Positions 1 to 64,000 of a stretch of 64,000 nt of DNA are shown in pieces. Within the stretch, counting starts at the first letter, position 1, and every line of letters starts with the position of its first letter. The stretch is from assembly GCA_973895155.1 (NCBI GenBank), contig OZ316897.1:15685375-15749374 (forward strand), given 5' to 3'. This DNA is from Marsupella aquatica. Taxonomy: Eukaryota; Plantae; Marchantiophyta. The notes below the pieces were generated by a model. It did no database searches. It saw nothing but the letters and a program-made list of their open reading frames with translations, and was not told the origin of the DNA. The translations under genes and the position numbers were made by a program.

Positions 1-27
1 AGTCATCTGAAGGATTGTAAAGTTAAC

Positions 28-3000
28 CTGTTTTCTGACAGATTCTTGCAGAGCCTTTTTAAGTTGTGGCGAAGGTTTGACATCTTCCATCAAAACCACA
101 AACGCGTATATACCCTGTCCTTTTACCTGTAAAACCTCACACGAGATGTAACTTTAAAAACTTGAGATCCGACAAAAATCCCCAAAACGATGTCACCAAG
201 AGAGCATTACAGTGCCAACTTACATCATGATCATAGCCAACAACTGCGGCCTCTGAGCAAGCAGGATTCGAATTTACTGCTGCCTCCACTTCACCCGTGC
301 TTATCCGGTGTCCACTGTTGTCCAAGGGAACTTTTTATCAGAGAATTTTCTACGTTTTCCATTCACAGGACACCCTAGAAATCTAGCAGAATCTGGAAGG
401 CCCACAATCTCATATCTCAGTCCTGCTTGTGATGCTTAAACATAACCCTATAGCAGGGCAAAGACATACGTACCTGACATTCAAGACATCATCTATCCGG
501 CCAGTGATCCAGATATATCCATCAGAATCACGTCGACATCCATCTCCAGTTGTGTATAACCCCCTCCAAGTCTTGAAGTACGTGTTTTCATATCGCTCAT
601 GATTCCCATAGACTGTCCGTGCAATTCCTGGCCATGGGGCTTTTATGCACAAGTTTCCCTCACAAGGACCGTACAGCTCCTCACCTTTTTCATCAAGAAT
701 TACAGGCTACACCACAATTGGGGAGCTGCTTTAGTCTTAGAAATTGGGTTATACGGTTCACCACATTCCCGGCAGGTGAGACTAACTGTTCAAAACTTTT
801 GAGATATATTGCACTTTCGTTGGGCAAAGTCCTATCCAATGGATCAAAGGTATGCCCATTACCTGCACACCAAAAAACGGAAGTGTAGCAGAACCAGGCT
901 TCATCGGCCAGGCCCCTGGTAGTGGGGAGATCATGGTTGCACCAGTTTCAGTCTGCCACCAGGTGTCTATTATGGGACAACGCTTCTCCCCAACGACTTC
1001 GAAATACCAATGCCATGTCTTAGGATTTATTGGTTCCCCAACGGTGCCCAAAAGGCGCAGTGAAGAACGAGAATACTGTTGCAGAACCTGCAACACTAAA
1101 AAAGGTCAGTACCAAAAGACATCAGGACCGGCAGGACATTACAACAGAAAGTACAAAATTGGAGGAGCTTCCGCACATGCAAGTTGGAAAAGCCCAAATA
1201 TATACAGCGTTAAATGGGGAAGCAGAGATTCACTTAGCCTTCTAGGATGGAATCATCACAATTTGAACGGAGTATCTCTGACAAACACACCTTATCACCG
1301 TGGGCTGCCAGAGTGCGTATAGCTGTCGGGGCAGCATAGAGTATGGTCACTCCAAATTTATCGATGATCTCCCACCACCTTCCCGGAGTTGGCCATGTCG
1401 GTATCTGAACAACAACCCCAACTTCAGAATAGGTTCTTTGCAAGACGTTTTAATAACAACTCAGTTAAATCAATTGAACAATGTACGCATAATTTGGTTT
1501 TCAACGTTTGGTGGGGTTTCCAGAAAGTACCCCCTCAAACATCACAATTGTTGCACGATTGAAGAATGGCCCGTAGGCAACGTATGAGTGACCCGTTACC
1601 CAACCACAATCGGCTGTAACCCTGGCAAGAAAGAAAAATATAATTAAAAGACTCGTACAAGCACGAAATTGCAAAGCTTGAACGACCTACATCCTCAGAT
1701 TTTGAATAATATTTGGTGAAGGTTGTGATTGGATAATTTTCTACATTGTAAATACAAAGATATCACCTATGTCAAGAGGAACTGACCAGACAATGTCACT
1801 CGGTTTATGATCAAATACAGTCTTAAAAGTAAATCCAGCATAGACCATGTAGCCCCCAACAGTATGGATCAGCCCCTGTAACACAAAAAGTGCAAGAATT
1901 TCAGAGTCCACTTCGTATCATGGTAGCCCACTTAGCCAACTTGGATCCAAGTTGACATATCAAAGGTAAGTCATGAAGCTCCGCATGAGATTTGAAAGAT
2001 TGTTGACCTTCGGTGTCCCGGTAGAGCCGCTTGTGTACAGCATGAAAAGAGGATCCTCAGCCTCCATCCATTCCACCCGAGCATCTTCAGCAAATCGGGG
2101 AATGGTATCCTGAGGACACAACCGGTATAACAAGGTTATCCTCGACTCTAACTGTAGGATACATTCACAGTTCTACCCCCAAAAGGCATATCACTCCCTC
2201 TTAAACTGGGTTCTGCACAAAACTGCTCTCCCCACGCTAACATGGAGCGAATGGGCACCCATCAAATATGTATCACTGCGCCTGGATGACTATGACAGGA
2301 CCAAACTAGTGATGTTCTACGTTATAGTAGTTTAAGGCCAGACTCAAGCTTGCTTCACTATAATCCTCCCCAAATTAGATCCGTCCATCAGGTAAACCCT
2401 GTGATTACCCTTAACAGAAGGCTATGTATTCAGAGCCAGAATACCTGCCACCAGATATCACGCTGAGGATTCCAAACGATCTTTTCGCGAGGTACTGCAA
2501 TGCTATTATCATATACAAGACAAGTATCTGCAGTCGGTCCAACATCCTCTTCCATGAGAATCAATGGGCAACGTCATGAAGCCAATACCTGCCTGCTCAC
2601 AAATTTCTCCTGGGGCTAAGGCATCATTGCAGCTACATGAACATGATCTAAAACATTATTGAAGAATATGAAGTGCAAGCTTTAGAAAGCTAAATCGGCG
2701 AAATGTAGCAAAGGTGATACCAACGCAAAAATTGCCGTCTCTCAGACAGATCTCCATGGCATGGTCAGCAATCTCCTTCAGAGGTAAGACCTTATCTCCT
2801 CTTCGGCCTGCTGAGCAGGTGAGCAGAACTGAGGATTTGCATGCCAGAATGCGAGCTGCCAGTGACTCTGCGCTGAAGCCTCCAAATACCACCTGGCTAC
2901 ACAGCAAAACAATGTCAACACCGATCCCGGCAAGCCACAATTAGATTCAGCATTGAAGAAAAAGGACTTCAAATCTGTACTGAGAAATTACTTTTAATGA

Positions 3001-5006
3001 AGATCACGCACGAAAGACGTACCGAGTGGACCGCGCCGATGCGTGCACAGGCAAGCATCGCAATCGGAAGCTCTGGAATCATGGACATGTAGATGCAAAC
3101 TCGATCTCCTTTCTTGACGCCTCTTGATCTCAAGAAGTTGGCAATCTGAAGCAGATCCATAAAAGTTAAGGACCTAGCACAACCATGCACGTATACTGTT
3201 TTCACAGAACTGCATAATTTCTTTGCAAAAAACTTGATCAGCAGATAAACCAATTCATAGCTTTATCACTTGCTACACCGCATATGCAGGAACAACAACA
3301 GGATGTAGGAATCCAGGGATATTCTTCTTTGAAAATTCATGGTAAACAACATACACTATAAAAAAATTCAACCGAGGTAAGAAAACAGAGCCCTTCATTT
3401 CAAATGAATTTTGAAGTTCTCGAGCATCACAGAACATTTGGGAATTGACCAACCACCTCAATTGTCTGAGAGAGGAGATGAACAGCGAAGAGTCTAGGAG
3501 GATGTAAACCTGGCAGGCTTTCTTCAACACATCCGAGTAAGTAAGGAAGCTGTTCTGGCCCGGATCGTTGCCCTCCCACAGAATGGCCATTTGATGCCCA
3601 TATCCAGCGACGACGTGCCGATCCAATGCGTTGTAGCAGGCATTCGTGTTTCCACCTCGAAACCACTGCAGAAAATCGTCCAGAGGTGCTTAGCAAACAG
3701 CCCAATTGAGACCAACGAGAAGTCATCTGCACAGAGTGATACAAATTTCTGTGGAGAATTGAAACCTTTAAACCTGTACCGTACCCAGAATCCAGGAGGG
3801 GCTGCTACAGTATTATAATGCCTCTGAACCTTTTCTACAAGCCGTGCAAGGGCATGTGCCTGGATGATTAGAGTCACCCCATAAGAGGCCAAAATGAAAT
3901 CGAGCTATGTAAGGACAGCGGTTTCGCATAATTATAAGAGGAATATGCACACCGATGAATAAACTAGGAATAAAAAGTCCATCGAAAGGTACACCGAGAC
4001 ACAGCGTCGCAGCAGGAAAGGCCATATAGTAGTCCAAAATGAGCGCCCAGCAGCCATTTTAATTCCTTTGTCTCCATGTGAAAAAGGAGCGTATCCGAGT
4101 TCCTGGACGCTTGCAGGGTGTCCTATTGATATGATCTATGAGGAAATCAGTTTTGCTAATGACGCGTGTGTTACCTCGACGAAAATTCGCCCTTTCTCAT
4201 GATCGAAATTGTAATTGCAAACGGGTTTGTCCAAATCCCATGGCCGTTGCCAGTAGTATTCTGAGGCGACCTTGCTCCAAAACCTGTTAGGATCTTCAAT
4301 AGACTGCCTATACAGCTCTTCATACTGCAAAACGCCCGAGCAGATTTGCCAAATCAGTCAGACTTCGATTCCACTCCTTCCGTCATGAATCAAAGTGCCA
4401 AAATTTATCTACCACGTCAGAAGTTGAAAATATCTCCTCGACCCAAAAATCGCTTCCTAGCATGTGTGAGAAATTTGCCAATTATGTGAGAGAAGAAGAA
4501 CAAGGAGCTCGTAGAAATGGTTTCCAAGCATGAATCTATTGATTGTCCGCGTGAAACAACCCAATTGGGCCATGGGACCTTAGAATGAGCAAAGATTACT
4601 CAGCATCCAGGATGGCAAGGCAGGACAGGATGTCAGCAAAAAGGAGATTCAGCTGGCCAAGAAGATCGAACTCCCTCATCTGAGCTATGGTGATGAACTG
4701 ATTTCCGATCTAACGGATTTCAGCTCGGAGAAGGAGAAGAGGAGTCCATAAAAGTAGTGAGTGAACCTCTGCTCGCGACGAAATGAAGGCCTTTCTGGCG
4801 AACTCGCCCGGCACAAACACCACGTCTTGTTGACCATCATCACTGTTTTTTGGACCTTGTTGGAAACACGTGGAGCGGCTCACGATGGCATCTGAAATTC
4901 TGTCCTGTGTGGCAGTCGCTGTCCTTCCTCCTCCTCTCGTCGGGTCCAGAAGGTGCTCCAACACATGCCGCAACCTCCTCTCGGCTATGGCCATTCCGGG
5001 ATCCAT
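28..5006 (-). CDS. ACS: Acetyl-CoA synthetase (AMP-forming), multi-exon, 3' end beyond window start
   Basis: GT-AG exons read by eye: 5006-4767, 4324-4175, 3665-3510, 3145-3023, 2892-2721, 2527-2445, 2109-2008, 1875-1787, 1621-1531, 1404-1291, 1087-863, 706-474, 314-224, 126-28. Motifs: [26 protein letters not shown] (AMP-binding), [44 protein letters not shown]. Confidence 0.95.
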
Positions 5007-6161
5007 TGTAACTCTATCGCTGTTGCTCCCAAATTACCGAGGCATCGCTTGTGTCGACCAATTCAGAGCAGTGCAGCTCGTACTTTGGAGCAGAGGCAAA
5101 CCCGGCAGCACCCCTTTTCGCGCGTCCCACAAATCTGACTCCTCGTTCAAAATCCCTCTGTTTTTGGGTTTCTTGACGACACTTTCGTTGCATATACGCT
5201 GATGACTCGAATTCTGTTCAAGTGGAAACGTTTCCCTTCTACAAACACTTTATATTGGAATCATCTAAAACTCTGTAGCCATTTCTTTGAATCTATGCCA
5301 GCTCCAACGTTTCCCCTCCACAAACAGCCCATATGCTGGAATCCGTAACGCCCACACTTTTCCCACAATTCAATTCCCCTCAGTGCAGCTCCACATATTT
5401 TCCTCTTTTCAGGAATTGCTTAAAATTTTCATTGGATGCAGAACAATGGCAACACCACCAAAAAACTACAGAAGTCAACAGGTGTTTCCAGGTGCTTTCT
5501 GTATAAACTTCTTTAGTAGAGCGACGATTCTATTCTCTCACTCCAAAAACTCCAAACCTAGACCCTCTATTAACAGCACTGCTTATGGGAATTTTCTCAA
5601 ATTCCTCACTTTGGCCAGAGGAGTGAATTGAATTGGATTTACTGCTCCGGATGACCACAAATAGACACATGCAGAAGACGAAGAACGGTTATCCAGCGAA
5701 AGACAAAATCGATCCACAAAGCTGACTGTGTGTCTGTCGATCACCCACTCACTCACACAACACCCAAGACCGACAAGAAGCTGCTTATCCGGAGGTGCAA
5801 CAAAACAGCAAAGCACACACACATTGAGTCAGTATGTCCGATCCCTCCCCATAACTGTCTGCTGGTCACACATCAGGCAATCCAATCCTCTCGTCCAACA
5901 AAATGGAATCTGTGACTGTCAGTATCCCCACCATTGACCCACACGAACGAAAACAAGAGCCACAAGAATAACGAAGAAAAAGCACTGATCCCGTGCTTTA
6001 CAAGTAAAGTGAGTTCGATCCGAAGAATCCGATCCGCCCATATCCAATTCTGGTCGCTGGGATTAGAGAGCGGAGAGCCGAGCCAAGGAGCTACCAGAAC
6101 ATGATCCTACGTTCATTGAATTCTGCCAAATCCCGACTCAACTTCAAGAGAAAGCAGAATC

Positions 6162-6238
6162 GGGAAAATCGGGTAAGGCAAACATACATGAATGTGGAAA
6201 ATCGGGTAAGGCAAACATACATGAATGTGGAAAATCGA
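6162..6238. repeat. 33-bp tandem duplication
   Basis: GGAAAATCGGGTAAGGCAAACATACATGAATGT twice, plus a partial third copy. Confidence 0.85.
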
Positions 6239-7076
6239 GGCAGGCCAGAATGAGGAAAGGAACAAAGGAGTGGGGCTTTGAGAGAGTTGACTGCGCTCAA
6301 AGAGTCAGTCCAATAAAGAATCCATGGTCAGCCCATCATTCTCCTGCACTCCTTCAGCAGATATAACAAGACAGAGATTGAAATCCTGCATTCCTGCGAT
6401 CCTTCCCACGAATCCCACTCCTAAATTAGAGTCTATGGAGGGAGGTGCCACTGTTGCTACTGCAGTGGCCATGCACTTTACGGCAGTGGCAGAAGTGGTC
6501 CGAATCGAAGCCCCGTCCAAATCAAGGTTGTGTTTTTTTTCCTTCTTCTTTTCTTTTGCCCGTGAAGCACCACTGTCCATACCTCCATGCCTGGATTCAC
6601 CATTATTCACGGAGTTGTGATTTCACTCTTTATAAAAATACTAGTCCAGCCCAATGCCTCTGCCTTGCACAAAAATGTGAAAAAAGATATGGAGAAGAGG
6701 GGGAAAGAAAAATGTTTAGGTGAAAAAATAAAATAAAATATGAGGAAGAGAAAAGAAAATGTCAAAGTTAGTAAAAAATGTTGAGATGAAAAAAGATATC
6801 AAAAAAAATTATTATACCAAAAACAAGTGGCAGTCTATAAAATCCTAGTTACTTAAAGAATGCTCCCATGGACCCAGCTAGTGAACCATGCATGGATCCA
6901 CATGTTTTGCCATTATTTTATTAACGGTTTTTCCTGAGATGTGGTGTCACCACTTATAGAGCATGATGCTCATGTGGGTCTGTTGAGGGCAAGCTCGGTA
7001 TAGCATGCCTCAGACGAGCCTGAATACTCATTCTTCGAATATTATTAGTAGCAATGATTCATTTTGACATACATAT

Positions 7077-8272
7077 ATCAAGAAAAACACATACTTTTTA
7101 CAGAAAAGGGCCAAATAGAGTACAAAAGAATAAACAAGAGAGGTCCCAAGTGGACAAAACCAAACGCAAAAGAAGTGAGCAAAAACAAACCCCTAAACAC
7201 CAAGAAAGAGGAACTAAAACTACCGCAAATGGATCGAGGTCCTCATCATTCCTAGCAAATGTGGCAAAAAGCTAATGGTCTACATCAAGTGTCGAAACTA
7301 AATCGGCAAGTGGGATTGGAATGTCCTCTAGGGGGGCTAGCCGCTGTGGAGTCACACTAGCACCCACTGTCAGAGATCGACGATAGATGGCCCGAGCTTG
7401 AGCACGTTGTAAGGTGATTGAAATGCGTTGGCGAAAGTGCGTGGTCCAAACAGATAGTGGGGGTCCAGTGGGACCCATCCGGCTGTGAACATCCCGAGCA
7501 GCTTGGCGAAGAAGCCCGTCGAACTGATGATGGAGACGCCCAAATATCTCAAGAGCAAGGGGTAGGAAGCTATCAGATGAAGCTCATGCAACATATTTGG
7601 CCTCCTTCGTTGTTGCTGCTTGTGATGCTGCTGCCCCTGCCGTTGTTGCCGCTGTCCCAATGATGTCTTGGCGCAATGGGTTTGCCACCACTACATCTGC
7701 CAAAGTACGGTGACCCTCACAGACCATGGTAAGATCCACCCGTAATCGCTGTGATGGAGGACGAGGTAACTCGAGCACCACCTCCCGCCGTGCGCAGACC
7801 AAAGAGCCAGAAAGAACTTGAGCAGTGGCATCTCTCACAACATCATGAACAAAAATGGTTTCGCCGCCCAAACTGCACCGAAGAAGATGGACACCTATGG
7901 CATCACCAGGCTTCCCACAAGTGCAAGTAGGAGGTAAACAAGCAAGAAGTGGGTGGGGCAAACTCATACGAAGATGCATGGCTGTCGCAAACTCCACTGA
8001 AGACATCTGTAGGTGAGGAATGACTGGATTGGCCTGAAGCCAGCCTCCAGAAGAAAGAATCCGAGCTCGGTCCATGTCAGGTGTCTCGTTGAGGATGCTG
8101 GAGAGGGTGAAAGTGTGCATACGCCCAGCAAGGTCTGCCTGAAGACGGACGGGGTCCAAGGATAAAAACTCCTGAAATGAAGGTAACACAGCTCGAATAG
8201 GATCTGGTAATGATGACCGCGCCTTGTTTCCCATCCTTGTTTCCATCTAAAATTCTGGTCTTCTTATATGAA
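7077..8272 (-). mobile_element. 5'-truncated non-LTR retrotransposon with restriction-like endonuclease (CRE-like clade)
   Basis: Frame 8246-7272 has one in-frame stop at 7586-7584. It encodes CTCG..HLLRC..VHD (CCHC knuckle), RVDL..LADVVVANP..KEAKY..LEIFG..FRQRISITLQR (RLE domain). Flanked by a 31-bp direct repeat (7046-7076 and 8273-8303, 2 mismatches). Confidence 0.75.
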
Positions 8273-9947
8273 TAGTAGCAATGATTCATTTTGGCCTACA
8301 TATGTAGCATCTTGTTTCCATCTAAATTTTTGGTGGGGCCCTAGATCTTGTTTCCATCTAAAGTTTTTGGTGGGGCCCTAGAGGCACGGTCTAGAGGGTT
8401 ACTCTATGAGGTTACACACCATCTCTAGCTTCTAGAAATCTAACTCTAGCAACTGTTTGCACTTTACTAGTAAGATGGTCACTGATCACGTGATGGATTG
8501 GGGGAGTCTGTGAGTCTACCTTAGGTCTTGGAAAGCTCCCCTTTACACAGTGCTCTCGGTGGCTTCCTCGTTGGTGGACCTGGACGTGCTCTATCGTTAG
8601 CACAAGAAGTCAAGTCAATTCACCCACATCCCCTGATTACCTGGTTCTTTCCACTCCAGAACGAAAGAATTTTGTTGCTCTGCCGATCTAGACCTGCTGT
8701 TTGGCCCTTGGGTGGAGACAGGGCTGTTGACTGTGGGCGACCAAGTCCACAGATGTGCAACCGATTGTCTTCGACTGAATCTCCTCTCTTCTCTAGATGG
8801 AGATGAATTTGCAATTGGTGTCAATTTTTTAGTTCTAGATTTGCTCGCTTAGCAGAATGATGCCCTGGGGGAAGGGTTTAGGGTACTAGTGAATCCGTGC
8901 TTTTGATACTCTTCACATGAGGGATGAATGGAGAACGGTGAGGGATGAATGGAGAACGAAAGCGGGAACAGGTCGATCAAGGCTTACAACCCATAGAAAC
9001 ATTTGCGATAGAGATCCTGGATTAGTTGACCCAAGTTCTCCTCATGATTTTGCAGCCCTTGCAGCCCAATCCCCTCTGAAGCGGATGACTGGCCTTGGTC
9101 TGAAGGAAGCACTCCCTCATCATTTGGTAGTATCTTTTGGACGTCCGGGAATCTCTTGTCCGCAATGATCGTTTAGGTCATATTGTGGGTGGAGCAACCC
9201 CTGAATTGTCGTTTCAAATGTATCGGTGTAAGGAATTGGCAGCGATCTCCGATGTGGCCCTTTCATTGTGGAGCAAACTCTTAATTTCTTCAGATGTGAA
9301 AATTAGGAATTTTATCAAGGAAGCAGGTGGGTAACATCTTCAGAGCGATCTGGCATGTTCAATTCAATTGCAGATCTAATCCCTATACTTTCCCGTAATA
9401 AACTCTAGTGAAGTATACCAATACCTTGCAGAAGTAGGTGTGTTGCTGCATGAGACCGATCTTCCGTAATCTCCTTTCAATTGCAGAGGAAATCCTCTCC
9501 CTTGCCTAGTGTCAACTCTCTGAGCGCAAATGTGCTCATTCTGAATCGGCTTTAGCTCCTGTCGTTTGCAAAGCCACCGATCTAACCAACGAAGTATGAG
9601 GATCGTAGAAGAGTCGCTAGTTTCATAGGAGAAAAATCACTTGGAAAGGAATCCAATTCTGCAGAGCCAAGACTCGCCCTGGCCCGCTAACCAGCTTCTG
9701 CTGCCAGAAGTTCCTCGAGAGAATTCACTTTGGGAAACCTAGCTACGTAGGGTAGTGTCTTGAAGGAATGGCATGCCTTTTGAACACCCTTAGAGTGTGA
9801 GCTCTCTGGTATTTTGGGCTTTAGCCGGGGACAATTTTGATTTTTGAAAACCGTTGTGAAAGGTTTTCGAGAGGTGTGACAGGAAAGAGCAGTTTGGGGT
9901 TACTTGTACGAGTTTACTCTTCACGTTTTTGGGAGTCATTGATCATT

Positions 9948-11525
9948 ATGGGGACGGTGGATTTGGATAAAATTGGTCCTGCTATAGGAATTGACTTGGG
10001 AACTGCATACTCTTGTGTTGGGGTATGGCAAAATAATTGGGTAGAGATTGTAGCCAACGAAGAAGGAAACAGGAAGACGGCATCATGGGTTGCCTTCAGG
10101 GATGCAGAGTTCCTGGTTGGTGATGCCGCTCTAAATCAGGCGGCCATGAATTCCCCCAACACCGTCCTTGACATCAGGCGGCTGATCGGCAGACGTTTCT
10201 CAGATGCTTCAGTGCAGAGAGACAGGAAGTTGTGGCCATTCTCGGTGAGTCCAGGACCAAGAGACCAGCCCTTGATCACAGTCCGTTACCAAGGAGAAGA
10301 CAGGCAATTTGCAGCTGAGCAGGTCTGTTCTATGCTCATGGCGAGAATGAAACAGGTTGCTGAAGTCTTTTTAAAATGCAGGGTAACGAACTGTGTGATC
10401 ACAGTCCCCGGAAACTTTAACATGTCCCAGAGGCAAGCAACAGTTCATGCAGCTGGAATCGCTGGTCTGAGTAGTATACGAATCGTAAACGAGCCCACTG
10501 CTGCTGCATTAGCTTACGCCCTCCACAGGGAGTCAGTGATGGGTGGGGAAGAGAAATTGATTATGATTTATGATCTTGGAGGTGGAACCTTGAGTGTGTC
10601 CGTCGTGTACATCCATGAATGTTACTTTGAAGTGAAAGCAACTGCTGGAGATTCTCACTTGGGAGGAGGGGACTTCGACAGGCGGATGGTGGATCACTTT
10701 GTCAAGGAGTTCTTGTGGAAGCATGAGAAAGACATAAGTGGCAATACTCGAGCCATGCGAAAATTGGAGTTAGCATGTGAGAGGGCCAAGAGGAATCTGT
10801 CCGTATCCACCAAAGCCGCAATTGAGATTGACGGTCTTTTTGAGGGAATTGATTTTTATTCGAGTGTCACTCGTTCTCAGTTTGAGGTGCTTAACATGGA
10901 CCTCTTCGAAAGATGTATGGAGCCTGTTGGCCAGTGTCTCCAAGACGTCAACAAATCTAGGAATTTGATTCATGATGTTGTGCTGGTCGGTGGATCTACT
11001 CGAATTCCCAAGCTGCAGCAGATGTTGCGTGACTATTTTCATGGGAAGAAGTTGTGCACAAGTGTGAATCCTGACGAGGCTGTGGCCTTTGGTGCTGCTG
11101 TGTATGCTGCTATTTTTGACCCGTCCAACACCAGTGAGAAGCTTCAGATCATCTTGCCCCTAGATGTAACTCCCATGTCCATTGGGGTCGAAGCTGCAGG
11201 AGGACTATTGAGTGTGGTTATTCCCAGAAATTCTGTGCTCCCAGCGTCCAACAAAATGGAGTTTTGGACGTACCCCGACCAAAGAACCCGTGTAATTCTT
11301 CGCATTTACGAGGGCGAGAGTCCACGAGCTAGGGACAACAATCTGCTCGCAGTGTATGAGATCTCTGGTCTCCCTATAGCCCCTGAGGATGGCTTGCACA
11401 TAGCTGTTGACATTGAGGTTGATGTCAATGGGGTTCTTGCCGTCATTGCAGAGGGGAAAAGCCGGGAAAGGTATCAATGCACTAGAAGAAGTCCATCTAC
11501 GCCTCTTCATTGCATTTCCAAATGA
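9948..11525 (+). CDS. HSP70: Divergent cytosolic-type HSP70, intronless, lacking the alpha-helical lid and EEVD (copy 1, ~525 aa)
   Basis: IGIDLGTAYS, IVNEPTAAALAY, DLGGGTL, GDSHLGGGDFD, VLVGGSTRIPK, NPDEAVAFGAA, SBD-beta; ends ..PSTPLHCISK*. ATG at 9948 (the provided ORF starts upstream at a non-ATG codon). Confidence 0.9.
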   Translation: MGTVDLDKIGPAIGIDLGTAYSCVGVWQNNWVEIVANEEGNRKTASWVAFRDAEFLVGDAALNQAAMNSPNTVLDIRRLIGRRFSDASVQRDRKLWPFSVSPGPRDQPLITVRYQGEDRQFAAEQVCSMLMARMKQVAEVFLKCRVTNCVITVPGNFNMSQRQATVHAAGIAGLSSIRIVNEPTAAALAYALHRESVMGGEEKLIMIYDLGGGTLSVSVVYIHECYFEVKATAGDSHLGGGDFDRRMVDHFVKEFLWKHEKDISGNTRAMRKLELACERAKRNLSVSTKAAIEIDGLFEGIDFYSSVTRSQFEVLNMDLFERCMEPVGQCLQDVNKSRNLIHDVVLVGGSTRIPKLQQMLRDYFHGKKLCTSVNPDEAVAFGAAVYAAIFDPSNTSEKLQIILPLDVTPMSIGVEAAGGLLSVVIPRNSVLPASNKMEFWTYPDQRTRVILRIYEGESPRARDNNLLAVYEISGLPIAPEDGLHIAVDIEVDVNGVLAVIAEGKSRERYQCTRRSPSTPLHCISK

Positions 11526-13279
11526 TTGACACCTTTCAACTCGCTGTTTCTGCGGTGTTTCGGGGTCCCCATGAGGATGATGATCATTTCAAGGAGTTCC
11601 CGAGCATGTGGTCTCTGAGCCAAACAGTGGTTATGGGCTCTTCTAGCCTCGAGATCTGCATGTACTCTTTGGGGAATCGCAGATTGGCTACAATTCCTCA
11701 TCACCCTTCCACAAGCATGTAAAACACGGCTTGCAACAATGAAACCAGAGGTGCTTCACTGATATTCATCTGGGACAACCGATCCCCCTTGTGTGAATGG
11801 CAAGATACTTCATGAGAGCACACAGGACTCTCGAAAGACTGCTAGTGTGGCTGTAATTATCTTTCTGCTAACAAGTAAGTATGGTTTAACGGTTGGGAGG
11901 TACAAGGGAACTTTGCAGGTATCACAACTGTCTACTTATATCAATCCATTTGATTCTTCCGAATCACAAGACACCAGTGCCTACGAAACCTTTCGGTAAG
12001 GAAAGCAATAGAGGAACTGCGAAAAGGTAAGCTATTTGGTATATATTGCTTTTGCATGATCTCCCTATTAGCCCACGCCGTCTGGGCGCTACAAGCTAGC
12101 TTACTGCATCTGATTTCACTACTCCATTGACATTTGCATACAAAGACTATTGGTGGCTGGCTGCCTTTTCTCTTTCACCCCTTGAGAGAATGTGCCAGGA
12201 TTGCCCAGAATGTGAAGTTTTGCAGTGCTGCAAGCAGTGCTGCAATTAAGAGAGATCGAAAGCAAGAGCAGGTATTTTAAGGTTATCAGGTTGTGCTGAT
12301 TTTTAGCCTTGATAGCCTTTCAGTCTTCAGATCTGTTAGGGATCGAGAATCACACATACCATTATTCTGTTTTAGGATTTGGTGGGGACACCACTCGGAT
12401 TTTCATTTAGAAGGAGGTACTCTTGGAGCAGCAGTTGTCCCTTTTTATGGATGATCCTGTATCATGGTCACACTATGCTCTTCAGATTTGGTTCTGAACT
12501 TTAACTTCTGTGTGCACAATACGAGTTACCTTCTCCTGGTGAAGTCCTAGCAGCTTTCTCACAAGCTCCTGCATTTCTACATTGGATCAACATCCGTTCA
12601 TGTACATTTTCTTTCCCACTGAAACCCGAACTCGCAATCTAAGCATCCGGAGCATTCCAGGTTGAGAAGCTACTGTATCCCCAATGCAAATCCCGTCTAC
12701 ACCTCGCATCATTCAACGGAGACGCAAAGTGTTTGGTATTCCAAAATGTTCACAGGCAGAAGGTGCGGGCATATAATCGTTGAGGAGCAACCTTACCATC
12801 TTTGGACCGAACGATAAGAATAAAGATTGGGAGACAATTACACTGCCGTAACCCCCTCCTGTGCCAGGCCTGATGGCCAAAACTCAGGAGTTACAAGGGC
12901 AAGGGCTGGAAAGCTTCTGGCCCTGTAAGTCCCGACCTCAAAGTTCAGCATAGCATTAAACTCACAGTGGGACACACATAGTGGTAAAAGCCTGCGAACT
13001 CCAGCTTTGGAACTCAACATCTGTGTGATCCTCTTGTGATGCGAGATCTGCTTTTTGCCTCATCTTTCGCTGTAGCTATGGGCTGCATTTCTTTGGACCC
13101 CCACACAGGAGTTGGCTCTTATGGTTACCAGTTTAGCCTGGGATCAGAGTGTTTTATCGTGTCTGCCGTGCTCTCCATTAAGTTACAACTCTATTGAGTG
13201 TCCTCCCTTTCTCCCTTTATGATAGTGTCTCCTGGTGTGATGCTCCGGGTTCTTTGGCAGTGTGATATCTTGGTCCTTT

Positions 13280-14890
13280 AAACACATTAATTTTACTCTT
13301 CCTCGCTAGCAAAAATGCCTGTTTGCTTGTGCCTTAAAACCCTCAAAAGAATTGCAAGAGCTTTCAACCTCTCCTTTCTTTCTTGGTGAGTACCACGTTG
13401 GTTGTTCTCCTATAGTCTGGGTGGGTCTCCATAAACGGCTCCTTATTTGTGCAAATTAGGTGATTTTGCCTGACTTGAATTGCCACCCAGTTCTCATAAA
13501 GTGAAGTGTGGCTTGTTCTCACATTTTAATGGCTAGTATTGGATCTCAGATAACTATAGAATAAAAAGAACTGAACCTAAACGACCTGGTTCTTGGAAAG
13601 CCATCCTTAATAAAAATTGTAAACATTTACTCTTCCTCGCCAGCAAAAATGCTTGTTTTTGCTCAAAAGAATGGCGAGAGCTTCTTTCTTACTTGGTGCG
13701 TATCACTCGGCTTGCTGTCCAAAAGTGTGGGTGGGTCCCTACAAAATGGCTCATTATTCCTGCCAATTAGCTGCTCCTCTCCTCTCCTCTCCGTGCTCCC
13801 CAAGGAACGAAGCAATCCGACTCGATTCTGACTTTTTAATTCATAAGGTATGGTGATGCTACGTGATGCAAGACACTTCGATGCCCAATTTTTGAGGTAG
13901 AAATGAGCTCTTATATGCGCAGCTGTACTTTTAGAACCCTCAAAAGAATGGCGAGTTAGAGCTTTAATTTGGGAGCTCTTCTTTCTTCCTTGGAGGGTGG
14001 AGCAAGTGAATTTGGCGAGAGGCCCTAGAACCAAACCCCCTCACCCCAAGCTTCAAAACATTTATACTCTTCCTCGCTAGCAAAAATGCCTCTTTGCTTG
14101 CACCGTAAAAACCCTCAAAAGAATGGCAAGAGCTTTTAGGACCTCTTCTTTCTTCCTTGCTCCCTACCACCTCTTTGCTTGCACTGTAAAAACCCTCAAA
14201 AGAATGGCAAGAGCTTTCAGGACCTCTTCTTTCTTCCTTGCTCTATACCACATGGCTCGTGCCACTATCCCCAAAGCAAAACCTGGTGGATGTAGGTTAC
14301 TAAAATAAACCAAAAATATGTTCCAAAAATTAAAAATTTGCTCTAACTTGTTAATTTGTCCACCTAGAACCTGGTGGACAGGACAGTGATGTTTTAAAGG
14401 GCCACTGGCCATGACACTACCAGGAAACACCAGGTTTAGCCATTTTTGGGATCCCTTGCCCCTTGGCTTGTTTTTCCTGGGGCCTTTTCCCCTCTTTTCC
14501 TCCCCTTCCCTTCCCTTCCCCTTCATTGGGTTGTGTCTTTGGGATCTTATCTCCAGGTTCGGCGTTTTCTGTCTTTGTGCAGTGTGATATATTTTGGCTG
14601 AAAGTGTGAGAGCAAAGTCTCACCATAGAGCCATAGAGGAGTGAGAAATCTTGGACAGTTCTCCTTTTATCCTGCTTATGGTGGGCCCCTAATGAACGGC
14701 TCATTATTCTTGCCAATTCGCTGCCCCATGCTCCTCTTCTCTCCTCTCTCCTCTCTCCATTCCTCTCCTCGAGGTGGTCCCCAGGAAACGAAGCAATCCC
14801 ACTCGATTCTGACGGTTTAATTCATAGGGTACGGTGATGCTACGCGATGAGATGCGATGCGAGAGACTTTGGATGCCAAAACCCAATGCT
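13280..14890. repeat. Locally duplicated modules between the two HSP70 genes
   Basis: TACTCTTCCTCGC(T/C)AGCAAAAATGC..CTCAAAAGAAT at about 13295, 13628 and 14065; ~80-bp tandem at 14090-14251; block 13745-13890 repeated at 14695-14880. Confidence 0.75.
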
Positions 14891-15563
14891 CATCTCCGCT
14901 TCCAAGTAATTTGATCACGTTTGTAAAAGTCTCGACGGCAACGCAGTTTCCGTATATTTTGTGTCACTCGACGATGATGTCTGTTGCAAGCCAGTCCGTC
15001 GTCTCCTCCCACGCGGCGGCTTTTCTTGAGAGGAACTTCATCTCTCGTCAACATTTTTGGGGAAATGGTGATTGATCAAGCAAACATTATTGTGTCGTTC
15101 CCTTGCCCCTCCATCTTGACGGTTAGGTCGGGAGCTTTTCCTCAAGCATTACAATCCGGAGATTAGACACGAGAGCGAGGAGGATTCAATTCCGGAGTTT
15201 TGGACTCAAGAAATATAGACAGAACGAGGGAGACTGTTGGAAGAGGCTCGACATACAAACAGAGAGAGAGAGACGGAGAGAGAGGGTAGAGGTGGGTTTG
15301 TGGCGGAGCGATGTAGCTTGTACATCAGAAAGCTTGAGGAATAGAGGAGCTGCCATGATTGACCCTACGAACGCATAGGGGAGCAGAAGAGAGTCTGAGT
15401 TCGAAGGTTTTATTACGGTCGGTGGATGATGCACGTGGGTGCGAGGGAGAAATGATTTAACAAGAGAGGGCTGGAGAACGAGGAGTTGGGTGTCGACAGA
15501 GGGCTCTTGAGGCAAATTCCTCTGTACCCCAATCATCTCGGCACGGAACGGTCGTGAGCCAAG

Positions 15564-17150
15564 ATGGTGGTCGGGAAGGAAGAGCAGGAAGTGTACCCGG
15601 CGATAGGCATAGACTTGGGATCCACGTACTCGTGTGTGGGAGTGTGGCAGAACAATTGGGTGGAGATCGTTGTCAACGAGCAGGGCAGCAGGAAAACCCC
15701 TTCGGTCGTGGCCTTCAGGGATGGGGAGCAACTCGTTGGAGATGCAGCAATAAACCAAGCGGCAATGAACACCGCCAACACAATCTACGACTTGAAGAGG
15801 ATCATTGGCCGACGGTTTTCAGAGCCCTCGGTCCAGAGAGACTTGGAGGTCTGGCCATTCACGGTGACTCCTGGACCCAGAGAGCAGCCTCTGATCACCG
15901 TGTCTTCCAATGGTGAAGAAAGGCGGTTCACTGTTGATGAGGTCTGTGCCATACTTCTGAGGAGAATCAAGGAGATATCCGATGAGTTTCTCAAGTGTGA
16001 TGTCAAGGATTGTGTCATAACTGTGCCTGGCAACTTCAGGATGGCACAGAGGTGGGCCATTGCCAACGCGGGGAAATTGGCGGGATTGAATGTGTTGAGG
16101 ATTGTGAACGAGCCCAGCGCTGCGGCATGTGCCTACGCATTGCACAGAGATTCTGTTATGACGGGAGGAGAGTCAAATCTCCTTATTTTTGACCTCGGTG
16201 GAGGGACTTTGAGTGTGGCTGTGGTGACGGTGGAGGAAGGGATCATTGAAGTCAAGGCATTGGCTGGGGATTCCCACTTGGGAGGAGCAGATTTTGACAA
16301 GCGTATGGTGGGGTATTTTGTGAAAGAGTTCAAAACCAAACAGGGGAGAGACATCACTGGCAGTGCCCGGGCCATGAGGAAGCTGGAGGCGGCCTGTGAG
16401 AGGGCCAAACGGAGCCTCTCAGTCGCAAGGAGAAGTGCAGTTGACATTGATGCTCTTTTTGAAGGCATCGATTTCTACTCCACCATCACTCGGGAAGTTT
16501 TTGAGGAGATTAATATGGATTTATTTGAGAAGTGTCTTGAGCCCGTTGAGAGATGCCTGAGAGACTCTCGCATTCCAAAGAATGACATTCACAACGTTGT
16601 GCTTGTTGGTGGCTCCAGCCGCATTCCCAAGATTCAAGAGTTATTGCAGAAGTTCTTTGATGGTAAGGAGCTGTGCAAGTCTCATGTAAATCCGGATGAA
16701 GCTGTGGCTTTTGGTGCCGGTATCCTTGCTGGAGTCTTGGTGGGCAGTGAGGATGAAAAATTGAAACCGTTTATGTGCATCGAGGTTACTCCAAGATCTT
16801 TAGGTCTTGAGATCGCTGGAGGACCAATGGTTGCAGTGATTCCCCGAAACACTTCCATTCCCACTTACAATTCTGTGGACTTCATCACTTACCCGAGTTA
16901 CGGAACTTGTGTGCTGGTTGAGGTTTACGAGGGAGAGGAGGAACGCGCTGCAGATAACGACCTCGTTGGAGTCTATGAGCTGAGAGACCTTCCGCCAGCT
17001 CCTCCAGGTGGCCTGCACATAGTTGTGACCTTTGATGTCGATGCAAACGCCTTTCTCAAAGTCAAGGCTCACATCCAGGACGGAGCGAATATTACGTGTG
17101 TTCCGATGCTTCCATCCACGCCACTCTATCCAATGGTGACAGGGTCATAG
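15564..17150 (+). CDS. HSP70: Divergent cytosolic-type HSP70, intronless, lacking lid and EEVD (copy 2, 528 aa)
   Basis: IGIDLGSTYS, YDLKRIIG, IVNEPSAAA, DLGGGTL, VLVGGSSRIPK, VNPDEAVAFG; ends ..PSTPLYPMVTGS*. Confidence 0.92.
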   Translation: MVVGKEEQEVYPAIGIDLGSTYSCVGVWQNNWVEIVVNEQGSRKTPSVVAFRDGEQLVGDAAINQAAMNTANTIYDLKRIIGRRFSEPSVQRDLEVWPFTVTPGPREQPLITVSSNGEERRFTVDEVCAILLRRIKEISDEFLKCDVKDCVITVPGNFRMAQRWAIANAGKLAGLNVLRIVNEPSAAACAYALHRDSVMTGGESNLLIFDLGGGTLSVAVVTVEEGIIEVKALAGDSHLGGADFDKRMVGYFVKEFKTKQGRDITGSARAMRKLEAACERAKRSLSVARRSAVDIDALFEGIDFYSTITREVFEEINMDLFEKCLEPVERCLRDSRIPKNDIHNVVLVGGSSRIPKIQELLQKFFDGKELCKSHVNPDEAVAFGAGILAGVLVGSEDEKLKPFMCIEVTPRSLGLEIAGGPMVAVIPRNTSIPTYNSVDFITYPSYGTCVLVEVYEGEEERAADNDLVGVYELRDLPPAPPGGLHIVVTFDVDANAFLKVKAHIQDGANITCVPMLPSTPLYPMVTGS

Positions 17151-19920
17151 TTGCAGCAGAGGTTCAAAATGGATTCTGGATACGAATATTGCACCTCGGG
17201 CTTTGCAAGTTTCCCAAATTCATTGCTTTTTGTGAGTCCCTGCTACTTACTCTGCCTACTCTTCCTGTGATCAAATGAGCCCTATATTCGTTCTTTGTCT
17301 CTTGTCGGTCAAGGTCCTCTTCAGACAGAATGATGTGTTGGGAATGTGACCAGGCAACACGGCAGTTCTTGGGAACTCGGTTGTCATAGCATGGATGAAC
17401 TGGAGTCGCTGACGTAAATGATACTGTCCCCCTGGAGATGTCTTAGTTTTACTTTTCCTCTCCTTGACATATATTTTCAGTTCGTTTGACGAGTGAGACG
17501 GATGCAAATTCTTGGGGCCCCCACAAATGCAAGTATCCTGTTCGGTCGCTTCGCTCCTTGCAAATACAGTACATAGCGCTCTGCGAGATACTGTTCAGAT
17601 CATGTGCATTGAGTAAGCAGATCAGAACCTGACAAACCAGCCGACTTTTGTGCACGATATACTTTGGCTCACTATCTGTTGGATTGTGCCCGGAAATTCG
17701 GTCTTAGCTGTGGCCTTGTCAATTTCTACGAGTTAGGTTCTTCCCAGGCACTTGTCATGGTATGACATTTCTTCAGTAGCCTACTCACTGGACCCAATCT
17801 ACGGAATAGCTGATTACATAAGATCATATACTATAAGATCGTTTCCCGCTGGATTTCTCGCTTAGCAACACTGCGATTGGAAGTTGCCCTATGGTTTTGA
17901 AGTGTTGACAACTAGATTTGTTGATCTGTTTCTGGTCAATTTGCCTCTTCTTTGCCGTCGTTTTTATATCGGTAGCCAATGATTTTATTTTGAAATCCAC
18001 AAAAGTGTTTTAGATACATGGAAGTCTAGAACCTACATCACATCCTGAGATGCACGACACCGCTGTGCAATGCTGACGCATGTATCTAACGATCATTTAC
18101 CATATAACACCACATTCGGATGTGAAGATTGTGCCGAAGATATTAGAAAATATCTCATGCACGGAATAATTCTAAAGCAAGGGATTCTTGAAATCGAGCT
18201 CTCTATCAGTGAAAGTGATCCGCCACTGAACTGACGCTGATGGTTGTTTTGCAGAAATGAAGAGCGCCCGGTCATGCAGCAAATTCATATCGCAGATGTC
18301 CCACATACTTCGAGTGATGTGTGCGCAACCGAAAGCTTGTAAAGATCCCCGAGGAATAATGTATCACAATTTTTCATATGTTGACTGTTCTGGATCGCCA
18401 TCTCCTGATCTGTAGGGCCTCAGTACAATCCAGTCACTTCAGGACGGTTAATTGGCCCTCTGCTCTCGGTTAGTAAGGACAGTAGCAACATTATGATTGT
18501 TATGTATAGTTGTACCAACACATTGAAGAATTCTCATTTATTTACTTAGACATTCGAAGATAGATTTCAGATGCAGATACAGGAAGTTCACTTTAGGTTC
18601 TGGAGGGATAGCTTAAGGGTTCTGTCATGGGAGTCTTCTCGTTATTGAAGAAGTATTTTGCTTTTGTCAGACACGAGGCCGGTACTGTAGCAAGGGTTGT
18701 TCCTTCTGAGTCCATTACTCAAAGACATGTCAGGGCTGGAAACCTGCCTCTTGTGTCCTGACAGGTATTCGTTCTCGCATCAACTGGGATCATAGTGTTA
18801 TCTTGTGATGACGCGTTGGATCAGCTGATCTAGAGGAGAAGGTACAGATTCAGGCTGACAGGATTTGTAGCGAAATGCATCCCGTGCTTAAGCGCGTGTA
18901 GTGTGAGGTTTGTGTCACTGGGTGTCCTTTCTATCCGAGCTCTTCTGGCCACAGTAGTTGAGATGATTAGAAACATAACACATGGCTAGAGAAATGCCTA
19001 ACTGTCCTCTTTTGCGTCTTCATTGGGATTACTGTTTACTGACGCGGGTTAAGTGCAGTGGAGCTACTAAAATTGATTTCATGAACTTAATAATGTCAAA
19101 AGACGATATCTGCAGCCTGGGTATACTCCTAATGTTTCATATTTAGCCCATTGACATTAGTGCTGTCTTGGCTTGAAGGGTTGTAGTGTCATCCAAGAGA
19201 AACGTGCTTTGATGAGTAATCGTATGGCAAACTTGCATCGATTATTTCCGAAGGCACAGTCAATAGAACGAGAGACATTTTATTTTGATCGTACTTCGGA
19301 GATTTTGCATTTGGTTTCTCATTGAGCACTCAAAGCCAGTTTGCGCTACACCAATCCTTGCAAAGACGGTATCTGATGTGATGGTTGAAGATATTTCACA
19401 AGCTATTTGTTAGACGTGGATGCTTTTTGGAGAAGCTAAAGGGACTTCTGCAGACCGCATCATCACGCCTCTGCGTTTGAAAGGGAAGGAAAAGATCCTC
19501 TCCGATTCCATGGACTATTGAATGCTCAAACTCGAGTAGGAAAGTACATCTACCACTTCACAACTCTCCTCGAAACGTAAAAGAAAACTCAGTCTGTGAC
19601 TTTGTCTCTGCAGTTGAATTTGATCATGTCCTTCAATTTCACCAGTTTCAGCTAGAGATTCGAAACAAGGCAACAACTAGCGCATATTTGCAAAAGCCTC
19701 GTCACCAAAATCTGACGAGGAAATCAGGAAGAGGTATCTGAACTTTGCTTTTCTCCATATCAAGCCCGAAGCTTCATTTTTCGCACATGTCAAGATAGCT
19801 TTCCTGTCAAATGCTATCCAGCGAACCTAGGAATTCAACGGTTGTCAACACTCACTCTGACCAACGAGTTTTTTTCCCAATTGCTTGTCAGTGAGAGTAC
19901 CTGACGGATTCGGAATGGCT

Positions 19921-20327
19921 GTCACTATGGTTGCTCGCAAAATCGGTGAATCGATGAACAGTTTACTGCTGGTTACAACGCCAAATTGCACGGTCTGGGC
20001 TGCCAGTGAGAACTGTTAACAGCAGTCACTTTCCAGCTGGCACAGAGAGCTTTCAATTTGGTCACCAGTAATCACCACAAGAACACACGCGATCTCTAAT
20101 ATGGTGAAATGGATGAACAGCCTATTGCTCGTTACATTGAAGAATCTGGGCTGCCAGTGACTGTCCCTTTCCCGCCAGCACAAGAAGGCTTTCAATCTGG
20201 TCACCAGTAATCACCACAAGAACACAAGCCATCTCTAAAATGGTGAAATCCCGCCAGCACAAGAAGGCTTTCAATCTGGTCACCAGTAATCACCACAAGA
20301 ACACAAGCCATCTCTAAAATGGTGAAA
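19921..20327 (-). repeat. Tandem copies of the DYW-terminal codons and start of the 3'UTR
   Basis: Exact 79-bp tandem 20170-20248/20249-20327. Older copy at 20062-20110 (FHHIRDRVCSCGDYW*). Decayed copy near 19921-19960. Confidence 0.85.
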
Positions 20328-23300
20328 GCGATTTGCATCCCTCGCTATAATTTCGCGTCGTGTCACCTTCGAGACCAACTTGGTTGCGTTATGGCAATCT
20401 GGACACACCCGAAGGTTCTTCCTTACATGTATTGGTTCTCCCCGAGGTACGTGCATAAGTCCGTAAGCAATAGCCAACCTCTCACTGTGAGAGCAAAGAG
20501 CTACTTCCTTATCCTCCTCATTGATATCATGCAACACAAGCCGGGTATCCGGAATGTAACCTTCAGCCTTAAGTTTCTTAGTCAAATTATTCAGCTCAGT
20601 ATATATCGCCTTCGCTTCTGGGTGAGATGTATCCCCTGCAACAAATTCATGGATCTTCTTATCAACTTCAATCCAGCTACGCCCTGGCTCCTTCCGCACA
20701 CCTCTCTTTTGCATCAATCTGCGCACCAATGAAACCTTCTCCCACTTGCCAGCTGCTCCATAGATGTTGGAGAGGAGCACATATGCGGCGGCATTATTGG
20801 GATCCAACTTAAAAAGTTCGTTTGCGGACAGTTCACCCAACTCCACATTACCATAAGTTCTACAAGCACCCAACAAGGCTGTCCAAGTTACTACACCTGG
20901 TTCAACTGGCATGTCACTAATGAACCGCATTGCTTCCTCCAAGTGTCCAGCTCGCCCAAGAAGATCCACCATGCAGGTATAATGCACAATGTTAGGATCG
21001 ATGCTGTAATCTTCCTTCATAGCTGAAAAGAGTCTACGACCGGTATCAAGAAGGCCTCCATGACAACACGCTGATAACACTGCTACAAATGTAGTCCCGT
21101 TGGGCTTCACAAGCTCCGCATTCATTTTCCTGAACAGTGACAGGGCTTCCAGACCACATCCATGGTATGCAAGTCCACCAATCATGGTAGTCCATGTGAA
21201 TACATCACGTTTCTCCATTTTGTCGAAAACTTGTCGGGCAACATCTATTCTCCCACTCTCTGCATACATGTGAACCAGTGCAGTGCCCACACGCAAATCT
21301 GACTCCAGTCCCGCTTTACTAGCATGGCCATGAACGTCCTCCACCCACTCCAAAGCCCCCGCACTAGCAGAGGCATTGAGAAGACTCACATAAGTGAATG
21401 CATTTGGTTCAAAGCCTTCCCGTTGCATTCGGAGAAACAGTTGATATGCTTCATGCCCACATCCATGCTGTGCAAGTCCACCGATCATTACAGTCCATGT
21501 AACTATAGAACGTCTCTCCATTCTGTCAAAAATCAATCGGGCCTCATCTACAGTGCCACTCCTTGCATACATGTGAACCAGTGCATTGGCAACACGCAAA
21601 TCTGAGTCCAATCCCGCTTTGCTAGCATGGCCATGAACCTCCTTCACCCAGTCCAAAGCCCCTGCACTTGCAGATGCATTCAGGATGCTCATATAAGTGA
21701 TTGCATTCGGTTCAAAGCCTTCCCGTCGCATTTGGAGAAATAGTCGATATGCTTCAAGCCCACATCCATGTTGTGCAAGTCCACCGATCATTCCATTCCA
21801 TGTGACTACATCGCGTTTCTCCATTCTGCCGAAAAGTCGTCGTGCGTCATTTATACTGCCACTCTCGGCATACATGTGAACCAGTGCATTACCCACACGC
21901 AAATCTGACTCCAATCCCGCTCTGCTAGCATGGCCATGAACCTCCTTCACCCACTCCAGAGCCCCCACACTTGCAGATGCATTCAGGATGCTCATATAAG
22001 TGATTACATTTGGTTCGAAGCCTTCCCTTCTCATTTGGAGAAACAATTCATATGCTTCCACACCACGACCACATTCTGCGTATGCTCCAATCATGATGTT
22101 CCATGTGATGACATCGCGATTGGTCAAATCTTCAAAAACTCGCCTTGCGTCCGGGATGCACCCACACTTTGCATACATCTTGAGGAGTGCAGTCCCAACT
22201 CGCACATCTGATTCAAAGCCAGCATGTCGGATCCACTCGTGAATTTGTTTTCCCCACGTTAGAGCTAATGGGCTGGCACATGCCTTCAGGAGACACAGAT
22301 ATGTGACCTCATCAGGCAGCACGCCATCCTTGCGCATTAGTGTGAAGAGTTCCAGTGCGGATTCAGTATCATCGCTCCTAGAATATCCTGTAATCATCAT
22401 GTTCCAAGTACTAACACTCTTACTATCGATTTCATCAAAAACTCGCCGCGCATCCCACAGTTCCCCACATTGGATGTACACATTCACAAGGGAGCCCGCC
22501 ACATATGGATTCTTATCCATTCCAGTCTTAATGATGCAGTCATGAACCTGCTTGGCCGTTAAAAGGTCTTTGTGCTTCGAACACCTTCTCAGAACATCCA
22601 CGTACGTGTAGGAGTTGACGGTAATACCTCGTTGTAGACGATTCGTCAATTTAGAAAGTGCTTCACTCGCGGTACCAGCGCTATGCATGTGCGTACTGCC
22701 ATTCCCTTGTGCAGTGTCTGGAGACCGATCTCTCCTGCCATAATTGGCAAGAGATTGCAATATGCCTCCTGGGGTTGACCGGCCATCATTCCAAAGTGTC
22801 TTCCTGAGCTGCTCCTCGGTTTTCGGGACTTCATGTGATACATGCTGCGCTCCTACTCCAGCTTCGATTGGCTTACTGAAATTTGGGTTTGAATTGCTAG
22901 AAGCAGTTCTGTTCGACCATCTTCGGAGAGGTTGTTTACCAGGCATGGAGCTCGTTTCAAGCCTTGGATCAAGTCGTCCATTAATTGCACTTGGGGGTCG
23001 CTGATCAGATGTCGTCTTCTCCGCTCGCCAGGACTTTCTATGCCCTGAGACAGTGCTCACTGTGGGTACTGACTTAGAGCTAGCCCTCAAACCCGGCTGG
23101 ACAGCTTCGAGCGTTGATGACGAAGTAATTTGCTTTAAATTCCCAGGAGCATTCAAGTCCCGCGTCTTGCTCTGATCTACGCTTGCTTGGGAAGGGAATT
23201 GAGGCTCAAGTGCAGTGAGGAGCTGGGTGACTGGAAAGGAATAATTCCCTGGGCGTCGATGACCTTCGTCACACGGTCGATTGCAAGACTGTACATCAAC

Positions 23301-24072
23301 AGTTCGCTTCGGTTCGCTGCTGGGATACAAATTGAATCCTTCCTTAACCTTTTCCTTCGGCCATGGCCTATGCTGTTTCAGCACTCTGGCATCTCCATAA
23401 AAAGAAGATGGGAAATGCATCAAACAAAAACTGCCATGTAATTTATTAGCCAGAAGAAGCACCCTATGGCTCTGATGCCTGAAAAAATGGAAACATACAA
23501 TTTAGAAGTTAGAGGGAAGGAAAATGGTGGGCAATGCTCTACAATCTAAAGAAGCGACGAAGGACTGTGTGCATCGGAGACACTTTTGTGAGAAGGGAAG
23601 GGAAGCATTCCTCCATTGAATTCACAGGAGATTTATTCCCATTAGCCTATGTCCAACCCTAAGTTCGAGTACCTCCTAATGAATAAAAATGAGCCACTGA
23701 AGGAGTTAACAGAGGCAAATTATAGATTTGAAAATGTGCGGAAAATTTTCCCAAGTGTAGCAACAGAAGAATCAGAAACGAAATCTAAGCGAAGGTCACA
23801 AGCAGACAGTAATGCCTATTTACGTCCAGAAGGACAGAAAGTAATCAACAACGGAGCAAAAAAATGAAATGTAGATAAAAACCTTGGGATCAACCTAACC
23901 TGATGTTATGCGAGGAATGCTGGCGACCCCGTTGACAGTGTCGACAATACTGGAACGAGAGGACGATGGAGCAAGAGGAGAGGTGCGGGGCCTGCTGCTG
24001 CTGAGGCAGTATCTGCACCGGCGCCCCGAACCCCGGCAGGATGAAGCTGCCTCCTTTCATGACTTCACTCAT
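20280..24072 (-). CDS. PLS-class PPR protein with E1-E2-DYW deaminase domain (organellar C-to-U RNA editing factor)
   Basis: Exon 1 24072-23900 (MSEVMKGGSF..HNIR, AG|GT donor, phase 2) joins exon 2 23478-20280 (TTTTTTCAG acceptor) in frame. 17 PPR motifs (L-S-[P-L-S]x4-P2-L2-S2), PG box PGRSWIEV, HSERLA, CPDCH, terminal CSCGDYW. Confidence 0.93.
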
Positions 24073-24306
24073 AGCTAGCAACCCAACTCCTCCACACTTC
24101 CCTCAATGAACCCGCTCTCGCATTTTTCCCTTCTCTCCCTAAAAATTGAACTCCCTGATACAGAATTTCCGGCAGGATGAAGCTGCTTCCTTTCATCACT
24201 TCACTCATAGCTAGCAATCCCTCTCCTCCACACTTCCCTCAATGAACCCGCTCTCGCATTTTTCCCTTCTCTCCCTAAACATTGAACTCCCTGGTACAGA
24301 ATTTCC
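24033..24306. repeat. 136-bp tandem duplication spanning the PPR start codon
   Basis: Unit CCGGCAGGATGAAGCTGC..CAGAATTTC starts at 24033 and at 24169; a few substitutions. Confidence 0.9.
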
Positions 24307-24869
24307 TTCACTCGCCTTCCGCCCACGTCCACCCCTGCTCTGCTCGAAGACCAATGCCCCCCGGCTCTGCGCTTCCGCCATTCTGCCATTGAGATGGGTG
24401 CAACCGAATCTCAATCCAGTTCAACATCTGCAGTAATCGAACGCAAATTTGGTGCCTGCGAGCTACTGTAGCTCGATCTCCCACCAGCTAACGAGCTTAA
24501 ACCCCAGATCTTTTGTTCACCCAAATGAAGAGCTTAGAAATTTGATGCACTAGCTTAAGGTGAGTACATTCAAGCATGTGCTGCCATTTTCCATTTTGAG
24601 AGACGCACTCTTCCCTGTCCAAGTTCCTGCAATTTCACAAACTCACTCTCCCCATCTAAAGTTTCACACTTGGATGGTGCCATTTCTTGTTATCGTGTCA
24701 GACTTTGGAGGAAGAAAAACAAAGTGTTACAGCTCAATGGAGAGTCGTGGTAAACTCAATGGAGAGTCATGGTGAACTGGTTGTTTTGAGTCCAGTATTA
24801 GCACTTGACACAAACTTGACACAAAGAGAAGCAAAGAAGCTAGAAACACTACCAGTAGTGCCAAGAGAG

Positions 24870-25052
24870 AGATTGTTAAGATATTTGGTATAGCCCGTCT
24901 ATCTAGAGTGCTGTAAAACTCTTGTGTGTTCCTCTTGTGTGTTCAAGTGGATATAGTTTCATATGAAGATGAACCACATATTTCTCTATGTCAATTACTT
25001 GATTGTTGGATGATTATGGGCATGCCATTATAAATGTCATCTTTGTTCAACA
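24870..25052 (+). mobile_element. Old degenerate LTR fragment of the Copia-A family
   Basis: CTAGAGTGCTGTAAAACTCTTGTGTGTTC..GATGAACCACATATTTCTCT..GTCATCTTTGTTCAACA aligns to the 3' half of LTR 31834-32177 with many transitions. Confidence 0.7.
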
Positions 25053-25149
25053 AAATCTGTGTAATCACATTTTTGTCTTGGCTAGTGGTGGTTTAAGTAG
25101 GCACTTAAGAGTAGATTCAATTGCAATTATATAATTAGACTGGTTCATT

Positions 25150-25745
25150 ACCATGCATTGCACAAAAGATTAGGGTGACATGAAAGATGTTATGCAAAGT
25201 TGTTCATTAGCATTGCTTTGCACAAAAGATGTTGATGCTTAAAAGATGTTACACAAAAATGTTGATGTGTAAAAGATGATGTTGCACAAAAACTTCTATT
25301 GCATAAAAGATGTCGCCATGGAAACAAAATTGTTGATGATGTTACATGAAAGATATCGTTCTGAAAATTATACCAATTTGCAAAAGATTGCATAAAAGAT
25401 GTTATTTAAAAAAGTTGATGTGTAAAAGCGGGTGTAAAAGATGCTGTTGCACAAAATCTTCCATTGCGTAAATGATGTTGTGGAAACAATGTTGTTGCAT
25501 TAAAGCTGTCCTTGTGAAAAAAATACCATTTTGCCAAAGATGTCATGAAGGAAAAAACTATGTTACTTGACATAAGTTGTTGGGTGAAAATGGTACTTGC
25601 ATAAAAGATGTCACTGCATACAAAAGATCATTCCACAAAAGAGATTCCTTTCTTTAGGGTTTCATTGCATAGAAGACATTGCATAAAAGATGGCATGAAA
25701 GGAAAGACATTTTTTTTAAAACCGACACTAGCCAAGACAAAAATG
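25150..25745. repeat. Degenerate AT-rich short-period repeat
   Basis: Recurrent (A)AAAGATG(T/A)TG / TTGCA(C/T)AAAA units. Confidence 0.55.
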
Positions 25746-27169
25746 TGGTTACACACTTTTCACCATTTTTAGTAAAATTTCCCAAAATTGTGGAGCAAGG
25801 TCTCATGGTAGAGGGGAGTAATGTGGAAAAGTGAGAAATTTTGGACACTCCTTTTATATGGCCAGTGGCAGTCTAAAAGAAGTTGTGATGTAAAGAGGTC
25901 AAGGGCAGGCACAGGCTAGTAATAGGCTCTATATGTACTTTAAAACTATTGGAGAATGACTCACTTGACACTCTCATAAATGATTTTAGTTTTAGTTTTT
26001 AGTAACAATAGGATATTGACAACTGACATAGGTGGATCACGTTTGGGACTTTGTACAATTGGTGCAAAGTAGTGGCCTGGCTGACAGGTGGGAGGATGAA
26101 GGAGCGCTCTTTGATACTCCCCTCCTTGATACACCCCTCTCCACTTTCTCCTGCACCCCTTTCCTTTTCCCAGTTCTTTTCTCCTCTTTGCTTTGAGAGT
26201 GGATACCCACAAATGGTACGTTCAGATGTCTAGAAACTGATTCCACATGGGCTAGATGTCTGTATGTTTTTTAGAGTGCCCTCAGTCACAAAGCATTATT
26301 ACTATGCAATTGTATCAAGCTTTGTCACCAGCCACAAGTCAGACTAGTAAAGTATAGCAACTGTTTTTGGGAACGTACTGTCAAAACTACTCACCTCGGC
26401 ACATTAAAATTGTTGTATGTAGATTTACAGCTAAACAAATGTAGGACATAAACTTTTCTTTCGGGCGCACTTTAAATGCCATAATCCATGTTCTCTTGTG
26501 GGGCTACTGTTGGGGCTATGGCCTTAAACCACCACTGTCCACCAAGTTAGGGGAGGACAAAATACAGATTTAAAAAAATAAATTCTTAGGCAAATTTCTC
26601 ATTATTTTAGTAACCTGGATCCACCAGGTTTTGCTTCAGGGGCAGTGGCCCTTTAAAATACAACTACCTATATAAGAACTGCAGGTTACTAGTAGCCCTC
26701 ATTATACAACGGACAAGTAGAGGTTCACTAAGAACAGTCAGTCTTCACCAGGGACGGGTTCAGGTTTGCTAGGAATAAACTTGGGTCCCACTTTTTAAGG
26801 TGAGTACAATGTCCACCGGGGGACAAGTATGAGCAGTAGCCAGGCAGGAATGGGCCTTTTATATGGGCAGCTGCGATTCAACCTCCTACAAACTGTCCTT
26901 GGGATTACAGCCCACAACCCCCTCACCCTGGTCTGGCCTTGCCTGTCATACTGGGGGTCTAGAGGTCGGCAAATAGTCATCCCATCATCCTGGTCTCCTG
27001 GAGTCGGGGTCAGGTCCAGGTGACAGGTTCGGCCCGTGCGTATTTGGGCTGCATTCAAGAGGGGATTGGGTGGGTTTGGCCGGGTCCGGGTCCGGGCCGG
27101 GTTTGGGACCGGTGTGTGACTGGCATGAGGTCCGGGCAGTGTTCGGGCAGGGTGGACCGGGGAAGGTCG

Positions 27170-27514
27170 TGTTGAGCATAGATGACAATCGCAACGGTAA
27201 GCCCATGAACCATCCAACGCACAAGAGTCGACACAGAGAGATACGTGGTTCACCTCCACATGAGGCTACGTTCACGGGAACACACAAGAGCTGCACTGCA
27301 CTCTAGGCCGACCGACCATACCAAACATCCACAGCGCAAACTCTCCCTATCTCTCAACTAGCTCCGTAACAATGAGCCTTAGTCCCCTCAGGGTCTGGCA
27401 CTAGCTCTCACAATATACACAACAACACTACTGTTAACATTAGTTAAGTCCTAACTTGAGTTAGCCTAACTGTGGTTAGTTCATGAATCACAAGACTAAA
27501 AGCAATACCTAACA
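27170..27514 (-). mobile_element. Solo LTR of the Copia-A family
   Basis: 345 bp, TG..CA ends, reverse-complement homolog of LTR 31834-32177. 5-bp TSD GGTCG (27165-27169 and 27515-27519). Inserted in a GC-rich CCGGG-repeat tract. Confidence 0.92.
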
Positions 27515-28988
27515 GGTCGGGCCGGGAGAGTCGGGGGGAAAGAACAGAGCCGGGCTGCGAGGGTGGGTGCAGGGGAAGAGCCAGGCGGGCCAGGTTGGGA
27601 GGGTACCGGGGAATCCCGGGGAAAACTCTGGAATGGCAGGAGATGGGTACAAATATAGAGTCATCAAATTGTTTTTTTGGGGGACCCTCATTTTGTTTTG
27701 TTTTTGGGTACTCATTTGATGATTTTACGTGCCTGGCAAGGCATACTTGCCCCTCACGTTTGGGCCGTTACACATCGAAGAAATGTTCAGGACGGCTCTG
27801 CCGATCTGCGATTGTCGCAGGAGACTGTATTAATTGTTGGGCGCCCGATCCTCCTTCATTAGGAATGCTCCGAGTCATCTCTACCAAGAATCAACAATCC
27901 CACTGAGCTAGAAGGTTAGGCAGGCAACTCCAGCGATCGAAATGTAGGTCGCATCTTTCACGACATCGAGCACTTGACGCGCTCTCAGCTGCGGAACCAG
28001 CGTCATGGCAGAGGGCCTATCACTGCAGGTAATGCTTTGTCTGCCCTTCAGATCTTTGACTACGAAGCTCTCACGGTACACATTGGTGGGGAGGGAAGCG
28101 TAAGCCAATGGCTTCCCACCTGAATGAATTCCGGGGTATGCCCCCATTTCTCTGTCAATCCTCGTCTTCGTTTCTTCTAGAGTTGGTTAGCTCAAAGTTC
28201 ATTCCTTCTTAGCAGACATGGTGCCAAATCGAAGTGAGAACTCTTTGTTTGTGTGCCGATGAATCCCGACTGGATTTCGGAATTCTGTAGCCGAAGATAA
28301 AGCTACCGTCCGATGATCTCGATCTTCTTCTACATTCCATATTCTGTTCATAATTGCTAGGAGATTCGAATTCCAGGGGTGGTGTCCACTCCCTCACTAC
28401 CATGACTAAGTGCAAACGAACTGTCTATACCGGGAAGCGATCGTTTTGGTCCTGAATTTTATGGTGTTCTTTAGAGGTTAGCACAACTTTTTGATAATTC
28501 CACGAGCCTTCTCACTCTCAAATTGACGATGACGATTCAGTACACTCTGCCTACTCTGCCTACTCATTTGCCTGTCTCGCTTTCTTCTGACCTGTTGGCA
28601 GTGCTTTGATGGTATTTCTGTAAGTTTCTCATCTTTACGTGCCTCTCTTTCTTCCCAGGTTGGACCCCCTCTCCCTTTTCTTTTTTCTGGGAATTATTAG
28701 ATTGAAAAACCCAGGCTTTATTCCTATTCTCTCTCGGTTATATTAATCTTCATCTTTCTGGTTGTGTTGTCTCAGAAACAAGAGTCGTCCCAAAAAGACC
28801 TTGCTGCTCCTGTATGAAGCAGAATTGGATAGTTCCTTTGTATCACAGGTCAGTTGGAACACAGTGAGCACGGTGTGTTTTAGGGGTGGCACGTGGATCC
28901 GGTCGAAGGCCGTCCATGGAAGGCACCCTTGAAGAGATTGTTGGAAGAGAGGCGATCCTTAGTTAGCAGCCAACAGGAAGTTACGCCC

Positions 28989-30350
28989 ATGACAAATGTA
29001 TTCAGATCGTTCGGAATTGGGAAAGAGAAATCTGGCTCGGTCCGAACCTCGCGTGGCAGAAAATGGGGCCACGTTCATGTTCTACTTGTTATAGGATTGT
29101 GCTCAATCCTTGGGACTCTTTGGGCAGGATGGAGAAATGGCAAGTTTGAGGCAATTTGGAGCCTTTGGCAGGACGAAAAAGCGGACCATAGACCATTGTC
29201 CACAACATGGTATGAGCATGGGGTGAACATCAGCATTGTAGCGGAGGCTTTGGAGAGTGGTGCAGTTTGCCTGGATGGATCTCCTCCTGCATACTTCCTG
29301 GATAGAGGCTCTGGTGAGGGTGCAAACAACTGGCTCGTTTTTCATGAGGGGGGTGGTTGGTGCCAAAATTCTGTGTATTGTCTTCAACGTTCATATACAG
29401 AATTGGGTTCATCCAGGCACATGCCACGTCGCGCTCGGCTGGGAGGCATCCTCAGTAGCTCTCGTGTGGCCAATCCAGATTTTTATAATTGGAACAGGGT
29501 ATTGCTGAAGTACTGCGACGGGGGTTCTTTCAATGGAGATGTTAGCGATCCAGTGGAAGTGGGGTTGCACACTAATCCCTTGATTAATGGCAAGACTCCC
29601 GTTGTCTTCTACCGAGGACAGAGAATATGGAAAGCCTTAATGGAAGAGCTTATGGAGAGGGGCATGAAAAATGCTCAAAAGGCATTATTGTCTGGTTGCT
29701 CAGCGGGCGGCCTTGCGACAATCCTGCATTGCGATCAGTACAGGGACCTTATGCCACAGACAACACTAGTCAAGTGCCTCAGCGATGCAGGCTTTTTTAT
29801 TGACATACCAGATGTCAGTGGGGTGCAAACCATAGAAGCTTTCTACGCTGATGTTGTCCAATTGCAGAACATGGTTGAAAATTTGCCAAAGTATTGTACT
29901 TCTGAGAGGCCGGCAACTCGGTGCTTTTTCCCAGAGTACATCATAACGGGATTGAAAACCCCGTTCTTCATGCTCAATCCAGCATACGATACATGGCAGA
30001 TGGACAACATTCTTATTCCACGTGCTGCCGATCCTGACGGCATTTGGGATAACTGCAGGAGTTATCTTTCATCCTGTTCTGATGTCCAATTCAGATTTGT
30101 ACAAGGTTTTCGGGACAGCCTTCTGAAAAAGTTACAACCGCTCATTGAAAGAGAGCACGACGGTGCATATGTCGATTCTTGCTATCTCCACTGCCAATCT
30201 CAAGATGATAGTAGCTGGAATAGTCCCAAAGGTTCGAAAATTGACAACAAATCGATTGCAACAGTTGTTGGGGATTGGTACTTTGAGCGGAATTTGACAA
30301 AAGTTATTGATTGTCCATTCCCTTGTAACCCCACCTGTCCACGTTTTTGA
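28989..30350 (+). CDS. PAE: Pectin acetylesterase (PAE/Notum family), intronless, N-terminal membrane anchor
   Basis: [50 protein letters not shown] (catalytic Ser), AYD, HCQ, VGDWYFER, IDCPFPCNPTC. Hydrophobic VLLVIGLCSILGTLWAGW near the N-terminus. Confidence 0.93.
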   Translation: MTNVFRSFGIGKEKSGSVRTSRGRKWGHVHVLLVIGLCSILGTLWAGWRNGKFEAIWSLWQDEKADHRPLSTTWYEHGVNISIVAEALESGAVCLDGSPPAYFLDRGSGEGANNWLVFHEGGGWCQNSVYCLQRSYTELGSSRHMPRRARLGGILSSSRVANPDFYNWNRVLLKYCDGGSFNGDVSDPVEVGLHTNPLINGKTPVVFYRGQRIWKALMEELMERGMKNAQKALLSGCSAGGLATILHCDQYRDLMPQTTLVKCLSDAGFFIDIPDVSGVQTIEAFYADVVQLQNMVENLPKYCTSERPATRCFFPEYIITGLKTPFFMLNPAYDTWQMDNILIPRAADPDGIWDNCRSYLSSCSDVQFRFVQGFRDSLLKKLQPLIEREHDGAYVDSCYLHCQSQDDSSWNSPKGSKIDNKSIATVVGDWYFERNLTKVIDCPFPCNPTCPRF

Positions 30351-31558
30351 TTGTGCAATGAACGTAATGAAAGTTGATCTTTTCACTAGGATTAATGGTA
30401 CAACCCGTCAGATAGGGACTCCCTCAATTATTCAATTATTGAAAGTTAATTGGAAGTTTTTGGTCTAGGGTGAAGAGCCGTAGTGTCTATGACTCGCTGG
30501 AGACCAAGAGGTGAATGGCAGTACATTGCTTAGCTGATTCCTGCTCTTATCGCCCTGCAAACTGGAAGAAGTATACTTCCTTTTGAAGCACGCAAAGAAT
30601 TGAAGGGTCGCTGACCAAGTTTGTGGACGACGAGATTTTGGCTTTCAGGGTACTGATTTGAGCAATTGATTTTAAGAGGATGGTAATTGAAGTTGTCTGT
30701 GGCTAGTTAGGTACGAAGACTTACTCTCGTTTTTGTGAAGCCTTAGGTTGATCGGGAAAAGTACACAGGTAAAAAGTCGGAGTCACAGAAATGTCGCGAT
30801 TAGCATGAATTGAACTAAACGATGGAGGCAAGGTCTCAGACCAGGAGAATCGATTTTCTTGCATCAGGTGCGTGGTTACCTGGTCAAAAGGGATTTGGTT
30901 CTGTGAGAGTTTTGGATTCGTTATAGTTTATGCAAGACCAAGGGAAGTGAACCAACAATTGGCTGAATTGTGTTTAGCAGTATCAGCTGTCTGGCTTTCC
31001 ATAGAATCCTCAGGTCATCCTGACATTGGCGTATCATTTGCCTGGCTTTCAGTGAGGCCCTCAAGTCACCCCAAACTTGGAGATGTGTCATCCTTTGTAT
31101 TCGTCTGTTGGGGCCTCTCTACATAACATCTTGGCCATTTGTGAGGTCCATCCTGGGGTTCTCTGAGTCATCCCGTTGTCACTAGAGAAAAAGCAAATGC
31201 TTATGGAGCAGGTGAACAAGCATTGACAAATGCTCCCTGAGGAGGTGTTGGTCTCACTGGAGACCATTAAAATCCTGTATCTCACTCTAATCCAATGAAG
31301 CCCCACTGGGTCTCCTCATTGCTTCTTAAAGTCGGACTCCATGGGGCAGTGACGTGAACGGATTAAATTTGACAAGTTTCACTCACATACAACGGATACA
31401 AGTGTTGGAGCACCACACTAGAATAATGTGTCATGACATTAATAAAACTAATTATGTACCCCGCAATTTCGAATTAAAAAGCTCTATTTTTACATGCATG
31501 CCAAGAGTCACAAAAAACAAGCGAGGACCACATGGACCAGTGTCTTCTTGGGTCTCGA

Positions 31559-31815
31559 TAACTGCACATCAAAATATGACATATATGATGTACGTACACC
31601 CCTGGTAACTCCACATCAAAATATGACATATATGATGTATGTACACCCCTGCATACACCCCTGGTAACTGCACATCAAAATATGACATATATGATGTACG
31701 CACACCCCTGCATACGGTGATAATCCTAGTTTTTTCCTTTCAATCAATGATCCTAGTTTTTTCTTTTCAATCAATAAATGCGGTCACATTTTGATGTGTG
31801 ATTACCAGCAGGGGT
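31559..31815. repeat. Three ~48-60 bp tandem units plus an inverted partial copy
   Basis: TAACT(G/C)CACATCAAAATATGACATATATGATGTA..ACACCCCTG three times; inverted CATTTTGATGTGTGATTACCAG at about 31787-31808. Confidence 0.8.
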
Positions 31816-33127
31816 CTTCGATCACACCCAAACTGTTAGATATTGCTCTAGTCTTGTGACTCATGAGCTAACCATAGTTAGTCTAACTCTGGTTAGGACT
31901 TAGCTAATGTTAGCGGTAGTGCTGGTGTGCATATAGCCAGGGCTGATGCTAGACCCTGGTGGAACTTAGGCTCATTGTTACGGAGCTAGTTGAGAGATAG
32001 GGAGAGCTTGTGCTGTGGATGCTTGGTATGGCCGGTCGGCCTAGAGTGCAGTAAAGCTCTTGTGTGTTCCCGTGGATGTAGCCTTATGTGGAGGTGAACC
32101 ACGTATCTCTCTGTGTCGACTATTGTGCGTTGGATGGTTCATGGGCTTGTCGTTGTGAATGTCATCTATGCTCAACAAGTGGTATCAGAACATGCCTGGG
32201 AGGTGACGAGGTTTTTTTGTGACAGGTTTTTTCCAGCGTTCATTGTCGATGGTACATTCGGAGTTTCATCGCATGAAACTCGAATGTGTGTGGCTGTGAG
32301 GATAGGTTAGTGAGAGGGCTTTCTAACGGTGGTTAGAACTCGCTGATCGGTATCCGTGGTGCGGAGGAATTGAAGTTTGCGTCATTCAGGGTTTATTCGT
32401 GTTTGACGGTATTTCGGGGGAGAGACCAGAGTTCGCTTTTTTCAACGGTGTGAGCTGTGCGGTACGGGAGGGATCGCACATTATAGCTCAAGTTGAAGGT
32501 TGAAGCGAGCTGGTCGTTTCGGTAGCTGGATTGTTGCTAAGTTGTTACCAAGTGCGACGTGACGAGTGAAGGAGGCGTTCAGATTTTTTCACAAGCTATC
32601 ACTGTCTAGTACATTTTGGGGCCTAGTCCGATTCTCACCTTCCGATGATGCCAAGGTTTCCGATTCTATTCTAATTGGATGTACGATCCAACCGTCCAAG
32701 CCAACGCGTATCGGACCTTGCCATTAAACTAGAATCGGACTATCACCATTCCAACCCAATCACAAACGGGCCATCACTACGATGTAGGAAAAGTTGGATT
32801 GTTTGTCCAAGCCAGAAACAATTGGACCGCTTGGTCCGATTCTTCTCCAATGCTAGATGAATTGGAATCCCTTTCCAAAGAAAAACGTAAGCACGTTTTC
32901 CGATCAAATTAGAATTGGAAGTTGCCATTCAATACAAATTGGAAGTTTTCAATGCGCATGGAATTGGATATTCCAAGGTTTTCAGGATTGGACAATTGTT
33001 TCCAAGTGGTAGGCAATGGGATTCATATTTGCAATACAAATACAATGAGATCTTGGTCCAATTGTTGGTGCAATGGACTTTGTGGTCCAACTCTTTGGGA
33101 ATTGGAAGTGTGTCTACGATTCATTTA

Positions 33128-34947
33128 TGTGACAGGGCCCCAAACCCGGTAGTAACTTAGTGATAACTTATAATTGCGTATATAAGTAGAAAGACAAGTA
33201 GGTGTAGTAAAAGTGTTTGGATTTTCAAAATTTTCATTTTTGTTAGTTCTAATAAATGGATGCGACAACCGGACGAAACGAAGTTGAGAGGGGTGCCGGG
33301 CGGTGATGGATGACAAGGGAACCATTGAGGGGGTACAAGGAGGCCACAAGGCAGCCCAAGGACTTGGAGCCAAGATGTGGGCATCTTGGAGGGGTGGGGG
33401 CTGGTCGGAGGCTCCACGTAAGGCACAAAACGGGAAGAATGACCAAAATATAGAAAACGTTGAAACTTAAAACAGACGTTGCTGCACTAGTACTATTCCA
33501 AACATGGTCATGTTTGGATTCATTTTGAAGCCCTCAATGAGCCCCATGCGAAACTGAGGTTCTCTAGTTAATTTTAGGTCTATATCAAACAGTGACATCT
33601 CGAGGGACCTCAATGCCCGTAAACGGCAAACTAGGCAATCTTGGAGTAGTGATGGTGGGAGGGCCGAAGGGGTTCCCACACTTGTGTTCCCTTTCACCCT
33701 TTGCGTGGTCCTCACATGGTTTTTTTTTGCTCTCTTTCCCTTCCCCACTTCGTAGAGGGGCACTCCGTAGAAGGGGCCCTCACACTTTCTTCCTTCCCTT
33801 TTTTTTCTATTATCACTTGTGGGGTTTCCACCCATACCTAAACCCTAAACCCTTTCCCTCTTGTGCTTGCTTTCAACGTGTGTACGGATCCTGGTTGTAC
33901 GAACATCAGATTTTTGACCATCTCAAAATCAGGAGTCTACAGGCTTGTTGGAATGAGCTCGCCGAGCTGAATCCAACGATGTGTCACACGGCCAAAACGG
34001 AGCTAAGACGAGGGAGATACAACTGATCGCGTTTTTTGAGAATATAGGGGTTTTTGAGGCCGTACGGACGTCCGTACGGTAGGAGATCCCGGCTTTGGAA
34101 GGAGGAGGTAGCAACACATACGGGGACCCCGTGATCTGTGTTTTGCAAGCCGGGGCCCCCTGGTGTTGTACGGACGAAACGGAGGGAGACGGTGCCCCGT
34201 GAAAACTTAAACGACCATATCTTGGCCGTTTGACCTCCGTTTTGTGCACCGTTTACGGAACCGTGATCAGGAAGAGGAGGGCTCCTCAGATATGTTTTCA
34301 GAAGTGAATTCTGAGAAAATTTTAGTTTCGACAATTATGGGGGCCCCCTCCTTTTACAACGGACCAGAGGTGGCGATCAGGAGGATTGAGGCTGGTAGGC
34401 AAGGTAGATAGATAGGATAGGAGGTGGTGGACTCAAGTGAGTCCTTGTTTAGCGGAGTGGTATCCACTCCAATGGAGAGCGGTGACCAACTCACGGGGCT
34501 CAAGCCAGGGCACCGTGAGTGAGGAGGGGGCACCGTGAGTGAGGAGGCATCGTGAGTGAGGACTAATGAGGAGACCAACTCACGGGGCTCAAGCCAGGGC
34601 ACTGTGAGTGTGGAGGAGGAGGACTAGGGTAGCCGTACGGACTTGGTCGTACGACCTCTGGATTGTGAAACTTTTCGGAAGGGTGCACTCACGGGCTTGT
34701 TGGAAAGAGCTCGCGGAGCTGATTCCAACAAGAGGCAGCGCTCCTCAAACGGAGCCAGGATGAGTAAGTTAGGGCCCGACGAAGTTGGTAAGTAAGTGAT
34801 ACTGAAACAACCATAACTTGGTCGTTTGGCGTCCGTTTCGAGAGTGGTTTTGTGATTCATGATCAGGGGGAGTAGGGCTATCCAGGGGTGAACTCAGAAG
34901 TGCAAGTGAATGGGCGCCCAGTTTCGGCCATTGCGGGGTTTCTTACA
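33128..34947. mobile_element. Candidate long solo LTR (Gypsy-like) nested in the CACTA element
   Basis: Starts TGTGACAGGGCCCC, ends GGGGTTTCTTACA. Flanks ATTTA/ATTTC (imperfect 5-bp TSD). Internal duplications GAGCTCGC.GAGCTGA.TCCAAC and GACCAACTCACGGGGCTCAAGCCAGGGCA. Confidence 0.5.
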
Positions 34948-36312
34948 ATTTCATGATTCACGGAGTAATGTTGGGGTGCCGTCGAAGGCACCATCGGCCC
35001 CATTGTTAGTTTAGGGTTTAGGGTTTTAGAAGCATGTGTGTGCCGCATGCTTTTAGTTTAGGGGTTTCTTAGTGAAGGGTTTAGCGGCGCCGCTAGGGTA
35101 AGCCGCCAGCGTTGTGGCCCCGTGAGGGGTGCTTTGGTGTGTTTTCTTGGTATTTAGGGGGAGAGCCCCGGAGTAGTGAGGGGGGGGGGGGAACTCAGTC
35201 TAGTGTTTGCTTAGGGAAGTTAGCTCATAGCCAGAAGAGGGAATCAAGCCAGAGTAGTGAGGTAGAGGTGTAGCACTTGCCCCAGTGAGACAGTAGTTGG
35301 GCAGACGACAGGAGGCCGGGTTGTCCTTGCAATGTGTTACGACGTTTTGCCAAAAGATATGGATTTGGTTTGATTCCTCAAGTTTTGGTGTGGTGTTACC
35401 TTTTCTGGTTCACGATTGTGTTCTTTCCCCGAGAAACGTCTAAGGAATCCTTGCACGGTTTGATCAACCATGTGAGTAGGGAGGGGTGGTGACAGCACTC
35501 CATCGACGACCAGTAGGAGTGTGTGTGTGGCGTAGTCCATGGGACTTGATCAAAAGCAGAGCGGCTAGTCGGTAGACTTGATCAAAAATTACATTTCCGA
35601 GAGCGGAAATAAACATACTCATCCTACATGCAATAGAATTCTAATAGCGTCCCTTCACGTTCCCGTCATACGATAACAAACGATTTTAGTAGGAGTAAAT
35701 ACGTATTCGTCGTGTAAATCGTTTGATAAGCAGGTGACAATTTAGAATTGGAACCTTTGGCAAGGCCAGGGCGTTATCCCTCATTTGCTCATGGAAAGTA
35801 TTGACCGGTCCTGAATCATGTGTAGCATAGCCTTTGTAGTCTGTGTTCCTAGGATGAGAAATCTTATGCCAATGGCTATTCCTATCTTTACAATGCACTA
35901 CCCTATAATGGTTACCAAAAGTTTTCGTTAAATTGTAAGTCAAAGCCTTTTGACTCGATGAAAAAAAATTCTTGCGGTCAACAAAAACAATTGTCTTCAT
36001 TGTCATCTAGGTCAAAATTCTATATATATTGTCTCCCTAAATGAACTTAAACACGCCCCAAAAGGAATTGTAGCAATTTGAGGAGGACATTGGTTTGTTT
36101 GGCGATCTAACATTGATAGATAAATTGGTTCCCATATAGTCAACATAGAGCTTTCATAATTGACCACGCAACCCAATGTCATGATACGCAAGAATTCATC
36201 AAGAATTGGCCCAAACTGTGGATCTAAATGAACTCAAAGGTGTATAAAAACCCCAGGCACTCTATAAGAAACATCAAATGTGCCTAAGGTTGCATGTACA
36301 ACGCAAGAGCTA

Positions 36313-36367
36313 AGAACTAGGAAGTTAAGCACCTATTGAGAGGAATAGTGTTTGGGATGGGTGACCT
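36313..36367 (+). promoter_or_regulatory. 5S rRNA-derived Pol III internal control region (A box, C box)
   Basis: AGAACTAGGAAGTTAAGC..TAGTG..GGATGGGTGACCT aligns to the plant 5S segment AGAACTCCGAAGTTAAGC..TAGTACTAGGATGGGTGACCT. The rest of the 5S gene is absent. Confidence 0.65.
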
Positions 36368-37844
36368 GACTTCTCTAGTAGCCCACAATCTTGCTAAGAC
36401 TTGAAGCCTCACACAAAAGAATACACCAGTTAGCTAGTGATATGCAACCCGTAGAGGAGTAGGATCAGGCCGGGGCAGCACTAGGGCCGCCGATTGGGGT
36501 AATCGCACTTCAATTTTTGATTTGATTCTAATTGGGACCCCTGTCCCATTGTAGTACAATAGCACAATAGTTTCCGATTGCGAAGTACTTGGAAATGGTC
36601 ATGCCATTCTCACATAATTGGACAATTGTTTGCCATTTCTTTTGAATTGAATGCGTCTTTCCAATACTAGTTTAATTGGACAAGTCCAATCTCGGTCCAA
36701 TAACGCTAACCCGATTGTTTGGGGATTGGATGATACGATGCGACTTCAATCGAAACATCGGTAAAAACTACAACAATCCGCCGAAGGGGTCCGATTTGAG
36801 GAGAATTGGATTAAGGGTGAATTATGTACTAGTGTATGGAGCTTGTTCTCATCTGAACCAGGTTTCTCTTCATGTTGACTGACTCGGTGGAAGAAACGCA
36901 GAGTGCCACGGCTCAACGGTTTGATCGCGGCGAGGCGGTCGTTTTGAGCTCGGGATTGACACTTGACGCGGAGTGAAGGCGTCACGGCGGAAGTTGTTAC
37001 TCTGCTGGAGCTGCAGATTGTGCCGATGAAATTTGGAAACATTTCCCGTCGGCGGCAATCTTTTTTCTTGTTTAAAACTACGGCGTTTAAGGTGTGTAAC
37101 CCGGGTTTTTTCTCATTTTTAGTGGCAAATTTTTTGGTTACTTTAGTGTGATTTTTTCCCGTCCCCCTTTGCGACACTCGGGCGAGCCGGCGCCCCTCCT
37201 CGGCGCACGGCGTCGTTAAGCCCTCCTCCCTGTATCCGACTGCCTTATACGCGGCCGTCACCCTCGTTCGCCCCCATACGCCCCTGCCCACATATCGACT
37301 GCCCCGTACGGGGTATTATTGTGAATTAAGGGGCTTAAGGACCCCCTTTAGCCCCCTTTTCCTTGTTTTTTCCTCTTTTTGGTGTTTCCTCTTGTGCCGG
37401 GACCTGCCGCCCTCCGTTTTAACCGCTCCGACAGGGGGAACGGCCCCTGTAAGACCTGTCGGACTGTGCGGGAATATTCCTAAAAAACAAAGAGCTATTT
37501 TTTGGCCGTCCGACAAAGATTCCCTCCGCCGAACGGTAACTGTTTTGGTTCTTTTTTGGTGAGGACGTTGCCCCTGGAGTTAGCAACGCGGCGCACCAAT
37601 CACATCGCGATTCCGACGACGGGTTGTACTGGGTATTTTGGTTATTCTTCGAGGTGGTCAAAACGGGGGAGTTTCCCAAGGTTTTACCCATCCCGACCAA
37701 AATTTGAATAACTTTTTCGTCGAATTTCAATTTTGATTTTGGCTTTCAGTATTGGACTCCTAGCTTTGTGGGCTACGCGGCAGTGTTGAGTTTTGAGTTT
37801 TATGAGAGGTTTCAAAAAAAGACATTTTTTTGTGATTGTTTCAT

Positions 37845-40800
37845 ATGAGTGACTCGGAGGATACTATAAGAATTGATGTCGGTGGAGCTTCAGGATCGCG
37901 ACGGTCAGACCGAGAGTCTGAGAAGGAGCTGCTACCATTTGAGGAAGAACTAGTGACACCGGTAAGATCACCGGTGCGGCATGCAGTGGAGGAAGCTGTA
38001 CTACTACCAGAGCTATCGGTAGTGGGGAAGAAGAGAGAGATGGCTAGATTTGGAGGAGTGAAGTTTGAGGTGGAGAAGTACGATGGTTGTACTGATTACT
38101 TGCTCTGGGAGAAGCAAGTGAAGGGTGTTTTACGGGCCATGGGCTTAGCTCATCTGCTCTCTTCGCGAGAGCAGTATGATGGAGAGGAGGAGATTTCTGT
38201 GAGACAGTGGAGACAGGAGCAGGTGATTGCTGTCAATGCAGTGATGCTATATCTTAAGCCGCACATCATCAAGCAGCTGGATGATACTGCGGATTGCTCA
38301 TCACTGTTCAAGGCTCTCAGAGAGAAGTATTACCGGGAAGATGCGTCAGACCGGCTATACAAGAAGTCTCTCTTGATGAGCCTCAGACTCAAGGAAGGGA
38401 GCAAGATGCAGGATCACCTGGATGAGGTTGACAGTCTAGCGGTGGATTTGTCAAACCTAGGAAAAGGAGTTGAAGATGAGGATAAGGCCTTGCTTCTGCT
38501 AAGCTCCTTACCGCCATCATATCAGGGCTTGAAATAGGTGCTCTTGTACAGAGATCTAAAGTCCATTTCGTATAATAAGGTGGTGAGCTCCTTGTTGTCT
38601 GATGATGCTAAGAAGAAGTTGGGTCAATCACAGACAACATCTTCTTCTGGCACTGCGCTCAATGTGAACAGGGGAAGAGCAGCGCAGTGCACGAATGGGC
38701 AGAACAGGTTAGATCTACATCACGGGGGAGATCTAAATCCAGAGGGAAATCGCAAGAGAGGAAGCCTCTTGCATGTTGGAATTGTGGCAAGCCAGGCCAC
38801 ATGAAAAGGGATTGTCGAGTAAAGGTCCCTACTGCCTCTGCTAACGCAGCATCGAACTCGCATGAGGTAGATTTACTCGATGATGATGACATATTGTGAT
38901 GTCAACTGAAGGTTATGCTCTCAACGTAGTGTCAAATCGAGGTAGTGATGACTGGATTCTAGATAGTGCATGTACTTTTCACATTTGCTCTAGAAGAGAT
39001 TGTTTCAGTTCTTACACGGTTTCCAACGGGTCAGTGTTGATGGGAAATAGAATCCCATGTCAAGTTGTTGGACTTGGATCTGTAAGATTTCAGATGTTTG
39101 ATGGTGCTGTGAGAACATTGAGGAATGTGAGACATATTCCCAACATGATGAAAAATCTCATTTCACTTGGAGTTTTAGAAGCAAATGGCCATCAGTGGAG
39201 TTCTGCTAATGGTGTTCTTCAGGTTTCAACTGGTACTAAAGTTGTATTGAAGGGAAAGAGACATTACAATTTATACGTTTTGGAGGGTAATGTAGTTTAT
39301 GATGAAGCCAATGTAACCTTATCTCATGAGAAGACGGCCCGGCTGTGGCACTTCCGTTTGGGCCACATGAGTGAAAAAGGTTTAGTTATTATTCAGAAGA
39401 AAGGATTACTTTCTAATTTGCAATCTTGTAAGTTGGAATTTTGTGAGCACTGTGTGCTAGGGAAGCAGCACAGGAAACCCTTCGGAGTTGGAACTCACAC
39501 CAACAAGGAGGTACTTGAGTATGTACATAGTGATGTGTGGGGTCCAGCCCCTACTCCGTCACATTCTGGACGGTTATACTATGTCACGTTCATAGACGAT
39601 TACTCAAGGTATGTGTGGATATAATTTCTACACAATAAGTCTGATGTTTTTGCCACTTTTAAGGAGTGGAAAGCCCAAGTTGAGAATCAGACTGGTAATA
39701 AGGTGAGATATCTTCGATCGGATAACGGCGGTGAATACAATTCCAGGGAATTTGGAACGTATTGTAAGGAGCAGGGGATTACCCGCCATCTCACAACAAG
39801 TTATACTCCTCAACAGAATGGTGTTTTTGAGAGACTCAACCGAACACTATTGGACCGCTCGAGGAGTATGTTGAGTCAATCATGCTTACCACATGAGTTT
39901 TGGGCTGAAGCTGTCAACACTGCAGCTTATTTGGTAAATTTTTCTCCATCCAATTCTATTGGATTCAAGACGCCATTTGAAATGAGGTACGAGCGTCCAA
40001 CAAATTACTCACATCTAAGGATTTTTGGATGTGATGCTTATGTGCTTACACCTTCCCAGCTTCGATCCAAGCTAGAGTCCAAGTCGAAGAAGTGCATTTT
40101 CCTTGGTTATCAGAAAGGTGTGAAGGGTTATAGGTTATGGGATCCAGTAACCTGTAAGCTAATTGTCAGTAGAGATGTGTCCTTTAATGAATCCAGATCA
40201 TCAAAGGAGGGGGAAAGTTCTCAGGACTCCCATACTGACAAGGGGAAATCTCCCATCCCGGACGGAGTTGAGGGGGAGATTAGTCATGATGATGTTCATG
40301 ACAGGAGAGATGGAGAAGCATCGGGCTTGGAGCTGGTTCCTGTGATGGAACAAGAGGAGCAGATTGTTGCTGGGGTACTCAAATTCAACCAGCAGCAGTA
40401 GTAGATCAGCCTGAGTCATCTACTAGAAGAACTTCCAGTCGTTCTACTAGAGCTCCTACCAGGTATGGTCAATGGGCAGACTCATCTTAGCTAGATGATA
40501 TTGATATTGCACCTGATGATGATGACATGGCTTTGATCTTGGAAGAATGAGAGCCTTCTTCGTATAGTGAGGCTTGTGCTTCAGAGCAGAAGCATGAGTG
40601 AAATACAACAATGCAGAGGGAGTTGCAATCTTTGAGTGACAACAAGACATGAGAGCTGGTGAAGCTTCCAAGAGGTCAGCAAGTGGTGGACAACAAGTGG
40701 ATTTACAAGTTGAAGGATAGTCCTTCAGAGGATGGAGACAAGATCTACAAGGCAAGGCTTGTTGCCAAGGGATTCACTCAGGAGAAAGGAGTGGATTACA

Positions 40801-42117
40801 ATGAGGTCTTTTCACCGGTGGCTAAGTATTCCACAATTCGGATCTTATGTCAACTTGTTGTGTTTTTTGGTCTGGTGATGGATCAGATGGATGTTGTTAT
40901 TGCTTTTCTTTATGGCAACTTGGAAGAGATGATCTTCATGAGACAGCCACTAGGCTTTATGAAGAAGGGCCAAGAAAACTTAGTTTGTAGATTGCTCAAG
41001 TCCTTGTATGGATTGAAACAGTCTTGATGAACAAGCGGTTTGATGATTTCATGCTTGCTCAAGGTTTTACAAGGATGGTGTATGATCCTTGTGTGTATAC
41101 GAAATCAGTCAAGAATGATGTATTTGGTTTCATCATTCTGATGATCTATGTGGATGACATGCTGATTGTGGCTAAAGATCAATCTGAGGTTGATAGTCTC
41201 AAGGCGAAATTGAGTGCTGAATTCAGGATGAAGGATCTTGGTAAGGCCAAGAGGATCTTAGGGATGGAGATTTTTAGGAACTCTGAGACTGGACAGTTGT
41301 GCTTGAGTCAAGGCCAGTATGAGAGGAAAGTACTTGCACGATTCAACATGGAGAACTGTAAGCCAGTGAGTATTCTTTTAGCTTCACATTTCAAGTTATC
41401 ATCGACTTTCTCTCATACGGATGCTGTGGAGAAAGGTCAGATGGCTAAGATTCCTTATGAGAAGGCAGTAGACAGTCTGATGTATTTGATGACTTGTACT
41501 AGGCCTGACTTGGCCCTAGCGATGGGCAAGGTCAGCAGATTCATGTCAAATCTAGGGAAGGTACATTGGGAAGCTGTGAAATGCATTCTTAGGTATGTGA
41601 GGGGAACACAGGACTATGGATTACTATTTGATCTAACAGATCAGATAGAACGTTAGTTGGCTATGTAGATTCTGACTATGGAGGCTGTCTGGATACAAGG
41701 AGGTCTACAACTAGGTTTGTATACACTCTTGGAGGAGGATGTATCAGTTGGAAATCTACCTTGCAGAAGTGTATATCTCAGTCTACTATAGAAGCAGAGT
41801 ATGTTGCAACAGCAGAAGCAGCAAAGGAAGCAATTTGGTTGGATAAGTTGATTGCGGAGATGGGTTTAGAGCATGGCAAAATGACTCTAAACTGTGATAG
41901 TCAGAGTGCTCTTCACTTGGCTGCTAACCAGGTGATGGATAGCAGGGTGAAGCACATTGATATTAGGTACCATTTTATCAAGCAAGCAGTCTCTGATAAA
42001 ACTTTTGAGCTAGTCAAGATTGATGGAAAGCTCAATCCCGCTGATGCTTTTACCAAAGTGATTCCTTTGGAGAGTTTTTCAAGACACCGTGCCACTTTGC
42101 AGGTTTTGCGGTTGTAG
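37845..42117 (+). pseudogene. Copia-A gag-pol (Gag, CCHC, PR, IN, RT, RNase H), broken by stops and frameshifts
   Basis: FEVEKYDG, CWNCGKPGHMKRDC, WILDSACTFH, LWHFRLGH..CEHC, HSDVWGP, LRSDNGGEY, PQQNG, YKARLVAKGFTQ, YVDDML, EAEY, CDSQSA, KHIDIRYHFI, NPADAFTK. Confidence 0.93.
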
Positions 42118-43842
42118 TGCAAGTAGAGTTATTAAGCAATGTGTGACTATTTGTATATGGATTACTCATTCCTGTTAGGCTACGGCTTAGTTCTAGTTAA
42201 CCCTTAGTTAACCCTTGTGGTTTTTAGGGGGAGACCTGGTTTGGTGATTGTCTAGAACTTCCCGCTGAGGATTCCATATGGTAGCATTTAGTCTAGTCTC
42301 CAAGACAAGAGTCAAGGGGAAGTTTGTTAGATATTGCTCTAGTCTTGTGACTCATGAGCTAACCACAGTTAGTCTAACTCTGGTTAGGACTTAGCTAATG
42401 TTAGCGGTAGTGCTGGTGTGCATGTAGCCAGGGCTGATGCTAGACCTTGGTGGAACTTAGGCTCATTGTTACGGAGCTAGTTGAGAGATAGGGAGAGCTT
42501 GTGCTGTGGATGCTTGGTATGGCCGGTCAGCCTAGAGTGCAATAAAGCTCTTGTGTGTTCCCATGGACGTAGCCTCATGTGGAGGTGAACCACGTATCTC
42601 TCTGTGTCGACTATTGTGCGTTAGATGGTTCATGGGCTTGCCGTTACGAATGTTGTCTATGCTCAACACAAACGCATAGTCGTCCTCCTGTATGGAGGGC
42701 CCTCTGGGTGTGGTACTCCTGCTCTTGAATCAACCTTCTACATATGGTCACATCACCAAAAAATGAAGTTTTTACGAATAAATGTCTAAGACCAGATTTG
42801 GAAATCCTGCGATGTCTACAGGAGTTGATCGAACGGACAGATTTGGAAAGCACTGCGTTGTCTAGTTGGTCAAACGGGCCTTAGACTATTGAGATGTGGT
42901 CTCTTGTATTTACAACACTATTCGATAAACTTACATTAATACAGACCTGGCTACTACCTTAATTACCGAGAAGGGGAACCGCATCCTCGTCACAATGGTC
43001 GTACACATCGAAGAAACTACTCTCTGATGACAACTCCTTTCGAATTGTCACAAATCGATGACGACCATGCTACTTTCGGAGCTGCCACAGGCTCAATTCC
43101 TACACCATGAATCAACTTTGGGGTCGTCAACCTCGTTTCCACGAACTGGTTCCATATTCAAATGACCCCCACAAACATAAATCTTCCCATATACGATGTT
43201 AAGATTAAAATCTTGTCTGGATTCTGTCATATTTGCACATTGCTTCCATTTCCTGTGTCCTGCCAAATCCAACATATATACAGTATTGAAACTTCGCTAT
43301 GATTCCTCATTCTGTACGACCGTGCTCCTTCCAAAATGTACATTTTGCAATCCATCAAAACACATCGGCAGCGAACTGGGAATCGTGCGAACTCTCGCAT
43401 CGTGGACTAGGTGACCTTGAAGTTGAAGAAAATTTTCTCATGTATATTAGTCCCCTAACGATGGGTCATTAAGTACAGGTCTGGGACGAGAGAGTCCCGC
43501 AGAATACGAGTTGATAAGGAAAGCATGACTGGACAGGAGAGTTGCAACGAGACTAGACAGAGCGGACAAGAGCTGCATGCAGCGTGCCTAATATAACCAG
43601 GCAGCCCACCTTAAACAAAGGGAGCCTGGTTGTCCTAATTAATCCCGGTCAGCAAGATTTACGTATGCTAAATTCCAACACCCCCTCTCGAGCTAGGCTC
43701 GATAGAAACTCAGACACAACTGTCATAGAGGTGAGGTAGAGAATCTACACAATCAATAAGTGGTAAGTAAGGTTGATAATGTACCCCGATGGGTAGAGAG
43801 CTCAATCTAAGACTAGTCGATTGAGTGTCAAGCAGGGGGAAG

Positions 43843-44328
43843 ATGGCCCAGAAGAATATCACACTGCGAGAGTCATGTATCTTTTTGTTGCTGGCAGTGA
43901 TGGGATTCGTCTCTACGTTCCTGCGATATCTACACAGTTTGTTGCAGTCGGCTGAGGGGCCAGCAGATTCTGCTGGTGACAATTGTTCAGAGACGGTGAA
44001 TGGATCAGGGCTAAACGAGAAGCGGCAGTCTCAAGAACTTGTAACAGTGCCAGATGTCACAGCAGTGTCAAGTCGAACGTCAGATTCAGTCTATGCTCCT
44101 CCGCTAGACAGCCCAGTTGGCCTAAGTGACATGCCACCGCGGCGCTATTATGCAGTAGTGGTTGGATTTCGACCAGGCATCTACTTATCGTGGGAGGAGT
44201 GTCAGCCTCAAGTCTCAGGATTTAGAGGCAACAAATTTAAGTCGTTTAGAACTCAATCTGAGGCAGAAGAGTATTTGAGCCGTGAGACTAGTCTGCTTGG
44301 TCGGACTGGTGGAAGACGAATGGTGTAG
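43843..44328 (+). CDS. Antisense accessory ORF of Copia-B: hydrophobic anchor + RNase H1 N-terminal/caulimovirus viroplasmin domain (161 aa)
   Basis: CIFLLLAVMGFVSTFLRYL hydrophobic segment; S/D/P-rich linker; YYAVVVGFRPGIYLSWEECQPQVSGFRGNKFKSFRTQSEAEEYL matches the HBD/Cauli_VI pattern YYAVxxGxxxGIYxxWxECxxQVxGFxGxxFKxFxTxxEA. Confidence 0.8.
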   Translation: MAQKNITLRESCIFLLLAVMGFVSTFLRYLHSLLQSAEGPADSAGDNCSETVNGSGLNEKRQSQELVTVPDVTAVSSRTSDSVYAPPLDSPVGLSDMPPRRYYAVVVGFRPGIYLSWEECQPQVSGFRGNKFKSFRTQSEAEEYLSRETSLLGRTGGRRMV

Positions 44329-44385
44329 GTGAAAGTACTAGATAGTATGTTTACCAAGAGAATTCCACGAAGATTCAGAAGTGTA

Positions 44386-47300
44386 TCACCGCGTTATAAT
44401 TGAAGATGGTTCAATCGTTGCAAGTTCTTTTGCTGACCTCATTCCGATTGCTTGCCGATGATGCTCAAACTTGATTCTCGGTAGAACCTTCGTGAGGATG
44501 TCGGCTGGTTGATCATGTGTAGAGACATGTTGAACTGAAAGCTCACCAGCTAGTACTCGCTCTCGTATAAAGTGGTGATGAATTTCCAGATGCTTGGTTC
44601 TTGCGTGGAAGACAGGAGTTTTTGCTAGTTTCAATGCACTGATGTTATCGCAGCTTAGGTGCACGTCCTGCTGAGTGGGTATATGAGCAGTTGAGAGATC
44701 AGATGCAATCTTGGCATCCTTGCACTTTATATTGGCCGGTGTGAGTTTTTGTTGTCGTAGCTCCTCAATAAGGCGTTTCAAATAGACACCCTCTTGAGCT
44801 CCGTCTGACAATGCCTGGTACTCAGCTTTGAACAGTGGTTGACCTAGACACCGTGGGTTGCCGCTTGCTGCTCCATGTGATCGGTCCTGAGGCAAGGGTG
44901 AACAGGTACCCTCTTGTTGACCTTCTCGTATCGGAGCATGAGCTTCCCCAGTCTGAATCTGTGAATCCTTGTAGCTTAATGTCGGGATATTGTTGAAAGA
45001 ATATCCCAAGGTCTTTGGTGTTACTGATATACCTGAGGATGTGAATTGCTGCTTCCCAATGGGCTTGTTGGGGTTGAGACATAAATCTACTGACAAGTCC
45101 TACCGCAAACGAGATGTCGGGCCTTGTATTGGTCAAGTAAATGAGTTTTCCTACAAGTTGACAATATGTTGTTGAGTCGATATTGCTGGTGCCAGTCTTA
45201 GCCGAGAGTGTGAGCCCTTCGGGAAGTGGAGTTTTTGTTGGTCTGCACTCGATCATATTGTAGTCTGGCAGCAACTGTGTCGAGTACTCAGTTTGATGCA
45301 TGAGTATTCCTTGATTATTCACCGAGAAGTCCACCCCGAGGTATCTTTTCACCGGCCCTAGATCTTTCATTTCGTACTTCGCGCTCAGCTTGGCCTTGAG
45401 ATGATTGATTAGATCCTTGCCGGTACCAGTGATGAGAAGGTCATCGACAAACAGCAGTATCACTACTAATTCTCCATCCGTTTTACACACATAGAGATTT
45501 GGATCAAGAGAGCTTCGTTCACAATCAATTGAACGAAGAAAGGAATCTACCTCATCATACCATGCTCGTGGACTTTGCTTGAGTCCATATATGGATTTGA
45601 GAAGTCGACATACTAGATTCTCCTTCCCCTTGACTTCGAAACCCGTTGGTTGATCCATGAATATAGTTTCCTTGATTGTTCCATTCAAGAAGGCTGTTAC
45701 CATGTCCATTTGAGAGATTGACCATCCGTACGCAGCAGCTAAGGCAACTATAAGCCTTACAGTGGACCATCTCACCACTGGTGCAAACGTTTCCTGAAAA
45801 TCCAGTCCCGGTCTTTGCTCATTCCCTCTGGCCACTATTCATGCTTTGTGTCAGATGTTTCCCTCATGATCTATCTTATTCCTGAGAATCCACTTGGAAG
45901 AGAGCGATTTCTCACCAGGTGGAAGCTGAACCAAATCCCATGTGCCGTTGCGCTTGTGAGCATCCATCTCTGATTTCATTGCTTCTCTCCATTGCGTGTC
46001 TTGGATGGCGTCTTCGAGGTGGATGTTGTTTGAAGATTCAGCTAGTAGTGCAATGGCAATATCCTGATCTGCAGTTGCAACATACATATGATGACCCAAA
46101 AAACGGTGATTATCTAACCTGATTCGAGTGGAAGGAGGTCGGCATGGCGGTAGAGGCTTGGATTTGAGTAGTCGTGTGGTGATTGATGGAGCCGATATAT
46201 CTGGAGTATGCTGGAGTGGCTCCTGTACTTCTTGATCTTCCGATTGATTTTCTGCTTGAGGGCCCATGTCCGGGCCCATGTCTTCTCTTTCTTCTCGTTC
46301 TAGTGTTGAGTCCCCCTCTTGAGGGTTAATGAGACCCTCACTGACAAGAGAGGGAGATGGGGTTGATGAGATTTGGTCATCAAAAGAAAATACATCAAAG
46401 AGACTGATAGATGAGTGGGGTACAGAGGAGAAGTCCCCAGGTGTGGTTTCATCAACTATTACATCATGACTTATAAGAATGCATCGGCGAACTGGGTCGT
46501 AACAACGGTAGGCTTTGCTTTGTTGATCGTAACCGACTAGAACGGATTTAATAGATCGGGCTCCAAGTTTGCGACGTAGATGTTTGGGGACATGGACAAA
46601 GGCAGTACTGCCAATGATACGAAGGTGTTTAAGATAGGGATTCTCATTGAAGAGAGCTTGATAGGGAGTGCTTTGATTAAGTGCTCGAGTGCTGCAGCGA
46701 TTGTTGAGATAGTTAGCAGTGCCAACCAGTTCTCCCCATAGAAAGGCGGGAATATTTGACCCAATAGAGAGACTACGAACAATGTTGAGAAGTGTTCTAT
46801 TTTTGCGTTCTGCAACTTACTCCATTTTGGTGAGGCGTATTGGCGACTGTGAGCTGACGGCGGATGCCGTGAGCGGTCAAGTACTGTGTAAAAGAATGAG
46901 ATAGAAACTCTCCTCCGCGGTCGCTCCGAAGACATGAGATTTTGTGAAGGAACTATGTCTTGAGACTTTGAAGGTTTTAAATGTGTCAAAAGCTTGGTCT
47001 TTGGTTTTGAGCAAGTAAACCCAAGAGTGACGTGAATAGTCATCGATAATGGTCATAATGTACCGATGTCCATGCGGGGTGACCACAGGAAGAGGTCCAC
47101 ACAAGTCGATGTGTAAAAGTTGAAGTGGTCGAGTTGACCTATGGCCTGATGCTTTGGGAATCTTTTGTCGATGATGTTTCGCTTGGACACAGGTTCCGCA
47201 AAGGTGGTGGGACAGTGGTATCATAGGAGTGCCGTTCACGAGTTGATTTTTTGTCATGTAATTTAGCCGTTGAAGACTGGCATGATCGGTCCTCTTGTGC

Positions 47301-48923
47301 CAAAGCTCACAGGTTGAATGTGGAGTGGATGTCGACTGGATCATGTTGCATGCTGTTGCCATGTGTTGGTGTTTGAGGAGACGGCTTGTGTCGTAGGTGC
47401 GAGTGGAGTCGATACCGTCGATGTCGGGACACTGCGGTAAATTGAGACGATATAGTCTACTGTGTGGATCTCGAAATCCTTTGAGAAATGTCTCAAAAGG
47501 TTTTCGATGGTCCATTATATAGCAGTAGTCAGAGTTGAACACGACGGTGTGACCCTTATCGGTTAGCTTTCCTATTGACATTAAGTTCCTAGTTACTCCC
47601 GGCATGTACAAAACATCAGAGAGAACTTTATTTCCAGAGATTTTGATGTGGCTAGTGCCAGATGTAGGCAACTTGGTTCCACTTGCCGTCAAAACATTGG
47701 TGCCATTTGACTTAATGGCGCTGAGCTTTGAGAATGACTCCTTATCATGAGAGATGTGAGTCGATGCTCCTGAATCTAATATCCAGGATTGTGCTTTGCC
47801 AGAGCTTCCTCATTCAAATTCAGTTAACATGGCCTCTATGGTTAGTGCAGACTTAGACCCACTATCCTCACCTTTGTCAGAGTCGCTATCACCTAAGTTG
47901 GTGCCTTCGGTGGAAAGATAGGACTTTGGGGCTGAATCCTTGAGATCTTTTTCCCTTGAGTGCATATCCCGAAGCTGAGTTACGCTCATGTTTTTGACTT
48001 CATGGTTGATTTGCTTCAGGAAGCAGTCTGCCTCCCAGTGGCCTCGTCAACCACAGTAGTTACAATTGTTGTCACCATGACCAGCTCCTCGTCCACGGGC
48101 TCCACCGGGGGCTGCTCTTCCTCGTCTGGCACGGCCCCTGCCTCGCCCTCCTGCATCATATTGACCGCCTGTGTTGTATTGACGTTGGTGAGTCATGAGC
48201 AGGGAGATCTCTTCTGAGTCATGACGAGGCTTGCGTTGCATTTCTTCAGCTTGGAGGTACTCCTCCAGATCTGCAAAAGTAGCATTTGTGTCTTTTGCAT
48301 ACAGGACACCGTAAATAGACTTGAAAGAAGACCAACTATCGGGTAAATTCCTGAGGACGATCTGAATCAGATCTTTATCAGGAATCTCTTCACCTACACA
48401 TCCGAGCTCCATGACGTGACGATCAACTTTCTTAAGATAGTCTTCTACCGAAGTGCCTTCAGTCATCTTGTACGTGCTCAACAAGGACAGACTTGAGATC
48501 GAGTATTCGCTGTAGAGCTGATGGCTCGTATTTTCGTTTGAGTGTTGCCCAAAGCTTGGACGGATCAGCACGTAACCTACGGACAGTAGGAAAGATGGAT
48601 GTGGTTACCGTCTTGGTAATGATGATTATTACCCGTTCTTTGTGTTTGTCGAGATCGGTGTTGGCTGCATCGGGAACTCCAGCGGTGGACCCACTGCTTG
48701 TAGATGCTCCAGACACTTGAGCTGACGAAGATCCCGATGCTGCCTGAGTGCTGGTTCCACTGCCCGTTCCACTGCTCCCATGGGTGGCAGGATTGACGAT
48801 GTACCATAGACCTTTCTCCCTCAGAATCTGTTCGAGGACGAATGCCCACATCGTGTAGTTCTGAGCGCCAACCAACTTGTCACTGTCTGAGAAAGTGATC
48901 TTGGTGGCGTCGGACGAAGACAT
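44386..48923 (-). pseudogene. Copia-B gag-pol, broken by frameshifts and stops
   Basis: KLVGAQNYTMW, CNYCG, WILDSGASTH, LWHKRTDH..CGTC, LHIDLCGP, SSKWI, RG.EQRPGLDFQETFAPV, LFVDDLL, GFTDSDW, CDNISA, RTKHLEIHHHFIRE, DQPADILTK. Confidence 0.93.
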
Positions 48924-51900
48924 CTTGTGAGCTTGAGATCTAGAAAGCCTTGAGCTCTGATACCATGAATAAAATTTTCTCATGTATATTAGTCCCCTAA
49001 TGATGGGTCATTAAGTACAGGTCTGGGACAAGAGAGTCCTGCAGAATATGAGTCGATAAGGAAAGCATGACTGGACAGGAGAGTTGGAGCGAGACTAGAC
49101 AGAGTGGACAAGAGCTGCATGCAGCGTGCCTAATATAACCAGGCAGCCCACCTTAAACAAAGGGAGCCTGGTTGTCCTAATTAATCCCGGTCAGCGAGAT
49201 TTACGTATGCTAAATTCCAACAGAAGTGCCTTTTGCCAACCAGGACTCAGGGAATGTAGGGTCGGGATGTCTGTCCAAGAAAGCTTTGGAGTAATCAAGT
49301 TCAGGGTGATGTCATTGGGGATGCCTGGTAAAAGTTCTTCCTTGAGATCGTTATAACTCACCGGTGGCACCACGGTCAACCATTCTACTGAGACAAACTT
49401 TCCACTGCGCAGCTCCATGTTCCTGCAAGCAGTCAATCGTCTGTAATCGGTGCAATATACATTGCTCGAATCGTCTGTAATCGGTGCAAATTATACATTG
49501 CTTGAAGCCTAAGTTTTGTTTATGAATGAATCAAATGTCCAGAGCGGGATTGACGTTGCTCCTCTGGTACTCAATCCAAACATGTTCATGCTTGAACTCA
49601 TTTTGAAACCCTCTATGAGTCCCCTGCAAACCAGGGTCCTCTGGTTGAGTTCAGGTGTGTACCAATTGTCGTTGTCCTCAGGAACTTTGATGCTTTAAAC
49701 AAAAGGGGAAGCCCACACTCCTGAAGGGTCAACTTGGAACCTACAGTAGGGGGCAACACAAAGTCAAGATCCAGATAATGGAAAATGATCCAAGAGAAAG
49801 AGTCTAAGATATGGAAATCCTGGGCCCTCACTCCTTGTAAATTGTTTTATTGGGTTACTGGTGAAACTTTTAAAACTAAATTCCAAATAAAAATACTAGT
49901 CCTTGATCAAGCGCTAGCTTCCACATATATTAATTAAGAGTAGGAGCCCAGGGTAACTATGGAATGTATCAAAACTAAAAACTGCCTTTTTCTGGTAGCA
50001 ATAATTAAGATACTGTCATAGTTGGACTCATTTTGAAACATGATTTGATCCCCATTACTCAGTGGTCCTAATGAGCCAAATGGATGACCAAAACAACTTT
50101 CAAACTTGGGGGATAAATTTTGCTCCTACAAGGGTCTTTTATCACTACATTAGCTTGTTTGCAGGACAAAAGAATTTTAAAATAATCATTAAATTCCTGA
50201 AATGCTAACTAGGTTAAATAGTTGCCCGGCTAGCTGTAGATCCTTATATTAAAAAAAACCATCTATGCTGGCTAGGTTCATTGTAGACCCCTACTAACTT
50301 AACTGACAAAGGAATTATTTGCATCAACCATGTACGTGTGCAATACAACTTGGGCCCTCAGGTCCCGCCCCCAGGTATACTACTCTTCTTTCATTTTAGA
50401 CTCAAAGCAAAATTGTCACATCCCTGGGTATAGTAGGAAATAAATTTTATCTCACCTTATGCAGGACTTTACCTAGTTCAATGCAGGTGTTCTTATTTGA
50501 AAAACTTGGCATGAGTTTGCCCCGGACTGTCATCAGAGTCCCTGTTGAAGCTGAACTGTAAATGGTACTACTGCTCGGACGTAAATTTTTTTTTGGTATT
50601 CAGGAATTGGCTTTCCTGAAGTCTACACTAAGTGCTTATGAACCTTATGAACAGGTCACACTTAATTTGCTTAGTCTACGCAAAGTGTCGTTTCCCACGC
50701 AAATGAATTAACCTTGGTTAGTTTTCGAGTATAATGTTTCCTTTATTTTCTACTAGATAGATGCCCAATTGATCTGTCAGATGCAGTTCCTGCCTATAAT
50801 TGTGGAGAAAGTCTTAGATTCCACGAAATCCTAGTTGTACATGAGCATATGAAGGAATCCTAGCTGTAGATGAGCATATGAAGGCATTGAACGACATTCA
50901 AAGTTGTCATAAGCAGACGCATCCCTCCTAACTTACAAGTTAGATAATGAAGAGGTCTATAAAAAACAGTGCTACCTAAGAATTTTCTGAACTGAATATG
51001 AAGAATCACAAGGTGTTCGATAGCAATGCAGTGTAATCGATTAGAAAACTCTGAACAAAAATGTTTTCCAACTAATTGAGTGAGTCCTTTGAGCAGTTTC
51101 TAGAGTATTCAAATTTCCCTTACAGTCTTGGGTGTCAAGTAGCCGCGTAATGAGAGGCTGTTGATGTGCTTTGATTGAGAACTGTGTAACAGGGTTAATC
51201 TGTTGTCCTCTCTTGCTCATATTTCTTTTAATTTATTTGTATAGTGTTTAGTTGATTGATTGAAGATTAATGAATGGGTGCCATTGTTTGAAAAGCTTTA
51301 GTTCTATGCGGGGAAAATGAAAAGCTTCCTGAAACCGTATGGCCATGAAAGTACGAATTGCACCAGTCCGTTGGTGATTCTTCTTGATAGTTGCCGACCT
51401 ATGGAGGAAACCTTGATGTTCAATTGGCTAGGCTAACCTTTCGTTCATACCACGAGCCACAATATGCAATCGCTGACAATCATTATGGAGTGTACATGTC
51501 AATTGGTCAACGAAGCTACGATTCCGCCAGTGTCTATTTATCGGTGGACACTGCCAATCATTACGGTACTACTCCAAACTGGCTTGTTCTCATTCAGTAA
51601 GAGGACGAAATCACAGTCATTGAGGAGGCCTGCCCCCCGGCCCCCCCGGCATGCCCTTAGTACGTCTACTTGACCTGTGTACTGAAGACATGTGACCTTC
51701 TAGATAATGCCTAGCTCCGAATCATTGCATCCATGCACAGATAGCAATGGGAAGGGCCTAAGCCATTCTGTGATCATGAGGACCAGGACGTCCTGAACGT
51801 GCAGTGGAGAACGGCTGCCAAATGTGCATCCATAATGCATTTTATGTACATCTTGTCTGAGTTGCCTCAGTCGGACACAATACTAACTTGAATGACTGGT

Positions 51901-52988
51901 CTAGTCCCGTGATTTCCACTCGTACATCGATGTTTACACAACACACATGTTTGACCACGGAGTTTGGCCAAAGGTTAATTTTGTTTACGCTGCGGACCGG
52001 TCACAAGCTCGGCGTTTCGTCGCAAGTGTCTATCTGTCCAGGATGCATTAAGGACTAGTGAGAGTAGGACCAATGAAGATTGATTTGTAAATAAATGACC
52101 CACATGAAATACCCACAAAACCTATTTTCTGTAGCAGGTTCCAGGCTAGGTCGTAGATTAATGCTGGCACCCAGCCTGACTATGAAGGGTTCATGAATTT
52201 CTATGCCGTGACTGTTATTTAATTTCTTATAACCTGAGCATTGAATAAAAACGTGAATGTTCACCATTAAGAGTGACCACTATCCATCTCAGAGCTGGCA
52301 ACTAAATTAGCAATTTGAGAGAGTTTAGTTGAGCACAAGTTTTTGACTGTTGTCTAGTAATGCCCAATACTCAAGGTTTAGAGGTACCAATGGACAAGCG
52401 AAATGCGCTGACGAAGACAACATAGTTACATGTCTGAACATGGTAGCTTCAATACAGCAGCTACAACAGACGATCGCGTGCACTGTAGTATTTCATCGCA
52501 GCTGTTATCAGACTCTAATCCAGTGCTGCGATTTTTTACTATGGCTCTTGGATGATCTGTCGAGCTAACGATGGAGTATGTATTGTACTTATTGTACGAA
52601 TTGACAAGCTTCAAATCGTATTTATTTCCAGTCACATTCGGAATAAGCGCTCGGTTGTGAAAGCAATTCAACCGACGGAGTGAGAATCGCGCTCTCAGCT
52701 CGGCTGTACATGAAAGCAGGTCAACAAGATTCTAGGCTCTAGCTCCAGCGTGTCTGATCGAACATGATCTTTCCAATCAATTCCAAAGAGCAAGCGCGTT
52801 CTCGTGTCTCCTGATCGCCACGAGGCTGTGTATATATATACACACATATGAGCCCCAGCCTGAACAGCCAAGTGCCTTTTCGAAGTGTATTGCCCGTAAT
52901 TCAAACTCTTTTCTGTTTTGTGAGAAGTCGGTGACTGTGATCAGCCGGTTCAGCTGGATTCAAATTCTCTTTAGTGCTTATTGAGATC

Positions 52989-55016
52989 ATGGATTTCAAT
53001 ACACCAAGTGTAAAGTTCGGTGTCCTTCTTCCGGTTACCTCCAGAGGTCTCCGAGGCAAAGATGACTGCATTCTTAATCTCAGGAACTTTTCAAAGAGCC
53101 TCAAAGAAACAACGGAAGGAGACACATGTCCATGCGATGTCTGCGAGGTCCGTAATGTCGGATACGAGCTGAAAGTTTATATTGGTGTTGATGAGAGTGA
53201 CAAGTTCCTGTCAAGCAGCAAGATAGTTGAGCAGGTCCTTATAGAGCATGGAATTGAAAATATGGAGACGATGGTGTTCTTCTACCCTCCTGGCTCTATG
53301 TGTGCAATATGGCGGGACCTTGCCAGGAGAGCGCATACAGATCAGTGTCACTACACAGTCCTTCTGGGTGACGACATTGTTCTCAAGACTCCAGGTTGGA
53401 TGTCCAGCTTCGACAGAGCGTTCTGCGAGTTGGAATCTAAGAGAGGAGTCCCTCGAGGGTTTGGCTGTATTGCTTTCTCCGATGGCTACTTTCCTGGATT
53501 CCCGACCTTTCCTGTCATGGGGCGAATTCATTTGGAGATATTCGATGGAGAAATCCTTCCGAAGGAGTTTCATAACCAAGATGGCGATCCATATCTGTTT
53601 CAACTATATCGGAGATGGGGCTGTTCCGTAATGCTGAAAGACGTCGTTTTAGAAAACACAATGGGTGGAAGCAAACAGCCCCGCTATCGAAAGAAACATC
53701 GTCATGATTGGACATTTTCTGCCCTTGACGATGGTGTTGCGAAGGTTAGACGGTGGCTGACGCAACACCAGAGTACTCTATCACAAGATTTTCCTCTTGA
53801 AATTCTCACTTTGGACGTTGTAGTCCCCACTTTCCGAATCCCACTCCTGGGTATCGAGAACATCATCAACCTGGAGCGGTCTGAAACTTGCTCGACCATG
53901 ATCATACTCATAGTCGACGACCCACTCTCTCTAGACATTCCGGAGCTGAAGAAGCGATACGAACACGATGCCTTCATTCGCATCCGGGTGAACGTTACCA
54001 ACACAGGTGCAAGTGAAGCTCGTAATCGCGGGTTAGCAGAATCAGCTGCGGACTACGTCCTATTCCTCGACGACGACGTCGTTCCTGATCCTCGTATTCT
54101 TCTGGAAGCAGAAAAAATGATTCGGCGATATCCTAAGGCCTGTGGGTTTGTTGGCCAGACCGAATTCCCAGATCCCACAAACAGCGTAGTCTCGAGTGCA
54201 GTAGTGATGTCAGGTGTGACATTCTTCTGGGGTGTGACTAAGTACTTGAGCAAAGATATACCCTGGGGAGTCACTGCAAATCTCCTGATTCGACGCAACA
54301 ATGATGAGATTTGGTTCGATCCCAGATTCCCCAAGACGGGTGGAGGAGAAGACATCGATTTCTGTCTACGGAAGCGGGAGGCTCATGTGAAGCTGGTAGA
54401 TTGTGGAGAGGGCTTCCGTGCGGCGCCAAACATGATTGTCACTCATCCTTGGTGGAACCATGGAAGACGCTCGTTCAATCACTTCCGGGGCTGGGGAATT
54501 GGCGATGGTGCTCTTATAAAGATGTACCCTCAACTTACTTACTGGGATAAAGCCCCAAATAGTGCCGAGACACTACTCCTTACGGTATTTCTGTTCACAG
54601 TTACAGCTACTGTGAACATAGTTACACCTTTTGCCAATACGTGGGGGAGTTCCCATCGGATTGTGCACCTCTTACTCTTGGCCATACCCGAGGTCGTCAT
54701 GGCCAACGTGCTGTATGACATCCACCGCCATGTCTTCAGCACAGACAGGCATCACTATCTTCCGGAATTGAGAGGCTTTGGCCGAATTCTGGCTGCAGGA
54801 GAGTCAGCAGTGGTGAGAATGTTCAGTGAGTGGGGGAGACTGGAGGGGATGATTCGACGAGGAGAGTGGAGTTGCATTGGTTGGAGATTCGATTGGTTCG
54901 CTGGGCGGTTCGGGGAAGCACCCCCAAACACAGAACGCAAGCACACTTATAGCCGGTTCCTGCTTTGGTTGCAGTTTCTCTTCATCACAGTCGTTTGCAG
55001 CTCGATCTGCTCCTAA
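52989..55016 (+). CDS. Two-domain GT-A/GT2 glycosyltransferase with C-terminal TM helices, intronless (675 aa)
   Basis: Domain 1: VLLPVTSRG..YIGVD..VLLGDDIVL..FPTFP..NQDGDPYLF. Domain 2: LDVVVPTFR..LIVDD..NTGASEARNRG..VLFLDDDV..GGEDIDFC. Hydrophobic segments at the C-terminus. Confidence 0.88.
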   Translation: MDFNTPSVKFGVLLPVTSRGLRGKDDCILNLRNFSKSLKETTEGDTCPCDVCEVRNVGYELKVYIGVDESDKFLSSSKIVEQVLIEHGIENMETMVFFYPPGSMCAIWRDLARRAHTDQCHYTVLLGDDIVLKTPGWMSSFDRAFCELESKRGVPRGFGCIAFSDGYFPGFPTFPVMGRIHLEIFDGEILPKEFHNQDGDPYLFQLYRRWGCSVMLKDVVLENTMGGSKQPRYRKKHRHDWTFSALDDGVAKVRRWLTQHQSTLSQDFPLEILTLDVVVPTFRIPLLGIENIINLERSETCSTMIILIVDDPLSLDIPELKKRYEHDAFIRIRVNVTNTGASEARNRGLAESAADYVLFLDDDVVPDPRILLEAEKMIRRYPKACGFVGQTEFPDPTNSVVSSAVVMSGVTFFWGVTKYLSKDIPWGVTANLLIRRNNDEIWFDPRFPKTGGGEDIDFCLRKREAHVKLVDCGEGFRAAPNMIVTHPWWNHGRRSFNHFRGWGIGDGALIKMYPQLTYWDKAPNSAETLLLTVFLFTVTATVNIVTPFANTWGSSHRIVHLLLLAIPEVVMANVLYDIHRHVFSTDRHHYLPELRGFGRILAAGESAVVRMFSEWGRLEGMIRRGEWSCIGWRFDWFAGRFGEAPPNTERKHTYSRFLLWLQFLFITVVCSSICS

Positions 55017-55759
55017 AAGAAAGCCAGCGACAGAATCCCCGATGTTCACAGTGGTAGAACTAACAAACAAGCACACTCAAAGTTGTGATTTTGTATTTTG
55101 ATCTCCGTACTATTCTGGAAGGATCGGAGTTGTTTAGCGAAATATTGACTACTGCAAGTAATTAAAGGAAGAAAAATAAAATAAAATAATGTATGCGTAC
55201 CAAGTGGAAACAAGTTTGAGTCCTCACGATGGGCCTAATGGCTAGTGAAATGGGTACGATTAAATTGCTGGATTTAATTGCTGTAGAATCGAACGAGTGA
55301 TTGAGGTTTGAGCTTCGATGTCAAAATCTTGGGTTCTTGTTGTATGCCATTTCTAAGAAGCAGCCAGCTCCTGGCAAGCTGCCCCAAATGTCTGTTGTTT
55401 AGCATCATTCTAAGAATGAAGTAACTCCACCGAAGGACTGGCCGGGGAGTCTGCTACTGTTGGAAGTTCATGCATTGTACGTTGAAAGTCAAATTATGGA
55501 GTAGATTATCCAGACTTTCAACACCCGAGTACAAAAGCTAGTCTTTAGTGCACTTGACTTGACTATAATTGTCCTTAGCTGGATCTAGGTATATATGGAA
55601 TACAGTTATTTCTGCTGTTTTGCTCCAGTTTCCTTATGCTAGATCAAAAAGCTTCACACAGTAGAATCCACTAGACTCGTGACCTCCAAAACTAAGAATC
55701 ATTTTTACGTACTTATCTCGGACTTATCCCGAACTGATTGATATGTTCGTCAGGGTTTC

Positions 55760-56196
55760 ATACAAATAGATGACTCAGCTGCTGACTTTTTGTCAGGCAC
55801 TTGTTTGTTCACTTCTCTGGTCTAAGCTAGCCGGGCACCAAGGCAAGAAATTCAATCCTCTGGTTCTGAAACTTGCATCCATCACTTATTTCAATTCATG
55901 ATAATCTTGACAGTTCCTTTGAGTGTAAGATTTTCCTGTGAGCTTGTGGCCCGGGAGCTTCATTTTGAGAGTTGACAAAACATTTAATTTCACAAAAATG
56001 AGAGTGAAACTTTCTTACCTGACTAGGCACAACTTAATTCACCATCAGCATTTTGGCACCAAGCTCCCCCCTCGTGAAAATGGAGCCAGTTGTTTGCACC
56101 CTCACCAGCGCCTCTATCAAGGAAGTATGCAGGGGGTGATCCATCCAGGCAAACTGCACCACTCTCCAAAGCCCTCGTCACAATGCTGATGTTCAC
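55760..56196 (-). pseudogene. Remnant of a PAE paralog (152-bp CDS fragment plus 3'-flank homology)
   Basis: 56196-56045 is the reverse complement of about 29223-29373 ([33 protein letters not shown]). 55930-55760 resembles about 30790-31100. Confidence 0.85.
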
Positions 56197-57483
56197 TACG
56201 GATAACTAGTAAAGGCCACACATTTCATTGCGCCCTGCACTTGAAGACCCACAGAGTCGACGATCGTTTGCTTCGATTCTGATCGTGTCAAGTTCGATCA
56301 AAAACCGGTAAACACGAATTCAATCTACGTCCGGCTGTGAATAGAGGCATGATGTTGACATGTGGAGAACGATTTTCCTCACACTAGAGGAGACGCGGTG
56401 CAGACTTCCTACATAAGAGACCCGTGGCGAGAGCGACTGAATTGAGAAAGGTTGAGGGTTCCACCAGCCATTCTGGACTTTCTTATTCAACACACCAACT
56501 AGGAGCCTTTATAATAGGTAACCTTAAAGTATAAAATTTATTTTTCTCCCTTTATATGTTAAATTATAAACGTAAAAAGGGACAAATACAAATGGAGCTG
56601 ACAAGGAAACGGACTGAGATGAAAGTCTCACTATTAGGCACAAGTTTCGCACAACTAAAGTAACCACCAAACGTCCAAGTCAGGAATCTTGTCCGCTTTT
56701 AATGCATTCCAAGAATGTGACTATACCAGACCGAACCAGATGATTCCCCTCCAAAGTACGCAATCGTAGTACACATATGTCACCCAAGAAATAGTCCGGA
56801 AACAACATAAAGCATTGTGCAGCAGACTGAGTTTCTAAAAATCAAGCTGTCAACTGCAGTAAAGATTCGCACATTGCAGCCTAGCTCATCTCTAAGAATG
56901 ATACGCAGAACGTTGGTCCTAATTATTGCCAAAGAATAGCTAGCCCACTAAAACAATTCACACTGTCTTTATTCCTTCTATTTGACTTGATTCTTTTATT
57001 TTTTCACGACCACGGGCAATTCTTGACGGAAGGTCATCGACATAATTGTGAGCAGATGAAAAAGAAACTTGTAAAACGAAATCTGAGAGAAGAAAAGAAG
57101 AACCAACTCTAGAGTCAAAGGAAGAGTGCTCAAGACAAATGTTCTTGAGCAAGTCCATCCAAGACTTGCCAATCCAACTGCGCTTCGATTAGATGAACTC
57201 CCATCATCAGATGGAATTCAAATGACAGTAACAAAACTGAAGGAAATACTAAAACCTCCTGTATGGCCCCATGTTATGCACAAGGGAAACAATAGCTGTC
57301 TTAATATCTCCTAACACCCGACTCATATCCATCAGCGTCTCTAAGCCCTTCATGCACAATCTTGCCCCAATTCCGAAGCTTAGTAGACCACACAATGCCA
57401 TTGGAATCTTGCTACAACAAGCTCAACGTCCACAAGTATTCATCGTTTAGAAACAAGGATGTCTCTTCCTGGTCCACCATAGT

Positions 57484-57530
57484 AGCAATAGGAGCTCCTG
57501 GGCAATAGGAGCTCCTGGGCAATAGGAGCT
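57484..57530. repeat. 17-bp tandem repeat, about 2.7 copies
   Basis: GCAATAGGAGCTCCTGG repeated. Confidence 0.8.
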
Positions 57531-59494
57531 GCTGCATGAGGAAGAGCTAGTCCTTGAAAGGTTCCTAACGATGTCACTTCCTATTGCACATCTTGCCCCC
57601 ATAGTACCAATATATCGGAGCTGTTGGGCAAACTAGTTGCTGCGTGAGGAAGAGCGAGTCCTTGAATCTTTTGCCGACATACTACCTAAAGGAGCTGCTA
57701 CGTGAGGAACATGTAAATCTTCAGTCCATTCAATGCAGATTTTCATTTCACTTTTAGGTGCACTCAATTTCTTTATCCTAACGGAAATATAGGTAAACAG
57801 TTTAATGAATTCAAACATCTAGCTGGGCCTATGGTTTGTGAAGGTCCTTTCCAGCCTCTTACTGGACAGCACCCTCAACCAAATTCCACCTGCACGCCAC
57901 CACTAGAAACCCCCTCAACTGAGCCTGCTAGTTGGGGCATTTTTATGCAAAAAACTGTACTTGTAGTGAGTACATTAGAGCTAAGGAAAATTAAAAAGTC
58001 AATCATTCTATTTACACCTACTTTTCTTTGATTCTATTAATTTTGTGTACACAATTATGAGGTTAAGCTTGTAAAAAATCAGTGTATTGTAATCAATCTT
58101 GGAGTATTCCAAGAATATTTCAACTTAGCAGGACTAAAAACATATAAATATTTATTTGCATTTTAGGGAGGAGGTCTATATAAGGCCTAAATGGTGGCAA
58201 GTGATTGGGGATCTCTATACAATGGACCACCATGATATGATAGATCATTCTGGGAAATATCTTAAAAATTAATTTAATTAAGGTCTTACCATAAATGTAA
58301 CTTACACTTTCTTGGGGGCTCTTTGAAGTGTATTCTGATGAACAGTAAGTTTAGTGATGTCTCACAATCTGTCAGATTCTATCTGGATGTCAGTAGATTA
58401 CGTCCTATTGAACTTTCACTTCTGAATTGGGGGTGGATGCTTTTGCAGGAACTAGAGGTTTCACAAAAAAATTGTTGATGGATAAGGGCTAGTTAGAAAA
58501 AACAAAATTAAATAGGGTAAGTTACATATGCCTGGAAAGTAGCAATCATGTTGGTAGCTTACTCTTGCCTGTACTTGACAAGCACGTACTGTGGAGCTTT
58601 CAATGGCTTGCTTGAAGACATTTGTTGGCTCCACTGGACAGATATTGTCCTGTGTCAAGCCCTCAATATTACTGCTCCTCCCGGGTTGCATTGAATTGAT
58701 CAATCTGAAAGATTAGATTGGTGAATCAATTCCCTATTGATAATTATGTTAATCATCCCAAAAAAACGTCAAGACTAGTCACGGTGATTTGGTACTAAGT
58801 AGTACTTCTCATTAATTCAATCCAATTACCCACTTCAGTTGAGTTTTCTCTCATGCATGCTTGCCCAATGGAGAGAATATGATCGAGTACTAGTTCGGGT
58901 GTTAGGCAAATTGAAACTGGCCTCCCCCATATTACAACACCCTAAGCCATGCAAGGAGAGGGTCATCAGGGTCTGGCTTTCGTCAGGAGTACATCGTTGT
59001 TATTAGCCAATATATATACATGAAAGTCATCAGGGTCTGGCTTTCGTCAGTAGTCCGTTGCATGTTGTTATTAGCGATGCCGACTTCTTGACAGCACAGG
59101 AATCCCGATAGGAAGTAGTATGTGATGCAGTGAATGTCATCAGTCATTGGCTAATCCCCGTATGTATAGTCATTAGTCACTCTTTGTTCCAACTCTCACA
59201 CTTCACTGCTGCACACCGTATATAAGAGGTTAGGTTGAACATATATGGCAGTCATTCTTCTTTGGCCTGCCAGCGAACTTGAAAGCTATTCATCTTTCGC
59301 CTCGGCCCCCCTCCTTGCAGATGCCAGTGCACGGATCGCTCATGCCTCAGTGGCGGTTCATCCCTACTTACAGTGTCGAGCTTTTTTCACTTGTTTGATA
59401 TCGGTTGGGCCTTCCTGATCGACTCAAACGGCAACAACTCAGACAAGGTTTTTAATTTGCAATCTTGGCCTTCTCAAGCCGGCGTCTCTACTCC

Positions 59495-59780
59495 GGTAAT
59501 ATATCTAGATGACCTTACGATGTGATTTCAGTTAGGGCGTTTCTCATCATGTCAGTTTCAATATCTTTGTCGATCAGTTTAGACGTCCTTCATTCCTGAC
59601 TGTGGTGATATATCTGATCTCCGGAGTTAATTTTGCGCGTTTCGAGTCATATCAATTTGAACACATTTATCAGTTTTGCCCTTCATTACTGCGGTAATAT
59701 ATCTGACCTTAGGAGGTGATTTTAGGGTGTTTCTAATCGATCATGTCAATTTCAACCTCTTAATTTGTCAGTTTTACCGA
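59495..59780. repeat. Three degenerate ~90-110 bp tandem units
   Basis: ATATATCT..GA.CT..G..G.T.ATTT..G.GTTTC..TCAT.TCA.TTT.A..TCAGTTT at about 59497, 59606 and 59695. Confidence 0.6.
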
Positions 59781-60838
59781 TCATGTATTTATTCCCCATC
59801 TACCCAATGTTCATGCTTGTTCATCGCATTCGAAACTCGTTTGCCCATAGGAATTCAAAATCCGGTCTTCAGGTTTGGTGTTTGTTTCCTCAAACTATTT
59901 TTAATACAACTTTTGTTCCTTTATGTTTGCTTGTCCGGACCCGGCTAGCTATTCTTTGCCAATAATTAGTACAAACGTTCTTCGTATATTCTTAGAGATG
60001 AGCTCGGTTGCAATGTGCGAATCGTTACAGTAGTTGACAATATAATTTTTAGAAATTTTGTGTTGTTTTAGACTATTTCTTGGGTGACGTACATGTACTA
60101 CGATTGCGTACTTTGGAGATGATTTTTCTGGTTTGGTGCGGTTTCGTCACATTCTTGGAATGCATCAAGACCTGAGAAGATTCCTGCCTTTGGACTTTTG
60201 GTGGTTACTTTAGTTGTGCGAAACTTGTGCTTAATAGTGAGAGCCTTTCGATGAGCTAAGTCCGTTTCCTTGAGCTCCAATTATATTTTACGTGTGTATA
60301 AATTCACATCTAAAGGGAGAAAATTAAATGCTCAACTTTTAGGCTATCTATATATTATAATGGCTCCTAGTCGGTGTGTTGAATGAGAAAGTCCAGAATT
60401 GCTAGCTTGTGGATCGAATTCTCAACCTTTCTCGATTCAGTCGCTCTCGCCGTCTTTAATGTAGGAAGTCTGCACCCGCGTCTCCTTTAGTGTCAGTAAA
60501 ATCGTTCTCCATATGGCAACTACATGCCTCTATTCACAGCCGGGCAGTAGGTCGAATTCGTGACTACCCATCTTTGAACTTGACATGATCAGAATTGAAG
60601 AAAACGATCGTCGACTCTGTGCGTCTTCAAGTCCAGGGCTGAATGAAATGTGTGGCCTTTACCAGTTCCTGCGAGCCATTACTCTCGCAGGAAGTAGTGA
60701 ACTTGAGTGCTTCTACTAGGAGTCGGCCGAACACTTCTAATTAAGCAATTAACTTCTTGGAACTGGAACAACTCACAAAGACTTTCTCGACCGGGATGAA
60801 TTTTAACCTATTACAGATGGTTGACTGTTTGCAGCAAT

Positions 60839-61900
60839 ATGAGGCTGCGTAGCGGAAAGTTTGTTTCAGTACGGAGGACCGTAGAGAGGTTGACAGTGGT
60901 GCCACCACTGAGTTCTAACGACCTCGAGGAAGAACTTTTACCAGGCATCCCCAATGGCATCACCCTGAACATGATTACTCCAAAACTTTCTTGGACCGAC
61001 ATTCCGACCCTACATTCCCTAAGTCCTGCTTGGGAGAAGGCAATTCAAGGTGACCTAGTTCACGATGCCAGAGTCCGCACTCAATCTGTAAACACGCATG
61101 CTGTTTTTGCCCGGCGTGTTAACACTAAGATCGAAATTTTTTTAGAAGTGTCGATGCAAGATAATGCTTGGTTTCCGCTTCCTCCAATTCCTGGTCTTCC
61201 CCAAGGATTCCCAGTTCGCTGCGTATGCGTTTCGATGGATTGCAGAATATACATATTGGGAGGAGCACGGTCGTACAGAACAAGGAATTATGCCAAAAGC
61301 TTCAATACTACATATATGCTCGATTTGGCAGGACGGAGAAAATGGAAGCAATGTGCAAATATGACAGAAGCCAGACAAGATTTTGATGTTATTATCGTAG
61401 ATGGGAAGATTAATGTTTCTGGGGGTCATTTGAATGGGGAACCAGTTCGTGGAAAGGAGGTTTACGACCCCAAAGTTGATTCCTGGTGTAGGATCGAGCC
61501 TGTGGCAGCTCCGGAAGTTGCATGATCATCATCGATTTAATTTGTGACAATTGGAAAGGAGCTTTCTTCAGAGAAAGTAGCTTCGATATGTATGACCATT
61601 GGGAAGAGGATGCGGTTCCACTGCTCGGTAATTAAGATAGCATACAGGTCTGTATTGATGTAACTTTATATACCGAATTGTGTTGGAAATACAAGAGACT
61701 ACATCTCATCTCAATAGTCTAAGGCCCGTTCGATCAACTCCTGTAGACATAGCAGGCTTTCCAAATCTCGTCTGATACATTTATTCGTAGGAACTTCAGT
61801 TTTTGGTTATATGACCATGTGGAGAAGGTTGATTCAAGGGCAAGAGTATCACACCCAGAGGGCTCTGTAGACAGGAGGACGACTAGGCGTTTAGGTGTGG
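60839..61900 (+). pseudogene. F-box/kelch-repeat gene, truncated (ORF 60839-61525) or pseudogene
   Basis: F-box-like EELLPGIPNGITLNMITPKLSW. Kelch blades WFPLPPIP..IYILGG..KWKQCANMTEARQDF..KINVSGG..EVYDPKVDSW. Stop at 61523-61525, with paralog homology continuing downstream. Confidence 0.8.
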
Positions 61901-62564
61901 TAGCTTTTAATAGAGTTACAGAACCGGAAGGCTTACGATTTAAGAGATTTTCGGAGTGATCTAAGGCACTGGCTAATTCCATGTGGTCCTGGCTTGGTTT
62001 TTGTGACTTATCGCACGCAATCTGCTAACTAGATGGCAAGGCTGACGTTTTATTCTGAGCAAGAATAGAGGGATTTTCCCTAGAGGAATTAAATGATATT
62101 AATGTTTAATTCTTGGCTGCATAATTTCTCTCATGCACCAATGATGACTGGCATAAACGTCATTTTAACAGTTTGCAAGTCTCAGATTAATCTGTCCCTA
62201 ACACCGATCATCCTATGAGTACACTTGGATGTCACTTAGGTACATCACTACCCGGTAGCTAGTCCTTGTGTATGCCATGCTGGGAGTCACGATTGATGGT
62301 GATGAGATGACTGGCTTTGACATTTTTATTCCCTTTCTGACCAATATTCTTCTAGAGTGGGAGCCCCAAAACCTGAGCTCCCACTCCCATGAGGTGAGGA
62401 ACGGTGCACACTGCACACCATCTACACAATTTAACTTACTGGGATCCACACAATAACATTTTTACGGAGCCTGCACTCCAAAGTCATATGACTTTGAAAT
62501 AATTTTCTCGAATGATTTTCCAAGAGTGGTGTGTTGGCAACACTAGTATCTAGCTTCCTAGTAC

Positions 62565-62770
62565 GTGTTGCACGACCATCTCAGAATATATTGTGACAAT
62601 TTGAAAGGATCACTCATGGAAGGGAGTCTTCTCTCACCACTCGGAAGAGATGGAGTAAGGTTTCCCCAACTTTGTAATTAAGATAGTATCCAAATCCGTA
62701 TGGATGTGAATATATTTTTCAAATTGTGTTGGAAAGAAGAGAGGTCATTTTATTTTGTCATTAGAGAGGC
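62565..62770 (+). pseudogene. Third, more decayed kelch-gene fragment
   Basis: TTGTGACAATTTGAAAGGA..GTAATTAAGATAG..AATTGTGTTGGAAA aligns to 61540-61700. Confidence 0.6.
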
Positions 62771-64000
62771 ATCAACATTTTGTATGAGTTAGGGTTTTGG
62801 CAAGGAGCTCAGACGTGCTTGTGTTGTGTGTTTGCGCTTAACCTAGCACTCAGGAGTGCCTATATCTATATTAACTCCTTGTACGTTTCCAGGGTGCAGC
62901 CAATACATATATACCCATAAAGCCAATGACCCCGTTTCACTCCAGCTGGCCCAAAGGACTTTTAGGCCACAGCCACAACTCCCAGTGACTTTAATTGTGA
63001 ATGGTCTCAATCATGATCCGGGCTTGCAGATGCCGCCCTTAGTGTGCAACCGGTGCACCACTCAAGGTGCCTTCTCAGCCAAGGGTGACTCTAACAACCT
63101 GCAGATTGCAGGTATTAAACTATATAATTGGCTTAGCAATCTAATTAACAGCCACATTGTACTCTATAAACTCTCTACTACACCTTTGTACTCAGGCTAT
63201 ATAGGTACATTGCATTTAATCCCCGATTTAATCTCATGTTTACGTACACAGGGAGGAAATGATGAGTGGAAAAGTTTACTTTTAAGGACTTAAGTCATGG
63301 AGTTGACTCAACTTCAAAGTGAGTAGCATAACTTACTATTAACAACAATTTAATCCCTACTTCAACAAGGCCCGACCTTGCGCTCCGGGTCTTGCGCTTG
63401 TCCTACAAGCTCGGTCAGTCCGGATCTAGCCCCGGATCTTTAGTGCTCTCTTCTCAACTAAGGCCAGGATAACCCATGAATTGCCTCGCAAAAACTAAAC
63501 TTAAGGCCGGGCCAACTGAAGGCCCCTACTCGACCCCTTGCTTCTATTAAGCTAGGTGTTGGACTAAGTATTGAACCTTAAGCTAACAACAAAATAGCAG
63601 ATCGACTAAGAGACTCATTCTCCCGGATAGCCACATCCGCCTTGTCCCTGGGTTCTCGAAGGGCTTCCTCCCATTGTTCCACAATGCCCATCAACATTGT
63701 GGTTTTGTTGAAGAGCCTGGGCCGTTCGACCTCCATGCATGCAGCCACTTGTTTGCGGCCGTGACCATTGTGACCTTGGCCAACTTTGTGTCTGCCACCT
63801 CACATATTGGGCATGGTGCTGAACCAATTCTTCCAGCTCCTTATCTACGTACGTGCTGTAGCGTTTTCTCGATTAAGGCGGCATCAGGTGCTCCTTGGGA
63901 GTTCATCGGTGTACCCCACACATTAGGTATGGTGCTGACACGCGCAATTCTTCCAGCCCTTATCCCCCGGCCTGCTGTCGCTTTTTCTCTTCTCTATTCT

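What the first reader, a model, noticed from the sequence alone, without database searches (positions are those of the whole stretch)
43843..44328. Copia retrotransposon carrying an antisense, membrane-anchored RNA:DNA-hybrid/dsRNA-binding (viroplasmin/RNase H1-N) gene
Seen: between the pol stop (44386) and the PPT/3' LTR (43689-43424) of Copia-B lies an uninterrupted 161-aa ORF on the opposite strand, while gag-pol of the same element carries several frameshifts and stops. It encodes an N-terminal ~19-aa hydrophobic helix, a disordered S/D/P linker, and a C-terminal ~45-aa domain (YYAVVVGFRPGIYLSWEECQPQVSGFRGNKFKSFRTQSEAEEYL, about 44146-44277) that keeps the Tyr, Trp and FK residues. Known: this pattern is the hybrid-binding domain of eukaryotic RNase H1, shared with caulimovirus P6/TAV viroplasmin (Pfam Cauli_VI), and it binds RNA:DNA hybrids and dsRNA. 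CaMV P6 builds replication factories and suppresses silencing. Copia RNase H lacks this domain. Known extra ORFs in plant LTR elements are mostly sense env-like (SIRE, Athila) or antisense ORFs of Gypsy/Tat. Inference: a possibly undescribed copia accessory system transcribed from an antisense promoter in the 3' LTR. It could tether reverse-transcription intermediates to a membrane, supply RNase H with a hybrid-binding module in trans, or sequester dsRNA as an anti-silencing factor. The short ORF could also have stayed open by chance.
Basis: partly seen in the sequence, partly recalled or inferred. Interest (0 to 1): 0.9.

Follow-up and report, generated by a model that had tools for sequence, protein, structure and literature searches.

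The report
Copia retrotransposon's antisense hybrid-binding accessory gene
A jumping gene of the copia type, probably from a liverwort, carries on its opposite strand a small extra gene for the RNA:DNA-gripping module of RNase H1 joined to a predicted membrane anchor; relatives have kept both parts while the spacer between them drifted, so it is likely a working accessory gene, which would give one of the unexplained antisense genes of plant retrotransposons a testable biochemical job.

Summary
Confirmed. A complete copia element (43424-49222, minus strand; LTRs 10/257 different, 5-bp target duplication, PBS, PPT) carries an antisense 161-codon ORF between pol and the 3' LTR. It encodes a hydrophobic N-terminal helix, an acidic disordered linker and an RNase H1 hybrid-binding domain (Pfam Cauli_VI, E 5.6e-20; model 0.7 A from human 3BSU), with no nuclease. 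That the ORF is open in this copy proves little (chance about 0.43 at the gag-pol damage rate). The real evidence is five full-length homologues at 35-49% pairwise identity, one from the liverwort Calypogeia fissa: 41% identity in the helix, 15% in the linker, 71% in the domain. Two diverged relatives in public contigs keep pieces of the ORF at the same place; 0 of 80 distant copia loci carry the domain. The homologues' DNA context, expression, membrane insertion and binding are untested. Most likely role: a membrane-tethered clamp for the element's duplex nucleic acids at particle-assembly sites. A silencing shield is the main rival. Antisense extra ORFs are known from gypsy elements; I found none with this domain, or in copia, in ten literature searches. 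New variant of a known kind.

The parts
43419..43423 (.). target-site duplication GAAGT (left copy)
43424..43680 (-). 3' LTR (257 nt, TG...CA); holds a TATA-like TATATTA on each strand (43443 on +, 43595 on -), so a two-way promoter is possible (inferred)
43681..43689 (-). polypurine tract
43690..43842 (+). leader of the antisense ORF; two upstream ATGs (43779, 43789) lie between a GTAAGT donor-like site (43763) and a CAG just before the start: possible short leader intron (untested)
43843..44328 (+). antisense accessory ORF, 161 aa, start in a strong context (AAGATGG)
43864..43953 (+). residues 8-37: predicted 30-residue helix; residues 12-30 uniformly hydrophobic (predicted membrane anchor), conserved in sequence
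43954..44133 (+). residues 38-97: acidic, predicted disordered linker, variable in length and sequence among homologues
44143..44274 (+). residues 101-144: RNase H1 hybrid-binding domain (Cauli_VI, PF01693)
44275..44325 (+). residues 145-161: helix extension and basic GRTGGRR tail, partly conserved
44386..48923 (-). gag-pol (gag, protease, integrase, RT, RNase H) with 2 frameshifts and 6 stops; the RNase H carries a 24-residue insertion shared with its closest relatives
48954..48965 (-). primer-binding site TGGTATCAGAGC (3' end of initiator tRNA-Met; assignment recalled)
48966..49222 (-). 5' LTR
49223..49227 (.). target-site duplication GAAGT (right copy)

Best explanation
This copia element carries an antisense extra gene for an RNase H1-type hybrid-binding domain without nuclease behind a hydrophobic helix, and its protein likely acts as a membrane-tethered clamp that would hold the element's own duplex nucleic acids (RNA:DNA hybrids of reverse transcription, paired stretches of the genomic RNA) at the sites where particles assemble. 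Shown: element anatomy, ORF, domain, fold, a protein family with conserved helix and domain, and pieces of the ORF at the same place in two diverged relatives. Inferred: that all homologues sit in copia elements; transcription from the 3' LTR or the leader on the opposite strand; insertion of the helix in an endomembrane with the domain facing the cytosol; clustering through the helix, which would give a weakly binding single domain avidity; binding of hybrid or dsRNA; a benefit to transposition. In layout it works like a miniature N-terminal third of caulimovirus P6 (self-association region, spacer, same domain), but it is not a P6 member.
For: Domain and fold: (3BSU, rmsd 0.7 A over 45-47 residues, probability 1.00, E 0.001). 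Family: P0002, P0003, P0004, P0006, P0054 cover the whole length; pairwise identity 35-49%; pooled identity to P0001 71/175 in residues 1-35, 48/310 in the linker, 189/265 in residues 98-150; helix-to-domain spacing 59-76 residues, frame kept. The helix match is not just hydrophobicity: 0 of 2000 shuffles of the hydrophobic core reach the score for each of the 5. All 5 have a window of 1.9-2.1; only 3 of the other 150 domain-bearing hits have any window above 1.8. In close copies all 5 changes in codons 10-25 are silent (region picked after seeing the data). Linkage: a 3082-nt contig about 84% identical in RT joins the PPT side to 44194-44228 (inside the domain) and then to pol; a 4593-nt contig about 80% identical joins the PPT side to 44299-44322 (the tail) and then to pol. 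A further diverged contig reads as RGFQPGIYET...KTRAEAVDF, with 4 of 6 identical residues in the first stretch using another codon (read by eye). P0054 is from Calypogeia fissa, and so are the nearest named pol relatives (60-67% in RT). Control: 0 of 80 distant copia loci carry the domain, 53 of them with at least 700 nt after RNase H. Known: yeast Ty1 assembly foci are nucleated at the ER (PMC3945221, abstract); a single human domain gives diffuse signal where three in tandem give foci (PMC10639055, passages); P6 self-associates through residues 1-110 and reverse transcription occurs in its inclusion bodies (PMC5670102, passages). Foldseek against viral models ranks caulimovirid P6 first, several aligned over 150-214 columns.
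Against: No DNA context for any of the full-length homologues; the C. fissa ORF accession (CAM6101554) is not next to the four C. fissa pol accessions seen, and the contigs differ. Within close copies the ORF shows 7 silent and 10 amino-acid changes, one a stop (CGA to TGA), not different from neutral (P 0.22). The domain in the 3082-nt relative looks decayed (Leu at the Trp site), and P0004 has Arg there. Ser replaces human K60, half of a pair whose double mutant loses binding (PMC10639055), although Ser is common there in nature (113 of 351 segments; 10 of 39 in RNase H-linked proteins). Reverse transcription happens inside particles, where a membrane-bound protein may not reach the hybrid. 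Stand-alone copies of the domain also ride on DNA transposons that do not reverse-transcribe (Helitron capE, PMC4289320, passages), which points to a more general role. The long P6 alignments have rmsd 18-37 A, so only the domain superposes, and its sequence is closer to phage and bacterial RNase H domains (up to 51-55%). The helix could be a soluble oligomerisation helix or a signal peptide.
Confidence: 0.42

Rival explanations
1. Silencing shield. The protein is a sink or coat that hides the element's dsRNA or hybrids from Dicer-like enzymes, RDRs or host RNase H1, independent of particle assembly.
For: No nuclease domain; antisense transcription itself would make dsRNA; the yeast domain prefers dsRNA (PMC7657459, passages); stand-alone versions occur in a fungal Helitron (PMC4289320), in Basidiomycota clusters of 109-241 aa and, by an unchecked note of this scan, in a mushroom DNA transposon.
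Against: The same domain in CaMV P6 is reported dispensable for RNAi suppression (PMC5902531); the human and fly domains bind dsRNA weakly (PMC7657459); this copy looks methylation-decayed (8 of 10 LTR differences are transitions, 5 of 6 stops are TGA); the conserved helix is left unexplained.
Confidence: 0.22
2. Protein-recruiting module. The domain binds host proteins (ribosomal proteins, TOR-type kinases) as the P6 domain does, and the helix brings them to ER-bound ribosomes translating the element's RNA.
For: In P6 the same domain binds TOR, eL18 and eL13 (PMC5902531, passages); an invariant FRGN surface motif found only in the family and one other of 351 segments; Ser at the K60 site.
Against: The nucleic-acid contact residues Y, W, F/K are kept and the domain plus tail carries net +4 to +7; P6 needs further domains for its translation role; gag-pol here is a single frame in intact relatives.
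Confidence: 0.1
3. RNase H helper in trans. The domain is supplied to the element's RNase H, which lacks one, to raise processivity during reverse transcription.
For: Copia RNase H has no such domain; this lineage's RNase H has a 24-residue insertion that could be a docking site.
Against: In RNase H1 the domain works by being covalently tethered; no pol relative carries it fused (0 of 12 scanned); the conserved hydrophobic helix is not needed for this.
Confidence: 0.08
4. Self-restriction. The protein binds reverse-transcription hybrids or strands the RNA on membranes to limit the element's own copy number.
For: Antisense position; nuclease-less binder could act as a competitor; the family looks low-copy (few contig variants). 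Self-encoded restriction in yeast Ty1 is known (PMC13709905, search listing only).
Against: Long-term selection on an inhibitor carried by the element is harder to explain; no direct sign.
Confidence: 0.08
5. Passenger. A captured host or fungal gene fragment, or a small nested element, rides along without use; the homologues are host genes or parts of other elements.
For: Open frame is unremarkable in this copy; close copies do not differ from neutral; context of the full-length homologues unseen.
Against: Mosaic conservation over 35-49% divergence, in-frame length changes, same-place pieces in relatives about 80-84% identical; no catalytic domain or introns; no repeats marking a nested element in the 696 nt among repeats of 60 nt or more.
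Confidence: 0.1

Closest known systems
Antisense extra ORFs between pol and the 3' LTR (aORF-3R / eORF-3'R) of plant Ty3/gypsy elements: Grande gene23, RIRE2, Retand TRP28, Ogre, bean ORF2 (PMC7264820 main text; PMC11963269 and PMC4093653 passages)
   Same: Position, orientation, conservation across a family, unknown function, proposed accessory role.
   Different: Those are gypsy elements with long (2.9-6.6 kb in Retand) 3' regions and TRP28, plant-mobile or SMC-like domains. Here a compact copia element with a 696-nt region and a domain of known biochemistry. In REXdb eORF-3'R is listed for copia only in 1% of SIRE and no Cauli_VI hit is tabulated, but that survey counted only ORFs of 250 codons or more and domains seen in 5 or more elements.
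Hybrid-binding domain of RNase H1 (human 3BSU, yeast 1QHK; PF01693)
   Same: Sequence, fold, Y29/W43/F58/K59 equivalents.
   Different: No catalytic domain; C-terminal, behind a hydrophobic helix; Ser at K60; encoded by a retrotransposon.
Caulimovirus P6/TAV viroplasmin
   Same: Accessory protein of a plant reverse-transcribing element; same domain about 100 residues behind an N-terminal self-association region; separate transcript.
   Different: P6 is 420-540 aa with further RNA-binding and assembly domains; only the domain superposes; domain identity is higher to phage and bacterial RNase H; here antisense and with a membrane-like helix.
Stand-alone viroplasmin-domain genes of fungal DNA transposons (Pleurotus Helitron capE, PMC4289320; Basidiomycota Cauli_VI clusters)
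   Same: Nuclease-less domain carried by a mobile element; small proteins.
   Different: DNA transposons, fungi; no shared N-terminal helix was shown; capE was seen in one Helitron copy.
env-like ORFs of SIRE (copia) and Athila; sunflower Athila 14 antisense ORF with one TM helix (PMC11728184, passages)
   Same: Extra ORF after pol with a transmembrane segment.
   Different: SIRE env-like ORFs are sense and much longer; the Athila ORF is gypsy and has no known domain.

Membership tests
Ty1/copia LTR retrotransposon | Domain order gag, protease, integrase, RT, RNase H | tested here: met
Ty1/copia LTR retrotransposon | Paired TG...CA LTRs, 5-bp target duplication, PBS and PPT | tested here: met
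Bryco lineage (REXdb) | PBS for a half tRNA-Met (100% of 6 elements) | tested here: not met
   PBS starts TGG and matches the tRNA-Met 3' end (tRNA assignment recalled)
Named REXdb copia lineage (Lyco, Gymco, Ale, Ivana and others) | Placement among REXdb reference domains | not testable with these tools
   No REXdb set held; quick RT tree places it in a 5-row group (SH-aLRT 99) with three C. fissa proteins and one Logan protein
aORF-3R accessory genes | Antisense ORF between pol and 3' LTR | tested here: met
aORF-3R accessory genes | Present in most copies and conserved like other element proteins | tested here: inconclusive
   Close copies cover the ORF in 4 of 4 runs and two diverged relatives keep pieces in place; whole ORFs in whole elements seen only once (this window)
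aORF-3R accessory genes | Own antisense transcript | not testable with these tools
   No RNA run was offered
RNase H1 hybrid-binding domain (PF01693) | Profile score above the curated cut-off over the full model | tested here: met
   71.7 bits against 21, positions 1-44 of 44
RNase H1 hybrid-binding domain (PF01693) | Three-strand, two-helix fold of 3BSU | tested here: met
RNase H1 hybrid-binding domain (PF01693) | W43 and K59 binding residues | tested here: met
   W117, K133; W in 6 of 7 and K in 6 of 7 family members
RNase H1 hybrid-binding domain (PF01693) | K60 | tested here: not met
   Ser in 7 of 7; Ser in 113 of 351 related segments
RNase H1 hybrid-binding domain (PF01693) | Binds RNA:DNA hybrid or dsRNA | not testable with these tools
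   needs a binding assay
RNase H1 enzymes | Catalytic RNase H domain after the binding domain | tested here: not met
   only Cauli_VI found; ORF ends 17 residues later
Caulimovirus P6/TAV | Full-length multi-domain protein of 420-540 aa in a pararetrovirus genome | tested here: not met
   161 aa in an integrase-bearing LTR element
Caulimovirus P6/TAV | N-terminal self-association region | tested here: inconclusive
   similar layout only; long Foldseek alignments have rmsd 18-37 A
env-like ORFs (SIRE, Athila) | Sense orientation after pol | tested here: not met

The most novel reading that the evidence does not exclude
A liverwort copia lineage has evolved its own miniature viroplasmin: an antisense, membrane-anchored, self-clustering hybrid/dsRNA clamp that builds a protected replication site. 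It would be the same solution as caulimovirus P6, reached separately, and together with the fungal DNA-transposon cases it would make the nuclease-less RNase H1 binding domain a recurrent accessory and counter-defence module of mobile elements.
Probability: 0.3. Interest if true: 0.85.

Novelty: new variant of a known kind. Interest (0 to 1): 0.63.

Why it matters
Antisense extra genes of plant LTR retrotransposons have been known since the 1990s, and a 2020 review (PMC7264820) calls their origin and function unknown. This one is made of a domain with a solved structure, known ligands and known knock-out mutations, so binding, location and effect can be tested directly. It extends the class from gypsy to copia, shows that surveys with a 250-codon floor miss such genes, and links retrotransposon accessory genes to pararetrovirus P6.

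Tried and rejected
No whole genome is held for the window. No RNA holder listed: no evidence on expression either way. Scans for the ORF family found nothing in viral contigs or metagenome contigs; the RT found nothing in viral contigs. Accession look-up did not place the C. fissa ORF next to a pol gene. The complex predictor was not available, so self-association of the helix is untested. The Atlas answered once for the whole protein and not for the N-terminal part. PHROGs: no match for 7 of 7. Plasmids: 31 records, domain only, under 60% identity. The careful RT tree did not finish; the quick tree is quoted. Contig depths were not used as copy numbers, only to tell contigs apart. The primary paper on the human domain-hybrid structure was not held, so residue roles come from PMC10639055 and the alignment. 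REXdb additional files 1 and 3 (per-element table, sequences) were too large to read and could list rare hits; bioRxiv supplements are closed. Rejected: the intact frame as evidence of selection; a host RNase H1 pseudogene (no catalytic part, family-specific helix); Bryco (PBS type); P6 membership. No tree of the 44-residue domain was built, so its donor (bacterial, fungal, viral or host) is open. I did not date the insertion, having no liverwort rate; LTR distance is 0.040 (K2P).

Full report
Observation. The ORF at 43843-44328 (+) is as described: 161 residues, no stop. It lies inside a complete copia element on the minus strand, 43424-49222. The LTRs are 257 nt with 10 differences (8 transitions, K2P 0.040), GAAGT flanks both ends, a PBS follows the 5' LTR and a purine tract precedes the 3' LTR. 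Pfam finds gag, protease, integrase and RT pieces in copia order. Comparison with intact relatives shows 2 frameshifts and 6 stops. The ORF fills most of the 696 nt between the pol stop and the PPT. The element landed in a kelch-repeat gene copy whose paralogue lies at about 60800-61900.

The protein. Residues 101-144 match Cauli_VI over the whole profile (E 5.6e-20) and the human and yeast RNase H1 N-terminal domains. An AlphaFold model from 7 sequences has a confident helix at 8-37, a low-confidence linker and a confident domain that lies 0.7 A from 3BSU. Y103, W117, F132 and K133 match human Y29, W43, F58 and K59; the K60 site is Ser, as in 113 of 351 related segments and 10 of 39 segments from RNase H-linked proteins. 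Residues 12-27 are evenly hydrophobic (moment 0.16), as a membrane helix would be; the linker is acidic (net -7) and the domain with its tail basic (+5). There is no catalytic domain.

Is it under selection? Close copies in four public runs (two studies; one may be the window's source) show 17 changes in the ORF, 7 silent and 10 not, one of them a stop; this is no different from neutral (P 0.22), as expected of copies decaying after insertion, though the five changes in codons 10-25 are all silent. The case rests on homologues. Two word-based searches and one full HMMER search (best 150 of 5109 hits shown) gave five proteins that match over the whole length and one partial. The seven are 35-49% identical to each other. 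Against the window's protein the five score 41% in the first 35 residues, 15% in the linker and 71% in the domain region; spacing varies from 59 to 76 residues with the frame kept. The helix match survives shuffling of the hydrophobic core (0 of 2000 for each). Neutral DNA does not age like this.

Is it part of the element family? Partly shown. Laying public contigs on the region gave two diverged relatives. One (3082 nt, 80 differences in 492 nt of RT) runs from the PPT side into 44194-44228, inside the domain, and on into pol. The other (4593 nt, about 80% identical) runs from the PPT side into 44299-44322, the tail codons, and on into pol. A third contig encodes a more distant version of the domain with silent changes, context unknown. 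One full-length homologue is CAM6101554.1 of the liverwort Calypogeia fissa, and the nearest named pol relatives are also C. fissa, 60-67% in RT, grouping with the window's RT. Their accessions are not adjacent, so linkage in C. fissa is not shown. The other homologues come from unnamed contigs of 1.3-5.5 kb. That the host is a liverwort is inferred from these names. Of 80 distant copia loci none has the domain; 53 had 700 nt or more after RNase H. None of 12 pol relatives has it fused. The closest pol relatives share a 24-residue insertion in RNase H.

How it likely works. A nuclease-less binder on a long flexible arm behind a conserved hydrophobic helix is built to hold duplex nucleic acid at a membrane or in a cluster. 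One human domain alone gives diffuse signal in cells where three in tandem give foci (PMC10639055, passages), so clustering through the helix would matter. Yeast Ty1, the model copia element, nucleates its assembly foci at the ER (PMC3945221, abstract). CaMV P6 has the same domain behind an N-terminal self-association region, and its inclusion bodies host reverse transcription (PMC5670102 and PMC5734791, passages); P6 proteins head the viral fold search, though only the domain superposes. I therefore favour a tether or clamp for the element's hybrids and paired RNA at assembly sites (0.42). All steps past the sequence are inferred. A possible antisense TATA box lies at 43443, but seven ATGs precede the start, so an internal start or a short leader intron would be needed.

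Rivals. A silencing shield (0.22) fits the stand-alone domain in a fungal Helitron (PMC4289320, passages), the small Basidiomycota proteins that are the Atlas's nearest clusters (score 0.92) and an unchecked note of this scan on a mushroom DNA transposon; those elements have no reverse transcription. Against it, the P6 domain is reported dispensable for RNAi suppression and binds TOR, eL18 and eL13 (PMC5902531, passages), which raises a protein-recruiting role (0.10). Ligand preference varies: human and fly domains favour hybrid, yeast dsRNA (PMC7657459, passages). Help for RNase H in trans (0.08), self-restriction (0.08) and passenger status (0.10) remain.

What is known. Antisense ORFs after pol are an established class, with function unknown (PMC7264820, main text and part of the references). 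The examples I could check are gypsy: Retand with TRP28 (PMC11963269, passages), 15 bean families (PMC4093653, passages), a sunflower Athila ORF with one TM helix (PMC11728184, passages). REXdb lists 3' antisense ORFs for copia only in 1% of SIRE and no Cauli_VI hit, but it counted ORFs of 250 codons or more, tabulated domains seen in five or more elements, and its main text does not mention Marchantia (PMC6317226, passages and additional files 4 and 5). Ten full-text searches (five aimed at this combination: 11, 21, 43, 63, 94) listed no paper on a hybrid-binding or viroplasmin domain in an LTR element's extra ORF. Passages of bioRxiv 572842 and PMC12885004 added nothing. The library lacks most subscription papers, and two REXdb supplements could not be read.

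Verdict. Real, conserved and, as far as searched, undescribed: a new variant of a known kind. Confidence that it is a selected accessory gene of this copia lineage is about 0.85; confidence in the specific mechanism is about 0.4. Interest 0.63.

Noticed in passing
window 44620-44720 (-), RNase H of the element: A 24-residue insertion before the CDN motif, shared with P0197 and P0203 (and a 19-residue one in P0235) but absent from 18 proteins of the sister group; it looks like a duplicated strand segment and may mark the lineage.
   Followed up: partly
window 42670-43423 and 49223-49480 (-), paralogue at about 60800-61900 (+): The element inserted into a kelch-repeat (probably F-box/kelch) gene copy; both flanks match the paralogue at 81-83%.
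   Followed up: partly
window 31834-42670 (+): A second, unrelated copia element with LTRs about 97% identical and about 10.8 kb in length; gag starts only near 37840, leaving about 5.5 kb of 5' internal sequence unexplained. A further LTR copy lies inverted at 27170-27498.
   Followed up: no
window 20283-23501 (-): A 1073-codon frame for a PPR-E-E+-DYW protein (organellar RNA-editing factor type) with 303-nt internal repeats.
   Followed up: no
window 9825-11522 and 15558-17147 (+): Two tandem Hsp70-like frames that match only the first 485-490 of 599 profile positions: C-terminally short or spliced.
   Followed up: no
window 52941-55016 (+): An uninterrupted 691-codon frame with a glycosyltransferase family 2 domain at residues 293-403 and an unannotated N-terminal half.
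   Followed up: no
window 28884-30347 (+): Uninterrupted pectin acetylesterase frame, with an inverted partial match at 56046-56196.
   Followed up: no
window 43443-43450 and 43589-43596 (both LTRs): The same TATATTAG word occurs once on each strand of the LTR, facing inward, which would suit a two-way promoter.
   Followed up: no
proteins P0035, P0134, P0135, P0137, P0148, P0153: The same binding domain occurs in pairs fused to PIF1 and UvrD helicases, and in arrays of up to 8 without nuclease (P0012, P0013), showing it is a mobile module.
   Followed up: no

Follow-up and report, generated by a model that had tools for sequence, protein, structure and literature searches.

Transfer of genes from fungi to bryophytes is already well documented, and a catalogue of horizontal gene transfer in bryophytes and streptophytes comprises 1,809 families, with RDS1, YANB, EUPF and FBT among those of fungal origin (PMC12513842). 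As presented in the available text of that source, such cases resemble the gene reported here in being fungal genes in liverworts that are intron-poor and lie in LTR-rich regions; the terms 'glycosyl', 'Calypogeia' and 'Mucoromyc' are absent from its main text, and its family tables may list the present enzyme family. A precedent for a Mucoromycota donor is PpMACRO2 of mosses and liverworts, which is likewise tied to that group by its best matches, by a clade with Mucoromycota and by common residues (PMC7181705, as far as its available text goes). PpMACRO2 is, however, an unrelated protein found in both mosses and liverworts, whereas the present gene is so far restricted to a Calypogeia-related group and has lost a domain. 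Because such transfers are well documented in bryophytes, with PpMACRO2 as a Mucoromycota precedent, a further one is of limited surprise.

The enzyme carried here is apparently uncharacterised. [quoted passage not shown] They share with the plant copies both glycosyltransferase (GT) domains, the membrane bundle and all conserved motifs, with 43-52% identity over 92-100% of the query, and differ in carrying the GME domain of ~350 aa. Our literature search found no functional study of these fusions and no paper on the present gene, its enzyme family or a GME-GT-GT fusion. GME, L-galactose and GT2 do not occur in the main text of a survey of fungal nucleotide-sugar enzymes (PMC8092308).

Several structurally described enzymes share parts of this architecture. 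The membrane-associated GT2 enzymes PcManGT (6yv7; Z 18.6, rmsd 5.1, 276 residues aligned), hyaluronan synthase (8snc; Z 18.9, rmsd 5.9, 310 aligned) and GtrB/DPMS also place a GT-A domain before membrane helices, but have one GT domain compared to two here, are only 12-13% identical and differ from the present protein in that the latter has no QxxRW motif. Two tandem GT domains are found in K4 chondroitin polymerase (K4CP) of E. coli, LARGE1 and heparosan synthase, although these are 10-12% identical, align with a TM-score <0.3 and pack differently, and the present protein adds a C-terminal membrane bundle. Plant CesA/Csl proteins have a GT-A core with equivalent D, DxD and ED positions (Z 14.8 for CesA1 and 15.1 for CslF6), whereas the present protein has an extra GT-A domain and ~3 membrane helices. 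Membership of CesA/Csl was rejected (QxxRW absent; three hydrophobic segments and four C-terminal helices), and no CesA/Csl protein was found among the 120 sequence matches listed of 931.

Gene structure and domain architecture

The gene is on the forward strand of the window (the whole 64-kb stretch of DNA that was analysed) and has the following parts:

52989..55016, +, single-exon ORF of 675 aa with GT-A domain 1, GT-A domain 2 and a membrane helix bundle, without an epimerase domain
53010..53768, +, GT-A domain 1 (aa ~8-260), fold from AlphaFold2, with D68, GDD127-129 and NQDGD196-200 conserved
53367..53375, +, GDD metal/nucleotide-sugar motif of domain 1 (putative), changed by D129N in some contigs of related runs
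53799..54524, +, GT-A domain 2 (aa ~271-512), GT2-like, with D310, DDD361-363, WGVTAN426-431, GGGED451-455 and W502/G505/D506
54561..55010, +, C-terminal helical bundle with ~3 predicted transmembrane helices and one further long helix

A preliminary description of this DNA had reported a single-exon ORF with two tandem GT-A-like domains, a DD/DxD motif in each and C-terminal transmembrane helices, and most of this was borne out. The ORF runs from ATG to TAA with no internal stop and is preceded, 51 nt before the ATG at 52938, by an in-frame stop; the start site is at the same place in Calypogeia fissa and in two Logan homologues. The sequence motifs that had been quoted are all found in the translation. 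The second GT domain was identified by Pfam (PF00535, matching domain 2 only, aa 277-387, 41.5 bits compared to a cutoff of 23.3, E 1.8e-10); no Pfam match to domain 1 was found at E<=0.1, and this domain was identified by structure prediction and structural matching. The AlphaFold2 model of the full protein (16-row alignment; pLDDT 81.7, pTM 0.82) displayed two alpha/beta domains and four C-terminal helices (525-545, 552-583, 597-623, 644-674), and aa 1-270 modelled alone (101 rows) reached a pLDDT of 91.8. The best match of the domain 1 model was WrtF (Z 16.3, rmsd 2.6, 175 residues aligned), followed by PcManGT (Z 16.0) and heparosan synthase (Z 15.8), and nearly all of the 50 structural matches listed were GT-A-type sugar-nucleotide enzymes. 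Domain 2 matched SpsA (Z 19.4), the Chlorella virus hyaluronan synthase (18.9) and PcManGT (18.6), with TarP also within 18.6-19.4 (all by VIA-align). Hydropathy revealed three segments above 1.6 (aa 526-549, 557-576 and 655-675), all after residue 525, and no hydrophobic segment at the N-terminus. The models thus confirm a predicted anatomy of tandem GT-A domains and a membrane anchor.

An acidic motif is present in both domains as described, but GDD127-129 of domain 1 is an xDD rather than a DxD. Over the 173 aligned rows the motif positions of domain 1 are conserved at 92-98%, except D198 (72%) and G199 (50%); the acidic residues are conserved at 96/95% (D128/D129), 95% (D200), 99-100% (D361-363) and 99/98% (E454/D455). 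Each domain combines a predicted GT-A fold with an acidic, putatively metal-binding motif and a candidate catalytic base, with roles assigned by analogy. Absence of the D,D,D,QxxRW signature of plant GT2 proteins had also been claimed, and this holds in part: three of the four marks of processive GT2 enzymes are present in domain 2 (D310, DDD361-363, ED454-455), and the QxxRW position reads HFRGW (498-502), retaining the conserved Trp (W502) without the Q and R. Profiles of the N- and C-terminal domains cross-matched weakly (about 10 bits), and no internal duplication between the two was detectable by blastp (best E 0.46). A sequence search of the PDB returned at most weak GT2 matches (best E 0.005). 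Leads from the ESM Atlas took the whole protein to generic GT2 clusters and domain 1 to unannotated viral GT-like clusters, and none of 23 pattern matches in a scan of metagenome contigs was a relative.

Genomic context and integration

Four features of the window tie the gene to its surroundings:

28989..30350, +, native pectin acetylesterase (PAE) gene, Calypogeia-related by sequence identity and tree
43068..49418, -, kelch paralogue upstream of the ORF, interrupted by an LTR retroelement (repeat pair 43424-43680 / 48966-49222, 96% identical) whose internal ORFs look copia-like
56046..56196, -, host PAE fragment of 151 bp, 1 kb downstream of the ORF, 90.7% identical to 29223-29373
60839..61525, +, kelch-repeat host gene (Pfam Kelch_1, E 3.6e-12), 6 kb downstream of the ORF

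The LTR element, the split kelch paralogue and the PAE fragment agree with the plant neighbourhood rich in transposable elements and pseudogenes noted previously. The PAE of the window is 75% identical to C. fissa P0406 and 50-51% identical to the Marchantia and Riccia proteins. A tree of 28 rows recovered P0406 as its sister (support 97), and the clade around the two otherwise consisted of Calypogeia proteins alone (100). On this gene family, with a single reference species, the host is likely a Calypogeia-related leafy liverwort. The PAE, PPR and two HSP70 ORFs of the window are also single long ORFs, so the absence of introns, on which the proposal of an intronless transferred gene had drawn, is not diagnostic here. 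The GC content of the ORF (0.49) and its GC3 (0.52) fall within the ranges of the host genes (0.47-0.51 and 0.42-0.57) and do not flag a foreign origin.

The two C. fissa copies of the GT gene are on contigs of 9,255,348 and 10,680,267 bp. PAE genes occur on contigs of matching sizes, P0406 on the larger (10,680,267 bp) and another PAE on the smaller (9,255,348 bp), and from these equal sizes we infer that the linkage of PAE and GT gene is common to the window and C. fissa; C. fissa PAEs are also on four other contigs, and linkage is here read regardless of gene order. Four sequencing runs (three studies, one of which may be the source of the window and hence not independent), with run X6 from an air metagenome (share 0.06) left out, covered 29-30 of 30 bins across 49500-62500, with the depth of the ORF of the same order as that of its flanks. 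Linkage to plant flanks was supported in part: contigs bridge both ends of the ORF (52447-53062 and 54720-55081), but no contig of the four runs reaches from the ORF as far as the kelch gene. The ORF is very probably integrated in host DNA, and its orthologue is present in a related species.

Homologues and phylogenetic placement

A search for proteins of near-equal length scored 7,997 candidates and yielded 931 matches, 120 of them listed. The best of those listed were two Logan proteins (79% and 72% identity) and C. fissa (78%, partial); the full-length C. fissa orthologue CAM6112306.1 has 681 aa and is 79% identical. All other listed rows with an organism name were fungi, with Glomeromycotina and Endogone at the top (45-52%), followed by Neolecta (48%) and Agaricomycetes (43-47%). 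None of the matches listed (120 of 931 and 120 of 235) was named as Marchantia, Riccia, a moss, a hornwort or a vascular plant, and Marchantia and Riccia proteins are in the searched collection, as seen in the PAE search.

The wider family was found in an exhaustive search of 50% representatives. Five of 20 representatives looked up could be assigned by organism name or taxid, namely Mayorella, Salpingoeca, the green alga Cymbomonas, the diatom Epithemia and the cryptophyte Rhodomonas. Two-domain relatives were also present on a Verrucomicrobia MAG contig and on giant-virus contigs. Single-domain relatives, consisting of domain 2 and membrane helices, were found in Bacteroidota, where they adjoin GT2/GT9/ABC genes, and in archaea, where they adjoin epimerase and radical-SAM genes in the three loci scanned. 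Other branches of the family are fused instead to sulfotransferase, GT8 or methyltransferase domains.

For phylogenetic analysis 181 proteins were selected, and 173 were kept after eight with low coverage or excessive span were dropped. FastTree placed the four plant-type rows (the window protein, C. fissa and the two Logan proteins) together (100) inside a 20-row Mucoromycota group (98). With IQ-TREE (LG+C20+F+G4, 48 chosen rows) the plant clade had a support of 100/100, the plant rows with Endogone and Glomeromycotina 99/97, and these together with Neolecta and Basidiomycota 100/98. The plant clade was sister to the sampled Mucoromycota and not nested within them, with the union of Endogone and Glomeromycotina at only 84/66, and row P0252 was sister to fungi and plants in a tree that is unrooted and has several outgroup rows that are long or biased in composition. 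AU tests, on groups that are natural but were chosen after the tree was seen, rejected fungi without the plant rows (p 0.018), the plants with the Cymbomonas clade as expected under green-lineage descent (p 3.1e-10) and the plants with Basidiomycota (p 0.0012). Alignment columns in common numbered 15 for plants and Mucoromycota compared to four for plants and Dikarya. These results support a fungal origin of the gene by horizontal transfer, with the donor apparently in Mucoromycota and not in Basidiomycota; the basidiomycete source suggested earlier was thus rejected, the nearest relatives being Endogone and Glomeromycotina. The wide fungal range of the family, the occurrence of the epimerase fusion in amoebozoan and choanoflagellate rows as well, and the narrow plant range argue for a direction from fungus to plant. 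The gene was likely acquired once, with a Mucoromycota fungus as donor, before the host lineage and Calypogeia separated.

Two other accounts of the origin were weighed against this one. Vertical descent from an ancient eukaryotic gene with wide loss in plants, or transfer from a protist, a bacterium or a giant virus instead of a fungus, would fit the wide and patchy family, given its occurrence in the eukaryotes Mayorella, Salpingoeca and Cymbomonas, in a diatom and a cryptophyte, in a Verrucomicrobia MAG and on giant-virus contigs. All of those placed in the tree, however, fall outside the clade of fungi and plants, and the AU test decides against a green-algal grouping, on which ground vertical descent was rejected, and also against fungal monophyly without the plant rows, there only at the 0.018 level; we regard this account as very unlikely. 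That the segment is a contaminant or chimera derived from a Mucoromycota endophyte might be suspected since the nearest named non-plant relatives among the matches listed are plant-symbiotic fungi and no single contig spans the whole stretch, but it is contradicted by the orthologues on two multi-megabase C. fissa contigs whose sizes match those of PAE-bearing contigs, by host gene fragments 1 kb and 3.6 kb from the ORF, by GC and GC3 values inside the host-gene ranges and by depth like that of the flanks in three studies. In addition, symbioses with Mucoromycotina or Glomeromycotina are reported in none of 291 Jungermanniidae species surveyed (PMC7062687, available text). Contamination was rejected as extremely improbable, and we hold Mucoromycota origin with genuine integration in the plant genome with high confidence.

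Loss of the epimerase domain and a proposed donor sugar

Among the 117 top non-plant matches, 111 were of at least 850 aa, and two GME motifs were present in 105 and 106 of these 111, in agreement with the epimerase fusion that had been mentioned for fungal relatives. The N-terminal domain of one fungal fusion matched plant GDP-mannose 3,5-epimerase with an E of 7e-78, compared to 8e-28 for the next enzyme class. This domain is absent from all four proteins of the plant clade, which begin just before the first GT strand, and tblastn with seven fungal N-termini found no epimerase remnant in the 64-kb window (best E 0.19). GME is cytosolic and present in all green plants (PMC11066809, available text), and a GDP-L-galactose pool is described for the Marchantia thallus in the available text of PMC12398305. 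We infer that the domain was likely lost from the plant copies because green plants have a cytosolic GME of their own, but the loss could equally mean that the plant enzyme uses another sugar. The structural matches are blind to the donor, with GDP- and UDP-sugar enzymes tying within 1 Z. The three epimerases that neighbour archaeal relatives do not resemble GME (24-26% identity, EKAP motif absent) and were therefore dropped as support for a link with GME. Beyond what had been described before, the gene is apparently old and common to another liverwort, and the identity of the lost domain as GME points to a donor sugar.

On balance we consider it probable that this is an intact nuclear gene of Mucoromycota origin encoding a predicted membrane-anchored, cytosol-facing, two-step glycosyltransferase. 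Anchored in the membrane and facing the cytosol, the enzyme would draw on the GDP-sugar pool of the host and use its two active sites in turn. The cytosolic GME of the host would supply GDP-L-galactose or GDP-L-gulose; judging from the architecture, an acceptor in the membrane, likely a lipid, would receive its first sugar from the membrane-proximal GT2-like domain and its second from the N-terminal GT-A domain. We assign the donor only tentatively, giving GDP-L-Gal or GDP-L-Gul a little less than an even chance, and a lipid rather than a polymer as acceptor is proposed with the same reserve.

Symbioses with Mucoromycotina and Glomeromycotina were completely lost in leafy liverworts after the split from Pelliidae, as described in the available text of PMC7062687; a Mucoromycota gene could therefore date from a lost partnership, and a non-symbiotic soil fungus could also have been the source. 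Taken furthest, and with considerable doubt, the gene might be a leafy-liverwort relic of the lost Mucoromycota symbiosis, a fungal L-galactosyl/L-gulosyl transferase minus its GME that uses the plant GDP-L-galactose pool of ascorbate and RG-II synthesis and so produces a glycolipid or surface glycan of fungal type, and it would then also reveal an uncharacterised L-galactose glycosylation pathway common to arbuscular mycorrhizal fungi, Agaricomycetes, amoebae and choanoflagellates. The fused GME provides a concrete and assayable donor-sugar hypothesis for a widespread family of fungal and protist enzymes. Arbuscular mycorrhizal fungi are not known to grow without a host, and one of their enzymes could be studied through a liverwort that can be cultured or by expression in Marchantia.

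Sequence constraint, variants and alternative functions

At 85 columns conserved in the 169 non-plant rows the window protein keeps 84. Compared to C. fissa and the two Logan proteins it displayed 0, 1 and 0 differences at these columns and 141/590, 133/582 and 183/581 differences (23-31%) at the remaining ones. The C. fissa copy on the 10.68-Mb contig is annotated in two pieces, with a break near residue 234. A recent genome doubling is described for a published C. fissa assembly in the available text of 10.1101/2025.04.01.646537, which may or may not be the assembly behind the NCBI C. fissa records. The ORF accounts for 15 of the 40 difference rows displayed (610 in all) from related runs; one preserves the stop, and of the remaining 14, scored singly, 10 are non-synonymous. 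P15L and D129N hit sites conserved at 97% and 95%, run X2 has a pair of changes in codon 195 that apparently share a contig and together give a stop, and run X5 has a one-base gap in two pieces. Most simply, each genome would have an intact copy alongside a decaying one, or the sequences would come from mixed individuals. The broken-looking duplicates in related runs and in Calypogeia mean that the gene may be dispensable; the copy in the window is, on its sequence, quite likely an active enzyme.

Two alternatives share the fungal origin and differ in what the gene would do. A dual-domain polymerase that alternates two sugars in the manner of K4CP or heparosan synthase, its product being a glycan of the wall, mucilage or surface and not a glycolipid, is a serious but less likely alternative. 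The top Foldseek matches of the whole model were K4CP (E 2.4e-14) and LARGE1, hyaluronan synthases (Z 18.9 and 17.8) can be aligned to domain 2 plus its helices, and relatives carry sulfotransferase or GT8 fusions. The whole-chain matches to K4CP and LARGE1, however, have TM-scores <0.3 with an rmsd of 18-21 and therefore show only that there are two GT-A domains. Channel-forming processive synthases have six or more transmembrane helices, and the ~3 helices here are fewer, with QxxRW absent. That the gene is an old fungal transfer now dispensable and decaying, with an intact window copy of little or no present function, we judge improbable, even though second copies look broken in C. fissa and in related runs (the codon-195 stop, D129N, P15L and one-base gaps) and an LTR element and fragments of genes lie nearby. 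Loss of duplicates after a genome doubling is ordinary, and against decay stand the full-length ORFs of 675-681 aa kept in four lineages that are 70-79% identical, each with 83-84 of the 85 conserved columns. Also against decay, the path from the window to Calypogeia was shorter for the GT gene, at 0.26-0.28 compared to 0.40 for the native PAE, as measured in different trees.

Genomic surroundings of the glycosyltransferase gene

The single-exon glycosyltransferase (GT) gene lies between two inverted kelch copies, since the intact-looking sister is opposite in orientation to the split paralogue. The retroelement that halved the latter has terminal repeats at 43424-43680 and 48966-49222 with 96% identity.

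Features of the window:
9948-11525, HSP70 gene, single-ORF, divergent
15564-17150, HSP70 gene, single-ORF, divergent (the two encode 525-528 aa)
20280-23420 (-), PPR protein (domains E, E+ and DYW)
43068-49418, kelch paralogue halved by an LTR retroelement insertion
56046-56196, pectin acetylesterase (PAE) gene fragment, 151 bp, 91%
56204-56945 / 59943-60667, inverted repeat pair, 760 bp, 81% identical
60839-61525, kelch gene, intact-looking sister of the split paralogue, in opposite orientation to it

The PAE fragment directly adjoins the inverted repeat pair, which suggests local gene-fragment shuffling. The window's own PAE gene (28989-30350) is one uninterrupted ORF, and a homologue search with it found the family expanded in Calypogeia, with nine clusters across six contigs. 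Both HSP70 proteins lack the C-terminal part, as only about 490 of the 599 Pfam positions are covered. The PPR protein is of the RNA-editing factor type.

Several of the sequencing runs contained two sequence types of unequal depth across 49500-62500, in both the ORF and its flanks, suggesting polyploidy or mixed individuals.

Relatives of the glycosyltransferase in viruses and prokaryotes

A giant-virus contig encodes both GT domains with a C-terminal extension (L022, 4232-7159), and this protein clusters with sulfotransferase-fused members of the family. The Atlas neighbours of domain 1 (0.97-0.98) were large clusters without annotation, from Nucleocytoviricota and phages. The two-domain form was also found on a 3.4 kb contig of a Verrucomicrobia MAG (L001, 1675-3444), adjoining an ORF that we take to be RadC-like; this contig might be mobile or have been mis-binned.

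The single-domain relative, consisting of domain 2 and membrane helices, lies downstream of an epimerase and a radical-SAM gene in three archaeal loci (L002, L003 and L012, around 4000-8400), these two genes being fused in Methanolobus. The gene that follows it encodes a methyltransferase in L003 and a GT32-like protein in L002.
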